DNA of 64,000 nt from an uncultured virus (IMG/VR IMGVR_UViG_3300031857_021139) (lineage: Duplodnaviria; Heunggongvirae; Uroviricota; Caudoviricetes): IMG/VR virus record IMGVR_UViG_3300031857_021139; one strand, written 5' to 3'. The notes under the pieces were generated by a model. It saw only the letters and a program-made list of their open reading frames with translations. It was not told the origin of the DNA and did no database searches. Every line of letters starts with the position of its first letter. Position 1 is the first letter of the stretch. The position numbers were made by a program, and so were the translations under genes. Below, piece by piece: positions 1 to 64,000 of this stretch.

Positions 1-349
1 CTTGATCCCAGCGACCATGAGGTATCATGGCATGCATCTGATCCACGATATCAGGCACATCATGCTGATGATTGAACTTCTTGAACTCTGGGTAGATCGA
101 CGCATAAGTGTCACAACCTGATGTCACCAGAGGCAGATCTTCGAACTTGGTAAATTTTCCAGGATCAGCATCGATCTGTTGTATTATCTCCACTACTTCG
201 GGATTGTGTCCTTCGAAGTCATCGGTCCTGCCAAACTTTTTACAACGGAAGTTGCAACCGTAAGTGCGGAAGAACACCGATGGTACACCGGCCCAGCGTC
301 CTTCACCCTGTAAACTGTAGAATATTTCTGTGTATGTGATTTTTTCCAT
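1..349 (-). CDS. queE: 7-carboxy-7-deazaguanine synthase (radical SAM), 3' end outside the window
   Basis: Not in the ORF track. Manual translation from ATG at 349: [36 protein letters not shown]...GCDTYAS, which carries the QueE EIFxSxQGEG and GCNxRC...CDT signatures. Confidence 0.9.
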
Positions 350-357
350 GTGGATAT

Positions 358-786
358 TTAGGTCGTTGAGAATATTTCTTCTTGTAAATAACGTTTCAAT
401 TCTTTGTCTGTTGGTTCAACTGAATAGTTCTGTTTGAAAAAGATTTCATAGCTGTCTGATCCATACTTGCCGATACCGTACAACATTGTAGCATCTTCAC
501 CATCCCAAGTCAAGAAATCCACTGTCATCTTTAGGAGGCGTTTGGTACGCACATTGACCATGCCCAAAGAGCGGATCACTGTTTGCACCTCTTCGGGATT
601 GGCCTGCATGAATTTTGAAGGCCGAGACCAGCGTGATAAGAATTCGGGCAACACTGTTTTCACCGGCTTTCGCCCGGTTTGGTTTAGCATGATCACGGCC
701 ACCATGTGTTGCCAGGCACGGATCCTCTCTTGCCTGGCTGGCAACTGTTGCTGGACCATAAGGTCATCGCGCAAGGGCTGTGTCAT
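358..786 (-). CDS. HhH-GPD DNA glycosylase, MBD4-like
   Basis: [13 protein letters not shown] and [15 protein letters not shown] resemble the MBD4 glycosylase domain. Start set at ATG 786 (ATGA overlap with the upstream stop). Confidence 0.8.
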
Positions 787-1145
787 TGCGGCCTCGCGAA
801 AGGAGCCAAACGCGGTGGTTGCCATCCCTCGGGTTTGAGAACCTTGCCATCTTCTCTCTTTTTGACCAGGCCCGTGTCCGGATCTATCTTGTCAAAGTTT
901 GAGCGCATGACTTCTTTCCATGCACCTTCGGGATCCACGCCCAGGCTGTGGAGTGCGCCAGCAGTGACAACCATGATATCGATCAAAGCATCGAGATCAT
1001 CTATCACGTTGTCACTGTCGCAGAGTTCATCAAACTCTTCCTTGATGAGATTGCAGTACAGTTGATATTGATCTCGATTGAAAGCATCAGTGGTCTGCCC
1101 ACAGGCCTGCATGAATCTGCGCTGATCATTGAAGATGTCGCTCAT
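783..1145 (-). CDS. MazG-like/all-alpha nucleotide pyrophosphohydrolase (dUTPase-like)
   Basis: EEFDEL, DALIDIMVV, VMRSNFDK and REDGKVLKPEGW motifs. Confidence 0.8.
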   Translation of the reverse strand: MSDIFNDQRRFMQACGQTTDAFNRDQYQLYCNLIKEEFDELCDSDNVIDDLDALIDIMVVTAGALHSLGVDPEGAWKEVMRSNFDKIDPDTGLVKKREDGKVLKPEGWQPPRLAPFARPQ

Positions 1146-1151
1146 AATAGC

Positions 1152-1757
1152 CTACTTGATCCTGCGTTGTAGGTAATTTAGTAGCACACCATAGGCTGGT
1201 AAAATCACCAGGAGGCTGACGATGATCTTGCTGATAGAATTGTTGGTAGCCACAACGTGCCAATTGGCAGCCATGAACTCGTTGGCTCCTCGGTAAAACG
1301 CAGTGAAGAAGAACACATAGGTGTCGATAAAGGTACTGACTACTGCACTCAGCGTAGGAGCGATCCACCAGGTCTGATAGCGTTCACGGAAATACTGAAA
1401 CACATACACATCCAGGAGATTGCTGATGAGATATGCACAGCCCGAGCCAAGGCCAATGCGGAATGCAGTAGACCAAGGAGCACCAGTCAACCCTACTACC
1501 AAGACAGATGCGACGATGGCTGGAACAAAGGCCAGCGAGATCACCGCCCGTCCAGTTTCTTTGCCCAGCAATCTTACGGTTAGGTCAGTGAGCACTACTA
1601 CCAAGGGAAAAGTAAAAGCTGCCGCTGCCAAAGGGGCACCAAACACAGAAAATTTGAACTGTACGATATAGTTTGATATGGCTATAATGATCACGTGCGC
1701 GACCATGAGTTTCGCGGCCAGGGCCGAGTCTACGTTTTTTAAGATCCTATCCAACAT
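1152..1757 (-). CDS. yhhQ: Queuosine-precursor (preQ0/preQ1) transporter, YhhQ/VUT family
   Basis: Multi-TM protein with ISNYIVQ, FTFPLVVVLTDLTVR, SNLLDVYVF and IDTYVFF. AAGGAG SD lies before ATG 1757. Que-gene context. Confidence 0.85.
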   Translation of the reverse strand: MLDRILKNVDSALAAKLMVAHVIIIAISNYIVQFKFSVFGAPLAAAAFTFPLVVVLTDLTVRLLGKETGRAVISLAFVPAIVASVLVVGLTGAPWSTAFRIGLGSGCAYLISNLLDVYVFQYFRERYQTWWIAPTLSAVVSTFIDTYVFFFTAFYRGANEFMAANWHVVATNNSISKIIVSLLVILPAYGVLLNYLQRRIK

Positions 1758-1771
1758 TGTTATCTCCTTTT

Positions 1772-2293
1772 TTAGATATGTTGTTCGTCGGGATTCCATT
1801 TGCGCCACCACTCTTCCCAAGGGAAAACTATCCACTGCGGTGTCTCAAATTTGTTTACCTGCTCTGCAGAATACGTGACTTCTATTTCATTGTGGCTGCT
1901 TTGATTGTCGTACAGCACTGCTACACGCACATTGCCTCCCCAGATCTGGGCCCAGGCAGTGTCATTAGGCAGATTAGATTCCTGCCAATCCTGGCGTATC
2001 CAGTTAAGGGTGGCTCCGGAATCGTTGATGTCATCCACGATCAATATTTTTTTGCCAACAAATGCATCTTCGGCCATCCAAGCATTGGTTTCGCATTGCT
2101 CATCGTCTCTCAGGCTGACTTTCAGCGCATGCATAGGCACTTCGAGATACTGGCTGATGAGATTTGCCGGAATCAATCCGCCACGGGTGATGCCAACCAC
2201 ATAATCGGGATGGAACTCGTCCAGGTACATCTGGCGTATGATTTCTTGGGTCTGTCGTTCGACATCCGACCAGTTTACATAGACTTTTTTCAT
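1772..2293 (-). CDS. Purine phosphoribosyltransferase (Gpt-like)
   Basis: VVGITRGGLIPA, the PRPP-binding motif ILIVDDINDSGAT, and C-terminal WIVFPWE. Confidence 0.85.
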   Translation of the reverse strand: MKKVYVNWSDVERQTQEIIRQMYLDEFHPDYVVGITRGGLIPANLISQYLEVPMHALKVSLRDDEQCETNAWMAEDAFVGKKILIVDDINDSGATLNWIRQDWQESNLPNDTAWAQIWGGNVRVAVLYDNQSSHNEIEVTYSAEQVNKFETPQWIVFPWEEWWRKWNPDEQHI

Positions 2294-3255
2294 CTCTTGC
2301 TCACGTCCACCATGCTGGAGATCCAACGATAGGTTTCAGTGAGTCCGTGTTCAAGGTTATCTGCGGGGGCCCAACCTATGGTTTCACGTATGAGTTGGTT
2401 GTGGCTGTTACGACCCATGACTCCCATAGGGCCGGGTATATTGGTTATGCGTACAGTCTTACCAGCCAGTTCAGCAATCAACAGGGCCAAATCATTGATA
2501 GATATCATGCGCTCAGATCCAAGATTCAGTGCTGATTCACAGTCCGATGCCTGTATTCGGTGTATGCCTTCTATGCATTCGTCGATGAACAAGAATGATC
2601 TCGTCTGTGTACCCGGCCCCCAGACTTCGACGTGTCCATCACTTTCTGCTACCTTGCGGCACAATGCGGCCGGAGCTTTTTCTTTGCCATTGTTCCATGC
2701 GCCCAAGGGGCCAAACACATTGTGCAGACGAGCGATGCGCACACGCAGACCATGGTTGCGGCCAAAGGCCATCCACATGCGTTCTGAGAACAGTTTTTCC
2801 CAACCATATTCGCTGTCAGGGTTGGCTGGATAGGCTGACTCTTCACTCAGCAAAGGATTGTCAGGATCCTCTTGATTGTGGCTGGGATACATGCAGGCCG
2901 ATGATGTGTAAAACACATTTTTTACTCCATGCTTGACCATGGCTTCTGCGATGTTGAGATTGATTAGGCTGGAGTTGTGCATGATGTCGGCATCGTTTTC
3001 ACCGGTAAAGATATAACCGGCACCGCCCATGTCTGCAGCCAACTGATACACAGTGCCAATGTCATGCTCATCAAAAATTCTGCGAACATTGGCTTGCTCT
3101 CGCAGATCCAACTGTAAAAACACATCAGCATCAGATTTGCCGTATTCGTGCATTTTGATGTCTACTCCAATGACATGATGTCCTTGTTTCTTTAGACTTG
3201 AGACCAGATGTCCGCCGATGAATCCACCGGCTCCGCAGACCAACATTGATTTCAT
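2290..3255 (-). CDS. NAD-dependent epimerase, GDP-mannose 3,5-epimerase-like
   Basis: GAGGFIG, LAADMGGAGYI, SSACMYP, YGWEK, EKAPAALCRK and GVMGRNS. Start at 3255 (ATGA overlap). Confidence 0.85.
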   Translation of the reverse strand: MKSMLVCGAGGFIGGHLVSSLKKQGHHVIGVDIKMHEYGKSDADVFLQLDLREQANVRRIFDEHDIGTVYQLAADMGGAGYIFTGENDADIMHNSSLINLNIAEAMVKHGVKNVFYTSSACMYPSHNQEDPDNPLLSEESAYPANPDSEYGWEKLFSERMWMAFGRNHGLRVRIARLHNVFGPLGAWNNGKEKAPAALCRKVAESDGHVEVWGPGTQTRSFLFIDECIEGIHRIQASDCESALNLGSERMISINDLALLIAELAGKTVRITNIPGPMGVMGRNSHNQLIRETIGWAPADNLEHGLTETYRWISSMVDVSKR

Positions 3256-4085
3256 TGTGATTTCTCCATTGCTTGTATTATACGCTCTATGCCCTGATCC
3301 AGCGACGTTTTTGGTTGCCAATATTGCCGGATCCAGAGATCTGGTTCGTTGCGGCGATCCTGCTGTACTGTGTCTTTGGCCAAGGCCGGTTGGATCTTGG
3401 TACCTGGATAGTGCCCGGCGATTATCTCGGCCACTTGTTGCATGCTGTGCCATTCAAAACTGGTGATATGATATTCTTTTTCACGAGGCAGATCAGAGTA
3501 AATCTGCGACAAGGTATATAGGGCTTCACTGCAGTCATCGGCGTACAGCATCTGGCGAAGTTCCGTACCATCAGTGCGCATATCGATCAATCTGGTATGG
3601 CGTGCTTTGTTGATGAAATCTGTGACCACATGTGTCTTGGCCGGATCGTGTTCTATACCATAGACATTCCAGAATTTCACAGTAACTCCTCCCAGGCTTT
3701 GGGTGAGTTTTTCAGCCAGACTTTTGGTCAGACCATAGGAGCTATAGCTCATATTAGCCATCTGGCTGGATGCAAACACAAAAGGCTTTTTGGCTTCATA
3801 AAGACAATCAAACACGTTGTGCATGATAGCCACATTGTTCATGATGAATTCATAGGTATCTTGATAGCGTGCTAGATATGCGCTGCCACCAACATCCCAG
3901 GCCAAGAAATACACAAAGTCGGCATGGTACAAGGCCTGGCGGAACGAAGAGTTATACAGTCTACGTAGGTCATATTTTAAACCGTCGGCGATGTCAAATT
4001 CTTGTATGCTATGACCTTGATCGCGAAGGTAGGCACAAAGACTGAGTCCGATCTGTCCGGCTGATCCCAGTACAAGATATTTCAT
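3252..4085 (-). CDS. NAD-dependent epimerase/dehydratase (extended SDR)
   Basis: GSAGQIG, YGLTK and NVYG motifs. Confidence 0.8.
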   Translation of the reverse strand: MKYLVLGSAGQIGLSLCAYLRDQGHSIQEFDIADGLKYDLRRLYNSSFRQALYHADFVYFLAWDVGGSAYLARYQDTYEFIMNNVAIMHNVFDCLYEAKKPFVFASSQMANMSYSSYGLTKSLAEKLTQSLGGVTVKFWNVYGIEHDPAKTHVVTDFINKARHTRLIDMRTDGTELRQMLYADDCSEALYTLSQIYSDLPREKEYHITSFEWHSMQQVAEIIAGHYPGTKIQPALAKDTVQQDRRNEPDLWIRQYWQPKTSLDQGIERIIQAMEKSQ

Positions 4086-4687
4086 TTGATGACCTTGTTC
4101 GATTTACGGCGCAACAATGTTAGGCCATGATTCACTGGCACTGTGGACCACTCCCATAGTTCTGGATCTAACTCAGCCACAGCCCGATATGGGCCACCAC
4201 CGGCCCATTGGGCATCCGTGGTTGTGGGATCGGATCGATAGTCAGGTTGGGCATTGGAGTACATTAGATCATGCAACAAGATGATAGAAGAAGGTGTGAT
4301 CATGTCCTGGATGATTGACAGTTCTCGAGACACATGTTCGTAGGCGTGCCAATCATCTACATACACCAGGTCATATTGGCCACCATCACTGCGACGCTGT
4401 TCTAACCAGGCGATAGCATCGCTTTGATAGAATTTCCAATACACACGTAGATCCTCTGGACACTCAAAGGTAGTAGGATCGAGATCCACACTGTGTACAA
4501 CGCCCCCGGTCTCTTTAGCCGCGCACAAGAATGGCAATGTGGTATTGCCAGTCCTTACGCCCAATTCTAAGATACGTTTTGCATGTATCTGCATGGCCAT
4601 GGCGAAGCAAGTGAGCAAATGCCGATCGCTGTCGGCTCCTCCATATTTCACTCGGTTCAAAAGAAATTGATAATATTCTAATCTCAT
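4082..4687 (-). CDS. Class I SAM-dependent methyltransferase
   Basis: ILELGVRTG, SVDLD, DLVYVDDWH and LLHD motifs. Confidence 0.8.
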   Translation of the reverse strand: MRLEYYQFLLNRVKYGGADSDRHLLTCFAMAMQIHAKRILELGVRTGNTTLPFLCAAKETGGVVHSVDLDPTTFECPEDLRVYWKFYQSDAIAWLEQRRSDGGQYDLVYVDDWHAYEHVSRELSIIQDMITPSSIILLHDLMYSNAQPDYRSDPTTTDAQWAGGGPYRAVAELDPELWEWSTVPVNHGLTLLRRKSNKVIK

Positions 4688-5595
4688 TGGGGGTCCTTAA
4701 TGATTTCTTCAAGGTCTTGGCCTTGCAATCCCCAGGCCGTGGTGCCACTGCGGCGACTTAGCTCAAGAATCTCTCTATGATCATAGGCCATGTCTTGTGC
4801 GCTACGTTGGTGATGTTGATGAAAAATACAGCATGGTGCCTGTACCACATGTTGTTTGACACCAGCCCAATGGAATCGGTACAGGCTGATGCTGTCTACA
4901 TGCCAGCGTCGATCCAGGCTTTCGTATAACCCACGCACGGTCCAAAATGTTTCTCGGCTGGCCAAAATAAAGTCGCCAGCACCGTTGGTGTGCATGATGT
5001 TGAGATCAACCTGTCCACGTGGCAACGACGATACATCACCTGCATGATTTACAGGGAGGCTTACGCTGGCGTTTTGCTCCATGCTGTGTACCACGAAACT
5101 ATGTTTTACTGCGTAATTTTCTATCTCTGCATCGTTGATTGCACTGATACCATCAGGTACGAAGTCATATCTATCGGTACGATACACTGTGTCGGTACGC
5201 AAAGGTCTGGTAGACAACCAATCGATCATGGCCTGGCTGAACACGATGTCGGGATTGGTAGCCAACACAAAATCACCACGGGCTCGTCTAATACCCACAT
5301 TCTTGCCGGCAAACTCTAGCACAGGCATGGTGGCGCCTATGGTCTCGTGTGTGTCACTGTCTACAGTGATGTATCGCACTGATATGTTGCGTGTGGCCGG
5401 TAATGCTTGACTCAGTGGCTCACGATCAGGCAAGGGATTCCATTCTACTATGACAAGTTCCATAAGATCAGGACATGCCCGTACTTGCCAATCCAAGTGA
5501 CGCAGGAATACCCTGAGTCTGCCTAAAAAGTCTTGTCCATAATCATCGTTGCGTCCTGTGATGACTACGGAGATGTAGGGAGTATTAGATGTCAA
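4684..5595 (-). CDS. GT-A fold glycosyltransferase (GT2-like)
   Basis: ISVVITGRND, KNVGIRRARGDFVLATNPD and GDFIL motifs. Confidence 0.75.
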   Translation of the reverse strand: MTSNTPYISVVITGRNDDYGQDFLGRLRVFLRHLDWQVRACPDLMELVIVEWNPLPDREPLSQALPATRNISVRYITVDSDTHETIGATMPVLEFAGKNVGIRRARGDFVLATNPDIVFSQAMIDWLSTRPLRTDTVYRTDRYDFVPDGISAINDAEIENYAVKHSFVVHSMEQNASVSLPVNHAGDVSSLPRGQVDLNIMHTNGAGDFILASRETFWTVRGLYESLDRRWHVDSISLYRFHWAGVKQHVVQAPCCIFHQHHQRSAQDMAYDHREILELSRRSGTTAWGLQGQDLEEIIKDPQ

Positions 5596-6755
5596 TTTAA
5601 CGTTATCTCAAAAAATTCTACGCCTTGGGCTATTAGATCTGATTTGCGTTCAAACTGTATGCGTTGACCAAATTTTTGATCAAGATCTTCGACTAATTCT
5701 GTAGGTATGAGATTGTTTTGTTGTACAAACACCGTGTGACCCTTTTGTAGAAGTTTGACACAGACCTGGAACTGCTGGCTCTCTTCCAATATGTCTGTCT
5801 CAGGCTTGTACATGATAGAAGGCATGTAGAATGGTAGAGACTTTGTGTTTTGTTTTTCTAACCAATCTACAAGGAAATTGGAATGAAATAGATTAAATTC
5901 ATCCACGATGTGACCCAATGGAAAGTCTAATCCCACACGTTGAGAATAGTGAGCAAAGGCACGATTGTCTCTGGGCAGGCACGGCCCTCCGTAGCCAAAT
6001 CCGAATCTCATATATTTAGACCCAATGCGAGAATCGCTACCTACGGCTGCGAGAGCAAGGTCCACATCTTCATCGAGACCGGAGCGGATTAGCACTTCTC
6101 CCAGCATGTTGGCATAGGAGATCTTGGTGGTGAGGAAACAGTTGGTGGCAATCTTGACCAGTTCCGCGGCTGTGATGCTCATGGCATGCACGTTGGGCCG
6201 GACGGTCTGTATATCATCGTACAGCAACTGATAAGCAGAGATCACTGAAGGATTCTCACCACCGATCAGAACCATGTCGGCATTTTGTAGATCTCGGATA
6301 ATGGATCCCTGGGCGATAAATTCAGGATTATACAGCACACTGATACCTTGAAATCTAAGACGATCCTGCACACGCTGGCAATCACCAGGATTGGTCGTGC
6401 AACCTATCACAAGGATCTTGCCAGAGATATCAAATTCACACTCGGCGATGTCTTGTACCACGCGATCCACTGCAGATATGTCATAACTGCCATCCGCGGC
6501 CGACGGTGTGGCTACCATGACATAGATCACTTCGCTGTGTTGGATCACGGCTCGCGTATCCGTGGTAAATTGTATTGACTTCTTGTGGGCCAGTAATTCA
6601 GCCACGCCAGGTTCCGTGGTCTGGATCTCACCGCGATTCAATGCTGCCACATAGTTAGTACGGATGTCTGATGCCATGACATCATGCCCGGCACGATCCA
6701 GCAACAGGGCGAAACAGATACCCAGGCGTCCGACGCCAATCACACCAATCTTCAT
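5592..6755 (-). CDS. ugd: UDP-glucose/GDP-mannose 6-dehydrogenase
   Basis: GVGRLG, YNPEF, AELVKIATN and the catalytic GYGGPCLPRD. Confidence 0.9.
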   Translation of the reverse strand: MKIGVIGVGRLGICFALLLDRAGHDVMASDIRTNYVAALNRGEIQTTEPGVAELLAHKKSIQFTTDTRAVIQHSEVIYVMVATPSAADGSYDISAVDRVVQDIAECEFDISGKILVIGCTTNPGDCQRVQDRLRFQGISVLYNPEFIAQGSIIRDLQNADMVLIGGENPSVISAYQLLYDDIQTVRPNVHAMSITAAELVKIATNCFLTTKISYANMLGEVLIRSGLDEDVDLALAAVGSDSRIGSKYMRFGFGYGGPCLPRDNRAFAHYSQRVGLDFPLGHIVDEFNLFHSNFLVDWLEKQNTKSLPFYMPSIMYKPETDILEESQQFQVCVKLLQKGHTVFVQQNNLIPTELVEDLDQKFGQRIQFERKSDLIAQGVEFFEITLN

Positions 6756-7534
6756 GTTTTCTCCGCTGTGATCATGAGATGCCACCCCAAGCGGCGTTCC
6801 AAAGCATGAAACATGTCATCGGACATAGTTTCAAACCAAGGTTGGCGTACATATTTTCCTTGTTTGTAAGGTTCTATCTGATAAGGAAATATGTGATCCT
6901 GTTCTACCGACATGATTTTAAACTCAGGACCAATCATGTTGATCAGTTGCTGTTGCGTATAGGTATGAGCGATAGGGCACCCATGTTGCGCTTCTGGCTG
7001 ATCCAGTCCGGCGTCGATCATAAAGTTTTTCCATGAGTTTGCGGCATAGACCATGACCTTGAGTGTAGTACCAGGATTCATATAATTTTTGGCTTCACGC
7101 AAAATAGCCATGGGGTTAGGGCTGTGATGTATCACGCCCCAGGTAAAAACCAGGTCATAAGGTTGTATAGGTACGAAGTCAGTAAGTTGTTCGGCATTGC
7201 CTTGAAAGAACCTACCCGTATAATTATAGACTTGGAATCTCTGCCGTGTAAGGTCCAGGCTTTCTTGGCTGAGTTCTATTCCTGTATAGTCAGCTCCAGC
7301 ACGGGCAAAGTTGATGGCCATGGTGCCGATGCCCGATCCAATCTCCAACACTCGCTTGTTATGCCAGCGATCGAATTCACAAAAGGCAGGAATGTGTGGT
7401 TCGGCTAAGAACTTTTTCTTCTCCACCTCATCAAAATATTCTTTTGTGCCAATGGGTTTGTCACTGTGTCTTACGTTGCATGGTCTGGCATCCCAATACC
7501 TCTGGACATCATCTATGGTCACGGTTGGTGCCAT
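6752..7534 (-). CDS. Class I SAM-dependent methyltransferase
   Basis: VLEIGSGIG and YDLVFTWGVIHH motifs. Confidence 0.85.
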   Translation of the reverse strand: MAPTVTIDDVQRYWDARPCNVRHSDKPIGTKEYFDEVEKKKFLAEPHIPAFCEFDRWHNKRVLEIGSGIGTMAINFARAGADYTGIELSQESLDLTRQRFQVYNYTGRFFQGNAEQLTDFVPIQPYDLVFTWGVIHHSPNPMAILREAKNYMNPGTTLKVMVYAANSWKNFMIDAGLDQPEAQHGCPIAHTYTQQQLINMIGPEFKIMSVEQDHIFPYQIEPYKQGKYVRQPWFETMSDDMFHALERRLGWHLMITAEKT

Positions 7535-8346
7535 CTTGGCTCCTGCCTTGCTATCTGTCGGTTAGGATCGTATTCTCGACTGCACATCTTTGCCCATGGA
7601 TCCTGTTTGCTTGCTAAAACATTTTCAAACCAACTCACATCTTCACCCTGTGTGCGCAGGTAATCCACGATACGTCCAGCATCATCAAATCTTTGCTTAC
7701 GGAAAGTGACATAGTTAAAATCCTTGGGATGATCTGGGCGGCCCTCCAGCATGGGCCGATTTTGGAATGTCTCATCATTGTTGTTGCCAGTGATGTCAAA
7801 CCTATCATGGGTGACTTGTACGTCAATGTTGTGTATGCGATCTATGAGATATCCCACTTGGCTTATCCAAGAATCCGTGAGTTGGTGAGGACTTAGATAT
7901 CCAAACATTTCGTACCATTTGCGAGGCACTATAGGAAATATAGCGTAGGGATGGCAATTGTGTGTGGGCATGCGTAGCACCCGAAATCCATCTACTTCCG
8001 TGATGCGTAGGTCCCAATCGTCGCTCTCCATGACAGCATCGTCGCCCCAGAAAAATAACCAGTGTCCCTGAGCATAAGAAGCCAAAGAATTGAGATATTC
8101 GTTGAGTCTTATGTAACCCAGGCGTTCGAATCCCAGGCAGGTAAATCTCGCACCTCGATCAGTGAGATTTGGCGCAATGTTGTTGTTGAAATAATCTATG
8201 CTTTCCGTATCATCATGATCAAAAGCCAGTAACATTTCTACCCTACTGATATCATGGGCACGATCTGCAAGGCTTAATAGGCTACGGCCTAAGATGTCGG
8301 TACGTCCCCGAGTGGGAAGTAATACAGAAATATCAGTTTTAAGCAA
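7519..8346 (-). CDS. GT-A fold glycosyltransferase (GT2-like)
   Basis: ISVLLPTRGR and FFWGDD (DxD-like). Start uncertain (TTG). Confidence 0.7.
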   Translation of the reverse strand: MLKTDISVLLPTRGRTDILGRSLLSLADRAHDISRVEMLLAFDHDDTESIDYFNNNIAPNLTDRGARFTCLGFERLGYIRLNEYLNSLASYAQGHWLFFWGDDAVMESDDWDLRITEVDGFRVLRMPTHNCHPYAIFPIVPRKWYEMFGYLSPHQLTDSWISQVGYLIDRIHNIDVQVTHDRFDITGNNNDETFQNRPMLEGRPDHPKDFNYVTFRKQRFDDAGRIVDYLRTQGEDVSWFENVLASKQDPWAKMCSREYDPNRQIARQEPRWHQP

Positions 8347-8842
8347 AGAGATCCTCGTTCCAATGTCTGTGACCTTCGCGATAGGCCATGTTTGATTGTG
8401 TTTCTCTTACTTCCACGCGATAGCACCACAGCCGATCGGCTTCGCTGGGTCCCCACATGTCAGGAATGTAAACTCCATTGACATATTTGTAAAGCATGTC
8501 CGCCAGGCCTTCGCAACCTAATCGTGGCAGGATGGTCAGTTTGGCCATTTTCTTTTCTTGTAAAAGTTTGAATGTATCCAATTCGGGATCATCTTGAGCT
8601 ACCAATAAAGTATGATCAAATTGATCTTCTAACGTGCTTTTGAGTTCTTTGAGACCACCGTAATCGGCAGCCCAGTTGCGCACGTCCAGATCGTCGGTGC
8701 CAAAATAAAACTTCATGGAGAAACTGTATCCATGTATGAGATTGCAATGGCTGTCGGCTCGCCATTGGCGATAAGCGCAGGGGAAAGCGTCATGATATTC
8801 TTTGGTACTGGTCCAGCGATAAGTCTTTGGTGTTTGATCCAC
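8339..8842 (-). CDS. queD: 6-carboxy-5,6,7,8-tetrahydropterin synthase
   Basis: CNLIHGY, DYGGLK, FDHTLL, GCE and VEVRET T-fold motifs. GTG start with AGGAG SD. Confidence 0.9.
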   Translation of the reverse strand: MDQTPKTYRWTSTKEYHDAFPCAYRQWRADSHCNLIHGYSFSMKFYFGTDDLDVRNWAADYGGLKELKSTLEDQFDHTLLVAQDDPELDTFKLLQEKKMAKLTILPRLGCEGLADMLYKYVNGVYIPDMWGPSEADRLWCYRVEVRETQSNMAYREGHRHWNEDLFA

Positions 8843-8851
8843 GATATGTCT

Positions 8852-8916
8852 CCTATGTTAGAGTTTAGCATAGGCGGCAGAGTTTGTAAAGCGGGATGAC
8901 GCCGAAAAGACCGCTG
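8852..8916 (-). ncRNA. Candidate preQ1-I-like riboswitch (H-type pseudoknot plus SD-sequestering hairpin) in the queD leader
   Basis: Minus-strand RNA: AGCGG-UCUUUUCGGCGUCAUC-CCGCU-UUACAAACUC-UGCCG-CCUAUGCUAAACUCUAACAUAGG-AG. It has a 5-bp P1, loop CGGCG complementary to UGCCG, and a CCUAUG/CAUAGG stem covering the SD. Confidence 0.55.
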
Positions 8917-8923
8917 TGAAAAG

Positions 8924-9322
8924 TTATTTATCTGTTGGGTTTTTATAATCTGGTTTTTTATAGTTGGCCTGTCCGGGTATCACGGCCCGTATCCCGCCCA
9001 CCGGATCTGGTGCATCACCATCTCTCCTGGGTATGAGATGTATGTGCGGATACATCACTGTCTGTCCGGCTGTGCTTCCCATATTCATGCCCACGTTGAA
9101 TCCCTGGCATACACCCTGCTGGACCAAAAAGTTGCCTAATTTATAGGCCTGCCGGAAGCATTCCGCCACATGGTCATTGTCGTCCTGGGCAGGAACAAAC
9201 AATCGGTGTCCTGTGGTCACTGGAAATTTATCAGTATAGACTTTGACCATGCCCAGATCCAATACCAGTTCTTTCCAGGGCACCCGGCCTTGGGCCTGGG
9301 CTTGTATCAAGGTATCTACCAT
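8924..9322 (-). CDS. HIT-family nucleotide hydrolase
   Basis: FPVTTGH and AGQTVMYPHIHLIPR (histidine triad). Confidence 0.9.
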   Translation of the reverse strand: MVDTLIQAQAQGRVPWKELVLDLGMVKVYTDKFPVTTGHRLFVPAQDDNDHVAECFRQAYKLGNFLVQQGVCQGFNVGMNMGSTAGQTVMYPHIHLIPRRDGDAPDPVGGIRAVIPGQANYKKPDYKNPTDK

Positions 9323-11682
9323 CTAACTTTGTAGTTTACAGATAAGTTGTATTGATTTTGAGATGTGGTCATTGCATTGATTTGCATGCGTGAACGTCGC
9401 GTGATGTCATGATGATAAGACATGCGAGCATAACCAACTGTGGGGCTTATAAGATCGGCTCGGACTTGGCTGTACCTTATCTGTCCTTGGATGTCAACTG
9501 AAGTTGGCAGGGTAAGATCTACTGATCCATCTATAACTTTAGGCAAGGTGCCACCATAAACTCTGAAGTTAGACCACTCATGCCCTGCTTCGGTCCATAC
9601 AGCCGTGATAGGATTGATACGTGAAACCAGACCTTTTTCTATCTCTGTTGCGGTATACATGACCCCAACCTTGCCTACCCATCCTTGTTGCCTATGAGTG
9701 ATCGTAGACTCAATAGTGGTCGAACTCTGTACACGTCCCCAACTGCCTGATATTTGCACATAAGGATTGAATGGCATGCGAGCAAACTGGAGATTAAGTC
9801 GGGTATCTTTATAAACATCCATGTCAGTGATTCCCATGAACATGGTGCTATTGTCACTGGATGAACTGACTTTGAACTTTTGATATCTGGCGCTGGTCAT
9901 GTTTAGTACCTGCGCAGATCTGGTGTCATCATCGTCCATGTTGTCTGTATAACGATTCCACAGGTTGTTGCTGTTATAACTGGTTGGACTGTAATTCACT
10001 GTGAAATCTCTGCCCAGGCTGTCAACGGCCTTGATCGCATTGGCCGATCCAGCGATGTTGACTCCGGTGATGCTGCCATTGATCGGGCGCAGGCCACCGG
10101 CCACGGGTATACTCAATGCGCCCACAGGACTCAAGGCCTTGCTGGGATCCAGCAGTTTCATACCAAACCAAGACGTAGAACTGGTGCTGAGCACAGCATT
10201 GACCTGGGCATCGCTCATCCAGGGCCAGGTCTGCTTGACCAAAGCCGCCGTGGCCTGGGCATTGGGCGTGACTGCTCCTAACTTGCTGAGATATACAGCC
10301 TTTTGTTGTGCGCCATTTGTGGTATAGGTCACTGCCGTGGCCAGGTACATGGCGCCATCAGGTCCTTGTACAAACACCACGCCATTGGCACCGTTGATCA
10401 CCGAAGCATTGACTGCCCGTTCGAGATCCTGTGCTTGATCTTGGAAGGCCTTGAGCACCGCGGCATAACTGGCCACATACTTGTGCTCACTGGTATGAAT
10501 CAGCACCTGGCTGCCTGCGTTGCTGTCCCAGTTGGGACTGCTGAGCACGATATCTGTGAGTCCGTCGGAGTTCACGTCGGCCAACACAGGATTGTAACTG
10601 GCCGGAGTTGATGTGTCATAGTTGACCAAGACAGTATCGGTCACGTCAGTGAACACGCCGCCACCGTGGTTTTTAAGGAACTGCACTTCGCTGAACGCAG
10701 GATAGGTACCATTCTTTTCTGGCCTGCTGATGATCACTGCCGAGGTCCGGCCCGATGCATCAAAGTCAAAGGCCAAGGCACGGATATCATGACTGCTGGT
10801 GAAACCCTGGCTGCTCCATTTAGGTAACAAGAAACGTGGTGTGGGCAAGGTAGTGATCTCGTTGATCAGCAATCTATCCAGGCCTGCTTGTATGGTCCAA
10901 CTGTACAGTCGGTTGCCGCCGGCTGGCGTATCAGTGATTATCATAGAACTGCCGCCGGTGCCCATGAAGTCGCCCACAGATACTCCCGATCCGCCACCTA
11001 CCCAGCTTTGATTGGTGTAGGATTGGAATGTACCGTCACCACGCCCAAAATGGATCATGGTGTCTGATCTATGGCTCAAAGCCAAGATGTCTGATCGGCC
11101 ATCTCCGTTGATATCATAGATGGCGCTGTCGGCCACAGCGATATTGTTGACATTGGCAATGTCAGTGCGTGAAAATCTTCCACCTTGATTGATGAACACA
11201 GACATAGGACCATACACTGCGGTATCTGTATATGTGCCAATGAACATGTCATTGCGACCATCACCGTTGAAATCTGCAAATTTGACCTGGCTCTCGCTGC
11301 CTTGGATGCGATTATCTGTGCCAGAGAACCAGGAAGTGGTCTTGTTGGTCAGAGACCCATTGTCCCAACCAAAGATCTGCACGTCGTATTCGTGATAGGC
11401 CTGCCCATTCACTGGAGACATGCGTCCCACCATGACCACTTCTTGTTGGGTGCCGCCGGATAGGTTGTTACTGAACAATGCAGTGTTATCGTATCTGGCG
11501 CTTGTAGTGTTTAGCGGCTGTACTGTGCCAACTCGAGTGGGTGTATGGTATGGCACATTGTAGTTTGTGCTGGCACGCTGATATGATGGTGAGCCTCCTC
11601 CACCTCCACCTCCACAGCCCGTCAATACGAGACCCACGGCCACGGCTATGATTGTGGGACGCAGAACTGGGTTTGCTTGCAT
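9316..11682 (-). CDS. Lipoprotein with FG-GAP/VCBS repeats and a probable C-terminal beta-barrel (autotransporter-like)
   Basis: Lipobox LTGC followed by a poly-Gly run. Repeats DFNGDGRND, DINGDGRSD and DVNSDGLTD. Ends in the amphipathic strand YNLSVNYKVRW. Confidence 0.7.
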   Translation of the reverse strand: MQANPVLRPTIIAVAVGLVLTGCGGGGGGGSPSYQRASTNYNVPYHTPTRVGTVQPLNTTSARYDNTALFSNNLSGGTQQEVVMVGRMSPVNGQAYHEYDVQIFGWDNGSLTNKTTSWFSGTDNRIQGSESQVKFADFNGDGRNDMFIGTYTDTAVYGPMSVFINQGGRFSRTDIANVNNIAVADSAIYDINGDGRSDILALSHRSDTMIHFGRGDGTFQSYTNQSWVGGGSGVSVGDFMGTGGSSMIITDTPAGGNRLYSWTIQAGLDRLLINEITTLPTPRFLLPKWSSQGFTSSHDIRALAFDFDASGRTSAVIISRPEKNGTYPAFSEVQFLKNHGGGVFTDVTDTVLVNYDTSTPASYNPVLADVNSDGLTDIVLSSPNWDSNAGSQVLIHTSEHKYVASYAAVLKAFQDQAQDLERAVNASVINGANGVVFVQGPDGAMYLATAVTYTTNGAQQKAVYLSKLGAVTPNAQATAALVKQTWPWMSDAQVNAVLSTSSTSWFGMKLLDPSKALSPVGALSIPVAGGLRPINGSITGVNIAGSANAIKAVDSLGRDFTVNYSPTSYNSNNLWNRYTDNMDDDDTRSAQVLNMTSARYQKFKVSSSSDNSTMFMGITDMDVYKDTRLNLQFARMPFNPYVQISGSWGRVQSSTTIESTITHRQQGWVGKVGVMYTATEIEKGLVSRINPITAVWTEAGHEWSNFRVYGGTLPKVIDGSVDLTLPTSVDIQGQIRYSQVRADLISPTVGYARMSYHHDITRRSRMQINAMTTSQNQYNLSVNYKVRW

Positions 11683-11712
11683 AATCGCTCCTGGATCTAC
11701 AGTGATTTGACT

Positions 11713-11742
11713 ATTTTACTGCGGAGTCGATTTTTTGGTCAA
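11713..11742 (-). promoter_or_regulatory. Sigma70-type promoter for the FG-GAP lipoprotein gene
   Basis: TTGACC-18 nt-TAAAAT on the minus strand, with a GGAG SD downstream. Confidence 0.65.
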
Positions 11743-11759
11743 CCTCGGTAAGTGGGCAC

Positions 11760-12614
11760 TTACCTGGGGGCAAAATCCTGCTGTAATTTGATGTTGTCGG
11801 TGAACTCTTTTTTCACCGCAGGATCTGACCGGAAAGCACCATGAAGCACAGTGGTTTGGGTAAGGCTGGAATGGGCCATGATGCCACGATTCTCACAGCA
11901 ACCATGCGTGGCTTGGATATACACGCCCACATCCTTGCTATCAGTGGCCTTCATGATCTCTCGGGCGATGTCGTTGCAGAGTTCTTCTTGGAGTGTACCA
12001 CGACGGGCGCACCATTGTGCGATGCGTGTGTATTTGCTGAGTCCGATCAATTTCTGTGCCGCAAGGATGCCAATATAGGCAACGCCAACAACGGGTTGAT
12101 GATGATGGCTGCACATACTACGAAGTTCACTACGCACCACGAGCATGCCTTCATAACGGTCTGCTGAGTCGTTTGGAAAGGCTGTGCAATCTGGTGCCGG
12201 ATCGTATCTACCGCCCATGATTTCGTTGAAGTACATCTTGGCCAAGCGTCGTGCGGTGCCCTTGGAGTTAGGATCGTTTTCACGATCAATCAGCAATCGA
12301 TCTAACACAGTTTCAAATGCTTCTGCGGCTTCGTCGATTAGTTTCTCTTTATCTTGTTCGCTGACATAGTCGCTGATATTATCGCCAGCCCAAAAACGTT
12401 TTTTGTCACGTTTCATTTTAAAGCGAATTGCATCACCTAAGTATGATTCTTGATAACCGCCATCACCACTCATGGCATCTAAAGCTGTGGCGTCTTCATA
12501 ACCCGGTTGGTAAGGCGCCGCGGCTACCAGCGGATTTTGTTTAAGTGTGTCAAATGTATCTTTACTGGTAGCAGTAAGAGAGTTTTCCAGGTCTTCTGAT
12601 GTAAATGTTGTCAA
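11760..12614 (-). CDS. folE: GTP cyclohydrolase I with an N-terminal extension
   Basis: TARRLAKMY, SMCSHH, GLSKYTR, LQEEL and HGCCENRG motifs. Confidence 0.95.
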   Translation of the reverse strand: MTTFTSEDLENSLTATSKDTFDTLKQNPLVAAAPYQPGYEDATALDAMSGDGGYQESYLGDAIRFKMKRDKKRFWAGDNISDYVSEQDKEKLIDEAAEAFETVLDRLLIDRENDPNSKGTARRLAKMYFNEIMGGRYDPAPDCTAFPNDSADRYEGMLVVRSELRSMCSHHHQPVVGVAYIGILAAQKLIGLSKYTRIAQWCARRGTLQEELCNDIAREIMKATDSKDVGVYIQATHGCCENRGIMAHSSLTQTTVLHGAFRSDPAVKKEFTDNIKLQQDFAPR

Positions 12615-12659
12615 TTTATGTTCTCCGAGTTATGGTCGAGGATGATCAGTCTTACTGCT

Positions 12660-12688
12660 ATTGTAAGATCTTATTTAGACCTTGTCAA
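12660..12688 (-). promoter_or_regulatory. Sigma70 promoter with an embedded TAAATA late motif upstream of folE
   Basis: TTGACA-17 nt-TACAAT; the spacer contains CTAAATA. Confidence 0.75.
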
Positions 12689-13266
12689 ACATTTAATGAA
12701 ATTAGACGACAATCCGGATAGGTCACAGTTTGGCATTGTGGTATCACTGTGCCCAAGCGTTGTCTTGCCAGGGCCACGGTTTCCAGAGTGGGGCAGTAGT
12801 GCCATCCAGGCGAGAATACAGCCTGATTGATCCAAGGACTCACTGCCAAATCTCTCCCATCAGATCGCATGCGACTGAGATGATAATGTGCGATTTGATC
12901 GTCCAGCAAGATAGCACCACATTTGCCAACGCTGAGAGGTTTTTCATAACCAAAACTCAGGCACTGTACCTGTCCTGGTCGGAACATGCCGGGTTCCAAC
13001 CTACGTGCTGAATCCCAGATGTTGGTGCCGTGGAATTGATATTCTCCCGACCATGTTTCGTCGACAAGAGAGTAGTCAATACCAAGGTTGAGCATGGTCT
13101 GTGGAATGCTTAGATAAGTGTAGGCCGTAAATTCTACTTTTTTAATCTGATACCATCGCATGACCAACTCTATAGCATGAGTACACCCATCTGTCAATAC
13201 CACATAGGGCGAACCTGTGTATGCACCCAGTTCGTCTTCAAGATCAAACAGACTGCTAAAACTCAT
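12685..13266 (-). CDS. DegT/DnrJ/EryC1/StrS-like PLP aminotransferase (short form)
   Basis: DGCTHAIEL, WDSA and CLSFGYEKPLSVGKCGAIL motifs. Confidence 0.7.
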   Translation of the reverse strand: MSFSSLFDLEDELGAYTGSPYVVLTDGCTHAIELVMRWYQIKKVEFTAYTYLSIPQTMLNLGIDYSLVDETWSGEYQFHGTNIWDSARRLEPGMFRPGQVQCLSFGYEKPLSVGKCGAILLDDQIAHYHLSRMRSDGRDLAVSPWINQAVFSPGWHYCPTLETVALARQRLGTVIPQCQTVTYPDCRLISLNV

Positions 13267-14216
13267 TGATTATACCAATTCCATGCATGTGCTACCATGT
13301 CATTGAGCGTAAATCTCGGTCGAGTACCAGATACTGTCTGCCAACGATCAGATGATGCTGTGAGCATGGCAGGATCTCCCAGTCGACGCGAGCCCACTGA
13401 TACTGTAACTGTTTTGCCGGTCACTTGCTGTGCCATGGCTATGACTTCTCGGTTGCTTATACCTTGTTTGGTACCAAGATTATATGTGTCTGCTGGAATG
13501 TCTTTGTTCATGGCTGCTACATGGGCATCAGCAATATCTTCCACATGCACATAATCTCTCACGCAGGTCCCATCTGGGGTATCATAGTCATCGCCGTTGA
13601 GGATGAATTCTTTGTTGTCACGTATGGCTTCTAACACCCTGGCGATGATGTGAGTGGCTCCAGATTTCTGACCATGCCGTGCTTGGCTGTCAGCACCGCA
13701 GGCATTGAAATATCTCAAGGCCACAAAGTCGAGGTTGTATGCGTGCTTGTAGCTTTGCAACATCCATTCAACCATAAGTTTGCTTTGCCCATAGGGGCTG
13801 ATTGGCTCACAAGGATCCACCTCACTGCATGGATTGATCACTGGTTCGCCGTAACATGCTGCCGAACTGCTGAATATCACCCGAGTGTTGATTTTGTTAT
13901 CAACTATGAAATCTAATAATTTTTTTGTTTTGACGAAGTTGTTGTTATAGTAATCAGCTGGTCGTCCCAAACTGGGTCCAACCAGACTTGAACCGGCACA
14001 ATGTACCACGGCCTCTGGTGTAAATTGGTGTAAGAGATCCAGGGCATACGGGTTGCTGAAATCTTCTTGATAGAATCTGTCAGCCACAGATCCAAGATTC
14101 TTTGGGCAGACCACAGTGTCTACACCAATGACCGTGTGGCCTTGGTCTTTGAGACGCAACATGGTTTCTCCACCAATGAATCCACCGGCGCCAGTGACAA
14201 GCACTGTTTTTCTCAT
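13263..14216 (-). CDS. galE: UDP-glucose 4-epimerase
   Basis: TGAGGFIG, FSSSAACYG, PYGQSK, LRYFNACGA and DGTCVRDYVHV motifs. Confidence 0.9.
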   Translation of the reverse strand: MRKTVLVTGAGGFIGGETMLRLKDQGHTVIGVDTVVCPKNLGSVADRFYQEDFSNPYALDLLHQFTPEAVVHCAGSSLVGPSLGRPADYYNNNFVKTKKLLDFIVDNKINTRVIFSSSAACYGEPVINPCSEVDPCEPISPYGQSKLMVEWMLQSYKHAYNLDFVALRYFNACGADSQARHGQKSGATHIIARVLEAIRDNKEFILNGDDYDTPDGTCVRDYVHVEDIADAHVAAMNKDIPADTYNLGTKQGISNREVIAMAQQVTGKTVTVSVGSRRLGDPAMLTASSDRWQTVSGTRPRFTLNDMVAHAWNWYNQ

Positions 14217-15433
14217 GCTTGTGCTCCAAGTTTGACCACATGGTATTTGTTGCCGGGTACATGATCACGGTAACGATTTCCCGAACGGTTCCACTGTTCA
14301 CCTTGACCTTGTATGATGTCTACCACACGATCTACAGTGCCGTTGTTCCAATCGGATATTAGGCCCATGTTGTGATGTTGACGGTCCAGAAGTTGTTCTA
14401 ACTTGGCAAAGGCATCATCTATCGACCAAGGAACATAGAGTCGGTCAGGATCGTTGGCAAAGGTTTCAGGGAAACTGCGATAAGCAGGATATAACACATT
14501 ACAACCAAGAGTATCGGCTTCTGATACTGTGTTAGATACCCAGTCTTGTAGAGCACAATTAAAAAGCACACGAGTATCGTTGAGAAGAGCGTAGTAGTCA
14601 TTTTTCTGTAAGTTCTCGTAGATATGGAGATGTCCTTGATTGGACATGTCCCGGGCACGTCGCACGTACTCGGGATTGTTGCTCCTCAAAGGACCTCCCT
14701 GGAAGAGAGCAAACTCAATGTAGTTGCGATGACGGCCTTGTCGGAGATACATGTCGATCAAGTCCATGAAAAAGCCTGGTTGTTTCTCTTGATCAAAGCG
14801 TGCGGCAAAGCCCACACGCATTTTACGCTGATCAAAAGGTTGGATCTTTTCACTGCCGCCAACTCGTTCCAGCACTTCTGATTTGCCAAACGCCAGGCCT
14901 GAAATATTGTAGATAGGCGCGGTCCAGCCTGCGACACGCATGTGGGCGACCATTTCTTCATTGGTGGCCAATACATGCACATTAGGTATCTGGTTGACCA
15001 TGCGCTCATAAGTGCTCATCCAGCCGGCCATGTTCCATACATGCACGAAATCATCTGGATCGATGGCCTGTGCTAAACAGCGCACGAATATCCGGGGGCG
15101 CAGATTTTCAGGCACTTGATCCAGGATATATGGCAGGCTCTCGATACCGGGCTGGAACATGTCTTCAAAGTACACAACATCTTCTGCTGTGACATCACCT
15201 TGTTGCATGAGTCGTACCAAGTTCATCATCTGGCTCATGGCAAAGTAACTGCGACCGTGTGCATCCAACACCTGGCCCACAGAGATCTTTTTGCTGTTGT
15301 CGAGATTTAATCCGGGCACATACACCACATCCAAGGCCCGACGATCAAACACACGCCGATTCCATTCTGTGAGTTGTAGGGTATAACGAGCCTCGTAAGA
15401 CTCTAACCCCATATAAAATAACTTACGCATCAT
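14213..15433 (-). CDS. GT-B fold glycosyltransferase
   Basis: C-terminal ARFDQEKQP and ALQDWVSNTVSEADTLGC..LYP resemble a GT-B nucleotide-sugar-binding region. Confidence 0.65.
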   Translation of the reverse strand: MMRKLFYMGLESYEARYTLQLTEWNRRVFDRRALDVVYVPGLNLDNSKKISVGQVLDAHGRSYFAMSQMMNLVRLMQQGDVTAEDVVYFEDMFQPGIESLPYILDQVPENLRPRIFVRCLAQAIDPDDFVHVWNMAGWMSTYERMVNQIPNVHVLATNEEMVAHMRVAGWTAPIYNISGLAFGKSEVLERVGGSEKIQPFDQRKMRVGFAARFDQEKQPGFFMDLIDMYLRQGRHRNYIEFALFQGGPLRSNNPEYVRRARDMSNQGHLHIYENLQKNDYYALLNDTRVLFNCALQDWVSNTVSEADTLGCNVLYPAYRSFPETFANDPDRLYVPWSIDDAFAKLEQLLDRQHHNMGLISDWNNGTVDRVVDIIQGQGEQWNRSGNRYRDHVPGNKYHVVKLGAQA

Positions 15434-15645
15434 CGACTCCTGCGATTGGAGTCTTGTATCCACATATCCTTGGCGAACTTGCCTTGCACATGCTTGTTGA
15501 ACTGTTGGTAAGCGTAACTTTTCCAGTTATATAGGTCAGCCTCATTGTATCGATAACCAAAATCTTGGCAAAAAAGCTGGAATTGCTCGAGGTCTTCGAA
15601 GATGGCTCGCACTCGAGGGTTGGGTTTGAACGTGGGTTTGGCCAT
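15430..15645 (-). CDS. Hypothetical protein
   Basis: ORF MAKPTFKPNPR... with an upstream GAAGGA SD, coupled to the downstream gene. Confidence 0.65.
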   Translation of the reverse strand: MAKPTFKPNPRVRAIFEDLEQFQLFCQDFGYRYNEADLYNWKSYAYQQFNKHVQGKFAKDMWIQDSNRRSR

Positions 15646-15655
15646 GTTCCTTCTC

Positions 15656-16186
15656 TTAGATAGTGACTGAGTTATAGGGACGGTGAGTTTCATACTTTAT
15701 GAGGCAGCCGTTCTCACCATCTTCGGCCACTTCAATCCAGACGCTACGTTCAGGGTAGCGTTCTGCGATACAGGTATATAGTTCGTCTGCGATCATCTCG
15801 CAGGATTTGTAGTCGAGTTCGAGTCTATGGGTCGGTGCCAATCCAGTTCGATCTTGATTATGGGAAACGGACCGATCTGACAAGCCGGTACCCAAGGATC
15901 CGGATGGCGTGTACAGTGACAAGAGCCACCGCTTGAACTGGATGAACTCGATGTCCCGGTCATTATGGAACACATCGATCCACACCCGGAAATGGAAGAT
16001 ATGACGATGAGGATAACCAAGGAACGAAACATCATAGTGATCTCCAGTGGCCAGAGCAGGATCTGTCAAGGCAGCGGGATATTTATGGATGCCTTCCATC
16101 TGGAACGTGACCCAGATCTGGCGTTGCGCTTCGGACATGATGCGCTGGGCTGTTTCTTTTTGTGCTTGTTGTCGTTGTTCGCTCAT
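15656..16186 (-). CDS. Second T-fold (QueD/PTPS-like) protein
   Basis: EGIHKYP, HRHIFHFRV, RDIEFI, SCEMIA and IEVAEDGENG parallel the PTPS His, CE and VxE-T motifs. Confidence 0.6.
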   Translation of the reverse strand: MSEQRQQAQKETAQRIMSEAQRQIWVTFQMEGIHKYPAALTDPALATGDHYDVSFLGYPHRHIFHFRVWIDVFHNDRDIEFIQFKRWLLSLYTPSGSLGTGLSDRSVSHNQDRTGLAPTHRLELDYKSCEMIADELYTCIAERYPERSVWIEVAEDGENGCLIKYETHRPYNSVTI

Positions 16187-16698
16187 TGTATCACATCGTC
16201 CTTTTCGTATTGGCTCCAGTCAGTAAATCTATCGCGTGATTGTAGATCTCGCAATTCATGCACCCATACACCGGGGTTGGTGGCAGCAAAATCTTTGTCG
16301 TCGATTTTCACACAGGTGTTGTAATTCCATAGTTTTATGTAAGGGATAGGCACCTTGATGATAGGTATGAATCGATCACGTTCACACAGTCCGCCTTCGT
16401 GAAATTCCTCCACATGCCGGAACGGAATATCCAGGCTGCACCAGTAGCCACGATCCAGAAAAGTCAGGATCACGTTTTCCCAGGCAGTGTATTCGGCAGG
16501 AGTACGTGGCTGATAGCTGTCATTGGCACCGAAAAAGATGTGTTTGACACCAAGGCAACGATTCAATGTTTGCTCTATGTCTGCCTGCTGTTGATAACCT
16601 ATGACAAACAGTGTAGGCATGCCATGTGCAGGAGTGTGTTCTACTTCGTTACCAAAGAAAAACTCTGCTGATTCGTGTCCGGATCTATTCATCATCAC
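16183..16698 (-). CDS. Hypothetical protein in the DpdA module
   Basis: Intact coupled ORF (FFGNEVEHTPAHG, HIFFGANDS); no family recognised. Confidence 0.7.
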   Translation of the reverse strand: MMMNRSGHESAEFFFGNEVEHTPAHGMPTLFVIGYQQQADIEQTLNRCLGVKHIFFGANDSYQPRTPAEYTAWENVILTFLDRGYWCSLDIPFRHVEEFHEGGLCERDRFIPIIKVPIPYIKLWNYNTCVKIDDKDFAATNPGVWVHELRDLQSRDRFTDWSQYEKDDVIQ

Positions 16699-16888
16699 CT
16701 ACTTCTTGATCATGTTCATGTTGCCTGCGGCGCAGGTCTGCCAGTTCATCACGTATCTGTAGTCGTTTCTTTTTGAGGTACTGCAGATCCATGTCGCCAA
16801 AGTGACCGGTACGTTCCATGGTATCGATCTGCTTGTCCAGTGCTTCGTGTTGCTTTTCTAAATGGGTGATACGATTTTCATACATCAC
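16685..16888 (-). CDS. Small coiled-coil protein (DUF465/YdcH-like)
   Basis: LEKQHEALDKQI and LKKKRLQIRDEL pattern. Confidence 0.6.
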   Translation of the reverse strand: MMYENRITHLEKQHEALDKQIDTMERTGHFGDMDLQYLKKKRLQIRDELADLRRRQHEHDQEVGDDE

Positions 16889-18405
16889 ACGCTGTCCTCT
16901 AACGCTTCAAGTTTTGCAGGATCCAGATCTACTTCTTCAATCTGGGGTTGATCAAAATCAAACAAAGAGTTGAACATAGGAGTGGCGCTCCAAACTCTTT
17001 TGCCAGTAAATCCTCGAGTACCAACTATGCGTTCCCATATTTTACTATGTTCATCGATTATGGCCAATGATTTTGAGCGATCTCGCGCGGCAAAAACTCG
17101 ATCGATCACACGTCGTGCATCATAAACTGGATCGATTGGGTGTACCATCATGTCTGGACAGATGCCTTGATCGTACATTCGATTGGCTCGTTGCACTGCT
17201 TCGATGTGCATCCACACATTGTGTCCCATCATCAAAGCATAAGAAAATGAATCCCAAGACGTGCGGCCTTCTTTGCCGATCTTGTTTACATCACCTGGTT
17301 TGTACACGCACACATCTCTGATGCGTAATCTTTGAGAAATTGGAGAATCTTCAAAGGATTTGTGAATATCATCCGCTAACACTGCATCTCGGAACGAACG
17401 ATTATCTAATGCATATTTTTTATCATCTGCTGTGGGCGCCATCTGATAAGACCATTTGCTTCTGTTGTCAGTATAAATGCTGTGATACAATTGCCCATTG
17501 GCCGTGGCTAAGAATGGGCTTGCGCAATCAAAACTGATGGTAAAGTTAGGATTGGCATGTTTGCGCACAGCCCGCTGTATGTCGGTGAGCAACACTGCCC
17601 ACTCCAGTTTTGATGTCCCAAGAAAGTGCATCCAGTCATGGCAGCCTTTTTCTAACAATCCATCATGTATGAGATGCACCAAGCGTTTAAGTACCAGATG
17701 CACATCGCACATGTTCTGTCCGCCCATGCCCCAACCATTGAAGTGGTTCTTGTGTTTGGTTGGATCACAATAATCTTTCATGAGATCATACCAGTGATCG
17801 GCCTCGGCATGGTTACCACCCTGGAGCACATTCAAGATCTTGGTCTCGCCATAGCGATTGGCCATCCAGTATTCGTTGTTGTACCGGGTAGCGTTGACAG
17901 CGTCTTCATAACTGAAGATACCGCAGAGTTTTGATGCTTCAGGATCTCGGAAGGTCCATGTAGGTATGTCCATGGTCATTCCATAGGTGGCTATGCCCAT
18001 TTGCCACTTGAGGACCTTTTCCCTCTGGGCCTCGGCTTTCTTGTCTGTAAAATCGGCCCAACGCCCCGGCCACACGCCCTTGGCGATCTGGAATCCGCCG
18101 GAGTCAGCCAACATAATGGTGTTGGGATCTCTATTACGAACCATGTCCTCTTTGGGATCGGGTTTGTTGAGATCGAGATTGGCATGCCCTGCTGAATACA
18201 GACTCCAGCGATAAGGAAACAGGCCTTGTTGTGGATTCAACCAGTTCATTGATTCCATGTCGGGCATGGCCGGAGGCATGCGGCTCTGTTCTACATATGG
18301 CGTAGTCCTTTGCCGTCCCACATATGAAGCATAGAAGCTGGATATAGCCGGCAGGAATATAGCATAGTCCTGCTGTTTGGCTGTGAGGTTGTCTTGTTCA
18401 ATCAC
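16885..18405 (-). CDS. dpdA: DpdA/TGT-like DNA base-exchange transglycosylase
   Basis: TGT-fold motifs LADSGGFQ, MTMDIP, LNVLQG, HFLG and SFDCASP, in a queE/queD/folE context. Confidence 0.8.
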   Translation of the reverse strand: MIEQDNLTAKQQDYAIFLPAISSFYASYVGRQRTTPYVEQSRMPPAMPDMESMNWLNPQQGLFPYRWSLYSAGHANLDLNKPDPKEDMVRNRDPNTIMLADSGGFQIAKGVWPGRWADFTDKKAEAQREKVLKWQMGIATYGMTMDIPTWTFRDPEASKLCGIFSYEDAVNATRYNNEYWMANRYGETKILNVLQGGNHAEADHWYDLMKDYCDPTKHKNHFNGWGMGGQNMCDVHLVLKRLVHLIHDGLLEKGCHDWMHFLGTSKLEWAVLLTDIQRAVRKHANPNFTISFDCASPFLATANGQLYHSIYTDNRSKWSYQMAPTADDKKYALDNRSFRDAVLADDIHKSFEDSPISQRLRIRDVCVYKPGDVNKIGKEGRTSWDSFSYALMMGHNVWMHIEAVQRANRMYDQGICPDMMVHPIDPVYDARRVIDRVFAARDRSKSLAIIDEHSKIWERIVGTRGFTGKRVWSATPMFNSLFDFDQPQIEEVDLDPAKLEALEDSV

Positions 18406-19133
18406 TTGCTTTGTGCTGGCAAGATATAGTTGTATTCAGCGATGCCCGAGTTCACGGTGATCTGTGCGGCACCATCATCTGAAATGCGCACGATCTTGTC
18501 TCCGGTAAGATCCAAGATAGAGATCACTTGTTTCACTGGCCAGGACCAGGCACGTTTCAATGCGCCAGTGATACCGGTATGGAACACGAATTCTCCAGCA
18601 TGGGTAGAATGATCACCAAAGAAAAACTTCAGCGTATCTTTATCAGTCTTGGCCTGAAAATTGTTTTCCTCGGCATTGGCCTGGGCTTGCATCTTCAATC
18701 GCTGGATGCCAGCCACAGTGGGCTCAAACTCGATGTGCCAGGTAGCGCCACGGAATTTGGCTGTCTTTAATTTCTCGCTGACGATTTCAGAAGACATGAA
18801 TCTATAATCATTTTTGAAATCCCCCACGGTGTTTTTGAAATGCAGACCCACTGGTGCTTGTTCTCCATTGCGTTCTTGTCTCGTGACAGAGATATCAGCG
18901 TTTTCGCGATACTCAGCGATGTTTAGCAAGATCTTGAGTTTGCTGAGATTTGGCATGCCAAATGTGCCAATGAATTCAGGCACAGGTTTAAGAAACTTGC
19001 CTTGTACCACGACCGAACGATCTTCAGCCAGGCCATCGATCACAGTCTCTTTGTCTGTGCCAGTGATTTTGATCAGGTCTATGCAACCAAGATCATAGGT
19101 GTGTTCAACTAAGTCTAAAAGATAATCTCTCAT
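18402..19133 (-). CDS. Probable DNA sliding clamp (gp45/PCNA-like)
   Basis: About 240 aa with an alternating beta/alpha pattern, FGMPNLSKL and C-terminal EYNYILPA; near polB. The fold is inferred. Confidence 0.5.
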   Translation of the reverse strand: MRDYLLDLVEHTYDLGCIDLIKITGTDKETVIDGLAEDRSVVVQGKFLKPVPEFIGTFGMPNLSKLKILLNIAEYRENADISVTRQERNGEQAPVGLHFKNTVGDFKNDYRFMSSEIVSEKLKTAKFRGATWHIEFEPTVAGIQRLKMQAQANAEENNFQAKTDKDTLKFFFGDHSTHAGEFVFHTGITGALKRAWSWPVKQVISILDLTGDKIVRISDDGAAQITVNSGIAEYNYILPAQSK

Positions 19134-19156
19134 GTAAGTTCTCCAGTGATTTTAAA

Positions 19157-19185
19157 AGTTTACTATCATTATTTAGATTTGTCAA
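19157..19185 (-). promoter_or_regulatory. Sigma70 promoter with an embedded TAAATA late motif
   Basis: TTGACA-17 nt-TAAACT; the spacer contains CTAAATA. Confidence 0.7.
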
Positions 19186-20113
19186 TGGGTTTAGCCAAAG
19201 TTTGTCCGGCTTTGAGGCTGATCGCAGACCCAGGTTTGGTAGCTTCTACCCAGGTACATGCACGATCGAGCACGCGATAATCTCGGATCACGTAGCCCAG
19301 AGATTCGCATAGGCTGCGCAACAACCGTCCTGGTGTGTATGTCATGTAGTGTCGTTCGGCATTGGCCACGGCCCCGGACCGGTCACAGTCATTGAAGGTG
19401 AATGCCACAGTACCGCCAGGTCGCAGTTTGATCATGATCTCTGACAGATAACTCTTGATCACTTCCCACGGTTTGTAATGGAAAAAGTTGTAGGCCAAAC
19501 AGAATCCAATCTGTCCGTCGGGGATAGCTTGTAACCAAGGCTCGGGTCCGCGTTCCCACAAGGTAGTCCAACGCAGGCGATTGTTGTACACAGGGTTGAA
19601 ATAGTCTTTGATATGGGCCAAGAGATCATGTGATTCATCCACGAGATACAGTGGATCGCAGGCAACCATGTAATGTATCCATTGTTCTCGCCCAGGCCTG
19701 ATGATCATGCCAGCATAGTGGAAGTCGCTGAAAAATTGCGCTCTGCTGATAAGAAATTCTTCTTGCTCAGGAGAAAGATTGAACCTGCGGCCAAGCACAT
19801 GCTCGGCAGTGTCATGAACCATTTCTTTTTCATAGAGATCATACGAGGCACGGAAGTATTCGCGTTCTTGTTGTTCGATGTCCAGTTGTAACTGTTGTTT
19901 GAATTCTAACAGCCGTTGGTCAAAGTTGGCCACGGAATCATAAACTGCTTGCAAAGACGTTTCCAAGATGAACTGCTGATCCGGAGCACGCCATGGGTGT
20001 TCCTGCACGGTGTGGATCACATGCCCATGGTTTTGAGAAAAGTATTGGCTGACTTCTCTGGGAGTGATGCCCTCCAGTTGCTCTTTGTATCGTACCAGTT
20101 CGCTGAGTTTCAT
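19169..20113 (-). CDS. Protein with a C-terminal methyltransferase-like domain
   Basis: IPDGQIGFCLAYNFFHY and LRPGGTVAF resemble class I MTase motifs, but motif I is degenerate. Confidence 0.5.
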   Translation of the reverse strand: MKLSELVRYKEQLEGITPREVSQYFSQNHGHVIHTVQEHPWRAPDQQFILETSLQAVYDSVANFDQRLLEFKQQLQLDIEQQEREYFRASYDLYEKEMVHDTAEHVLGRRFNLSPEQEEFLISRAQFFSDFHYAGMIIRPGREQWIHYMVACDPLYLVDESHDLLAHIKDYFNPVYNNRLRWTTLWERGPEPWLQAIPDGQIGFCLAYNFFHYKPWEVIKSYLSEIMIKLRPGGTVAFTFNDCDRSGAVANAERHYMTYTPGRLLRSLCESLGYVIRDYRVLDRACTWVEATKPGSAISLKAGQTLAKPIDKSK

Positions 20114-22776
20114 GTGAAGTCAAACAAGGTTTGGAAAGTGTTTTCTGTGTTGGTGGCTGATGACAGATCCCAGTCCAGCACTGCCAACAGGTTGTCAATC
20201 TTTTGATCCACCACAGTGGCTTCCATTTCTGCATCGTCAAACGGCAATTCACGGAACCATTGTGGCAAATGCAGTTCATCAGTGGGATATGCTATGCTGG
20301 TCCAACCCAGGGCATTGCTCTTGAGCTTACACACTATGGCCTTCATGCCGTCTACGATTTGCATGGAGTAATTATCGCTATTCATGCGTCGCATGGTGTT
20401 CCAGTTCATGCCAGCCCTGACGTGTCCTGGCATGTTGGCCTTGCCTTCTCGCTCTTCTTTCTTGGCATACATGGTAAGGTTGTTCACACGCTTGGGCGAA
20501 CCCTTTTCCCAGCCCGGACGTTCAGCAAAAGCATATTTGAAATCACGGATCTTCTCTACCACGTCATCGCGTCCGGCACCTTGCAGGACGTCATCCAGGA
20601 TTTCGCTGAGGAAATCTTGTATGATCTTGGGCGTATCTGATCTTTTGAGATCTAAGCCCATGGCCTTGACCTTGCCAGGCTTGCCATTGACATCATAGCG
20701 TTTGCCTTCTTTGTCATAGTACATCACAGCATAGCGTTTCTTGGTGATGAACAAACCGCGGCTGGCCACGATCTCTCTACCGCCACGTATCACTGATCCC
20801 ATCTCTCTGGGACAATGAAAAGCCTGCTCCATGAATCCCGGGAATGATTGATTCACTTGATCTGCGATAGAATTGTAAAGTTGTATGGCCGTGTCTTTGG
20901 ACCACTCCATGCGACCATCATCAACATCGGATTTCACAGCAGGCCAAGCAGTGAAGTAGCAAGAGTCTGTGTCGCCGTAGATGATGGCTTCGCCCACGTG
21001 GTCATACTGGCCAGTGATACATTCGTTGACATAGGCATCCATGTGGCGTGCAATCGCACGTCCAGTAAGAGTAGTAGACTGACCGATGCGCTTATCGAAA
21101 AACCTGCAACCAGGATTAAGAATCGCACCGTAGAGACTGTTGAGATTAATCTTCTTGACCAGCTGACGCTTGTCCCAGTATTCAAATTTTTCTTCATCTT
21201 TGCCCTCGACTTCTTTGGCCTGCCGTTGCATGTCTTTGCGTTCGGCATACCAGCGTTTCAACAGACCCGGAATCACTGCTTCAATCTCATAGGTGAATAT
21301 GGTACCGTTGGCGCTTAATATCCAAGTTTGATTGGAATCAAACACCATCTTCCAGATCTCTGCAGCCGAATGCACAGATTCATCGCCGTCCTGCCAGTCT
21401 ATGGTTATCTCTGTGCCTCGCTGTTGTTCCATCACAGCAGTATACTCCAGGGTACCAAACAGGCCTTCCCAGGCTGCCGCAAAACTGGCACCGCTCTGTG
21501 TTTTTTCACGTATGTAATGATCGGTCATTATTGGCCGGAGTTGGCCGATAATGGTCTCGGGGCCCATGTTAAGAGCACGGATGGCTGAGGGATATAAACT
21601 GTTGATGTCGATACTGCCCACCCAGTCGTGCATGCCTTTCTTGGGATAAGCAACATAGGCACCTGCGGCTTGTGTGTCTTCATCTGTGAACCTTTCTTTG
21701 CGCACTGGCACTACCATGCCACGCTCGTGTGCTTCGTTGATGATGGCCTGCTCAGTCACTGCCACTGCGCCCATGGTCGTGGGCAACAGCACAGTGTTTT
21801 CATGGGCCAGGGTGTTGGCAAGATCCAGGAATCTCAGTTTTTTGTCGATCTGCGCCAGACCATTGACGTCCTGTCTGTTGTACTCGATAAAGGTCTTCCA
21901 GTTCTGATTGTACAGTTGATCCAAGGTACCTTCAAACTTGGTCTTGCCTTCCAGACCTTCATACTCCAGGATGGCATCCAGGCTGTAACTATGCCTCTCT
22001 TCATAGGTGTATTTTCTGTACAGTTGCATGTAGTCGAGATGCACACGTCCTATGAGATCAAATGTGAGATTTTCTGCGCCGAATCGCTCAAAGGTCCTTT
22101 GCTTGGGCAGTTGATCCCAGAGACAGAACCTGCGAGTGTCATCCTTGCTGAGCACGCGGGTGGTGCGCATCACAGTGTAAGGTATGTCATAGCCCTCGGA
22201 GTTCCAGCCCGACAGCACATCAGCATCTTGTATGATGTTGAGGAAAGTATCTAAGAGTTCGCTTTCTTCCCACATCACAAATGTGTTAGGGAACTCACTG
22301 GCGATTTCCTTGGCAGTTTCCGGACTCATGTGTCGGGGAGGTCTTACCAGAGTGACCAACTGATCCAACCAATCAAGATACACCGAAATGGCCGTGATGG
22401 CATTGAATGGATCTTCTGGACGTGAAAATCCACGCTCAGGATCGAAGTCTACTTCAATGTCAAAAAATGCTGTGTTTAACCGTGGAGCATCTACGTTTTT
22501 GTAGTTTTCTTCCAGGCAACGGAATATAGGATTGATGTCGGCTTCATACAAATTCTTGCCTTTTTGTATGGCCATTTCTTTGCGGAACTCTTTGTTGTTG
22601 CGAGTTGAAAATCTGGCCACTGGGGTGCCATAGATCGACCGAAACTTGCCGCGAGGATCGTCATAGTAAAAGATATAATTGGCTGGATGTTCTTCGTAGT
22701 ATCGATCGCTGCCGCGGCGGCCTACGATGTGGATGCGATCGTGATCACGATCAAATAGTGCGTCAATATATGACAA
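20110..22776 (-). CDS. DNA polymerase family B (T4 gp43-like)
   Basis: Exonuclease motifs FDIEV, GWNSEGYD and YNRQD; polymerase motifs DINSLYPS, KINLNSLYG, YGDTDS and KKRY. Confidence 0.97.
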   Translation of the reverse strand: MSYIDALFDRDHDRIHIVGRRGSDRYYEEHPANYIFYYDDPRGKFRSIYGTPVARFSTRNNKEFRKEMAIQKGKNLYEADINPIFRCLEENYKNVDAPRLNTAFFDIEVDFDPERGFSRPEDPFNAITAISVYLDWLDQLVTLVRPPRHMSPETAKEIASEFPNTFVMWEESELLDTFLNIIQDADVLSGWNSEGYDIPYTVMRTTRVLSKDDTRRFCLWDQLPKQRTFERFGAENLTFDLIGRVHLDYMQLYRKYTYEERHSYSLDAILEYEGLEGKTKFEGTLDQLYNQNWKTFIEYNRQDVNGLAQIDKKLRFLDLANTLAHENTVLLPTTMGAVAVTEQAIINEAHERGMVVPVRKERFTDEDTQAAGAYVAYPKKGMHDWVGSIDINSLYPSAIRALNMGPETIIGQLRPIMTDHYIREKTQSGASFAAAWEGLFGTLEYTAVMEQQRGTEITIDWQDGDESVHSAAEIWKMVFDSNQTWILSANGTIFTYEIEAVIPGLLKRWYAERKDMQRQAKEVEGKDEEKFEYWDKRQLVKKINLNSLYGAILNPGCRFFDKRIGQSTTLTGRAIARHMDAYVNECITGQYDHVGEAIIYGDTDSCYFTAWPAVKSDVDDGRMEWSKDTAIQLYNSIADQVNQSFPGFMEQAFHCPREMGSVIRGGREIVASRGLFITKKRYAVMYYDKEGKRYDVNGKPGKVKAMGLDLKRSDTPKIIQDFLSEILDDVLQGAGRDDVVEKIRDFKYAFAERPGWEKGSPKRVNNLTMYAKKEEREGKANMPGHVRAGMNWNTMRRMNSDNYSMQIVDGMKAIVCKLKSNALGWTSIAYPTDELHLPQWFRELPFDDAEMEATVVDQKIDNLLAVLDWDLSSATNTENTFQTLFDFT

Positions 22777-22784
22777 ATTTTTTC

Positions 22785-22845
22785 TCCTGTGGCTTATGGC
22801 CCACCCGTGCCGTTCTACATGCCCGTATCGTGGGCGAGTCGCTGT
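22785..22845 (-). promoter_or_regulatory. Candidate structured translational operator upstream of polB
   Basis: Hairpins GCCC-ACGAUAC-GGGC and GUGG-GCCAUAAG-CCAC; the second abuts the AGGAG SD. Confidence 0.4.
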
Positions 22846-22860
22846 TGATGATAACAGTAA

Positions 22861-23121
22861 TTATAAAGTCTTGCCCACTGTAGTCAAAATTGTTTCCAAC
22901 AATTCGTGATCCTGTTGCTCTTTGCCAAATTCTGCTTTGTGGGCAATACGGATGGCTTTTTTAAGGATGTTGGGTTTGATATCCAGTTCCTCGGCCACGG
23001 CCTTGACAGTGTCACTAAGTCCACCGTTGAGCGTTTCGATTTCGTGCATGACCTGCATGCCTTCGTTGATTATCTGTGTGAGTTTGGCTTTTTGTTCTGC
23101 TGAAAAATTACGATTGTCCAT
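22861..23121 (-). CDS. Small dsDNA-binding protein (T4 DsbA/GapR-like)
   Basis: 86-aa helical protein with the VKAVAEELDIKPNILKKAIRIAHK pattern. Confidence 0.55.
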   Translation of the reverse strand: MDNRNFSAEQKAKLTQIINEGMQVMHEIETLNGGLSDTVKAVAEELDIKPNILKKAIRIAHKAEFGKEQQDHELLETILTTVGKTL

Positions 23122-23168
23122 AAAATCTCCTGTTGGTCATTGATTGTAACATGTGGCTCCGTGGTTGT

Positions 23169-24008
23169 CTATTTAAATTTCACCGTTTTGGTATGATCCA
23201 ACATGCTCATGTGATCTTTTGATGAAGGACACTGCCGGCATATAGCATGTGGCTTGCCAAAATTGTTGATAAATTTATCAAGTTCACGATCACTGCAATC
23301 AGAATCCAGCCCTTTGGTCAAATAAGGTTGCCAGAGAGCCGAATTGGGCATTCCGTGCCTTTGCACTATCTTGGGCGTGAGACCCGCTGTGCCGCATTTG
23401 TAAAGGCGTGAGTCGTGTAGCAAAGGGCATCGCTGTTGCACACAGACATCGAACGCATCATGTATATTGTTGTCATGGGGTCTCATGTCATGATAATCAC
23501 CCTGGAAGGTCTTTAAGAAACGTGTAGGTGATGCAATCTGAAAACGCATGCCCGACGGCGAATGCCATCGGTCAATGCCAAACTCTTTGATCGCGACCCA
23601 TTTTCGGCTGGCAAACACTTGAGATATAGCCGAATCTATGCGCGGATCATTGACATGCTTGCTAATTTTCAGCACTGAATTACCAAGTTGATCAAGCAGA
23701 TCTACAACCCACCAGTGACGTTCTAACAAAAGACCATTGGTTATAAAACGTATCTGTGTGTTTGGCATGAGTTCTCTGATTCCTACGAGCCACGCACGCA
23801 AATCTGGATTGATCAGAGGTTCTCCCCCCATGAATCCAAATGCCTGTATGTCCAGTCTTTCCAACCAAGGTTCAATCTGCTGTCGGGCCTGCGCCCAGGT
23901 CATGTATCCACGATGATCCAGGTCTGAAAAAGTGGTGCATCCAGCACAACTAAGGTTACACACGTTAGTAGACATCATTTCCAGAAATGGCAACATTCGA
24001 CGTGTCAT
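23169..24008 (-). CDS. Radical SAM protein with a C-terminal Cys cluster
   Basis: CNLSCAGC, GGEPLINP and TNGLLL; later CVQQRC, YKC and CRQC. Confidence 0.9.
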   Translation of the reverse strand: MTRRMLPFLEMMSTNVCNLSCAGCTTFSDLDHRGYMTWAQARQQIEPWLERLDIQAFGFMGGEPLINPDLRAWLVGIRELMPNTQIRFITNGLLLERHWWVVDLLDQLGNSVLKISKHVNDPRIDSAISQVFASRKWVAIKEFGIDRWHSPSGMRFQIASPTRFLKTFQGDYHDMRPHDNNIHDAFDVCVQQRCPLLHDSRLYKCGTAGLTPKIVQRHGMPNSALWQPYLTKGLDSDCSDRELDKFINNFGKPHAICRQCPSSKDHMSMLDHTKTVKFK

Positions 24009-25078
24009 GACAATACCTGCTGTATCAGATCCATGGCTTTGAGATTGATTGACTCACAGGCATCGTAAAAATGTCCCGTGACTATGTGTTCGCGGTTGTG
24101 TCGGCGGCTCATCAAAGTGCGATCAAACCAATAAGCAATGCCATGTTCGCCGACTTGAGAAATCAGATCTATCATGCCCACACTGCGATCAATGTTGCCT
24201 GATTCTGAGTCATAATGTAGATCAAAGCCATAATCAAATTGCATGCCAAGAGATTCTAAAGTCCGGTAGGTATCAAATTGACCATTGGCTATAATCGCAG
24301 TTTCACTTAGCAGACATTTCATGGTTTTTTCAGTTAGAAATGGTCCAGGATACGTGTATTGTCGGTCAGGGGTGTGGTGCAAACTGTAATGCCAGCTTTC
24401 GTTGGTCACATTGAATACAACATTTCTATAGGCCTTGGATGTATAATCATGATTGATCAGACTGCTCTGCGCTTGTTGGTCAAAATCATCCACAGCCAAC
24501 TTATGGCCTAGCAGATGTTGTTGATATCGCACAGTCAAATCATCCAATCTAAGATTGCCAGTGGGTTTCCAATCATGGACATTTTTCATTTCAACCCAGT
24601 CGCTGTTAGATACAAGTCTTTGAGATCGGTCGATCTGGTCTATGACTGCCATGGTACTCCAAATTTTGTTTTGAGATATGCGAGCACTCAACGAACTGAT
24701 AAGATGCGTACAGGATGTTTTTGAAGACCAAGCAAAAGTTTCTAACATTGTTTTGGTTTGATAGTGCCATTCGGTCCAGGGCACATATACTACGTTGGCA
24801 CAAGAGTAATCATATTGATTGATCATGCCTAACACAATAACAGGAGCATGCATGCGTGATGCCTGCCGTTCAATCCAGATTACCTCGGGTCCTTCGACCA
24901 TGACCACATATGCTTTATGCCCATGAGGTAAATCCCAGTGTTGTTGTGGCCAACCTACATTGGCCCAGAACACATCCTTGCCGATTAGGTTTTGAAGCAA
25001 ATGGAAGTGTTTGAAGTTGGTATGCTTGGATATGACTTCCCAGGTGTAGCCATCTGAAAGATGATAAAAAGATGTCAT
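24005..25078 (-). CDS. Hypothetical protein with a TEK motif (possibly GT10-like)
   Basis: VTNES...FLTEKTMK; paralogous C-terminus with the next gene. Confidence 0.5.
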   Translation of the reverse strand: MTSFYHLSDGYTWEVISKHTNFKHFHLLQNLIGKDVFWANVGWPQQHWDLPHGHKAYVVMVEGPEVIWIERQASRMHAPVIVLGMINQYDYSCANVVYVPWTEWHYQTKTMLETFAWSSKTSCTHLISSLSARISQNKIWSTMAVIDQIDRSQRLVSNSDWVEMKNVHDWKPTGNLRLDDLTVRYQQHLLGHKLAVDDFDQQAQSSLINHDYTSKAYRNVVFNVTNESWHYSLHHTPDRQYTYPGPFLTEKTMKCLLSETAIIANGQFDTYRTLESLGMQFDYGFDLHYDSESGNIDRSVGMIDLISQVGEHGIAYWFDRTLMSRRHNREHIVTGHFYDACESINLKAMDLIQQVLS

Positions 25079-25983
25079 GACCCGGGCCCGGTATGTGTAT
25101 GGACAAAATACATCAAGTCTTTAGGGATATCAATTCGATCCAGAACCTTTTGACAGTAAGAATCTATGTGTTGATTCAATACCAAGAGTTGATTGGCCAA
25201 CAATCTTTGTCGCATCTGTAGCCTGAGATTTGATACGTAATCCAAGTCAGTCAACAGTCTTAGATTTTCGTCCAATGCACGTGAGATTCTTCGGTCAGGG
25301 TTGGGATCCCATTGATAGTCGTGATTGATAATGTCTTCAAATATATCAAACCCTACTGCTTTCCATAGATCGGCCTGGCGATAGCCGCCTAACCAGATTG
25401 GAAAGTTATAACTGAGCATGGGCCAAATGGTTTTTTCTGTGAAGGTCATGTTGTGATGCCATTCTGGTTCAATGGTCTCAGTGATCAAGGCCACAGCAGA
25501 GTGATCAAACACGTGAGTTTTCAAAAAATCATTGTAGTCGGCTGTGTTGTCGTAAACCGTCTGCCTGCCATTGCCATAGGTTTTTGCTTTCATACTGGTA
25601 TGATTATCTTCGCACAAGGTGTAGCATTCTGTAACCAGATGCCTATCAATCAAGGTTAGTATAGCTGTTTGCCTTGGCGCTCTGAGTTTGTAGATCATGA
25701 AATTAAAACAGTGTTTGGTCTCTGGAATCTCAGTCGGCACATCCGGATATGTCAACGCAAATCTACAAAATTCTTGCAACCAGGTTGGAGCAAACCGGGT
25801 AGGAAAATCAGAATCTACTGGCAACCAAAAAAAATCTTGGAAGATCTTGACCTGTTTACAACCGTGCCTATGCAGGAGATCGTCGAGAGACCGGGATGAG
25901 TAGTGATCAGTCACACGCACCCATGCTGTGTGTGGTGTCAATGTTCCTTGAAAGGATAGATCCGGACCCTGAATTCTAACCAT
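25075..25983 (-). CDS. Hypothetical protein with a TEK motif (possibly GT10-like)
   Basis: LITET...FTEKTIWP...GFDIFEDIINHDY. Confidence 0.5.
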   Translation of the reverse strand: MVRIQGPDLSFQGTLTPHTAWVRVTDHYSSRSLDDLLHRHGCKQVKIFQDFFWLPVDSDFPTRFAPTWLQEFCRFALTYPDVPTEIPETKHCFNFMIYKLRAPRQTAILTLIDRHLVTECYTLCEDNHTSMKAKTYGNGRQTVYDNTADYNDFLKTHVFDHSAVALITETIEPEWHHNMTFTEKTIWPMLSYNFPIWLGGYRQADLWKAVGFDIFEDIINHDYQWDPNPDRRISRALDENLRLLTDLDYVSNLRLQMRQRLLANQLLVLNQHIDSYCQKVLDRIDIPKDLMYFVHTHTGPGS

Positions 25984-27139
25984 GGAACAAATTTTGCATG
26001 TGTCCTTGGCGGCTCAAATCATTGGTCACACAGTGTATTCCACAGTCCCAAAAATACTTGTGCCTGAATGGTACCACATGGACTTCGATGCCATGGCGAG
26101 CACAGGCAGCCTCTACCTGGTCGTTGTGAGTTGATACCACGATGTTCTTGGGATTGACTATGAGTATGTTGACATCAAACACAGTTTCAGAAACCTGCCC
26201 GACCCACTCATCAAAATAGTGATCAACCATGTTGATAAGATTATTATCCCGTTCAAATCCTGGAATGAACCATCGACCTTTGTTGCGTTTCATAGAATGT
26301 TCAAATTCGCGCATGTGGCTGTAGTTGGACGGTGGAAGGTACACTACTTCCCAATCTGGGAACGTGTCTGCATAGGTCGGTATGTCATTGAGGCTGATTA
26401 TCAATCCTGGCGCCACAGGACAATACACAGCGTCTCCATGTCCGCCAGAATTCACCACATGATTCCTGGTATCCGGAAACAATTGGTTTACCCTGCGCAG
26501 GATATCTTGTTTGTCATCATAGTAGGTCTGCGTGGCAAAATATAGATCTTTGCCTAACCTGCTCACAAAACATCCATTGATAAAATCAAGTTCGGTATAC
26601 ACGATTTCGTTGCCTTGTGCTTGGATATCTGCAAACACATGATCATAAAATCCTAATTTGGCATCAAGATGCTTTTGATCAACGACACAAAAGTCTGCAA
26701 AACGCGACTGTGTGTCTAACGCAAATTCTGGCAAAGCCTTGTAGAAATCATCCGGACGCACATAATCAGGCCACCACGACTGCTTGTTTTGTCGGTAGAA
26801 AACAGACCATGCATGGCTGGCATTGGGCACATCCGGGACCCAAAATCGATCTTGGATCATCAAGAAGTAGTCTCTGGGAGCAGTTGGGGGTTGTACCCAT
26901 TTTCCTTGGATGTAAAGACTGTCAAGGTCTGAAGGAAATTTAGGACGAAACACAGTGACGCCGAATCGATTGGTCAGCAATTTTATCAGCTGCTGATAGT
27001 CTTCTTCTGTTTCCTCGGCTAAAGTCTCAAATCTGGTACGAGTCTGTGTATCGCTGATCCAGGAGTAGAACTCTGGAGGATAGGTGCGTCCCACCAAGCA
27101 GGTTTGTAGTGGGTCCCAATGTTGGTAGACATTATACAT
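25976..27139 (-). CDS. Amidinotransferase (pentein fold, glycine/inosamine-phosphate amidinotransferase-like)
   Basis: WDPLQTCLVG, PRD, HGD, FDVNIL and the catalytic GIHCVT. Confidence 0.85.
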   Translation of the reverse strand: MYNVYQHWDPLQTCLVGRTYPPEFYSWISDTQTRTRFETLAEETEEDYQQLIKLLTNRFGVTVFRPKFPSDLDSLYIQGKWVQPPTAPRDYFLMIQDRFWVPDVPNASHAWSVFYRQNKQSWWPDYVRPDDFYKALPEFALDTQSRFADFCVVDQKHLDAKLGFYDHVFADIQAQGNEIVYTELDFINGCFVSRLGKDLYFATQTYYDDKQDILRRVNQLFPDTRNHVVNSGGHGDAVYCPVAPGLIISLNDIPTYADTFPDWEVVYLPPSNYSHMREFEHSMKRNKGRWFIPGFERDNNLINMVDHYFDEWVGQVSETVFDVNILIVNPKNIVVSTHNDQVEAACARHGIEVHVVPFRHKYFWDCGIHCVTNDLSRQGHMQNLFHG

Positions 27140-27150
27140 GTTTTAATTTA

Positions 27151-27240
27151 TGCTCACTTCCGGTCCAAGGGTAGCGAATCCAGGACAGGGGCAGCAGCCG
27201 CCCACTCACCGTAGGTTTAACGGTCCTAAGGCGAATTCTT
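27151..27240 (-). ncRNA. Candidate structured RNA element of unknown class
   Basis: GC-rich intergenic stretch with stems ACCGU/ACGGU, GGGCGG/CUGCCC and GUCC/GGAC, plus repeated AUUCGC and GUGAG words that can cross-pair. Confidence 0.4.
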
Positions 27241-27477
27241 CAATTGATAGTAGACTTCGATTCTTTCCAGCATGTCTTTGAGTACCGGATCCGATTCGGC
27301 ATCATGGTGGATGCGTCCCCAGAGTTTGTGATGATTCAGAATTTTTTCTGTGTCAATGGCCTTTTGGCTGCGGGTATGCAGTTCTCTCTGATCCGGGGCA
27401 GCTCCTATCCTACGACGATAGACGGTGTCTCCACCATCGGGGCTTTCATAGATGTAAGTTTCTTGTCGGTCGCTCAC
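27226..27477 (-). CDS. Hypothetical phage protein
   Basis: YIYESPDGGDTVYRR; coupled ORF. Confidence 0.65.
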   Translation of the reverse strand: MSDRQETYIYESPDGGDTVYRRRIGAAPDQRELHTRSQKAIDTEKILNHHKLWGRIHHDAESDPVLKDMLERIEVYYQLKNSP

Positions 27478-28043
27478 TTGCGTCCTATGACCATGAATCT
27501 GGTATATTTGGTTTCGGGATCTTGTAAGTCGAGATCTCCTTGGTAATTAAGTTCTGCTAAGGGATATCGATCCAAGATGTCTTGGGTGCTGTTAAACTGT
27601 CTGCCGGAGTCATGATCTCTGGCTTGCATGACCACCAGAGTGCCCTGGGGGATGTTATCAAACCATATTCGACCTGGCATGTCTGTGAGGCTGGTGTTGA
27701 TGATCACACCATCATTGGCCAGTTGGCGGTAATCGATGTCATTGGCATCGGCCAATACATGATTCACGTTTTGTGCGCCGATGTGATCCAGCATGCGCTG
27801 ACTTTGGCGTAGCATGTCTCGGTCTCGTTCTACATTGATTATTTTACCGTGATCCAGGACATCCATTAACTTTAGATAAAGGCTGATATTGCCGAACCAT
27901 GATCCCAACACGTACACAGTGCCTACTCGAGGCTGGATGCGAGCCAGTTCACTGATCAGCCAGACCTTGCTGGCAGTGAGATCTCGTGTGAAACTCCCGG
28001 CTAAACTGTAACCACTGCTTTCTGCAAGATCACGAATGTTCAT
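27474..28043 (-). CDS. Methyltransferase-like protein with a putative capsid-targeting N-terminus
   Basis: MNIRDLAE start; VYVLGSWFG, IINTS and RFMVIG motifs. Confidence 0.6.
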   Translation of the reverse strand: MNIRDLAESSGYSLAGSFTRDLTASKVWLISELARIQPRVGTVYVLGSWFGNISLYLKLMDVLDHGKIINVERDRDMLRQSQRMLDHIGAQNVNHVLADANDIDYRQLANDGVIINTSLTDMPGRIWFDNIPQGTLVVMQARDHDSGRQFNSTQDILDRYPLAELNYQGDLDLQDPETKYTRFMVIGRK

Positions 28044-28112
28044 ACAGGACTGAAAGGATAGCGGGGCCGATCGGCGCCGTCATCTTCGGGATACACTGGA
28101 TATTGCACAGGA

Positions 28113-28577
28113 TCATTTTCCTGCGGCAGCGATGGCTGCCCCGTTGTTGAAACTGGGGCTCCAGGAATTTGGGGTGCGTCTTTTACGTTTATACCATTCA
28201 TAACCGGCTCTGTGACCACTACAGTCTACTGTACACGGACTGCCCTTGAAAGTCAACTCGTCTAATTGTTCTTCGTTTGTTTTGGTAGCCACACGCACTG
28301 GCTTTCTACCGCCACCACCTACGTCTTTGCCTGGTTTGCCAGCCCTGCCCTGCGCTTGTCGTTTGCGACGCACGGCCGACGCCTTTTGTTTGTCGCTCAT
28401 GGCCGCAGCCTTGGCAGCGGGCACGCATTTGGCATAGCCCTTTTTCTTGCCAGATGTCCCACATTCAGGATGGCCGCCACCTTTTTTCTTTTTGCCGATG
28501 TTGACCCACCGCTGTTTGAACCATTTACGCAGTCCACCTTGGTAAGCACCTTCGATGATGAATTCTTGTGCTCTCAT
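28113..28577 (-). CDS. Basic putative internal head protein (MRAQEFIIE start)
   Basis: True start is ATG 28577 (ATGA overlap). Contains GLRKWFKQRW and a second module after LDE (CTVDCSGHRAGYEW). Confidence 0.7.
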   Translation of the reverse strand: MRAQEFIIEGAYQGGLRKWFKQRWVNIGKKKKGGGHPECGTSGKKKGYAKCVPAAKAAAMSDKQKASAVRRKRQAQGRAGKPGKDVGGGGRKPVRVATKTNEEQLDELTFKGSPCTVDCSGHRAGYEWYKRKRRTPNSWSPSFNNGAAIAAAGK

Positions 28578-28981
28578 TTTACGATGGGTCCACCCTCGAC
28601 CCAGGCATCGCAGGTGCGCTTGGCCGCGCACTTGAATTTCAAGAACTTGCAATATCCAAGATCGCCGGCATCTATGGTGCTCATGGGGTCCGACCCAGGC
28701 TCGGTTCCGATACCCTTGGCTATGCAATCGAGCATATCGGGACTTTTGTCGAAAGCGGCGCAATTGCCACAAAGAGCTGTCCGAGCCTGGCCGGGATCGT
28801 CCATGTTCCATTCTTCGGCCTTGGCCTGCCAAAATTCGTCATTGGGTTGTCCTGGATCCAAGGGTCCATAGCCGTATTCATCTATGGCCTTTTGCCGATT
28901 TTTAAGATTCACATCGATGCTCCGAGTTGCCTCAGGACAACCTTGGCTCACTGCTTCCATGAGATTGATGAGATCTCTCAT
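28574..28981 (-). CDS. Cys-rich hypothetical protein
   Basis: MRDLINLMEA start; CGNCAAF, GYC, FKC and RTCDAW suggest metal binding. Confidence 0.7.
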   Translation of the reverse strand: MRDLINLMEAVSQGCPEATRSIDVNLKNRQKAIDEYGYGPLDPGQPNDEFWQAKAEEWNMDDPGQARTALCGNCAAFDKSPDMLDCIAKGIGTEPGSDPMSTIDAGDLGYCKFLKFKCAAKRTCDAWVEGGPIVK

Positions 28982-29082
28982 GCCAGTCCCAGTTGTTGTC
29001 TTACCATGCGCACGGCAGCAGCCAGGCTGGGTGCTGTCACTCTGTGCCAGGCCCCTTGTAATTTGATTTCAAAATTTTTCAT
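28978..29082 (-). CDS. 34-aa peptide MKNFEIKLQGAWHRVTAPSLAAAVRMVRQQLGLA
   Basis: Fills the gap exactly, with ATGA overlaps at both ends. Confidence 0.55.
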   Translation of the reverse strand: MKNFEIKLQGAWHRVTAPSLAAAVRMVRQQLGLA

Positions 29083-31172
29083 TCTTCAGCTCCTTTTTTA
29101 GGTCCTTTGCCCATGCGCCATCCACCGCCCTTGGATTTGTACCATTTGGCTGCCCATGCGTTGGCGTAGGCCGATGGATACACATCAAACTTGGATCTGG
29201 CTGCAGACTTTGCCCTGCTCCAGAGACCTGGATTGGTTGGTGTGGGTCTTTTTTTCTTTTCATTGATCTGTTGCTCTTTTACACCTTGCTTGACCAATTG
29301 CTGTGCTATTTTTTGATAGTTGGGATCACGTGGGCTGATAACCTGCCCTCCCACTGTGATTGGTTGCCCCATGCGCCAGGTTCCTGTCTGTGTCGGCACC
29401 GTGGTCGGCGTTTGGGCAGTAACAGGCGCCTTGGTCGCTGCCGCTGGGGCAGCAGATCCGGTTGTGGCAGCGGGCATAGGAGTACCAGTGAGCTGTCCCA
29501 CCATGCTGCCAAATGCGCCAGCACCCCCAGGTGGTGTAGATGATTTTGGAGCAATTGTGCCGGCTGCTGTTCTCGCCGATGCTACATCTTGTTTGAACAT
29601 TCCAGCTCGCTGTCGCAACATCGTGGATTGTCGTTGTAGTTCTCTGGCCTTGTCGATGTCCCCGGAAATGTTTGCTTGCTTGATTTGCTTTTGTATATCT
29701 GCGATTTGATTTTGTATCTTGAGTTTTTCTGACTGGGCCAGGTTTTGCAGGGCCTGTTGTTGCTGGCGATAAGCGCCTTGATTGCCCATGGCTTTGGCTG
29801 ATGTGGCCACATTAGATCTAATATTCATCGCTTTTTCTGCGGATGTTAGATCTCTAAAAGGATTGGTCGTTGGCTGAAATCCAATAGCCCGACCAACGCG
29901 ATCCATGATACCCTCGGTGGTTGATTCAGCCGCTTGTTGTACTAAAGAAAAACGCTGTCGGCGTTGTGCCGGATCAAGGGCCGGCTCATTGGCCGCTAAC
30001 TCATCTGCTGTCGATGCCGGAGAAATCGACACAGGTTCTGATTTCACAGGAGCAGCTGCCGCAGGAGCAGTGGGGGTTTGAGATTTGATCGTAGGTAGCA
30101 CGACACGGGGCGTAGCAACTGGTTTGATCGCGGGGGCTTTGTCCGGCTCGCTCTTGGGTATTGATACCTTTATAGATTTAGAGATATCAGATAGATTGGC
30201 CACTGCTTTTTCAAGACTGTTGATTTCTTTTTGTTGTTCATCGTTGACTCGTGATAGTTGGTCTAACACCGCGTCTGTCTTGGTATCTTTTTCAACAGCT
30301 TGTTGTATACCACCACGGCGTTTTGTCAAGGTGGCGATGCGTTTTTGCAGATCTGACTTGATATCTGTTTCGAGATTGTCAACTTCTTTTTCTAATTTAT
30401 TGATTTCTTGGCTGTCACGACGCTCGGCGTCTTCGAGTTCGTAGGCCAGAGCTTCCACATCAGACGTGGCTTGAGGTTGCCTTGCCCGCATCTTGGACAT
30501 CATCCTTTCGGTACGTCCTTGAGCCCCGGCAGGTGCTTCTGCTACTTCAGATCTTTTTTTTTGAGGAAGGGTGGTTTCGTCCTGTCGTCGAGGACTTTTT
30601 GCGCCACCGGATTGCGTGGGAGAGAAGAGATCACCGGCAGCAGGTTCGACATCTTGCTGTGCCTGCTGGGCACGGGCTTTGATAGCATCTTCCTTTTCCC
30701 AGGCGCTGAGTAGGAAATCAAATCCTTCAGCTGTGCCCATGAAACGATAGAGATCTTGTGCCTTGCCAGCGTCAGTCCACTCCTTGGCATGACCTATGAC
30801 CCACTCCTTGTCACCGGGTAACTTGACCTGGTATTTGACTCTACCGGTCTGATTTTTGATGTACACAGAGATGTCGTTTTTGGCATTGGTTTCAAGGTTG
30901 CGCAGATTCTCCATGCCGCGTATGACATTGGGATCGGATTGCCCTTGCTCATCCAATTTGATGGTCTGCACAGATTGTCCAGTACCTTTGGCATACTCCG
31001 CGGCAGGCCCCAGGCTCATGAATTCTTTGTCGCCTACCTTATAACGATATGCGCTCTGTGGTCGTTCTTTGTCAATGTCACGCAGGGTGAGATCGGGACG
31101 GCCTGCTTGCCTGCGCAGGTATGTAGGCATGTCGCTGGGCTTGAGGGCTTCAAATATATCGTCTAATATCAT
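29079..31172 (-). CDS. Modular coiled-coil protein, putative internal head polyprotein
   Basis: MILDDIFE start; linkers KLDE, EVAE, TTE, QGVKE and QINE; basic C-terminal module KFDVYPSAYAN...YKSKGGGW. Confidence 0.7.
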   Translation of the reverse strand: MILDDIFEALKPSDMPTYLRRQAGRPDLTLRDIDKERPQSAYRYKVGDKEFMSLGPAAEYAKGTGQSVQTIKLDEQGQSDPNVIRGMENLRNLETNAKNDISVYIKNQTGRVKYQVKLPGDKEWVIGHAKEWTDAGKAQDLYRFMGTAEGFDFLLSAWEKEDAIKARAQQAQQDVEPAAGDLFSPTQSGGAKSPRRQDETTLPQKKRSEVAEAPAGAQGRTERMMSKMRARQPQATSDVEALAYELEDAERRDSQEINKLEKEVDNLETDIKSDLQKRIATLTKRRGGIQQAVEKDTKTDAVLDQLSRVNDEQQKEINSLEKAVANLSDISKSIKVSIPKSEPDKAPAIKPVATPRVVLPTIKSQTPTAPAAAAPVKSEPVSISPASTADELAANEPALDPAQRRQRFSLVQQAAESTTEGIMDRVGRAIGFQPTTNPFRDLTSAEKAMNIRSNVATSAKAMGNQGAYRQQQQALQNLAQSEKLKIQNQIADIQKQIKQANISGDIDKARELQRQSTMLRQRAGMFKQDVASARTAAGTIAPKSSTPPGGAGAFGSMVGQLTGTPMPAATTGSAAPAAATKAPVTAQTPTTVPTQTGTWRMGQPITVGGQVISPRDPNYQKIAQQLVKQGVKEQQINEKKKRPTPTNPGLWSRAKSAARSKFDVYPSAYANAWAAKWYKSKGGGWRMGKGPKKGAEE

Positions 31173-32089
31173 GTTCTTTTTTCTTCTATGTAATCAGCTG
31201 TTTCCAAGGCTTGTCGGCGGCGAGTCTTGTACATCTCACAGGCCATGACAGCCTCATCCAAGGACTTGAATGCTGTGGGCAGGTCTTTGTTGCGGATGCT
31301 GATACGGAAACCATCATCTTCGTTGCCACGTATCTTGATTTCTTTGCCATCATCTGTGGTCAAAGTTTTCACGGCCGAGATCTGATCTATGTCTTGCGAT
31401 AACTTGTCTTTGAGATCAGGGTCTGTTTTGATGGCAGTGGCCACGTCCTGGAGGTAGTTGTCCAGTTTTTTCTTCATTGTGCTGATAACATCTTCTGTGG
31501 CTGATTCTTTGGCCTCGGACATGTCTTCGCGGCCCACCATGCGGTCATCCAGGGCCGATTTGACATAGTTCACATAGGCCGACACATCGCTTGACCCAAT
31601 TTCTTCCCAGTCCATGTTGTCTTCTGTGACATCGTCAATGGCCTGGAGCACAGCTTCTACGCCATAGCGTGTAAGCCACTCGGGATGGGCATGTGCTATC
31701 CGGCGTGTGACGGCCCGGGCCATGGGATTGCGATCTTCGCCTTCTTTGATTATGCCTTGTTGCATGGCTGCTTGGTTCAAGGCAGATAATCTTTCTTTGG
31801 CTTCGGCCTTGGTCTCGCTGTCGGTACCAGGTTGTGTCATAAGGCGATACAGCAAATCTCTCTTGTCGAGATAATCATCTTTATCGCGTAATTTATTATA
31901 CCCACCACGATTGACTTGAGGAGCATCATCACCTTCGCCTACGAGATAGCCTCGAGTGGCATTCTGCCCCGGATACGGACCGGCGAGTTGTGGTGATGTC
32001 TGTGGTGGTTTGAACAGCGCAGGCAATTGTTTTGCTCGGCGCTGTGCGGCATCAAGATTCTCGAGAATCTGATAGATATCGTGGCTCAT
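31169..32089 (-). CDS. Modular hypothetical protein
   Basis: Intact coupled ORF with Glu-ending linkers (ILE, LVGE, IIKE, MSE). Confidence 0.65.
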   Translation of the reverse strand: MSHDIYQILENLDAAQRRAKQLPALFKPPQTSPQLAGPYPGQNATRGYLVGEGDDAPQVNRGGYNKLRDKDDYLDKRDLLYRLMTQPGTDSETKAEAKERLSALNQAAMQQGIIKEGEDRNPMARAVTRRIAHAHPEWLTRYGVEAVLQAIDDVTEDNMDWEEIGSSDVSAYVNYVKSALDDRMVGREDMSEAKESATEDVISTMKKKLDNYLQDVATAIKTDPDLKDKLSQDIDQISAVKTLTTDDGKEIKIRGNEDDGFRISIRNKDLPTAFKSLDEAVMACEMYKTRRRQALETADYIEEKRT

Positions 32090-32526
32090 TCACGAGCCTC
32101 TTTGAGATATGACTTGATCTGCCAGGCATACTTGCCATGCGCTTCTTGGCGCTCGGCAGCAAAGTTGGAAATATCTTCACGACCTTCTTGCGAAGCAGAT
32201 TGGAACAGGGTCTTGCTTAGATCGATCATGGTCTGCGTGTCGGCCAGCAACTCAGTAAGCATGAGTCGGGCACGCGGTACTTTGATCTGTCCTGTGATCT
32301 GGCTGAGTTCTTGAAAACGCTCAAGGCTGCCAGGAGCATATTCGTCAGTGGTGCGGATGAATTCCGCGGTCTTGTCGATGCTTTCTTGGGTATCAGTGTA
32401 GATGCCAGCAAAGAAATCATGCAGTTCACCAAAGTTAGATCCTTCCACGTTCCAGTGGAAGCCCCAGGCCTTGGTAAAATACGCATAACTGCTGCCTAAA
32501 AATGTTTTTAAATCATCAACCAACAT
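32086..32526 (-). CDS. dps: Dps/ferritin-like protein
   Basis: FHWNVEGSNFGELHDFF, DKTAE and HGKYAW ferroxidase-like motifs. Confidence 0.85.
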   Translation of the reverse strand: MLVDDLKTFLGSSYAYFTKAWGFHWNVEGSNFGELHDFFAGIYTDTQESIDKTAEFIRTTDEYAPGSLERFQELSQITGQIKVPRARLMLTELLADTQTMIDLSKTLFQSASQEGREDISNFAAERQEAHGKYAWQIKSYLKEARE

Positions 32527-32692
32527 GGCGTTTCCGTTTCTTTGCAGGATTAAAACTGTTCATATATTTAGCAGGTTTGCCAAAACCCGTGCGCGAGATC
32601 AATGACCCTAAAGATTGAGATATAGGTGCCATAGAACCTGCACTGGTAGTGCTGGCAGCGGCATTTTCCGGAAGGAATTCTTTAGCTCTCAT
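32516..32692 (-). CDS. 58-aa peptide with an MRAKEFLPE start
   Basis: Manual translation MRAKEFLPENAAASTTSAGSMAPISQSLG...KKRKRHVG; below the ORF-track cutoff. Confidence 0.65.
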   Translation of the reverse strand: MRAKEFLPENAAASTTSAGSMAPISQSLGSLISRTGFGKPAKYMNSFNPAKKRKRHVG

Positions 32693-32975
32693 CTAATACC
32701 TCCAACAGGGCTTTCTTGGCCCAGCGTGCCGGCCCTACTTCTATTCGCCAGTTGCTGGGGCGAAATTCCGCAAGATTTGGTCCCACGGGCACTACTCGGA
32801 TCTTGTACTGGCCCGGTGCCGCATTGATCTGCAACATTTCTTCGAGATAATGATTGGTCCATATCCAGGTGCGCTCTGCGAACATCTCGTCGTTGACATA
32901 TATGCGATACACTGGAGGCAATCCTTCCCAATCGCAATCAAGATCGAATAACACTTTGACGAACGCAGTTTTCAC
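32682..32975 (-). CDS. Hypothetical protein
   Basis: PPVYRIYVNDEMFAERTW; GTG start 4 nt after TAAATA. Confidence 0.65.
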   Translation of the reverse strand: MKTAFVKVLFDLDCDWEGLPPVYRIYVNDEMFAERTWIWTNHYLEEMLQINAAPGQYKIRVVPVGPNLAEFRPSNWRIEVGPARWAKKALLEVLDES

Positions 32976-32993
32976 GGTGTATTTACCGTGGCT

Positions 32994-34970
32994 TTATTTG
33001 CTTTTTTTCTTGCCGGATTTCATGTTGGCACACCAGTGATACATTTTGGCCTTTTCGCCCGACGCATTTTTAGCACGGGCTCGTAGATCAGTTACACTTC
33101 CGTTGCAACTGGCACCTGCACGTTTCACACGACCTGGTCTGCTTTTTCCCTTGACTTTGCCATCAGCAAAGTTCTCGTCGGTCTTGCTTTTGTAGAATAT
33201 TTTTTCATGATGCGGGCCAGTGGTCTTCATGATTTCGTTGGCCAGCTTGGCCACAGTTATCACTGCACGGTTACTTCTAGGATTGGCCTTGACATCTGCC
33301 CAGTTCTTATAACCATTCTTCTGTGCGGCTTGATCCAAGGCTCGTAGCACTTCGGGTGGAGTTTCTTGCATTTCCTCCAGAGTCTTGGTCGGAGGTTTGA
33401 TACGGTCCGTGGGTAAAGCATGTGTGCGCCAGTATTCTTCGGCACCGGCTGGTGTGGGTGCCCGTTTTTCTTGCCTACGTTGCTTGGCCACTTGCTTGCC
33501 TTGCTTTAGCAGAGCCAACTGACGATCTATTTCTGCTCGCTGGGCTAACAGTTTTGGCAGTTCACTGGGTTGGTAAGGTATTCCATAGATCCGGCTGGCT
33601 TGCTTGATGGCCTGGTCGTAGTCCAGAGTTATGCCTTCACGTCCGGCATCTCTCATGGCCATGGCCGCTGCTTTGAACAATAGGCTGCGGCCAGTGATTT
33701 CGGGGCCTATCTTTACTTCCGTGACACCTGCTGACATATCTTTAGATAATTTTTGTTTAAGTGATTGAATCTTTTGCTGATACATTTTGCATTTTGCATC
33801 ATCACCGGCACGATTTGCAGCCAGGGCCAGTGCTTCCAATTTTGACATTTTCTTTTTGATATCATCGGTGCCTTCCGCCACACCTTGTTTTGATTCACTT
33901 GTATAAGTCGCCCCATAACCTACCCAGGCAGGTCCAGTATACCCCTGGGGATACGCTTTTAGATGTTGGATGGTCCTATGCCACCCTTCAATCAAATCAT
34001 AACCATTGCTCAATTTAGCAACAATGATAGGTTCTTGGCTTACCCCTTTTTGTTGGATCATTTTTTGTTGTAATGCGTGGCGTTCGGTATCTTTGGGCAC
34101 TTGATATGGATTACTCGAACCACCTTCACGCTCTTTGATCATTCGTTGAGTTTTGGGTGTAAAGATGTCAAGTGTGATGGGCAGTTTTTCCAATCGCCAT
34201 CTCACTCGACCAAAATCTCGCTGTATCTCATCTGAAAAATCTTCTAAATCTTTTTGATTTTGATTTCCTTTTGCCTTGGCATATAAAAAATCTCGTTGCA
34301 CATATTCAGGCCATTGTGTGCTTGGAAATTTAGACTGAATCCAAGCCCAAAGTTGATCACGATATTCATTCAAGGAGCCTTCCGAGACACCCTGTTCCCA
34401 CACATTGCTATCGGGTCGATGTTTGGCCCAAAAGCCAGCACCAGCATCGGTCTGCTGGCCACTCCTGCGTATCTTATAACCCAGGCTTTTCACATAGTCA
34501 TACATGGCAGCGGCGATGCCTTGGCCACGATAGCGTTCATCCACCTCAAGATCCTGTGGCATCAACTCACCGTCGTAGTCCACGAACAGCACGGATCCCA
34601 ACTGCTTGTCACCTGTTGACGCTCGCACCATGATTTCGTCATCGTCGCGTTCCATAGATATATCTATGCCACGAAATGCATCTTCCATCAAACCTGTGCT
34701 TCGACGCAGTTTCAAATCGTAATCACGGTCACTTTCATAGTTGGTATTGTATTTTTCATAATAGCGTCGTGCTTCGGCAGGTGTGCCAGCTTCAAATCTA
34801 TGGACTATGCGAGTGGGATCTTCAGCGTGGTATATTTCGTAGCCCTTGTTGAGTCTATCTCTGACCTGGGCCATTTTTTCCATTCTACGATCAACCTGTT
34901 GTCCAGCGCGGCTCAAATAATTTTGTAAACGTTCGTCGCTGACTTCGACGATAAATTCTCTGGCTCTCAT
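32994..34970 (-). CDS. Polyprotein: GNAT acetyltransferase, ParB-like domain and basic C-terminal module
   Basis: MRAREFIVE start; GNAT motif EVDERYRGQGIAAAMY; ParB-like PIIV..YDLIEGWHR; linkers GLME, QGVSE, QGVAE and AGVTE. Confidence 0.75.
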   Translation of the reverse strand: MRAREFIVEVSDERLQNYLSRAGQQVDRRMEKMAQVRDRLNKGYEIYHAEDPTRIVHRFEAGTPAEARRYYEKYNTNYESDRDYDLKLRRSTGLMEDAFRGIDISMERDDDEIMVRASTGDKQLGSVLFVDYDGELMPQDLEVDERYRGQGIAAAMYDYVKSLGYKIRRSGQQTDAGAGFWAKHRPDSNVWEQGVSEGSLNEYRDQLWAWIQSKFPSTQWPEYVQRDFLYAKAKGNQNQKDLEDFSDEIQRDFGRVRWRLEKLPITLDIFTPKTQRMIKEREGGSSNPYQVPKDTERHALQQKMIQQKGVSQEPIIVAKLSNGYDLIEGWHRTIQHLKAYPQGYTGPAWVGYGATYTSESKQGVAEGTDDIKKKMSKLEALALAANRAGDDAKCKMYQQKIQSLKQKLSKDMSAGVTEVKIGPEITGRSLLFKAAAMAMRDAGREGITLDYDQAIKQASRIYGIPYQPSELPKLLAQRAEIDRQLALLKQGKQVAKQRRQEKRAPTPAGAEEYWRTHALPTDRIKPPTKTLEEMQETPPEVLRALDQAAQKNGYKNWADVKANPRSNRAVITVAKLANEIMKTTGPHHEKIFYKSKTDENFADGKVKGKSRPGRVKRAGASCNGSVTDLRARAKNASGEKAKMYHWCANMKSGKKKSK

Positions 34971-35755
34971 CGCAGTTCTATCGGTCGTGTGACTACAATG
35001 TTTTTTCCATATTGCTGTGCCACCATGCGTTTGGCTTGTTCAGGATTGCGTGCCACCACAGTGGTATCCATGCGCTGTGAAGCGGCCCCTTGCGATATTT
35101 TTAGGGTGACTTTGTAGGTTTTGAGTCGGGCCGCGTGGCTCTGAAAATCCTGCGATTCTGTCATGTTCACACCGTAAATCTTGGCCAGCTGTGCTATGGC
35201 ATCATCCACGTTGCTGTCTCGATATAGTATGCCTATGCCACCAGCATCCTGCCAGGCACCTACGTATTTTTTGAAATCATCAACCAAGACATTGGGTCGA
35301 CCACCTGTGGTAGCCATGCGTGCTTTGTCTCCGGTGAATATGGCTGATCCCGATGTGCCGGGATTGTGAGAATCTAACCAGATTTTTTTACCAGCGATGC
35401 TGGGTGCATTCATGCCGCGCAAGGGTGCGCTGAGCACAGTGAAAGGTATGCGATTTTGTCTCAACCAGCGTATGAGTTTCTGGCCGCCGGGCAAGGTAGG
35501 CAAAGTAGCAAAGAATCGTTCAATGAATTCCGGACCTTCGGCTGACAGTTCTGAAATGCTCTGTTCACGCTGTTCTTTTGACCCGATATCTTTGTAACGC
35601 TCTACATGGCTCATACCAAATTTTTTGTTGTGCCAACGGGCCCATTGTGTAAAAAAATCAGCTTGCACACCGTCCATGTCGAGATAGAGATGCGGTTTTT
35701 CTATCTCATCCTTGGTGACTTCGCTGACATTGGTAAACAGTTCGTTGAGGAGCAT
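34967..35755 (-). CDS. HAD-family 5'(3')-nucleotidase-like protein with an extra C-terminal module
   Basis: LYLDMDGVQADF, LSAP, K and LVDD HAD motifs; MLLNELF start 4 nt after TAAATA. Confidence 0.8.
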   Translation of the reverse strand: MLLNELFTNVSEVTKDEIEKPHLYLDMDGVQADFFTQWARWHNKKFGMSHVERYKDIGSKEQREQSISELSAEGPEFIERFFATLPTLPGGQKLIRWLRQNRIPFTVLSAPLRGMNAPSIAGKKIWLDSHNPGTSGSAIFTGDKARMATTGGRPNVLVDDFKKYVGAWQDAGGIGILYRDSNVDDAIAQLAKIYGVNMTESQDFQSHAARLKTYKVTLKISQGAASQRMDTTVVARNPEQAKRMVAQQYGKNIVVTRPIELR

Positions 35756-35762
35756 AGAGTAT

Positions 35763-36077
35763 TTAATGTGATTTGCTGAATTGAGCAGGATCAATCATGC
35801 GGTGATTCTTCCCCACACCAATGATACAGCCCGTGATCTGCCCATACTGCACCAAGGTCCATGTACCTGTACCGGCATTGATAAAAAGGCTGAACTGCGT
35901 GCGATCAGCACTGCTTTGGCCAATCCAGATGGGTGCTTCTTCATACTGCTCCAGTGTCAGGGTCTGCACTATTTCCCGGAACGGGCCGCAGGTCACTGGT
36001 TTCTGACTTTCGAACCACTCGTTCGCTTGTGCAGGCAGACTCAGGCCTAATAAGACCAGGAGCATGAGTTTTCTCAT
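35763..36077 (-). CDS. Secreted hypothetical protein
   Basis: Signal peptide MRKLMLLVLLGLSLPAQA and two Cys residues. Confidence 0.65.
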   Translation of the reverse strand: MRKLMLLVLLGLSLPAQANEWFESQKPVTCGPFREIVQTLTLEQYEEAPIWIGQSSADRTQFSLFINAGTGTWTLVQYGQITGCIIGVGKNHRMIDPAQFSKSH

Positions 36078-36131
36078 AGGAATCCTTTATATTAGTATTT
36101 AATGATCGACGTGGGCTGTGTTTGAACCAGC

Positions 36132-36746
36132 TCATTTTTTCGTCCTGCTCAGCATGGTAGATGCTATGTTCATCATAGCACGAATTTGATCTATGTCCGC
36201 AGGCTGCTCTTTCCAGCCCACTGTCAACTGACCAATGAATCTTGTGTTGTCTGGAGGAACGCTGATCCTGCAGCCGTATCTCATGCCTTGGTCGATGTAC
36301 CACAGCCCAATCTCGCTCTGGGCCGTGAGATATTCTCCGCAGGGCGTTTCACCGGCCATGAGGGCCACCACATCACGATTGTTGGCAGCGTTGGCGGAAA
36401 ACAAGCCCACATCCATGCCTTCCTTGGTTTTGTCTCGACCTTCGCGAGTGTAAGCACGATACAATACCCTTGTGCCCAGTATGGGGTTGACCTTGAATAC
36501 AGCCACCACTTCGGCCTGGGTGTATTTGAACAAGTGTTTGACAGCATCATCCAAGCGGTCATCCGCTATCTCTGGCAGTCGCTGGTGCTCTTTGTAGGCA
36601 CCCAGCAAGATCTCTTGGTTCTTGTAAAGCATGACACCGGTAAATCCCACCACGGCCATGATAATGATGGCAATGAGTTTGAACGGCGAGTCCACATAGG
36701 CCAGGATCTTGGCCAACCAGTCTGTGGATTCACGCCGTTGGCTCAT
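36132..36746 (-). CDS. Single-TM protein with a periplasmic GAF-like domain, possibly T4 holin T-like
   Basis: One N-terminal TM followed by about 150 aa with PC...GCRISVPP...FIGQLTVGW; architecture resembles T4 gp t. Confidence 0.45.
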   Translation of the reverse strand: MSQRRESTDWLAKILAYVDSPFKLIAIIIMAVVGFTGVMLYKNQEILLGAYKEHQRLPEIADDRLDDAVKHLFKYTQAEVVAVFKVNPILGTRVLYRAYTREGRDKTKEGMDVGLFSANAANNRDVVALMAGETPCGEYLTAQSEIGLWYIDQGMRYGCRISVPPDNTRFIGQLTVGWKEQPADIDQIRAMMNIASTMLSRTKK

Positions 36747-37276
36747 TAGAACACCGGTGGAGGCGGTAGGTTAGGAGGTCCTGGTGGTGCCGAACTCACA
36801 GGAGCTGCACCCGGAGGTGGTGGTGGCATGCTGGGCATGCCCATGGGTGCAGCCGGTGGCATAGCGGGTCTTGGTGGCATACCCGATGTGCCAAACCCAC
36901 CCATGGCGGGTGTCGTGGGCATGGAACTCACTGGTCGTGCCTGAGGCACAGCACCCGCGGCAGCGTCCAGGGCCTTGGCTTTCAAATCCTTGTCATTGCC
37001 GGCCAACATGATACCACTCAAGGTACCTGTGAGGAACGTGGCTATGGGTATGATCAGTTCAAAGAACTTCTGATCAATGGGACTGATAGCATTCAGCGGT
37101 TGGGTGACAAAAATAATGCTGTATAGAACTACGAACACGATGCCTACCAGCGTGAGAGCCAGGCAGATGCCTATGAAAAACTTGAGCCGGGCCATGAGCT
37201 GCTCTTCGGTATACATAAAAGTTTCTGGTGGTGTGTTATCAGACGCACGGTCTAAGATTTTGTCTAATATTTTCAT
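36746..37276 (-). CDS. Two-TM membrane protein with a Pro-rich tail
   Basis: Two hydrophobic helices and a C-terminal Pro/Met-rich low-complexity region. Confidence 0.7.
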   Translation of the reverse strand: MKILDKILDRASDNTPPETFMYTEEQLMARLKFFIGICLALTLVGIVFVVLYSIIFVTQPLNAISPIDQKFFELIIPIATFLTGTLSGIMLAGNDKDLKAKALDAAAGAVPQARPVSSMPTTPAMGGFGTSGMPPRPAMPPAAPMGMPSMPPPPPGAAPVSSAPPGPPNLPPPPVF

Positions 37277-37548
37277 TTACATTCTGCTCCTTGACGAGGT
37301 TGTGCGGCAACGGGGGTGCCTGTGGGTTGTTGATCCGTGGGCATGCCTTGGCGAGGATCTCTCTGTCCTTTGAATATGTGCTCAGGGCAAGTGCGGGTAA
37401 CATCACACTGGGGTTTTTTACAGAAATCCTTGTCCCAATTGGCGGGATCCTGGCATGGGTATCGGAAGTTATCGCCACCGAATATTGCCAGTGTTAAGGG
37501 TGCCAGGATCAACAAAATCACCCATTTGAAAAGCTTTTTATCGTTCAC
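37273..37548 (-). CDS. Small membrane-anchored Cys-rich protein
   Basis: N-terminal TM; RYPCQDPANW..C..P.C....C. Confidence 0.65.
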   Translation of the reverse strand: MNDKKLFKWVILLILAPLTLAIFGGDNFRYPCQDPANWDKDFCKKPQCDVTRTCPEHIFKGQRDPRQGMPTDQQPTGTPVAAQPRQGAECK

Positions 37549-37592
37549 TGGTGTCTGCTCCTATTATCTTGGAGTATTTACCAGTGGATGGT

Positions 37593-38072
37593 TTACTTGC
37601 CCGCCAGTGGGTTGTCCAGTGCTTTTTGTATTTTAGCGTCGATTTCTTTGCGGAGCTCACGCAGATCACGCTCTTGCTCACGCTGGCTCTGCTTGCTACT
37701 ACGCTCTACATCGTCCACGATCTTTTCCAATTTGCGGATATCTGCACGGAGATCGTTCTTGATATCTCTGGTGTAGTCCGATGACTTCTGGCTGTTTTCT
37801 TCCACGATGGCCAGTTTCTTTTCGATTTCCGTGAGATCCGGGGTCACATACTTCTCGATCTTGGTCTTCATGTCCTGGTAACTCTTGTACACTTCAAAAG
37901 TACCGTAGAGTCCGCCCAGGATTGAACTCACTATGGTGGCTGCTACCATAAGTTTAGCCGGAGTGAACTCGTAGCCTCCAATGGAGATCACTGTGTCCTT
38001 GCTGGCGTACTTCTTCACGGCCGCTTCTGCGGCATCAATCTTTTTGTTTACATCCTTGATTTCTTCTGACAT
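37593..38072 (-). CDS. Membrane-anchored coiled-coil protein
   Basis: One TM followed by a long heptad region ending ALDNPL. Confidence 0.7.
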   Translation of the reverse strand: MSEEIKDVNKKIDAAEAAVKKYASKDTVISIGGYEFTPAKLMVAATIVSSILGGLYGTFEVYKSYQDMKTKIEKYVTPDLTEIEKKLAIVEENSQKSSDYTRDIKNDLRADIRKLEKIVDDVERSSKQSQREQERDLRELRKEIDAKIQKALDNPLAGK

Positions 38073-38084
38073 TTTACGACTCCT

Positions 38085-38294
38085 TTATTCTTGTTGTCTT
38101 TGTAATTCTCGCATTTTTTGTCTCATCATTATGAGATCACTGGCCGACGGTCCTGTGTTTCGAGCCAGTTCTATGGCCTGTTGTTGCTCTTCTATATGAT
38201 ATTCTCGAGACATCATGTACACAAACACCGCTATGAATGCAATCTCCAAGAGATAGAAAACCATGAACGCCTGGAACAGCAGTGAGTATTCCAT
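38085..38294 (-). CDS. Small membrane protein
   Basis: Hydrophobic N-terminus; GGAGG SD. Confidence 0.55.
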   Translation of the reverse strand: MEYSLLFQAFMVFYLLEIAFIAVFVYMMSREYHIEEQQQAIELARNTGPSASDLIMMRQKMRELQRQQE

Positions 38295-38296
38295 GT

Positions 38297-39847
38297 CTAC
38301 CTCCCATACTGGCTGTCTACCATTTCGGCGTGCCGTTGGTCCGAAGCACCTGTGAGCCCGCGTAATAGTCTACGGTTGTCCACTGGCTGTTGGCCGCGAT
38401 ATATCTCATAGGGACGATATCCTGGTGCGTCGGGTAGTCGAGCCACACCGTAACTTTCAAAGCCGGGAACGAAGTTCATGGTGGCCACGATCAAAGCCTG
38501 ATTGGCCACTTGTTGTTCCAGGGTCTGGGCACGATCGGCATCCCGTATGGCTTCGCGGCCTCGGCCCACAGCGGCTTCTTGTGCTGCCGCTCGCATCTTG
38601 GCAGCAAGTTCTTTCCTACGCTCGCTGGCTTCTTCTTCGCGTTTCTTTTCTTCTTTGAGTGCGATCTCACGCTCGGCGTCAGTGGCTGCTCGCAGCCTGC
38701 GGCGTCGTTCTTCTTCGCTTTCTTCCTGTGCCTTGGTCTGTACCTGCAGGGTCACTGAGCCAGTGGGACTGGCTGTGCTTTCAATTTTTTTAGTCACCAC
38801 GGTATTGACCTCACTGTCAGGAACCACTGCCACTCCTGTGGTCACCGTGCCGTCGGTAGCAATGGTTATGGTAGGTTCTGTTGTGGAAACAGTGCCTGTG
38901 ACAGATACCGTGGTGGTGCTGGTGGAGGCAGTAGAAGCAGTGGCAGTGGACTGTGTGGATTGTTGTTGCAGGGCATAAGCAGTGTTGTATCCCGGACATG
39001 ATCGATCATACAAGGGATTGGCTGTGCATTGTTGATTGAAATAGGCCTGTTGATATCCAGGGCAGGTAGCATTGTACAATGGATTTGCTGTGCATTGTTG
39101 CGTAAAAAGTGCGGTTGCATACCCTGGACAGGAAGGATCTGTCAATGGATTGGCTGTGCATTGTTGTGTCAACAAGGCCTGTGCATAGCCCGAACAAGTG
39201 GGATCGCTCAAGGGATTGGTGGCACACTGATCCACCCCATACAGCAGCCGCACATTGGTGTCTCGCACCCTCGGTCCATACAGTCCCATCCAGAACAAAC
39301 TGTCTTGTCCAGTCCATGACATATCCAGACTGCTTACTTGTCCAGTGGTGTAGCCACCGCTTTGGGAAAAAAGTTGCCGACCAGAATAGGTGACGAAAAT
39401 ACCAGCAGGTTGGCCACCGGCTGCATATGAATAGGAAAATGTTTCCAATACCGATTTGTTCTGCATGAGACTGATGTTTGCTGACAGCGGGCCAGCGGCC
39501 TGGCCACCGTTCATGATCGACCAGGCATAGTCATAGCCCAGCCACTTGATGCCGTTACCGGCCAAAGCATTGGTAATGGCAATGCTCTGTGCCACTGTGC
39601 TAGGCATATATGAAAATCTGATGGTGTTGGTATCTTGATTGTAGTAGGCCGAACCCGTGGTAGGTCCAGCACCTTCTATGGCACCGATACCTGCAGAGTT
39701 CATGACTTGGTTATTGGGTATGCCCCAGGCCGTGCCAGCAGGGTTGATGAGATTGGTCGTGGCTGTCTGGCCATAGGCCGGATAACTCAACCAGAACCCA
39801 AAGGTCAATAGGGCCCAGTAGATCCAGAAACGAAGCCAGATGTTCAT
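38297..39847 (-). CDS. Exported protein with tandem Cys repeats, a Thr-rich linker and a coiled coil
   Basis: Signal peptide ending AYG; four CxxNPLxxxxCxGY repeats. Confidence 0.75.
   Translation of the reverse strand: MNIWLRFWIYWALLTFGFWLSYPAYGQTATTNLINPAGTAWGIPNNQVMNSAGIGAIEGAGPTTGSAYYNQDTNTIRFSYMPSTVAQSIAITNALAGNGIKWLGYDYAWSIMNGGQAAGPLSANISLMQNKSVLETFSYSYAAGGQPAGIFVTYSGRQLFSQSGGYTTGQVSSLDMSWTGQDSLFWMGLYGPRVRDTNVRLLYGVDQCATNPLSDPTCSGYAQALLTQQCTANPLTDPSCPGYATALFTQQCTANPLYNATCPGYQQAYFNQQCTANPLYDRSCPGYNTAYALQQQSTQSTATASTASTSTTTVSVTGTVSTTEPTITIATDGTVTTGVAVVPDSEVNTVVTKKIESTASPTGSVTLQVQTKAQEESEEERRRRLRAATDAEREIALKEEKKREEEASERRKELAAKMRAAAQEAAVGRGREAIRDADRAQTLEQQVANQALIVATMNFVPGFESYGVARLPDAPGYRPYEIYRGQQPVDNRRLLRGLTGASDQRHAEMVDSQYGR
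38975..39232 (-). repeat. Four tandem 66-nt (22-aa) Cys repeats
   Basis: QCATNPLSDPTCSGY, QCTANPLTDPSCPGY, QCTANPLYNATCPGY and QCTANPLYDRSCPGY. Confidence 0.9.
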
Positions 39848-40410
39848 TACTTACAGCCCAGGCGTTTCCGCACCAGGTCGTCATCGCCTGCATAGGATTC
39901 ACAGGTCCACTTGTCCTTTTTGTCTGTCTGTGCCACAGGGCGTGTTTCGGGCTTTTTGGGATTGCGACGCTCTTCCCATATGACCTTGGCTTCGGCACCG
40001 ATCTTGCCTTCTACGGGACAGGGTGTACCAGCATTCATCATGGCTTCGAACACACGCTCGTCACCACATAGTGTGGCCACGGCTGCTACCTTCATGCCCA
40101 TGTCGTAGAGACTCTTAGACAGTTTTAATCGTTCGCAGTTCTTGTCTGTAAATGTTGACCCAATGGCTATGCCAAGGATCTGTGTTTGTGCCGCTCCTGA
40201 CACGCCCACCGCACACAGATCTGAGTTCATTGAACTGATAGCAGGTGCCACGGCCGTGGGAGGTGGAGACTTCACAGTGGTCTCACTTTTTCCATTGGTT
40301 GTGCTTGTCGATGTGCTGGTGCTTTGCGTTATAATCGGATCGGTCTGTGCCATGGCAACAGACGCGAAGATAGATATCGTTACGCCCGCCCAGAATTTTT
40401 TTATAGTCAT
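39847..40410 (-). CDS. Exported Cys-containing protein
   Basis: Signal peptide ending AMA; SPPPTAVAP, DLC, NCERLK and GTPCP. Confidence 0.7.
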   Translation of the reverse strand: MTIKKFWAGVTISIFASVAMAQTDPIITQSTSTSTSTTNGKSETTVKSPPPTAVAPAISSMNSDLCAVGVSGAAQTQILGIAIGSTFTDKNCERLKLSKSLYDMGMKVAAVATLCGDERVFEAMMNAGTPCPVEGKIGAEAKVIWEERRNPKKPETRPVAQTDKKDKWTCESYAGDDDLVRKRLGCK

Positions 40411-40480
40411 AGTTGTCTAGCTCCTAAGGCGACTTATTATTTACAGTCAGCCAGGGGTAGACAAATGCGAGTAGTTTATT

Positions 40481-40726
40481 TTATGGCAGCGGCACTGACT
40501 TCAAAGCGTTGATGATATTGTTGAAAGCTATCTGTTGATCCAGTTCATCTGCACTCAGTTGTATTTGGTCCAGCCGTTGCAGATCTGTCATCAGTGCTTG
40601 ATATTCGTCAGCACTCATCTCACCGGCTTCGGCTGCAGCCTTGTAGGACAAAGCCTGTTGCATGCGCTGTGACAGTGCTGTATTTTGTTGCAAGAAGTTG
40701 TGTATTACCGTGTCTATGTTCATCAT
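40481..40726 (-). CDS. Hypothetical protein
   Basis: Coupled to the upstream lipoprotein gene. Confidence 0.6.
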   Translation of the reverse strand: MMNIDTVIHNFLQQNTALSQRMQQALSYKAAAEAGEMSADEYQALMTDLQRLDQIQLSADELDQQIAFNNIINALKSVPLP

Positions 40727-41145
40727 GATCTGGGTCTCCGGGCCGAAACTTTCATTATGGTATCCGTGGCAAGACGGATGTTTTCAAACTTGTTCTTGCA
40801 GTAGAATACGCTCACTGTGGCAGTGCTCTCGTACCTGTCTGCGAGTTCCTTGGTGATCTGCATGAGTTCCAATTCCATCTTGGTCATCTTTTCGTTGTCC
40901 GATAGATGCTGTCCATAGTGCCAGACCCAACGAGCGTCCTGATACATCTGTTGTGCCACAGGTGCGGCTGCTTCTCTCCGATTGCATACGGAATCATCGA
41001 TGGCAGCCACGTGTATGTTGACTATGCGAGCATGTTCATTGGCATCAAACATAGATGGAAACAGGGCACAACCTGTAAGCAGTATAGCTAACAAAAATGC
41101 GATACCGGTGTAACCGACTATACGTCTCTGGTTGTAAGGTGACAT
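40723..41145 (-). CDS. Lipoprotein
   Basis: Lipobox LLTGC; AGGAG SD. Confidence 0.7.
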   Translation of the reverse strand: MSPYNQRRIVGYTGIAFLLAILLTGCALFPSMFDANEHARIVNIHVAAIDDSVCNRREAAAPVAQQMYQDARWVWHYGQHLSDNEKMTKMELELMQITKELADRYESTATVSVFYCKNKFENIRLATDTIMKVSARRPRS

Positions 41146-41165
41146 GGCGTGATCTCCTGCTGATT

Positions 41166-41744
41166 TTATATAGTTATGCCTTGCCCTATTCCTTTGAGGC
41201 TGACTTCTCTGATGCGTAAATTACGACTTTCGGTAAGTCTGATTATGTCCAACATGGTTTCGCACCAGGTGTCTACATGTGCGCAAGTGGTTTGTGGGTT
41301 GGTGCAACCCGGTGTGTCAACGGGCCCAGGGCGCATCACCACGATATCCGGCCAGGCTGATTTGGCCTGTAATTCAAAACAAGCGTCTTCCAATGAAATT
41401 TTTTGATTACGATATCTGCTGGCCTGCACGGACGATGCATCATCTCTATTGTTTTGGGTGCTATATAGTGTCATCATACTGCTCATACACCAGATATGTT
41501 TGTTAGGCAAAGTTCGCCAGTGATCCCAAACTGCATACAACAAATCAGTCTGATTGAAATCTTGTTGTGCATTGTTTATAAAAATATCGCAGTCTAAGAT
41601 CAAAGGTAATATTTTATCAATCTGACTGATGTCGCCGCCATTGGTCCTGCTGAGGCCAATCACGCTGTGTCCTTTGGCAGACAGTGCCTGTGTCAACCCA
41701 CGTCCAATGCCCGATGTGTGACCAGTGATGGCTATTTTTTTCAT
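41166..41744 (-). CDS. Short-chain dehydrogenase/reductase
   Basis: ITGHTSGIG, FINNA and YRNQK motifs. Confidence 0.8.
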   Translation of the reverse strand: MKKIAITGHTSGIGRGLTQALSAKGHSVIGLSRTNGGDISQIDKILPLILDCDIFINNAQQDFNQTDLLYAVWDHWRTLPNKHIWCMSSMMTLYSTQNNRDDASSVQASRYRNQKISLEDACFELQAKSAWPDIVVMRPGPVDTPGCTNPQTTCAHVDTWCETMLDIIRLTESRNLRIREVSLKGIGQGITI

Positions 41745-41792
41745 CTTTGACCCTGTTGAATATATGTGTTTATCAGGATAGCAAACAGCAGG

Positions 41793-42503
41793 TTAATTTG
41801 TTTGGTTTTTTTGATACCAGCGATCTACCACATCAAAGGCTGGTCGGAAGAATATGGCTATGGGAAAACCTTGATCACGTCGTATCATGCCCACTCGTGT
41901 CTTACCTTGAGGCGCATCAGTTTTCTGGTCTCGGCCCACACGTTGCAACCAAGCATCAGGGCGTATGCGTACCAACCAGGTGTAAGGATGCTGGCTGGCA
42001 AACAGATCACCACCCTGTAGATAAGTGCGCAGAGGATAAAACCACAGTGCGGGTCGACCTCCCGGACGTGGCAGTGACAACGGATCAAAGTCAGGATCGT
42101 CGATGTCAGGAGTGCGACCAAAGTGTTGTCTTGCTGAAAATCCCACCTTGTCTTGATCCGTGAAGCGCACGAAATATTCGTCCGGTGATCCCGGCAATAT
42201 GGTGGCCATGTTTTCGATCTCAGTGCGGGCATCAGCGTGCCGGGCTTCGTGTAACTTGGAGTCTATGGTCAAAGGACGGAGATATCCAGCACTGCCAGGA
42301 TCATATTCATAGCCAAGATCATTGAGTTCTTGCATCATGGCCTGTGTTTCGGCTCTGAGACGCTGGAAAAGTTGATCATTACCATACTGCCGCATATGGA
42401 CATTGAGATCTAACACATGATCGTGTATGTCGCCGGCAATGGATCTCGCAGTGTTGATGTTCACACCGGGCTTGGCTTCGATTACAAACTCTTGTGCTCT
42501 CAT
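41793..42503 (-). CDS. Putative internal head protein (MRAQEFVIE start), two modules
   Basis: CTS-like N-terminus; LHE linker. Confidence 0.7.
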   Translation of the reverse strand: MRAQEFVIEAKPGVNINTARSIAGDIHDHVLDLNVHMRQYGNDQLFQRLRAETQAMMQELNDLGYEYDPGSAGYLRPLTIDSKLHEARHADARTEIENMATILPGSPDEYFVRFTDQDKVGFSARQHFGRTPDIDDPDFDPLSLPRPGGRPALWFYPLRTYLQGGDLFASQHPYTWLVRIRPDAWLQRVGRDQKTDAPQGKTRVGMIRRDQGFPIAIFFRPAFDVVDRWYQKNQTN

Positions 42504-43081
42504 TTTTTCGTGGCCGCCAATCTTATGTTGCGTGCGATATACCGACTTTCGCGGTTTCGTGCGGCATCTGCGGGCACAGCATACATCTCTGCATCTCGTG
42601 CGCCAAAGTTTAAGATTTCACCAGTTTGCGTGTCATATCCATAGACTTCGATGTCAGGGTAACCTTCCAACTGCTGCCACACACGCTGACCACCGGGACT
42701 CTGATTGCGATCTGATATCAAGGTCAGGCCTTGATCCAAGATGAGACCACGATAGAACTTGGCGGCACGCACGGGATTGCCCGGTGCCGCATAGAGCCCG
42801 GCCACGATCAGTGAGTTGGGGTTGCCTTTATATCGGCTGCCAAAGGCCACCACGATCACGGTACGGCTTTTGGGATCAAACAGTTGGTAACTGACCTGTC
42901 CACCCAGATAGTCTCGATACAAAGGGTAACCTGCGATCTTGCCCACTTGTTGACCGAGATATCGCGTTTCTTCGTTGGGACGTATGGCTTGGCCGCGCTT
43001 GGGCAACATGCTGGGCTGATCGCCTTTGCCTTTGACTTTGTTGAGTATCTTCACTTCGGATATAAAATCTTTTGCTCTCAT
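42500..43081 (-). CDS. Putative internal head protein with a GNAT-like fold (MRAKDFISE start)
   Basis: AAKFY...LISDRNQSPGGQRVWQQL resembles the C-terminal motif of divergent GNATs. Confidence 0.6.
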   Translation of the reverse strand: MRAKDFISEVKILNKVKGKGDQPSMLPKRGQAIRPNEETRYLGQQVGKIAGYPLYRDYLGGQVSYQLFDPKSRTVIVVAFGSRYKGNPNSLIVAGLYAAPGNPVRAAKFYRGLILDQGLTLISDRNQSPGGQRVWQQLEGYPDIEVYGYDTQTGEILNFGARDAEMYAVPADAARNRESRYIARNIRLAATKK

Positions 43082-43656
43082 AGGCTGTAGGGATCCACTA
43101 TAACAAGATGGCCATTATTCCTACGGCCAAGATTTTCTACGGCTGACAAGTCCAAAGGTGCCTGTCCGCCCAAGACCTGTATCATGTCTTCGGTGGCTTG
43201 TATCAGTCCAAATATTTCTTCCTCGTTCATCTCTGCAGGCACAGGATTACGTTGTAAAAACTGCTCGCCCTGTTCGCGGTCTACAGCACTCATTAGTTTT
43301 TCTATGTAGTCCAGGGTTGCTTCTTCGTTGGCCACATAGTTTACTCGTTCCATTTCATACACAAAGTAAGTTTCACCATCTACGGTGAAATTGCCCGAGT
43401 TGTAGATCCTGGGATAGTAGGGATTCCGTTGATTCTTTTCAAAGAAGCGAACATAGTTCTTGACTATGTCTTCACGTTCCATATCTCCTGTGCCCAGCAC
43501 TTTGACGATGGTTCCTCTAGGACTTTCAAAAGCCATCTGATCACGTCCTTCGCCGGCCAAGTCATAGCCACGCTGGTAGAAATAGTTTTGGATCCTATCG
43601 CTGACTGTGAGTTCGTCAGGATAGTTGACTTCGGAGATAAAATCCTGGGCTCTCAT
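43078..43656 (-). CDS. Protein-kinase-like putative internal head protein (MRAQDFISE start)
   Basis: Gly loop LAGEGRD, IVKV lysine, YEMERV hinge, DLSAVEN and VIVDP. Confidence 0.65.
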   Translation of the reverse strand: MRAQDFISEVNYPDELTVSDRIQNYFYQRGYDLAGEGRDQMAFESPRGTIVKVLGTGDMEREDIVKNYVRFFEKNQRNPYYPRIYNSGNFTVDGETYFVYEMERVNYVANEEATLDYIEKLMSAVDREQGEQFLQRNPVPAEMNEEEIFGLIQATEDMIQVLGGQAPLDLSAVENLGRRNNGHLVIVDPYSL

Positions 43657-44001
43657 TCATTCATCCAGACCATGCTGTCGCATGAATGAGTCATATCGGT
43701 CAGTGTGTCGCCGGATGATGTCGTAAAGCCCTTGCGTCACTCGGAGATCCTGGCGAGGCAGAGGCTCTCCCACTTTGATGCGATTTAGGAACTTTTCCAG
43801 CAACTCTTTGCCGGCCTGCAATGCTTCGTGATCGGTTTGACCACGCACTGCGGGCACCAAGCGTTCCACGGCCGCACGATCTGCGGGTGAAAATATCTGT
43901 GCCCGGGCACTGTCAGCAGGCAAGGTGACCACGGGACTCTTCTGTGCCAGGAAACTGGCAAGGTCTTTGTTTTCGGTCATGATGAATTCCAAGGCTCTCA
44001 T
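43657..44001 (-). CDS. Putative internal head protein (MRALEFIMTE start)
   Basis: True start is ATG 44001 (TAATG overlap). Confidence 0.65.
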   Translation of the reverse strand: MRALEFIMTENKDLASFLAQKSPVVTLPADSARAQIFSPADRAAVERLVPAVRGQTDHEALQAGKELLEKFLNRIKVGEPLPRQDLRVTQGLYDIIRRHTDRYDSFMRQHGLDE

Positions 44002-45125
44002 TATACGTACCTTGCAAGGGTGTCGGGTCCCAAATCTCGTATGCGATTGGGAGGAATTCGCACAGTTGAAAAGTGCCAACCATATTGGTATTCCAGTGGA
44101 AGCCCAGTGATATCAACTTGCAACAAGGTCAACTCTTCATCCGAGTCGTAGGCTTTGGCTCCTATCCAACCGGCCACTTGATATATTTCGTCACGCAACT
44201 TCTTTTGATTGCCCTCGTCTACTACTAAGAATGCTTTGCCATCGCGGGGGTCCAATCCTTTGTACATGATTTCTTCTGCGTTTTCAAGGCCAGTGATATG
44301 ATATGCTGTCGTTGGTGTTGATGGTTGTTCAGATTCGACCATCTGAGATTCCATCATCTCTGCACCCACACGATCGGCAATCACACTCCATGCTTCCGCA
44401 TTGGCATTGTCGTTGACGACTAATTCTCTATTTTGTGTTTTGTACAGTCTTTCACCGGCTGCAAACAAAGATTTAATCACAGCAGTGGCAGCACCTTTGT
44501 ACTGACCGGCTGTGGCATCTTCTATCACAACAATCATCGACTCGCCTTCGGCATAGGCATTGAGTGTGAGATAAAATGCTCCACGCACAGTATCACTGCC
44601 AGCAAACGCACTGGCTGCACCTTGTTGTCCTTTGGCTGTGGTCAATCCCACACCTTCTACCACCGACCGACCATACAGTTTGACATCTGGGTATAGTTGG
44701 GCAAACGCATCTTGTGCTACTGCTATGATCTGCTGTGCTGGCATTTGTTCAAAGTCCACTGACTCAACGATATCTGCTTCGGGATCTCTGTTTCTCCAAA
44801 ATGCTTTGCCCGGATCAGTGAGTGCGTGGCTGGGTTCTATATCGTTGCCCAGTTCTTCAGCAAAATCGTACATCATTCGAGCAATGCCTCGACGACGGTA
44901 TTCTGGTTTTACTTCGGCTGTGCTGGCTTGTAAATGATCACCAAGGTTTATAAATGACACACTGCCAACTTCTTGGTCATCAATTGAAGCTGAAATTTCT
45001 AATCTACCTGCTTCTTCGATCCAGGCTCGTAATTTTATACCATTGCGTTCTTCGGAGTAGTTGAAACTGCGATCATACTCCAGTTCGGGCATTGTGTCTT
45101 CGAGGATAAACTCTTGTGCTCGCAT
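44001..45125 (-). CDS. Polyprotein: GNAT, GNAT-like and ART/Tpt1-like modules (MRAQEFILE start)
   Basis: EVKPEYRRRGIARMMY; GQYKGAA...AEAW; AYHIT..IMYKGLDP..LLQVD..IPPNRI; linkers IVE, MME and MVE. Confidence 0.7.
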   Translation of the reverse strand: MRAQEFILEDTMPELEYDRSFNYSEERNGIKLRAWIEEAGRLEISASIDDQEVGSVSFINLGDHLQASTAEVKPEYRRRGIARMMYDFAEELGNDIEPSHALTDPGKAFWRNRDPEADIVESVDFEQMPAQQIIAVAQDAFAQLYPDVKLYGRSVVEGVGLTTAKGQQGAASAFAGSDTVRGAFYLTLNAYAEGESMIVVIEDATAGQYKGAATAVIKSLFAAGERLYKTQNRELVVNDNANAEAWSVIADRVGAEMMESQMVESEQPSTPTTAYHITGLENAEEIMYKGLDPRDGKAFLVVDEGNQKKLRDEIYQVAGWIGAKAYDSDEELTLLQVDITGLPLEYQYGWHFSTVRIPPNRIRDLGPDTLARYV

Positions 45126-45131
45126 GTTATT

Positions 45132-46016
45132 TTATATCTTAGGTGGCATTACAGCACCGGCATGCGGATGTCCAGCTGGGTAACGCGGACTGTGGGTATC
45201 GCCTTGCCACTGGCCGTTGCCTGGCTTTGGCGGACGATAAGTATCACCAACATTGTATGTATTATCATGATCAGTTGGATACCATACAAACACTATCTCA
45301 TGCTGACTATTGGTTACCAGTGCATAAGTGTGTGCTTTTTGTTGCATTACTGCACGTTTACCAGCGTTCTTAGCACCCTTGAGTGTGTGTGCCGCAAATT
45401 GTCCTGCTCGAACTACGTCAGTATAAATGGTATAAGGATCACCCTCGTCAGGTTCAGGTCTTTCAGGCTGTGGCTCAGGAGGCTTTGCAGCCGCATACAA
45501 CGCCATCATATTTTCTAGGCGGCGAATTTCAGCAACTATTTTAGCACGTTCTTCGTATTTTAATCCTGCCATACGTCGTAATTCTCGAGTTAATAATTGA
45601 ATTTTACGGAGAGCAACATTTGGATTAAAATCTGCGGGCACTTCAGGAAGCACATCCCCAACGTTAGATCCAACTTGACTGGCAACTGGATACCAGTCAT
45701 CACCGGTGGCTTCTTTGGTTAATTGAGATCCTGCGTTACCAAATTTAGACAAATCTTGGCTGTCTTGGAGCCACTGATCCCACTTTTGTAGTTCGGCCAT
45801 GACCTGTTTGTATGCTGTGCTGTTAGGATCAATACGCCCGCGGCTTTGTGCCTGCTTGACTGCATTGGTCAGTTCTTGCACACGCTTCATTACATCCTGG
45901 AGACGATAGTTTCCATTGACCTTGGGTAGATTTGGACCAGAGACATATTGTATAACTCTGTCAAATACACCAGCTGGTACTTGTGGGGCTTCTTTTATGA
46001 TTTGTTTTATTTTCAT
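45132..46016 (-). CDS. Modular hypothetical protein (MKIKQIIKE start)
   Basis: CTS-like start; LTKE linker. Confidence 0.65.
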   Translation of the reverse strand: MKIKQIIKEAPQVPAGVFDRVIQYVSGPNLPKVNGNYRLQDVMKRVQELTNAVKQAQSRGRIDPNSTAYKQVMAELQKWDQWLQDSQDLSKFGNAGSQLTKEATGDDWYPVASQVGSNVGDVLPEVPADFNPNVALRKIQLLTRELRRMAGLKYEERAKIVAEIRRLENMMALYAAAKPPEPQPERPEPDEGDPYTIYTDVVRAGQFAAHTLKGAKNAGKRAVMQQKAHTYALVTNSQHEIVFVWYPTDHDNTYNVGDTYRPPKPGNGQWQGDTHSPRYPAGHPHAGAVMPPKI

Positions 46017-46026
46017 TTCAAATTCC

Positions 46027-49000
46027 TTATCTCATCTCCGGCACTACTTCCAAAGGATCATCGATCCGCGACTGCTGTGCCCAACGCTGTGCCACTCTGT
46101 TGGCATCGGCTTGGCTGTTGCCTATGCCACCAAATGTGTGTAGAACTTCATTGGTGTTGGCATTGCGTATCTGCCACCGACCAGAGAATTCCTGTTGTGT
46201 TGATGCAGGAATAAATTCGCGCATGCGTCGCCAGGCTGGAGGTTCTTGTGGATTGGCTTCGATGCTGACGATGTCGCGACGTTGTGCCTGGAGAGCCGAA
46301 CGCACACGATCCATGGCAGCATTGGCATTCTCAGCATCTACGTTGAGGCTGTCTTGAACTTCTTGACCGTTGCGACGTTCACGCCAGATCACTCGGTAGT
46401 ATCCGGTGTCTCTCACAGCACCGGCTGGTTGCGGCTCGCCTATGCGTGCTTGTAAATCTTTGGAATCTTGTGCATTGTCTGCAGCCACTTCTGGACTTAC
46501 TTTGGGTTCTTTTAATCGTTTGGCCACCTGCGCTCTTGGGCTCAGTTTGTTTTTTGGTTCTGGAGTCTCGTCGGGTCTACGGAATACTTTCCAGTCATCC
46601 GACAATCGATCTCCATATTCTGCTTGGACTTTTTGTGTGGCTTGATCAATATCTCGAGCTCGCACAGTTAAAAAGACATCGCCATAACTGTCTTTGACAT
46701 CAAACCATGGCTGTTTGATACGGACTTCAAGTTCGTTGATGTCCTTGCCGTATTGTCTCAAGAACAGATCGTAGGCACTGTCATAGTCCGTGGCATAGAA
46801 TGTGCCAACAATTCCATCGGGACTGTCTTTGTTGTCTCGACGGTAGACTTCGTATTCTTCTTTACCTGTGGTAGGAATTTCTTTCTGTAGTACAGCATCA
46901 GCCCACTGTTTTTTCAACTGTTCTGGTGAAATGGTTCCTGCGGCATATTCAGAGAACAGTTTCAATCCATCATCCTGAGCTCCTGGGCTGATCAATTTGT
47001 ATAATTTTTTAGCATACTCTCGTCGCTCCAAAGAAGGACTACCAGCGATCTGCATGGCTCGAGCAAAGCGCAACATGGTATTTTTTATGTCGTCATATTC
47101 GCCACGGCTTTCCATGCTGAGATAATCACCACCAGGACTGCGGAATTCAATATAGCCATCTTTGATGTGTGCCGAAGTGTATTTGCTGAGACCTACACCA
47201 TCCTGCACGTAACGAGCAGCCAACTCAATGAGATTCTTTTGAACCAGTTCCAAGGCACCCAAGGGGTCTAATTTGGCTTCTGTTAGTTCGCCACGATTAC
47301 GGGCTCCGGCCATGTTCTGGCGCAGTTTGCTCATAGCCGAGGCCGCATAGGTATTTGATGCACGACCAAACTTGTCCAGGATGTATTCGTCGCCCATGAA
47401 CAACACCAGTTTCACGTAGTCAACATCACCACCCACATAGGGTATGCTTATGCCCATGTGTAGACCAGTTGATGAGTTAGTGTAAGCATCGGCTTCGTTG
47501 TTACCCCACTCAATCACTGCTTTCAATTTGTCCAAAGTCTCTGGCAATGGCATGGGCGGAGATACGATTTCTAATCCCATGTCTTCGTAATCGTCGGGGT
47601 CCAGGCTGCCATCAGGTTCGATGATCCAACGATCATCTCGGCGGGTGGCAGAATGATATCCAGAACTGACCTTGACAGGCATATCCACTGCGCTTTGCAA
47701 GCTGCTGCCAATGTCTTCCCAGTCGCGTTCGCCGCCACCTTGACTACTGCCGGTGTAGTAAGGCCAATCCAGACCAAATTCGTTGGCGATGTCGCTCATC
47801 CAGCGCAGACCCACATCCGAAAAGAAAGAATCATCATCACCTGACCAGTTGTCGCGGAAATTGTCCAAGGCAGTGTCATAATAGCCATCTTGCCTGCGTA
47901 TGCTGTCTTCCACTTGCTCTTGTAATTCTGTGTCTACAGCATCAGCGGCCTCCAGATATTGTTCGTAGTCTGAGTTTTCAGCCGCGTAGGCTTCTTGATC
48001 CGAATTTTTTGTAAAACTCGGCGCCTTCGAACCAGCGGCTATGATCCTGTCTGCTTCTTCGTCGGACTTCTGTAGGGCGTCTGTGAGGTATACATAGATG
48101 CGGTCGCTGAGGGGTGTGTCATCTAACAACACTTCGCGTACGAGATCTTCGGCTTCGTTGCCAAAATCGTCTATGATCTGACTGTCACGCCATTCCATGT
48201 AGGTTTCATCTAGTCTTTCTTCCAGACGATCTTGTTGGCGTTGTGTCATGCCATAACCATAGTCGTCATTGGCAAAGAAATCTACTACCTGTGCCACGCT
48301 AAAAGCACGCTCATCTGCGTCATAGTCGGGCTCCATTTCCTCGTCATCATCATCACGCTTGGTATTGCGGAAGATCATTTCCGCTTCGAAACCGGCACGG
48401 ATACCCTGGGCTTCGGGCGATCGCGCCCAGTCTTCCAGAGACGTGGGATTCATCTTGACTTCTAATAGATCCTCTTCCTCATCGATCTCCACACAGTTGG
48501 GCACCATCCTATTGCCCTTCCGCTTCATGCCTTGCTGTTGATAACCGTCCCAGCATTTCTCATCCAGTTTCACTGCTTCCAGGAGATTGTTTAATTTTTT
48601 CATCAACAGTTGCGGACGACCTTGGCTGTCGGTTTTCAGTCCCAGTTTGTTGGCTTCCTTGCCTGTCTGGCCAGGTTGCACATCCACAGTCAGTGCCATC
48701 TTGAAACGCGGATCATTCTTTTGTTTTTCTGTTGGGATGTAGCCCGATGCCTCGGCCACTTGCTTTCTCATCTGCTGTGCCAGTCTATAGGTCTTGATGA
48801 ATTCTTGTTCTTGTCGAGTCATGGGCCGCCCAAGATTGGCCTTCATATGCAAGAACTTGTAGTAATCATCGTGTGCTTTTTGGTTCTTGGCCACGGGAGT
48901 TTGTATGGACTCTTTCCGCATGTCCGACTGTGCTTCTCGGCGCCATTGATCAACCAGTTCCGGTGATGGCGATGGTTTGGCACCCTGCCGTCCATTGCGT

Positions 49001-50721
49001 ATCCAATCTTTCATGGCTTGTTGGAATTCTTCCTTGGCACCAGCACGGATGATATCTCCACGGCTGGCAGTGCCATAGGGCTTGGTGGCCTGGATTGCAC
49101 GACCAATGGCTTGGGCACCTTGTATGGCATCAGTGCCTGTGGTAGCACAACCTGGCGTGCCAGCTACACAGGCGGCGGCAGCCAAGGCACCTAACTTGGA
49201 TTTGATACCTTCATCAAGGTTGCCAAAATATTCGGGATTGAGATCTGCGTAACGGCGCATGATGATACCGGCAGCGGCATTGGCTTCGTTTTCCCAGTCA
49301 CTGCCAGTGTCACCGCTGTGTTCTGGCATAGGAGAGATTTCGTTCTGGCGATGATGTGCCAGTTCGTGGGCCACGGTGCGCATGATGTCCAAAGGATGGC
49401 GATTGACCAGGCTCACATACAAAGTATTTTCTTCGGGCTTGTAACGACCAAATGTGTTGTTGCGTTCGCTCCAGGCTGGATCTCTGCGGAACTTGATCTT
49501 GGGCATGTGATCTATGCCCAATTGTCCTGCGGCAAAGGCTATGAATCTCTCCAGCATGTGTTCAGCACCTTGGTCCTCATCCATGCGATAAGCACCTTCG
49601 GGATCTTTGTTCTTGGCCCTGCGATCAATGTCCAAGGTCTTCATGCCCAGCCGATCGAGATCCTTTTTGTAGAGATGCTCTATGGGTTCCGACCCAAAAC
49701 TCAAAACGGTTTGTGGAGCGCCTTTGCCGTAGGCACGAGGATCTGCGTGCTTGAGGTCACTGATGTCTTGGCCTAACTTGTACCAATCATACACGTCACT
49801 GACATTGACTAACACAGTGCCTGCTGGCATTTCAGGTTTGAATTCTGGACCTGGTGGTTCATCATTGGGATCGTAATCCTCGACACGGCTTTCGCCGCCG
49901 CCATCACCACCACCACCGGCATCGCTGCCTTCTGTTGAGCCATATCCAAAGCCTGGATAAAAATATCCACCAAATGATCCCCAACGGCGCTTGCTACGTT
50001 TCTTTTTCCGTTCGCTGAGACTCATCAATTGATCTTTGGCCTGCAGGCGTGCGTTGCGCAGTCGTTCAAGGGTGCCGTTGCCTCGCAACACCTTGAAGGC
50101 CAGATTCTCCGGACCAAACTCACCGTGCTGGTCCAATCCGCTCTGACGGAGCTCACGTATCTTGGTAGCCATCTTGTCCATGCGATCGAGGTCCCCGGAT
50201 TCAATGGCCTGATCAATACGTGATGCAAGATCTTCGTACTTGCTCTTGACTGAAATGTCATCTACGTCAGGTTGTCTACGATTAGGAACACGCACCCATT
50301 TGTCATGCAACACTGAATATATGCCCTGGCTGTGATGTGGTTTGCGGGCATCTTGCACATAGAGTTCTACGTCATAGCCACCGATCTTGAAATCATGCTG
50401 ATCGTTGTACTGATATTTCTTCGCATCAAAAAGTTCACGATAGACTTCGCTGTCATCAGCCCTGGGCAGGTCTGTGACTAAATGAAGATCTATGTCTGAA
50501 TGAGGGGTGTATGTATAGGCTGCATTAGAGCCAGACACAGTGATGTCTTTGACTTCGACACCTATGCCCAGGCTTTCGCGGAAGTCGTCTGCGATAGCCA
50601 GCAGACGTTCGCGCACTTGTGGCAACATCTGCTCGTCTGGCCCCCAGATTCGGGGGTTTAGACGATCATTAAATTTTACAGCGTCTGAAAGACGATAATT
50701 TTCTAACTCACGGAGATCCAT
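46027..50721 (-). CDS. 1564-aa polyvalent protein: Pol-beta-type nucleotidyltransferase, HExxH metallopeptidase, amidoligase and small modules
   Basis: VSGSNAAY...SDIDLH; VAHELAH; GFEAE, EPDGSL, GLEIVSPP, STGLHM and IEFRSPG. Confidence 0.8.
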   Translation of the reverse strand: MDLRELENYRLSDAVKFNDRLNPRIWGPDEQMLPQVRERLLAIADDFRESLGIGVEVKDITVSGSNAAYTYTPHSDIDLHLVTDLPRADDSEVYRELFDAKKYQYNDQHDFKIGGYDVELYVQDARKPHHSQGIYSVLHDKWVRVPNRRQPDVDDISVKSKYEDLASRIDQAIESGDLDRMDKMATKIRELRQSGLDQHGEFGPENLAFKVLRGNGTLERLRNARLQAKDQLMSLSERKKKRSKRRWGSFGGYFYPGFGYGSTEGSDAGGGGDGGGESRVEDYDPNDEPPGPEFKPEMPAGTVLVNVSDVYDWYKLGQDISDLKHADPRAYGKGAPQTVLSFGSEPIEHLYKKDLDRLGMKTLDIDRRAKNKDPEGAYRMDEDQGAEHMLERFIAFAAGQLGIDHMPKIKFRRDPAWSERNNTFGRYKPEENTLYVSLVNRHPLDIMRTVAHELAHHRQNEISPMPEHSGDTGSDWENEANAAAGIIMRRYADLNPEYFGNLDEGIKSKLGALAAAACVAGTPGCATTGTDAIQGAQAIGRAIQATKPYGTASRGDIIRAGAKEEFQQAMKDWIRNGRQGAKPSPSPELVDQWRREAQSDMRKESIQTPVAKNQKAHDDYYKFLHMKANLGRPMTRQEQEFIKTYRLAQQMRKQVAEASGYIPTEKQKNDPRFKMALTVDVQPGQTGKEANKLGLKTDSQGRPQLLMKKLNNLLEAVKLDEKCWDGYQQQGMKRKGNRMVPNCVEIDEEEDLLEVKMNPTSLEDWARSPEAQGIRAGFEAEMIFRNTKRDDDDEEMEPDYDADERAFSVAQVVDFFANDDYGYGMTQRQQDRLEERLDETYMEWRDSQIIDDFGNEAEDLVREVLLDDTPLSDRIYVYLTDALQKSDEEADRIIAAGSKAPSFTKNSDQEAYAAENSDYEQYLEAADAVDTELQEQVEDSIRRQDGYYDTALDNFRDNWSGDDDSFFSDVGLRWMSDIANEFGLDWPYYTGSSQGGGERDWEDIGSSLQSAVDMPVKVSSGYHSATRRDDRWIIEPDGSLDPDDYEDMGLEIVSPPMPLPETLDKLKAVIEWGNNEADAYTNSSTGLHMGISIPYVGGDVDYVKLVLFMGDEYILDKFGRASNTYAASAMSKLRQNMAGARNRGELTEAKLDPLGALELVQKNLIELAARYVQDGVGLSKYTSAHIKDGYIEFRSPGGDYLSMESRGEYDDIKNTMLRFARAMQIAGSPSLERREYAKKLYKLISPGAQDDGLKLFSEYAAGTISPEQLKKQWADAVLQKEIPTTGKEEYEVYRRDNKDSPDGIVGTFYATDYDSAYDLFLRQYGKDINELEVRIKQPWFDVKDSYGDVFLTVRARDIDQATQKVQAEYGDRLSDDWKVFRRPDETPEPKNKLSPRAQVAKRLKEPKVSPEVAADNAQDSKDLQARIGEPQPAGAVRDTGYYRVIWRERRNGQEVQDSLNVDAENANAAMDRVRSALQAQRRDIVSIEANPQEPPAWRRMREFIPASTQQEFSGRWQIRNANTNEVLHTFGGIGNSQADANRVAQRWAQQSRIDDPLEVVPEMR

Positions 50722-50735
50722 GAGTGTATTTACCG

Positions 50736-51611
50736 TTATTTGGTTTTGGCGGCTTTGGCTTTGCGAGCGGCCGGTTTCTTGTCTTCCGCAGGTGTTTTGG
50801 TGCTTTCGCTGGGTTGATTTGTATTCAACACAGTGGGTGCAGTAACAGGTGCCTGGCTGGCTGGAGTTACTTGGACATTGGTACCAAATTCTCGGGCAAA
50901 GGCTTCATACAAGGGTTGCTGTTGGGCGTAGTCAAACACATAATTACCGGTATGACGCAACAACACACGCTTGTCCACCCAGATCTTGCCGCCGAGATCA
51001 CGCCAATTTTCACAGAAAGTCCAGTCTTCCGAATAGTAGCGATTCTCACGCACCGCGGTATCATAGTAAGTCTTTAGATGCTTGTCCAGTTCCTTGGGCA
51101 AGCCTATATCGTTGTTGAAAGGCTTCACAGCAGGATGAGAATTAAGTTTATCAAACACGTGGCGCTTGACAAGCATGAATCCTGTTCCAGTCTTTGAAAC
51201 TTCTTGAAGACCATCTTCCCCAGTTTCGGCGCCGTCAAAGCCGTTGACCACCCACTTCACTGGCAAGGTTTTCATAGGATACAAGCCACCTATCACGTCA
51301 ACGTCTCTACAAAGCAGGACCAAGAGATGCCAAGGTTCCCAACCGATGTCGGCATCGATGAACATGAGATGTGTGCTGTCAGGGTTGTTGAGGAATTTGG
51401 CCACAAGTGTATTGCGGGCACGTGATATCAATGATTCATTGGTCATGGTTTCCATGGTCCACTCCAAGCCCAGTTGTCGGCAGGTGTTGGACCATTTGAT
51501 GTAACTCATGAATGTGGATTCTGTAAGCATGCCGCCGTAGCAGGGCATGCAGATATGAACACGGGTCTGTCTCAGTAGATCTACGTTTACGGTGATTTGT
51601 TGTTCGGCCAT
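50736..51611 (-). CDS. GT-A fold glycosyltransferase-like protein
   Basis: ICMPCYGG, ESLISRARN, FIDAD, GTGFML and SEDWTFC motifs. Confidence 0.7.
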   Translation of the reverse strand: MAEQQITVNVDLLRQTRVHICMPCYGGMLTESTFMSYIKWSNTCRQLGLEWTMETMTNESLISRARNTLVAKFLNNPDSTHLMFIDADIGWEPWHLLVLLCRDVDVIGGLYPMKTLPVKWVVNGFDGAETGEDGLQEVSKTGTGFMLVKRHVFDKLNSHPAVKPFNNDIGLPKELDKHLKTYYDTAVRENRYYSEDWTFCENWRDLGGKIWVDKRVLLRHTGNYVFDYAQQQPLYEAFAREFGTNVQVTPASQAPVTAPTVLNTNQPSESTKTPAEDKKPAARKAKAAKTK

Positions 51612-51670
51612 TTGGCATCCTCTCAAAATATACGCAGATATTTAACGACTATTTTGGAGGGTGAGATATT

Positions 51671-51766
51671 TTAGTTCAGGGGCAAGCGCCAGGGCAGATT
51701 CACTGGCATAGGAATCTGTCGGCGACCGGGTCTGGGCATGGAAGGTATGGGACTGGGATGTCTCAT
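51671..51766 (-). CDS. 31-aa Pro/Arg-rich peptide
   Basis: MRHPSPIPSMPRPGRRQIPMPVNLPWRLPLN; ATGA overlap with the upstream peptide gene. Confidence 0.4.
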   Translation of the reverse strand: MRHPSPIPSMPRPGRRQIPMPVNLPWRLPLN

Positions 51767-51882
51767 TTTTTCTTGCGTCCGGCGCAGTGTGCTCTTTGGC
51801 TGAAACCGCGAGGACGTTGGCAATTGATACTGCGTTTGTACTTTTGGCTCCATTTTTCGGAGATGAATTCTTTAGCCCGCAT
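51763..51882 (-). CDS. 39-aa basic peptide with an MRAKEFISE start
   Basis: Manual translation MRAKEFISEKWSQKYKRSINCQRPRGFSQRAHCAGRKKK. Confidence 0.7.
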   Translation of the reverse strand: MRAKEFISEKWSQKYKRSINCQRPRGFSQRAHCAGRKKK

Positions 51883-52900
51883 TTTTCTCGTCGAGATAAT
51901 CGCTCATTTCGATTTCACGACCACGTGCGATAGGGCGTCGACCTTGTTTGGCCATGAATGCTTGGTATTCCGCCAGGGCTTGGACCATGCGATCTACCAC
52001 TTCGCCTTTTTGTAAGACATAGTGGAGTCGGTCATAATCACCAGATTTCAACATCTGTAGCATGCTGGAGAATTTGCCTGCGAGATTGGATTTGAGACTG
52101 GCTTCATCCCAGGTTCCCATGCCACCATCGGGTCTGATCTGATGGCCAGCATCAGGGTCGTTGATCAATACTGCTTCGTCTATGTCACTGTCCATGGAGC
52201 TGGCTATTTCAGCTCCAGCCACACGTCCGGCCAATTGCCCCAAAGCACCGGCACCAGCAGATCGTGCCACTGCGCCGCCCAATGCAGCTCCTAACATGGG
52301 AGCAAATTCCTTGACTTCACTGCCAATGACCTCGTCAAAAATTTTCACGATCACATCGGCTAACTTGGTTTTGGTCTGGGTGTCAGGATACAACTGTTTG
52401 ACCAGGCGTGTTTTTTGTTCCTCGTCCATGCCAGGCCATTTGGCGCGGATCTCTGTGGCCGATGTCATGCCTGGTCCAAACTGTACCGTGGGCAGATATA
52501 CCATGTAACCGTGCTGGTCCATGGGTTGGAGATTGTTTCTTTTGTAAGGTTGCAGGTAGGAAGACGTGCCGTCTTTTTTCACGCCTCCAGCCAAGGGTTG
52601 CTGTTCGCGATCTTTTTCACTGCGAGCAAAGATCAGCACAGTGTCTTTGGGATCATAATGCTGAGTTATTTCTTTGGCCTGGAACGGCGATTTGACCTGG
52701 ATGAATCTGTGTCCGTCTACGCCGGCAATGCGAGCCAGTTTTTGTTTTACTTCAAAAGGAAACGGACGGTTAGATGTATCTGCTGTGGCTGCTACATAAA
52801 TGTCTGCCGAGGGAAATGCTTCACGTGCGGCATCGTACAATGCTTTGTGCCCTGCATGGAATGGGTGGAAACCACCTGGTATGATCACGAGCTTTTTCAT
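51872..52900 (-). CDS. HIGH-motif (cytidylyltransferase-like) nucleotidyltransferase with extra C-terminal modules
   Basis: PGGFHPFHAGH and SATEIR; linkers VKE and IDE. Confidence 0.8.
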   Translation of the reverse strand: MKKLVIIPGGFHPFHAGHKALYDAAREAFPSADIYVAATADTSNRPFPFEVKQKLARIAGVDGHRFIQVKSPFQAKEITQHYDPKDTVLIFARSEKDREQQPLAGGVKKDGTSSYLQPYKRNNLQPMDQHGYMVYLPTVQFGPGMTSATEIRAKWPGMDEEQKTRLVKQLYPDTQTKTKLADVIVKIFDEVIGSEVKEFAPMLGAALGGAVARSAGAGALGQLAGRVAGAEIASSMDSDIDEAVLINDPDAGHQIRPDGGMGTWDEASLKSNLAGKFSSMLQMLKSGDYDRLHYVLQKGEVVDRMVQALAEYQAFMAKQGRRPIARGREIEMSDYLDEKNAG

Positions 52901-52914
52901 ACCAGTATTTACCG

Positions 52915-53343
52915 TTACATGTTTTCTAACAGCCAGAGATAAATGGGTGTGATAAAACAGAATTTGATGGAACCGTTACAGCCCATGTTGCCATAAAACT
53001 CCGTTTGCGTGGGCTCTGAGGTCCCGTTGTAATCATGTAGATATAAAGACTTTTCATACAAGATCTGATCTACGTTGATTTCGTCGAAGCACATGTCTCT
53101 TATGGTCAGTAACAAATCTTCAACTATCTGACCGTTTTCATTAACCTTGGTGTGATCCGGGGTTTTACCCGACATTTCCAAACACATTTCGTGTTGTGCA
53201 TCATCATCAACAAATTCAATGATAACCTTGTCAGTTTCAGGACGTGCTGGGCCATTCCACACAGGCTGGCCATCAATGCTGACAGTGAGAGTTAGGCCCG
53301 GTGCAGTGGCCCCCAGTATGAAACTAAAAGAACTTTTGACCAT
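52915..53343 (-). CDS. Hypothetical protein
   Basis: Start 53343 (TGATG overlap); C-terminal GNMGCNG...PIYLWLLENM. Confidence 0.65.
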   Translation of the reverse strand: MVKSSFSFILGATAPGLTLTVSIDGQPVWNGPARPETDKVIIEFVDDDAQHEMCLEMSGKTPDHTKVNENGQIVEDLLLTIRDMCFDEINVDQILYEKSLYLHDYNGTSEPTQTEFYGNMGCNGSIKFCFITPIYLWLLENM

Positions 53344-53711
53344 CAATAACTCATCGCTACCTGGGTTATGGTTCCTGCCACGAATCCCTCTACGTTGGCC
53401 CGGATCCAAGTGAAGTTGCCCGTGATGTTGGTAGAAAAATTGGTAGTGGTCTGCGATGACAAGCTGTCATATTCGTAAACTTTGAACCAGGCTGCATCCG
53501 TGGTAGGATCGCTGTCCAAGGTGCATTCTATCTTGATCAGACCTCGAAAGTTTACGAGATAAAACGCTATGGTTTGGAGGTCACCATATCCACCATAATA
53601 GTCAGCGGCTTTTTCGCGATCTCCTGACCAGTCCAAGCTGGATCCATCATAGTTGCCCGATGGTGTACCATAAGAAGTGGTTGGCAGTAGTTGTACTGTA
53701 GTGGTTTTCAT
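53343..53711 (-). CDS. Beta-rich hypothetical protein, possibly a virion protein
   Basis: Thr/Ser/Gly-rich; NITGNFTWIRA. Confidence 0.6.
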   Translation of the reverse strand: MKTTTVQLLPTTSYGTPSGNYDGSSLDWSGDREKAADYYGGYGDLQTIAFYLVNFRGLIKIECTLDSDPTTDAAWFKVYEYDSLSSQTTTNFSTNITGNFTWIRANVEGFVAGTITQVAMSY

Positions 53712-53875
53712 TCTGTCGCTATTTCCACCATGGTATTTGGGCCTGCTAATTCTTGGATCACTGCTTCCAAGCTGCTCACGCTTTCTTGAGGCAGGATAGC
53801 CGGGCTGTCTTGCTCGCTGTCGCGTATCAAGCGCGATACTTTTATAACGATGATTTCTTCCTGTATTTTTGCCAT
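53708..53875 (-). CDS. 55-aa hypothetical protein
   Basis: MAKIQEEIIVIKVSRLIRD...LEAVIQELAG..VEI; ATGA overlap downstream and TAAATA upstream. Confidence 0.6.
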   Translation of the reverse strand: MAKIQEEIIVIKVSRLIRDSEQDSPAILPQESVSSLEAVIQELAGPNTMVEIATE

Positions 53876-53881
53876 GATAGT

Positions 53882-54580
53882 TTATTTATACGTGGTTATA
53901 GGCTGGGTTTTCCTTGCCAGTCGGGGATGAATCAAACTCAGCATGGTTTCAAGTCCAACTACGCTGTGATCGATGAAAAAATAATCTTGGGGGTTTTTCC
54001 AACTGGTGTGATTGACCCATTCATTCAGGCTAGGGCTCAAACGCATGTCAGTCTGTTTTACCAGGAAATCTCTCAAAGCCTGTGACCGACTGTCGCTGAT
54101 GTTGGCATAGCGCAGCCAGGTACGATAGGCATAAGATGATTTTTTCAAGTACACATGACCAACTTCCTGCCCGGACAGCTTGAGTTTGCGCAGATGCATC
54201 TTGGACTGATCCAACCAGGGTATGTCCAAGAGTTCATCTAAAAAAGATTGATCCTGTGTATAGAAATATAAGCAGTTGCCCGAAATTACCAGTTTAAATC
54301 TGCCAGCACGGTATTGCAACCAATCCGCCATGTCATGCACATTTTTTTTGACTGTGTCGTCTATCTGTCGGGGAGTCCAATCTGTACGCCACGAACCGCC
54401 GTAGTTTCGATTGATAGCACGATGTCCCCAACTCTGCCGTATTGCCAAGATACGATCAATCTTTTTATGATCGGGATATCTCAGTACTGCTGCCTCAGGA
54501 AGATATACCAGCAGGCAATGATCGTATTTGCCAAACCAAGCGCCGGGCCTGGAAACTATGTCACAGGGTATCTTAGTCAC
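53882..54580 (-). CDS. Hypothetical protein
   Basis: Intact ORF overlapping the clpA stop. Confidence 0.65.
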   Translation of the reverse strand: MTKIPCDIVSRPGAWFGKYDHCLLVYLPEAAVLRYPDHKKIDRILAIRQSWGHRAINRNYGGSWRTDWTPRQIDDTVKKNVHDMADWLQYRAGRFKLVISGNCLYFYTQDQSFLDELLDIPWLDQSKMHLRKLKLSGQEVGHVYLKKSSYAYRTWLRYANISDSRSQALRDFLVKQTDMRLSPSLNEWVNHTSWKNPQDYFFIDHSVVGLETMLSLIHPRLARKTQPITTYK

Positions 54581-56849
54581 GAGGTTTGAACCTATCGATC
54601 ACTATATAACCTTTTTGATCCACGCTGGGCCTGGTGGCAGTATCAGTGGAGAAAGTCACTGCGTCATCAACTCGGTCTATTGCCACTGTGCAGGATTTTA
54701 ATTCTTCGAACATGATTTTTTTGCTCAGTGGTACCCGGATGATCTCGTCGATCTTCCTGCTCAAGGGTCGGGCACCCATCTTGGGATCATACCCCACCTG
54801 TGCCAGATAATCAATCACTGCCTCGGTCAGTGTTAATCGTATGTCTTTGTCTGCCAGGCTGGTCTTGAGTTCGTCTATGAATTTAACGACGATTTTCTTT
54901 ATAGCCAAGGTATCCAACTTTTCAAACTTGCAGATCTGGTCTATCCTGTTGCGCAGTTCAGGCTTGAAGAAATCTTTCATGGCACGATCTTCTTCGCCGG
55001 TGCGTTCCAGGCTCTTGGCAAATCCAATGTTGTTGTTTTCGTTGTCTCTGGCTCCAAGATTAGAAGTCATGATCACTATGGTGTTCTTGCAGTCCACGGT
55101 CTTGCCATTGCTACTGGTGATCCTGCCTTCATCCAGCAGTTGCAACAGGATATTGATCACGTCAGGGTGTGCCTTTTCGATTTCATCCAACAATATGATA
55201 GCATAAGGATTCTTGCTGAGATCAGAAATCATCTTGCCACCACCCAGGTTGCCATCTTCATAACCCACATAACCCGGTGGCGCACCAATGAGACTGCTTA
55301 CTGTGTGTCGTTCTTGATACTCGCTCATGTCATATTTCAGCAAGGGCATGTCAAGATACCGGCTTAGCAATCGCGCCAGTTCAGTTTTGCCCGTGCCTGT
55401 TGGCCCCAGGAACAGAAAGCTGCTCATAGGTCTGCCTTTGTGTCCGATGCCGGCAAAAGACACGTAGATCCTGTCCAGCACAGCATCCACGGCTTGATCT
55501 TGCCCGTGCAACAGTTGTTTTATATTGGTGGCGAGATCGCGTATCTTGGAACTCTGCTCGTTCTTCAATCTATCCAAGGGCACACCGGCGGTTTTGCTGG
55601 CCTGGGCCATGATCATGTCTTGCGTGACTGTGATCGTACCTGCATCTTTTACCCGCTCTCGAGCACAAGCACCGTCCAGGAGATCTATGCTCTTGTCGGG
55701 ATTTTTCTTGTCATGGATGTATCTGTGCGATAACTCGATGGCAGCCTTGATAGCATCGGTGTCGATCATGACATCATGGAACTTTTCCAAGCGAGCACTG
55801 AGACCAATAAGGATCTGCTCTGTGGCTTCCATGGAAGGTTCATCTATACTGAGCCTATGGAACCGGCGCATGAGAGCGCGATCCTTTTCAAAACTCTCGT
55901 AATATTCTTCCCATGTGGTCGAGGCCACGACCTTGAGCACTCCTTTGGTTATGGCTGGTTTGATCATGTTGGCAAAATCTAACTGGCTGGAACCTGAAGA
56001 TCCAGCACCACGCATGGTATGTGCTTCATCGATAAACAGCACACAGTTCTTCTTGGCTTCCAAGGCCTGGATCACTGCCTTGAGTTTTTCTTCAAATTCT
56101 CCACGATACTTTGATCCTGCTAAAAGGCTGCCTATCTCCAATGACCACAGTTCGTGATTGTGTAAAAACTTAGGCACCTGGTTCTGATTCATCCTCTGCG
56201 CAAGGCCCTCAACTATGGCCGTCTTGCCTACGCCAGGATCGCCTACCATGAGCACGTTGCTCTTGAATCTGCGTGCCAGCACTGTGACCATTTCTTCCAC
56301 TTCAGTGTCACGGCCGATCACAGGTTCCAGGCGATCTTGTTTGGCCATCTTGGTCAAGTTCACACAGTGCTCTTCCAAGATCTCTGTGGCCTGTTGGTCA
56401 GTGATGGTGATATCTTTGTGATTGTAATTCTGTTCCCAGAACTGCACAAACTCAGCCTTGGTGATGCCATGTTTGAGCAAGAAATAGTGGGCATGGCTAT
56501 TGGTTTCAGCCATGATGGCTAGATAAAGATCCGCAGTAGTCAACGTACGACGCCCGGTGAACAACACCTGGGTCATGGCACGGTTGAAACATCTTTCCAA
56601 GCCATTGGTTTTCTTGGGTTGGTCACCATCGTTGACAGTGCCCATGCTGGTGATACTTTGTAGGTAATTTTGTATCTCCTGTTTCATGACTTCCACGTCT
56701 ACACCAAATTTCGCCAAGACTGTGGCAAAAGGAGCATGGTGGACCATGGCCAGCAACAGGTGCTCGATGACCACATAACGATGATTGTGATCGCGTGCCA
56801 ACTTGACTGCGTTGTCGATGATCTGTTCTATTTCAGGATTTGTTTGCAT
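54573..56849 (-). CDS. clpA: ClpA-like Hsp100 AAA+ chaperone
   Basis: Clp N domain (EHLLLA); two Walker A motifs ([16 protein letters not shown]); [14 protein letters not shown] and GARPL; no ClpB middle domain. Confidence 0.9.
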
Positions 56850-57279
56850 TTTGTTCCTTGTATCTATCCCACATGGTGACACCGTCTAAATGATCTAATT
56901 CGTGTTGGAAACATCGGGCCTGCAGGCCTACCAGTGTTTCGGTATGTGCAGTCCCTTGATGATCTTGATATCGCACTTCTACCCAGTCCGGTCTTACAAT
57001 TGTACACTGATCTCCAGGAAAACTCAAGCATCCTTCATCAAAATCGGCCAGCACGTCGCTTTGTTGCAACACTTCCGGATTGAAACAGGCACGACGCACG
57101 CCATGTACCAACATAACAAATACCCTTTGTGACATGCCTACCTGCGGGGCTGCCAACCCTATGCCATTTTGTTTGTGCATGAAATCAAATAGATGCTCGC
57201 TGATCATCCTGTTCCGTTCGGGATATTGGAATGTCACTGGTTTGGCTGTGCGATTTAAAACCCGTTTAGTAAGTTTCAT
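56833..57279 (-). CDS. def: Peptide deformylase
   Basis: GIGLAAPQ, EGCLS and QHELDH motifs. Confidence 0.95.
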   Translation of the reverse strand: MKLTKRVLNRTAKPVTFQYPERNRMISEHLFDFMHKQNGIGLAAPQVGMSQRVFVMLVHGVRRACFNPEVLQQSDVLADFDEGCLSFPGDQCTIVRPDWVEVRYQDHQGTAHTETLVGLQARCFQHELDHLDGVTMWDRYKEQNANKS

Positions 57280-57287
57280 AAAAATAT

Positions 57288-58076
57288 TTATTGACCGATT
57301 TCTTTCCTGATAGCAGCCATTAAATCCTCGCTCACGGGCGTGGGTATCTTGGCATTGAGCCTGACCAGGAGATCTCCGGCAGGACCGCCTTGCCGACCTG
57401 GCAGGCTGCTGGCAGGTACACCTTGGTGTCGGAGTCTCAACATGGCACCAGGTTGTGTCCCTGGAGGTATGGTAAGCGCGAGTTCACGACCCTGTAGATC
57501 TGTGATTATAACCTCGCTGCCAACTATGAGTTGCCACACAGTGACCTGGCGATCAGTGATGATGTCCTTGCCTTGTCTTTGCCATCGGGCATCGGGTTTG
57601 ACTCGGTAAGTGATCACGAGATCTTGACCACCCGGGGCCAGACGCGGATAGCGTATGGTGTCACCATCATCAAGTCCGCGAGGCACGTCAATTTCAATGT
57701 TGGACACTGTGTCTCCTACCTGCAGGCTCACAGTGCGTGTGCCTCCTGACAACACATCAGCCAATGTGATCCAGAGATTCAATCTGGCATGACCGGGCTG
57801 GCGATTGCGCGGTGGATGCCCAAACATGCTGAAAATATCATCGAAGTTGAAGCCGTTGGCCCCAAAGTTCACATGTACTGATTGGCGTGGGTTGTCATAT
57901 TCTCTGCGCCGCTCAGGATCGCTGAGCACAGTATGTGCTTCGTTGATGTCTTGGAACTGAGAAGCATCGCCGCCGCGGTCTGGATGGTGTTGCATGGCCA
58001 AGCGACGGAAGGCTCGTTTGATTTCGTCTTCCGATGCCGTGCGGGATACTCCCAGTATCTTGTAATAATCTTTCAC
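57288..58076 (-). CDS. DnaJ/CbpA-type co-chaperone (no zinc finger)
   Basis: DYYKILGV, HPD J-domain and C-terminal PPGTQPG..GDLLV. Confidence 0.9.
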   Translation of the reverse strand: MKDYYKILGVSRTASEDEIKRAFRRLAMQHHPDRGGDASQFQDINEAHTVLSDPERRREYDNPRQSVHVNFGANGFNFDDIFSMFGHPPRNRQPGHARLNLWITLADVLSGGTRTVSLQVGDTVSNIEIDVPRGLDDGDTIRYPRLAPGGQDLVITYRVKPDARWQRQGKDIITDRQVTVWQLIVGSEVIITDLQGRELALTIPPGTQPGAMLRLRHQGVPASSLPGRQGGPAGDLLVRLNAKIPTPVSEDLMAAIRKEIGQ

Positions 58077-58082
58077 AGTGTT

Positions 58083-58111
58083 ATTTTACTACCAACACAC
58101 AGCATTGTCAA
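58083..58111 (-). promoter_or_regulatory. Sigma70 promoter for the dnaJ-def-clpA operon
   Basis: TTGACA-17 nt-TAAAAT; the predicted +1 falls on or near the GTG start. Confidence 0.75.
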
Positions 58112-58461
58112 ATCGGAGATTTGGGTGCAGAACCGTTGTTGGAGGATTCTTTGAGCGTCAACCACTTGTTGAGCAAGGCGTTGCCCGTCCATGCGGCCAT
58201 GTATCCCGCGAAATACCATTCTGAGAATCTTTGGTCCACGATAAGGTAGACAAACCCCCAGGTAGATACCACGAACGTGGTAAAGCGCATGAATTTGGCT
58301 TCGTTAATTCGGCCATCTTTGCATACCAGGTCTTTGAGATCTATCTGGTTGTTTTTGTCTCGTTGGATGTTCCAAAATATCAACACAGCGATTATGACCA
58401 CTATGGCCAGGATCACGTTCATGCCATGGCTGACTTGCATGGTGGTCAACATCTCTTTCAT
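58108..58461 (-). CDS. Small multi-TM protein, holin candidate
   Basis: 2-3 TM helices directly downstream of the spanins. Confidence 0.5.
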   Translation of the reverse strand: MKEMLTTMQVSHGMNVILAIVVIIAVLIFWNIQRDKNNQIDLKDLVCKDGRINEAKFMRFTTFVVSTWGFVYLIVDQRFSEWYFAGYMAAWTGNALLNKWLTLKESSNNGSAPKSPI

Positions 58462-58835
58462 TTCTTTTCAGCCTCGGATTTCCGGGGTTCATAGTACTCG
58501 CGGTACTTGACAATGATTTCTCTCTGCTGAGCCACAAACGCACGTATTTCGGCCATGTCTACTGACAGTTCTTCGTAGCCATCATCGGTCAAGGCAAACA
58601 GCACGAGATCCATGTTTTTGGCCTTGAGGTCAGCAAAAACCTTGGCTTGATTTTCTGGAGTCACGACAAACCATTGTGGTGCCGTGGGTTTGAGTGGTTT
58701 AGGATCGGCGATGTTCAACGGTGTGCGTTCCTGGGCCCGCTTGCGTATCTCGATGGGCGATACTGAATCCCAACCAAACATGGCACAACCTTGTAGCATG
58801 ACAGCGGCAACAATGACAGTGATAAAAGTTTTCAT
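58458..58835 (-). CDS. o-spanin-like lipoprotein
   Basis: Lipobox LQGC and a Pro-rich segment; follows the i-spanin. Confidence 0.7.
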   Translation of the reverse strand: MKTFITVIVAAVMLQGCAMFGWDSVSPIEIRKRAQERTPLNIADPKPLKPTAPQWFVVTPENQAKVFADLKAKNMDLVLFALTDDGYEELSVDMAEIRAFVAQQREIIVKYREYYEPRKSEAEKK

Positions 58836-59326
58836 TGGGTTGCCTTGTAGTTGGGGTTGGCTATTGCAGGACATTCTTTGTTGATCTCTGTGGCAGTTTT
58901 GGCAGCCAGTTCTTGCTCAGTCCTCGGGGCGCCGGATGCTATCTCAAGACAGCGCATGGCGTTCTTGGTTCCACGATTGATCAAGCGTTCCACCAGGTCA
59001 GGTTTTTCCTTGGCAAAATTTCCAAAGTCTCGAGGTTGTCCTCGTGCATCTTGGCTGAACTTGCGACTCAAGGCATCTACCTCGGCCTTGTGTTTGCCCG
59101 CGATGTCACTGAGGTCGCGATTTATCTGTTGTATGGCTGCGATGTCTTCTGTCATCTGTTTCATCAAGGCCTGCTGTTCTTGTATACCATCCTGCAGTTT
59201 CTTGTTATTGTTCTCAGATATGGCCAAGTCAGCCTTGAGATTGATCAAATAATAACCGCCCACGGCCAACAGGATTACCACAACCAACACGACCACGGCC
59301 TTGATTGCGCCACCTATACCAAACAT
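58832..59326 (-). CDS. i-spanin-like protein
   Basis: N-terminal TM, periplasmic coiled coil and C-terminal Cys residues. Confidence 0.7.
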   Translation of the reverse strand: MFGIGGAIKAVVVLVVVILLAVGGYYLINLKADLAISENNNKKLQDGIQEQQALMKQMTEDIAAIQQINRDLSDIAGKHKAEVDALSRKFSQDARGQPRDFGNFAKEKPDLVERLINRGTKNAMRCLEIASGAPRTEQELAAKTATEINKECPAIANPNYKATQ

Positions 59327-59790
59327 CAGGCAATCAATCCTTGTTTGTAAACAGTCTTACCGTTTTCACGCATGGCTGTCATGGCCTGGCGCTTGAGATT
59401 AGCGGGATCATAACTCACATGCACCCATCCTGAATCAGGGATGCCTGGTGTGTAAAATTCCAGGATCAACTGGGTGAACTGGAAGTATTCGGCGATATAC
59501 TTGGCCAAGTCGGCGTTGGGCACGCCGGGGATCTCAATGTCTGCTGCCTGTCCTTTGCAGTGATCACTGGTACGGCTGCCGCCCACAGCGGCATTGACAT
59601 CTGGTGCGCGATATCCAGAATTGACCTTGATACCACGACCATAGGCCGTGCGCAGAGGTTGGAGTATTTGTTCGCATAATATGCGTAGATTATCAATCAC
59701 ATCTTCCGGCGGGGTGTTGTCAAGACCGTGACGCAGTGCTGTCTCTGACTTGATCATTTCGTTGAGGCTGAAATTTTCGGTTAGTTGCAT
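59326..59790 (-). CDS. Endolysin, peptidase M15 family
   Basis: SGYR..VNAAVGG..SDHCKGQAAD...WVHVS; start MQLTENFSL with GGAG SD. Confidence 0.85.
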   Translation of the reverse strand: MQLTENFSLNEMIKSETALRHGLDNTPPEDVIDNLRILCEQILQPLRTAYGRGIKVNSGYRAPDVNAAVGGSRTSDHCKGQAADIEIPGVPNADLAKYIAEYFQFTQLILEFYTPGIPDSGWVHVSYDPANLKRQAMTAMRENGKTVYKQGLIA

Positions 59791-59808
59791 ATAAAAGCTC
59801 CTTGTGCC

Positions 59809-59827
59809 GATATTTACCTTAAATATC
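59809..59827. promoter_or_regulatory. Back-to-back TAAATA late promoters forming a palindrome
   Basis: GATATTTA-CCT-TAAATATC between divergently oriented genes. Confidence 0.65.
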
Positions 59828-59830
59828 ACG

Positions 59831-61102
59831 ATGAATGTACTGATACTCACCCCAGACGCTGTAGGCAGCACCTTGTTACAGCGATTGATAACCATATACA
59901 TGCAATTTTGTGAGTATGATCGGCCAGTGATCAATCTGCACGAACTGACCAACGGATTAGAAAAATATTTCAGTCCCGAGTTCAATCGTGAAATCGTCAG
60001 CAAAAAGAAAGTACCAAACTGGGGTTATCATCAAAGTCTACAACAAATCGTGGAAGTTTTGAGCAGTGTTGACCACTACAAAACTTCTCGCTTGGCACAT
60101 TATCATCTGGTCAATCGCCAAGATCCTTTGCAGGATCAGGTTCCATTTTACAATTACCTGAATGAAAACTTTTATATCATATCTTGCAGGCGTAAAAATG
60201 TGTTTGAACATGCGCTCAGCAGGACTCTAAGCAATGTAATCAAAAAACTCAATGTTTACTCTGGTGCAGAAAAGATTGATACTTTCTTGCCTTTATACAG
60301 AGATAAAATAGAAATAGATCAAATGAGTTTGATCAAATATCTCGATGCCTACAAACACTATGCTGACTGGGTAGATAATTTTTTCCATGTATCTTCTTAC
60401 TTTACCTACGAAGATCACTTGCCCGAGATAGAAAAGTTCATACTGTCTTTGCCGTTTTTTTCGGGGCAGACAGAAAAACTTTCTTGGGATGCAAAGTTTG
60501 GAATCAGTGTCAACGATTGGAATCGCTGTCAGCATGCTGTCAGCGATATTGGTTCATACATGATACACGGCCAGGGCAAGAACTCAGCATTGGCCTATGA
60601 GTATGACAATGGACCCAAGATTGACAACACCGTGGTAACATTTTATCAACGGCATGCACATGAGTCTTGGCCCGCTATACATAACACCACAGATTTTGCC
60701 AATCTTCCCGACTGGTACAAAAAATCAACTTATCAGATGATCGCCAAGGAAAAAATCACAAATCAATTGGTCACTGACAGAAATTTTGACAGCTACTTCG
60801 GCAATCTTCGCGCAGGGTTTGATAATGTACAACAAACTATCAAAAAGATGCAAGAGTTGGATATCATCGTATCTCCTCCTCCAATCAAGAAACAAACGTT
60901 GGAGGAGAAAAAACACATGATAAAAAATTTCAATCAATGTGTTGCCACGTTCAATGACTGGGTCAAAACCAACGCAAGATTTGGCCCAGAAATCAACGAT
61001 GATTCAATACAAAAACAAGTGCAATTTGAACAGCAATATTGGAAACTACCAGTTACCCCTCAAGTTTCTGCACCACATGATTTGCCAGCCATTGAGCAGT
61101 AA
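59831..61102 (+). CDS. Hypothetical protein with a sulfotransferase-like N-terminus; the only plus-strand gene
   Basis: ILTPDAVGSTLL, LHEL, ISCRRKNVFEHALS and FTYED resemble PAPS-binding 5'/3' motifs. Confidence 0.6.
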   Translation: MNVLILTPDAVGSTLLQRLITIYMQFCEYDRPVINLHELTNGLEKYFSPEFNREIVSKKKVPNWGYHQSLQQIVEVLSSVDHYKTSRLAHYHLVNRQDPLQDQVPFYNYLNENFYIISCRRKNVFEHALSRTLSNVIKKLNVYSGAEKIDTFLPLYRDKIEIDQMSLIKYLDAYKHYADWVDNFFHVSSYFTYEDHLPEIEKFILSLPFFSGQTEKLSWDAKFGISVNDWNRCQHAVSDIGSYMIHGQGKNSALAYEYDNGPKIDNTVVTFYQRHAHESWPAIHNTTDFANLPDWYKKSTYQMIAKEKITNQLVTDRNFDSYFGNLRAGFDNVQQTIKKMQELDIIVSPPPIKKQTLEEKKHMIKNFNQCVATFNDWVKTNARFGPEINDDSIQKQVQFEQQYWKLPVTPQVSAPHDLPAIEQ

Positions 61103-61907
61103 GCAAATCAAAATGATGACCATCTCTGGCGATATCTAATCTTGGAACTTGTACACAGCATGCTTGATCCTCAAAGCACACGCTGAGTAAATCAAAGTAA
61201 TAAAACTTTTGCTTGATCTCCTCAGAGAGATATTGGGGTAATGCGGCCAATTCTTGGATTGATTTTGGAGGTCGACTGGGCCAATCTGGTCCTTTGATAT
61301 CCAGCCAACTTTGGTCAATGTTGGGCTTGAAATCAGGAATCACGTAGTGCAAGACCTGCGTAGATACGCCACGTACCTTGGACACACAGGATTGGAAGTG
61401 CTGATAATCCTCAGCATCGCTGGCCTGGGATCTATCAATGCGCCTGAGTTCATCATCTCGGATGTGATCCATGGTTTCACGGCGATGTATGTAGCTCCAC
61501 AGGATAATCATGACACTGGGTTGAATTTCGTCAATGATCTGTTGGGCACGCCTGCAGATCCAGTCATTGCTGGCGCCATCCATGCTGACGTTGATGGTTC
61601 GTTGCCCTATAGTCTGTTGCAGTAGATAAGGCCATGTGTGTGATCTAGGACTGCCCAGGCCCACTGTAAAACTATCTCCAATGCACCAAATTGCGGTCTG
61701 CAAACATGTTCGGTCTGTGGGCCAAGGTAGGTCGCGAAATCCCCGATCGTTGTAGTGATATTCTACGGCGTGAGGATATCTATCAAACCAGGCACGGTCA
61801 ACACAGTGGTCGGGCGAATCTAACCCGCTGTGGCGCCAGCATTGATTGACCCGGCTGAGGATTCTTAAATCTGGGAGAACTTGCCCGGGCGGGCAGCCGT
61901 GGATCAC
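61053..61907 (-). CDS. SGNH/GDSL-like protein
   Basis: WCIGDSFTVG, NVSMDGASN and RDGHH motifs. Confidence 0.6.
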   Translation of the reverse strand: MIHGCPPGQVLPDLRILSRVNQCWRHSGLDSPDHCVDRAWFDRYPHAVEYHYNDRGFRDLPWPTDRTCLQTAIWCIGDSFTVGLGSPRSHTWPYLLQQTIGQRTINVSMDGASNDWICRRAQQIIDEIQPSVMIILWSYIHRRETMDHIRDDELRRIDRSQASDAEDYQHFQSCVSKVRGVSTQVLHYVIPDFKPNIDQSWLDIKGPDWPSRPPKSIQELAALPQYLSEEIKQKFYYFDLLSVCFEDQACCVQVPRLDIARDGHHFDLLTAQWLANHVVQKLEG

Positions 61908-62737
61908 TCCAGACCCATCTCTCGACGTATCTTGGTGGCCGAGATCTCTGTGATGGACTCGTCAAAGGTCTCTTCACCTGAGGTATACCCCACTCCGCGG
62001 CCCCAGCCTATGTGTACAATGTTGGGTACCACTTGGATCTCGTACTGCCCTTGATAGATTGGATCAAGGTCTCTGCGGATGTAATTTTTTACTTGTTCTA
62101 TAGCAAAAGGATTTGATCCTTGCCAACCCTGTACATCCCGCACCTGTATGACTACCTGTCCTGTGCGGGCTATGAGTCTTTCAAACAAGGCTCTATGGCC
62201 GGCATGCCAAGGCTGCCATCGTCCCAACATCTGCACAGTTTCCTTGCGCCAGTCAAACACGGGTCTCCGTCGATCTTCCAAGATGTGCTGACCAATGAAT
62301 TCGGCCCATTTCTCCGCGTTCTGTTCTGTCACCCGGAAATCGTAAACGTCCGGTGGTGTAAACATGCGGTTGGTATCTTCATAGCGACCTGCGTCAATGG
62401 TATCCATCCATATGGTCCAGTCGGCTTTGTAATTGTAGCGCATCTCGGGCAAAGGCGCCACGAAATCTACAATCACAAAATCCGCTTGCGACTTGTCTGC
62501 GAGTTCTCGCATCCTATGGCTTTGCCGGATACGACCTTCCTGGCTGAAATCCCAATCGTTGAACTTCTTTCTAACATCATCGGCATTGTACCATTGCACA
62601 GTGGCATAACTCTGGTGGGCCATCTCTTTTTCATCATGGAACATGCCACTGTTTGTTTCGAGATATTGTTTCAATGCAGTGGCCATGAAAGTCTTGCCTG
62701 CGCCTGGCAAACCCATGATCAATATTCTTTTAGACAT
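61904..62737 (-). CDS. Adenylyl-sulfate kinase-like domain fused to a HIGH nucleotidyltransferase
   Basis: GLPGAGKT, NADDVR, DFSQEGRIRQ, then GRWQPWHAGH and ISATKIR. Confidence 0.75.
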   Translation of the reverse strand: MSKRILIMGLPGAGKTFMATALKQYLETNSGMFHDEKEMAHQSYATVQWYNADDVRKKFNDWDFSQEGRIRQSHRMRELADKSQADFVIVDFVAPLPEMRYNYKADWTIWMDTIDAGRYEDTNRMFTPPDVYDFRVTEQNAEKWAEFIGQHILEDRRRPVFDWRKETVQMLGRWQPWHAGHRALFERLIARTGQVVIQVRDVQGWQGSNPFAIEQVKNYIRRDLDPIYQGQYEIQVVPNIVHIGWGRGVGYTSGEETFDESITEISATKIRREMGLE

Positions 62738-62738
62738 T

Positions 62739-63416
62739 TTATACTCCTGTGAGGTTGTGAAAAAAATCGCTTTGATTAGCGATGATGTGTTTGGCTGCGG
62801 CTTCATGTGCCTGTTCCAAAGGATGCTCGGTATCGCTGATTGCGTAATCATGATCTCTGCTCCATTCTACAAAGTTGCGACCTTGGAAGTTGCGTAGATA
62901 ATGCTTGGCATGTTGTTGTAACAATGAGATGGCCGGACTACAATGATACTGCGTATCAAATATGAGATGATCCATGTAAGTCATCATGTATGGTATGTTG
63001 CGCTGTACCAAAGTATCTATGCAGGTCTTGATGACGATCAGGGCATTGAGTTTGTCACGGTAATCACCCTGCAGATGAGAAAAATAAAACTTGTTTTCTT
63101 CTGACTTTTCACCGGGCCGCAGAGTGGACCAATCTCTATCCCAGGGAGTCTGATTCATGCCGTAGTCAAATCTATCAATGTAGGTCCAGTTGATCACATA
63201 GATATCATCGCCGGGGCTAGCCGCATGGCTCAACACACGATCCGCTATGGATAGATTGCCGGCGCCGGGCCTGGCATAACAAATATAGTCTTGCTCGAAA
63301 TATCGGGCCAAATGGGCCGGCCATGTCAATTGGCTGGCTGAGGCGGAGGCGTGTCCTCGGCCGTCATCGGCTAAATCCGTGCCGAAAACGAAACTACAAC
63401 CAAAACTTTTGAGCAT
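62739..63416 (-). CDS. SGNH/GDSL-like protein
   Basis: FGCSFVFG, ARPGAGN, INWTYIDRFD and HPLEQAH motifs. Confidence 0.6.
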   Translation of the reverse strand: MLKSFGCSFVFGTDLADDGRGHASASASQLTWPAHLARYFEQDYICYARPGAGNLSIADRVLSHAASPGDDIYVINWTYIDRFDYGMNQTPWDRDWSTLRPGEKSEENKFYFSHLQGDYRDKLNALIVIKTCIDTLVQRNIPYMMTYMDHLIFDTQYHCSPAISLLQQHAKHYLRNFQGRNFVEWSRDHDYAISDTEHPLEQAHEAAAKHIIANQSDFFHNLTGV

Positions 63417-63441
63417 GTGATTTTATAAAGTAGGGGATACT

Positions 63442-63999
63442 TTATATACCGGCGGCGGCTTGTAATTGGCAAATATCTTGCTCGCGATCGTAGATCTGGC
63501 GAGGTTCCAGGCCTGCACTTTCGCGAACCTGATTTAGAGCTTTTTCTTTCTTCTCACGATAGTCTTTGGGGCTGAGAGGTACCATGCGGTCAAAGGTTTC
63601 TTGGCTCCAAGGCATGGTCTGATCATCATAGTGCATGGTCCAATCCTTGGCGTCAAATTCGGTCAACGTGCTGAGATCTTCCAAGGCTGTGTTGATCTTT
63701 TCTCCGGCTGTGCTTCTACGGCGCATCTCTAGATATACCAGATAGCGGCTGGGTCTGATTTCGCCCGGACTCTTTGCCGCATCCAAGACCCAATCATAGC
63801 CCTTTTCAAACCAGTTCACGAGATCTTTGGCAGCTGCATCACTGCGCACGAAGAATGAAATCACTATGATGTCATCGTCATCGCCCATCTTGCTGGCGAA
63901 TTCGTCAACGTGTATGGTAGGCTTGATCATGCCGACCATGTCTTTGTATTCAAGGTTCTCACACAGCGGGAGCTGCGACGGATTGTGATATCTGCTGTT
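63442..63999 (-). CDS. Hypothetical phage protein; the frame stays open to the window edge
   Basis: IHVDEFASKMGDDDDIIVISF; no stop codon upstream of 63939. Confidence 0.65.
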   Translation of the reverse strand, partial: NSRYHNPSQLPLCENLEYKDMVGMIKPTIHVDEFASKMGDDDDIIVISFFVRSDAAAKDLVNWFEKGYDWVLDAAKSPGEIRPSRYLVYLEMRRRSTAGEKINTALEDLSTLTEFDAKDWTMHYDDQTMPWSQETFDRMVPLSPKDYREKKEKALNQVRESAGLEPRQIYDREQDICQLQAAAGI

Positions 64000-64000
64000 C

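Follow-up and report, generated by a model that had tools for sequence, protein, structure and literature searches.

A single translation product of 1564 residues, predicted to join at least ten modules, is probably (about 0.6) a modular cargo polyprotein that would be packaged into the phage head, cleaved into pieces and carried into the next host. This reading is favored because the joints between modules carry the motif of a T4-type head protease and the adjoining genes carry leaders resembling a capsid-targeting sequence (CTS). The gene comes from an uncultured jumbo phage of the T4 superfamily; going by DNA polymerase, Phosso and Atu_ph07 are the cultured phages closest to it. The predicted modules run in the order nucleotidyltransferase, basic/Gly-aromatic peptide, mobile module, zincin, cryptic-signal module, three small modules, amidoligase and three tail modules.

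The ATG-started open reading frame was confirmed in the window, i.e. the whole stretch of DNA analyzed (64,000 nt), and the motifs named in a preliminary description all proved real and correctly placed. They comprise G64-S65 and D76-I-D78 in the nucleotidyltransferase, HELAH at residue 452 (window 49354-49368 exactly), GFEAE at 777 (window about 48393) with the further amidoligase motifs GLEIVSPP (1049), TGLH (1085) and IEFR (1191), the mini-module motifs ASGYIP (658) with DPRF (670) and KCWDGY (722) with VPNC (740), and the boundary motifs LSE235, MDE380, LDE502/719/837, VAE655 and LLE713/752. The chain belongs to a family with shuffled modules that is very large in metagenomes and is found in jumbo phages of the T4 superfamily. 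At least 1679 relatives of 860-2737 aa were counted, and 7711 representatives matched at E ≤ 1e−3 (2025 at E ≤ 1e−30); some relatives have GNAT, dCMP deaminase or DUF5661 modules inserted. Across 44 aligned full-length relatives G64, S65, D76, D78, E119, H452, E453, H456, E477, G777, E779, E781, E1035, E1051, H1088, E1192 and R1194 are invariant.

Table 1. Modules of the chain and genes directly downstream of it, with positions in the window.
Feature	Residues	Position	Strand	Basis or remark
Whole modular chain (P0001)	1564 aa	46027..50721	-	
Leader MDLRE, ending in L-x-E	1-5	50707..50721	-	L-x-E at residues 3-5 in 43/43 aligned relatives
Predicted Pol-beta-type nucleotidyltransferase core and helical domain, ending at joint LSE235-237	6-237	50011..50706	-	profile, fold, alignment
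Poly-Lys/Arg stretch, aromatic-Gly stretch, DGGGDGGGES	238-281	49879..50010	-	conservation
Mobile module (PPGPE...VSDVYDWYKLGQ), ending in MDE	282-382	49576..49878	-	breakpoints 280-290, 365-385
Predicted minimal zincin metallopeptidase (HELAH 452-456, E477), ending in LDE502-504	383-504	49210..49575	-	model and fold matches
Module with signal-/lipoprotein-like start directly after joint	505-603	48913..49209	-	sequence layout
Small helical module (TPVAKNQKAHDDYYKF...), ending in VAE	604-657	48751..48912	-	breakpoint 600; other contexts in relatives
ASGYIP...DPRF module, ending in LLE/LDE	658-721	48559..48750	-	count in relatives
KCWDGY...VPNC mini-module, h-x-E on either flank	722-748	48478..48558	-	22/266 relatives; PHROG 9737/4359/727
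Predicted GS-like amidoligase, starting after joint LLE752-754	755-1281	46879..48459	-	profile, alignment, model, fold
Three variable C-terminal modules	1282-1405, 1406-1502, 1503-1564	46030..46878	-	breakpoints 1280, 1405, 1505
Downstream gene 1, CTS-like leader MKIKQIIKE		45132..46016	-	
Downstream gene 2, leader MRAQEFILE, then GNAT, IVE joint, further module		44001..45125	-	
Downstream gene 3, leader MRALEFIMTE		43657..44001	-	
Downstream gene 4, leader MRAQDFISE		43078..43656	-	
Downstream gene 5, leader MRAKDFISE		42500..43081	-	mature part = C-terminal module of relative P0003
Downstream gene 6, leader MRAQEFVIE		41793..42503	-	

The three enzymes that had been called by eye, a nucleotidyltransferase, a metallopeptidase and an amidoligase, survived profile and fold tests, with fold matches that are modest (no Foldseek PDB match at E ≤ 1e−3; VIA Z of about 8, graded middling by the tool). 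The first holds up as a predicted Pol-beta-type nucleotidyltransferase, with invariant GS and DxD and a modeled fold like that of ANT/AadA. Pfam NTP_transf_2 scores 19.1 bits on the chain, just below the cut-off of 21, and exceeds it in 3 of 14 relatives scanned; there was no match to CD-NTase or any other named family. The closing LSE235-237 is kept in 42/43 aligned relatives, and in the segment behind it, modeled at pLDDT <50, K241, Y247, G248, G271-G276, E277, S278 and E281 are nearly invariant. The second enzyme, modeled at pLDDT 94-98, holds up as a predicted minimal zincin peptidase (HExxH plus Glu) with Wss1 (VIA Z 8.7), SPRTN (8.6), selecase (8.2), abylysin and IrrE (both 7.7) as best matches and an IrrE-N-like match in BFVD (1.4e−9). 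The third, likewise predicted, is a glutamine-synthetase-like amidoligase: Amidoligase_2 (PF12224; glutamine-synthetase-like COOH-NH2 ligases) matches residues 1003-1092 with 24.9 bits, where the cut-off is 22 (profile positions 18-118 of 245), and reaches or exceeds the cut-off in 14/14 relatives scanned, and glutamine synthetases are the best independent fold matches (Z 8.5, 8.3 and 8.3; 180-185 residues aligned). The module differs from Amidoligase_2 by an acidic helical insert of ~210 residues after the first strand (GFEAE at 777), which spans about 790-1000 and precedes the catalytic core (1000-1260). As originally noted, this insert splits GFEAE from the rest and is strongly acidic (D+E 28%, K+R 8%); it is modeled as a confident helical subdomain rather than a loose linker.

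Among the smaller units, the module at residues 282-382 precedes or follows the peptidase, depending on the relative. The ASGYIP...DPRF module was counted 209 times, among 208 of the 266 relatives; E precedes it at −1 (91) or −2 (123). The C-terminal modules, found in 44-66 of 120 relatives, gave no fold or family (residues 1282-1564).

Comparison with 265 relatives placed clusters of homology breakpoints at residues 235-265, 280-290, 365-390, 495-505, 600, 650-660, 715-720, 745, 1280, 1405 and 1505, and the boundary motifs of the preliminary description (LSE, MDE, LDE, VAE, LLE) fall at these independently defined positions. An [LIVMF]xE motif lies within 6 residues of 609/1360 internal breakpoints (0.45), compared to 0.20 at random positions, a 2.2-fold enrichment, which is to be read knowing that only 45% of breakpoints have the motif and that relatives are non-independent samples. 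Control motifs behave differently: the fold values are 0.63 for [LIVMF]xD, 0.99 for non-hydrophobic xE and 0.91 for [LIVMF]x[KR]. Amidoligase modules start with E at −1 in 138/139 and L at −3 in 131/139 cases, though the upstream modules differ. Other joints are poorly kept in the 44-sequence alignment (MDE380 in 3/43, VAE655 in 5/43, LLE713 in 7/43 and LDE719 in 2/43), counts that have to be weighed because module shuffling makes the alignment unreliable there, and two joints of the chain, MRKE603 and LQKE1281, lack h-x-E. The joint motif equals the published specificity of gp21, which cleaves after L/I-X-E (PMC9026906), and shares its disfavoring of Asp at P1.

Agreement with gp21 argues against a self-processing polyvalent protein, in which the embedded zincin would cleave at the joints, either inside the capsid or once injected. 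Such autoproteolysis has been proposed as a general role of MPTase domains in polyvalent proteins (Iyer et al. 2017, PMC5512222), and the peptidase module is present in 120/120 top relatives with H452, E453, H456 and E477 invariant. Nevertheless, we regard self-processing as unlikely, since the h-x-E context also marks the six adjoining single-module genes and stand-alone homologs without a peptidase domain, and since the peptidase of cyanophage B23 (gp332; 124 aa, leader MNYKQFLRE) stands alone behind its own leader, as suits a cargo protein better than an integral processing device.

Support for the processed-cargo reading also comes from the genes next to the chain. Six consecutive genes directly downstream have N-termini of the forms MRAQEF[IV]xE, MRAxDFISE, MRALEFIMTE or MKIKQIIKE. 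Judged by sequence, these leaders, an array newly noticed here, are like the CTS of T4 IPII and IPIII, whose N-terminus is MKTYQEFIAE (NC_000866); in IPIII, the 10 N-terminal residues are enough to direct packaging (PMC9026906). In related viral loci, CTS-like ORFs were found in 30/55, all 54 on the strand of the chain gene and 0 upstream of it. For two of the six downstream genes, the predicted leader cleavage site and an h-x-E joint are equivalent at the same residue, which is also new here. The gene at 42500-43081 reads MRAKDFISE/VKILNKVKGKG and the fused C-terminal module of P0003 reads ...TVNE/VQILNKVKGKG; the last module of the gene at 44001-45125 is likewise fused as a C-terminal module to the chain in relative P0063. 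The N-terminus of the chain itself, MDLRE, differs from the MRAQEF-type leader and may instead resemble the six-residue propeptide of T4 Alt, which reads MELITE and is cleaved at ITE-6 (PMC5694885).

A gp21-type protease (PF03420) scores above cut-off in 5/5 near-complete related genomes, and the window contains no prohead protease, portal or capsid gene. The wider surroundings of the chain gene are made up of replication, metabolism, nucleotide-sugar, ClpA-like and lysis genes, not of head or other morphogenesis genes. The T4-type late promoter consensus is absent directly upstream (one TATAAATA in the window vs 0.96 expected by chance). Both observations would fit an uncut, non-virion multi-enzyme protein acting in the infected cell, with h-x-E as a legacy of module recombination, and according to PMC5512222 uncut transfer is known for N4 vRNAP and for several polyvalent proteins of plasmids. 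Yet enrichment of h-x-E together with depletion of h-x-D at joints, as well as the adjoining leader array, are hard to explain without a protease, and two stand-alone homologs have been detected in virions, so that we consider this alternative improbable.

These two homologs, S-CREM2 ORF156 and Atu_ph07 gp196, resemble the modules of the chain in having h-x-E leaders and differ from it in being single-module proteins of cultured phages, annotated as hypothetical. ORF156 (leader MKKLISE) aligns with the nucleotidyltransferase module over 229 residues at 36% identity (E = 3e−40); 6 of its peptides were reported from CsCl-purified virions (PMC10665884, Table 3), where the authors themselves concede possible co-purification. 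Gp196 (leader MRWQDISSKKLTE) shows 32% identity with the amidoligase module across 271 aligned residues (E = 3e−29) and was detected by 14 peptides that cover 30% of its sequence (PMC6102473, Table S5) in a PEG-purified preparation that contained replication proteins too. The passages of these virion papers used here make no mention of cleavage of either protein. The Atu_ph07 virion proteins gp57-63 share the N-terminus M[RK]WxQLxE, and further stand-alone homologs with h-x-E-ending leaders are S-CRM01 g125 and RsoM2USA_26 (MKLIQKLSE).

One joint may have an additional consequence. Behind LDE504 the chain continues with GIKSK, a hydrophobic run and Cys, and cleavage would expose a signal-peptide-like segment, a feature new here. 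Hydrophobic stretches in relatives are laid out as cleavable signal peptides (n-region, h-region, A-x-A), and 91 of 103 such stretches have an h-x-E joint ≤16 residues upstream, mostly 4-5 residues. This layout is unexpected for an internal anchor and makes it highly improbable that the chain stays uncut in a membrane, with residues 510-527 as TM helix, nucleotidyltransferase and peptidase on one side and amidoligase on the other, even though the run of ~17 residues is free of charges.

Under the processed-cargo reading, the chain would enter the prohead core alongside the proteins encoded by the six genes downstream, and the prohead protease would cleave after the Glu of each joint at head maturation, yielding separate enzymes and peptides. 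The pieces would accompany the DNA when it enters the next host and act early there, as T4 Alt and internal proteins do. The cut at LDE504 would leave what had been an internal hydrophobic segment at a new N-terminus, as a signal- or anchor-like peptide. The released enzymes might, as the original proposal also had it, attach or strip protein tags or produce nucleotide signals. The original proposal of a precursor cut during head maturation has gained substantial circumstantial support (joint specificity, CTS-like leaders, leader/joint equivalence, gp21-type protease in 5/5 genomes, virion homologs); for the chain itself, packaging, cutting and delivery are inferred, as are all substrates.

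The closest parallel is T4, where the N-termini of IPI-III and Alt are, as here, short leaders with L/I-x-E at their end. A gp21-family protease, encoded here in related genomes, and enzyme cargo, predicted here, occur in both systems, T4 Alt being an ADP-ribosyltransferase also cut at LTE-619. Unlike in T4, many predicted cargo units are combined in one product with internal joints, the enzymatic functions are those of nucleotidyltransferase, zincin peptidase and amidoligase, and the chain leader has only 5 residues, unlike the IP leader. Polyvalent proteins, as described by Iyer, Burroughs, Anand, de Souza and Aravind (2017, PMC5512222), likewise unite unrelated catalytic domains in one chain with a constant zincin-like MPTase, variable architectures and predicted delivery with DNA. 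That main text contains 0 occurrences of "amidoligase", an enzyme present here, lists the Pol-beta NTase among domains not common to phage-type and conjugative-type proteins and, in the parts relevant here, credits the MPTase with processing rather than a head protease acting at L/I-x-E joints, with no mention of CTS-like leader arrays. Finally, in the ejection proteins of phiKZ, 201phi2-1 and SPN3US a gp21-related protease cuts after Glu at a three-residue motif, at multiple sites per protein, as proposed here, and SPN3US gp47 has a TM segment at its mature start after propeptide removal, to which the chain may be likened (PMC5694885, PMC9026906). These proteins, as described there, differ from the chain in their S/A-x-E motif, long propeptides and other lineage, with no enzyme chains among them.

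The open reading frame of the chain, the modular multi-enzyme protein of the window, is uninterrupted over its whole length, as the preliminary description had it, and every motif named there was found at its position. Its modules had also been described as bounded by LSE, MDE, LDE, VAE and LLE, and homology breakpoints do fall at these places: BLAST alignments of the chain with 265 relatives break at residues 235-265, 280-290, 365-390, 495-505, 600, 650-660, 715-720, 745, 1280, 1405 and 1505. A [LIVMF]-x-E motif (h-x-E, the specificity of the T4 gp21-type prohead protease) lies within 6 residues of 45% of 1360 internal breakpoints, compared with 20% for positions drawn at random from the same proteins; because the relatives share ancestry, the nominal p-value is not to be taken literally. 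Control motifs are not enriched ([LIVMF]-x-D, 0.63-fold; non-hydrophobic-x-E, 0.99-fold; [LIVMF]-x-[KR], 0.91-fold), which argues that the signal is more than acidic linker composition. Amidoligase modules, placed behind varied upstream modules, are preceded by Glu at position -1 in 138 of 139 cases and by Leu at -3 in 131 of 139. ASGYIP modules (n = 209) have Glu at -1 in 91 and at -2 in 123, and all KCW modules (22/22) are flanked on both sides by h-x-E-type motifs. In a 44-sequence alignment, LSE235 is kept in 42 of 43 relatives and LLE752 in 38 of 43, its Glu in all 43; conservation scores are low for MDE380, VAE655, LLE713 and LDE719, which lie where module shuffling renders this alignment unreliable. 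Two joints of the chain, MRKE603 and LQKE1281, are off-motif.

Coordinates of the chain gene and of other features discussed in the text (positions in the window unless stated otherwise)
Feature	Position	Strand	Observation
Chain gene	46027-50721	-	1564 residues
Low-complexity stretch of the chain	49879-50010		residues 238-281
Six genes directly downstream of the chain gene	41793-46016	-	same strand as the chain gene; CTS-like leaders
Product related to P0003	42500-43081		55% identical to the C-terminus of P0003
Product related to P0063	44001-45125		69% identical to the C-terminus of P0063
Protein directly beyond the leader array	40723-41145	-	140 aa; lipoprotein signal (basic n-region, hydrophobic run, LLTGC)
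Seventh leader gene	28113-28577	-	leader MRAQEFIIE; 13 kb from the array
Listed ORF of the seventh leader gene	28113-28832		TTG start further upstream
Cytidylyltransferase-like gene	51872-52900	-	Pfam CTP_transf_like, 21.3 bits (cut-off 21); two genes upstream of the chain gene
Match to the T4 late-promoter consensus	53883-53890	-	exact; upstream of the gene run leading to the chain gene
ClpA/ClpB-like double-AAA ATPase, then peptide deformylase	54573-57279	-	769 aa (ATPase); PHROG 4871, 1e-236
QueD-like gene	8339-8842	-	
GTP cyclohydrolase gene	11760-12614	-	
Radical-SAM gene	23169-24008	-	
Ten-gene leader array of Atu_ph07	41844-50592 (Atu_ph07 record)		

The products of the six genes directly downstream start with MKIKQIIKE, MRAQEFILE, MRALEFIMTE, MRAQDFISE, MRAKDFISE and MRAQEFVIE. 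The T4 internal proteins IPII and IPIII start with MKTYQEFIAE, as read from the T4 record; according to a review, the capsid-targeting sequence (CTS) of IPIII consists of its first ten residues, and gp21 cuts after L/I-X-E (PMC9026906). Two relatives of the chain, P0003 and P0063, carry extra fused C-terminal modules, which resemble products of this array; at the fusion points an h-x-E joint stands in place of the leader, and the sequence resumes at the same residue. P0003 continues where the chain gene stops, since its preceding module ends like the C-terminus of the chain. Among 55 related viral loci, which include some near-duplicates, 30 contain leader-type ORFs (54 in all), all of them co-oriented with the chain gene and none upstream of it. 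The window also holds a distant seventh leader gene, its leader Met being internal to the listed ORF, and a small protein with a lipoprotein signal is encoded just past the array.

A gp21-type protease (PF03420) scores above the cut-off in 5/5 near-complete related genomes, and no gp21-family prohead protease was found in the 64-kb window. The preliminary description had suggested a precursor cut during head maturation, and this half of its proposal is the best-supported explanation: the chain would be packed in the prohead, cut at the joints by a gp21-type protease and its pieces delivered to the next host. We give this reading a probability of about 0.6, and not a higher one because the window includes no protease gene of the phage and the N-terminus of the chain, MDLRE, resembles a leader only loosely. 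Since the chain includes a zincin peptidase, the main rival is that this embedded enzyme cuts the chain itself; against such self-processing, leader-bearing genes without a peptidase show the identical cleavage context.

As to head packaging and cleavage by a gp21-type protease, stand-alone homologues with a short leader ending in h-x-E were found in cultured phages for each of the three enzyme modules. For the nucleotidyltransferase these are S-CREM2 ORF156 (start MKKLISE; 36% identity over 229 residues) and S-CRM01 g125, for the peptidase B23 gp332 (MNYKQFLRE), and for the amidoligase Atu_ph07 gp196 (MRWQDISSKKLTE; 32% identity over 271 residues) and RsoM2USA_26 (MKLIQKLSE). ORF156 is listed with 6 unique peptides in the proteome of CsCl-purified S-CREM2 virions (PMC10665884, Table 3), whose authors noted possible co-purification. 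For gp196, with gene numbers matched to the sequence record via gene order and predicted mass, the virion proteome of Atu_ph07 gives 14 peptides, covering 30% of the protein (PMC6102473, supplementary Table S5); that stock was PEG-purified, and replication proteins are also present at low coverage. The RsoM2USA paper is uninformative on ORF26, as only 10 abundant bands were analysed there. Gp195 of Atu_ph07, an annotated nucleotidyltransferase adjoining gp196, is not a relative of the chain's N-terminal domain (E = 0.083), and no row for it was found in the virion table. Atu_ph07 virion proteins gp57-63 start with M[RK]WxQLxE. Ten consecutive genes of this phage encode products starting with M[RK]WxQL[TNI]E or MRLFQLLE, and seven of these products (about 29-41 kDa) were matched by predicted mass to gp57-63; this array may correspond in Atu_ph07 to the MRAQEF leader. 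The virion proteins of S-CREM2 include a cytidylyltransferase, whose gene lies two genes upstream of that for the nucleotidyltransferase homologue. By tblastn, the cytidylyltransferase-like product of the window has no detectable match to it.

The nucleotidyltransferase module carries the Pol-beta hG[GS]/DxD signature, with G64-S65, D76-x-D78 and the third carboxylate E119 invariant among 44 full-length relatives. The Pfam NTP_transf_2 profile scores 19.1 bits at residues 52-108 (gathering cut-off 21) and passes the cut-off in 3 of 14 relatives scanned; PHROG 36119 matches residues 15-235 (2e-41). In an AlphaFold2 model of residues 1-520, residues 30-235 form a confident core plus helical domain. 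Its best solved Foldseek match is the ANT(9) aminoglycoside adenylyltransferase 6xz0 (E = 1.3e-3, probability 0.94), followed by the CD-NTase CdnE (5.6e-3) and AadA, none reaching E<=1e-3, and VIA structure alignment gave 2rff (Z 6.4) and FAM46C (Z 6.1). The chain had no match to sequence models of CD-NTases (cGAS/DncV-like) in PADLOC at E<=0.01 or in NCBIfam, and the fold search returned weak CD-NTase rows only. The module appears closer to the ANT/MNT type than to CD-NTases, as a resemblance short of demonstrated family membership. Between it and the next module lies a nearly invariant low-complexity stretch, in which a Lys/Arg run is followed by YGxFGGYWYPGY and DGGGDGGGES. AlphaFold2 confidence is low for residues 246-381, and no fold is proposed for them.

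In the peptidase module, H452, E453 and H456 of the HExxH motif and E477 are invariant in 44 relatives, on helices 443-462 and 475-494. The model of residues 382-500 (pLDDT 94-98) shows a helix, three strands, the HELAH helix and the E477 helix, that is, in exact order, the N-terminal helix, three-stranded sheet and two C-terminal helices given as the zincin core of polyvalent-protein MPTases (PMC5512222). VIA-align placed this region closest to Wss1 (Z 8.7, rmsd 3.5, 100 residues aligned), SPRTN (8.6) and selecase (8.2), with abylysin and IrrE at 7.7 each. A 122-residue "IrrE N-terminal-like" protein of a viral structure library matches it with E = 1.4e-9 and TM 0.84; the ESM Atlas gave for residues 291-520 only a sub-threshold lead (0.87-0.88), including an IrrE-N-like cluster.

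Amidoligase_2 (PF12224) scores 24.9 bits (gathering cut-off 22) at residues 1003-1092, from profile position 18 only, and at least 22 in 14/14 relatives scanned. In the model of residues 746-1291 (mean pLDDT 80), the strand with GFEAE, an N-terminal GxExE motif invariant in aligned relatives, is followed by a confident helical insert and then the core. Foldseek ranked HMG-CoA reductase first (E = 5e-3, TM 0.12-0.15). These rows were discounted as hits on the helical insert, since among 48,161 chains searched without Foldseek glutamine synthetases (GS) take the top three places (modest Z of 8.5, 8.3 and 8.3) and GS-family enzymes 10 of the top 20 rows. Each of the three alignments covers 180-185 residues, from model residues 11-14 to 487-492. 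They thus run across the insert, which is 28% Asp+Glu, structured in the model and kept in 120/120 relatives, so that the earlier call of a split amidoligase with an acidic insert was right. The module at residues 755-1281 has a predicted GS-like catalytic fold and Amidoligase_2 scores above the cut-off, and may form amide bonds in an ATP-dependent reaction.

The chain has at least 1679 relatives (860-2737 residues) by word-indexed search, and an exhaustive search with residues 1-1200 gave 7711 representatives at E<=1e-3, with 2025 of them at E<=1e-30; contigs of 315-355 kb carry many of the relatives. All 120 top relatives have the nucleotidyltransferase, peptidase, ASGYIP and amidoligase modules; the KCW module, in 18 of the 120, and the C-terminal modules, in 44-66, are variable. 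GNAT, dCMP deaminase or DUF5661 modules are added in some relatives, and some have the nucleotidyltransferase at an internal position. By tblastn, single modules stand alone in cultured Maribacter, cyanophage, Lak, Caulobacter, Ralstonia and Agrobacterium phages, and no cultured phage has the full-length chain (0/52 records cover >=80%); the chain gene has no megablast match among cultured phages. PADLOC and NCBIfam returned nothing for the chain, the seven leader genes of the window or positions 50736-51626. A profile of 44 relatives gave among PDB sequences only a low-complexity match, to SNF5 (E = 0.05), and residues 1281-1564 had no usable ESM Atlas match.

After LDE504, the chain continues with Gly-Ile-Lys-Ser-Lys and an uncharged hydrophobic run with two Cys; at the same place, relatives have either a Cys-containing form or a classic n-region/h-region/A-x-A form. 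Such hydrophobic stretches number 103 in 266 relatives, and 91 have h-x-E at most 16 residues upstream, 73 of these at a distance of 4-5 residues. On a reading of these sequences by eye, cutting would create an N-terminal signal- or anchor-like peptide, which the residues after LDE504 would become once cut. In a possible scenario, the head-protease cut would fall one residue before a buried segment with n-region, h-region and A-x-A (or Cys), and the signal, inactive while the producer cell makes the chain, would start to work only once the piece has matured in the capsid. The injected cargo fragment would be sent to the envelope by the secretion machinery of the new host and might serve there in, e.g., superinfection exclusion or envelope remodelling; the nucleotidyltransferase, zincin and amidoligase would act in the cytoplasm. 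That the cut creates a functional Sec or lipoprotein signal and that the new host re-exports the fragment is, taken together, a rather doubtful proposal.

The window is a segment of a large phage genome, its genes lying almost all on the minus strand. They include lysis genes and genes for a family-B DNA polymerase, nucleotide-sugar enzymes, QueD, GTP cyclohydrolase, peptide deformylase and a ClpA-like ATPase. The nearest polymerases are those of Sinorhizobium phage Phosso (49%) and Agrobacterium phage Atu_ph07 (46%), both jumbo myoviruses; those of Rak2/GAP32/CBB-like phages come next. Phosso and Atu_ph07 also encode Clp-family proteins similar to the ATPase of the window. Several nucleotide-sugar epimerases, a UDP-glucose dehydrogenase and glycosyl- and methyltransferases adjoin the QueD-like, GTP cyclohydrolase and radical-SAM genes, a set that suggests DNA base modification of the 7-deazaguanine type or sugar chemistry. 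One exact match to the T4 late-promoter consensus TATAAATA occurs in 64 kb, which is uninformative, as 0.96 are expected by chance.

If the chain is indeed cut in the head, one short protease motif would let jumbo T4-like phages assemble, swap and deliver enzyme sets as a single gene product, and the family, as delimited at E<=1e-30, would be a major unstudied reservoir of injected early effectors, whose clear module boundaries would make them clonable and testable one at a time. The MRAQEFIxE leader would offer a sequence tag for finding capsid cargo of metagenomic jumbo phages, and a protease-unmasked signal peptide, if real, would time protein export in a new way. Full-text searches gave no paper on enzyme chains with h-x-E joints, leader arrays of the MRAQEF type or signals unmasked by a protease in such phages; related architectures may be listed in the supplements of PMC5512222.

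The CTS system of T4 is established. A T4-type leader (about 6-20 residues with an L/I-x-E end) is clear on the six adjacent genes, whereas MDLRE is all that the chain shows of one, with L-x-E at positions 3-5 in 43/43 relatives, comparable to MELITE of T4 Alt. For a hydrophobic segment that a cut would unmask, SPN3US gp47 offers a formal precedent: its mature fragment is reported to begin with a transmembrane segment (PMC5694885). Polyvalent proteins are likewise established (PMC5512222), and the chain shares with those described for phages by Iyer et al. (2017) the presence of unrelated catalytic domains in one polypeptide and an architecture that varies among relatives; by domain content and architecture it belongs with them, as a putative packaged and delivered member.
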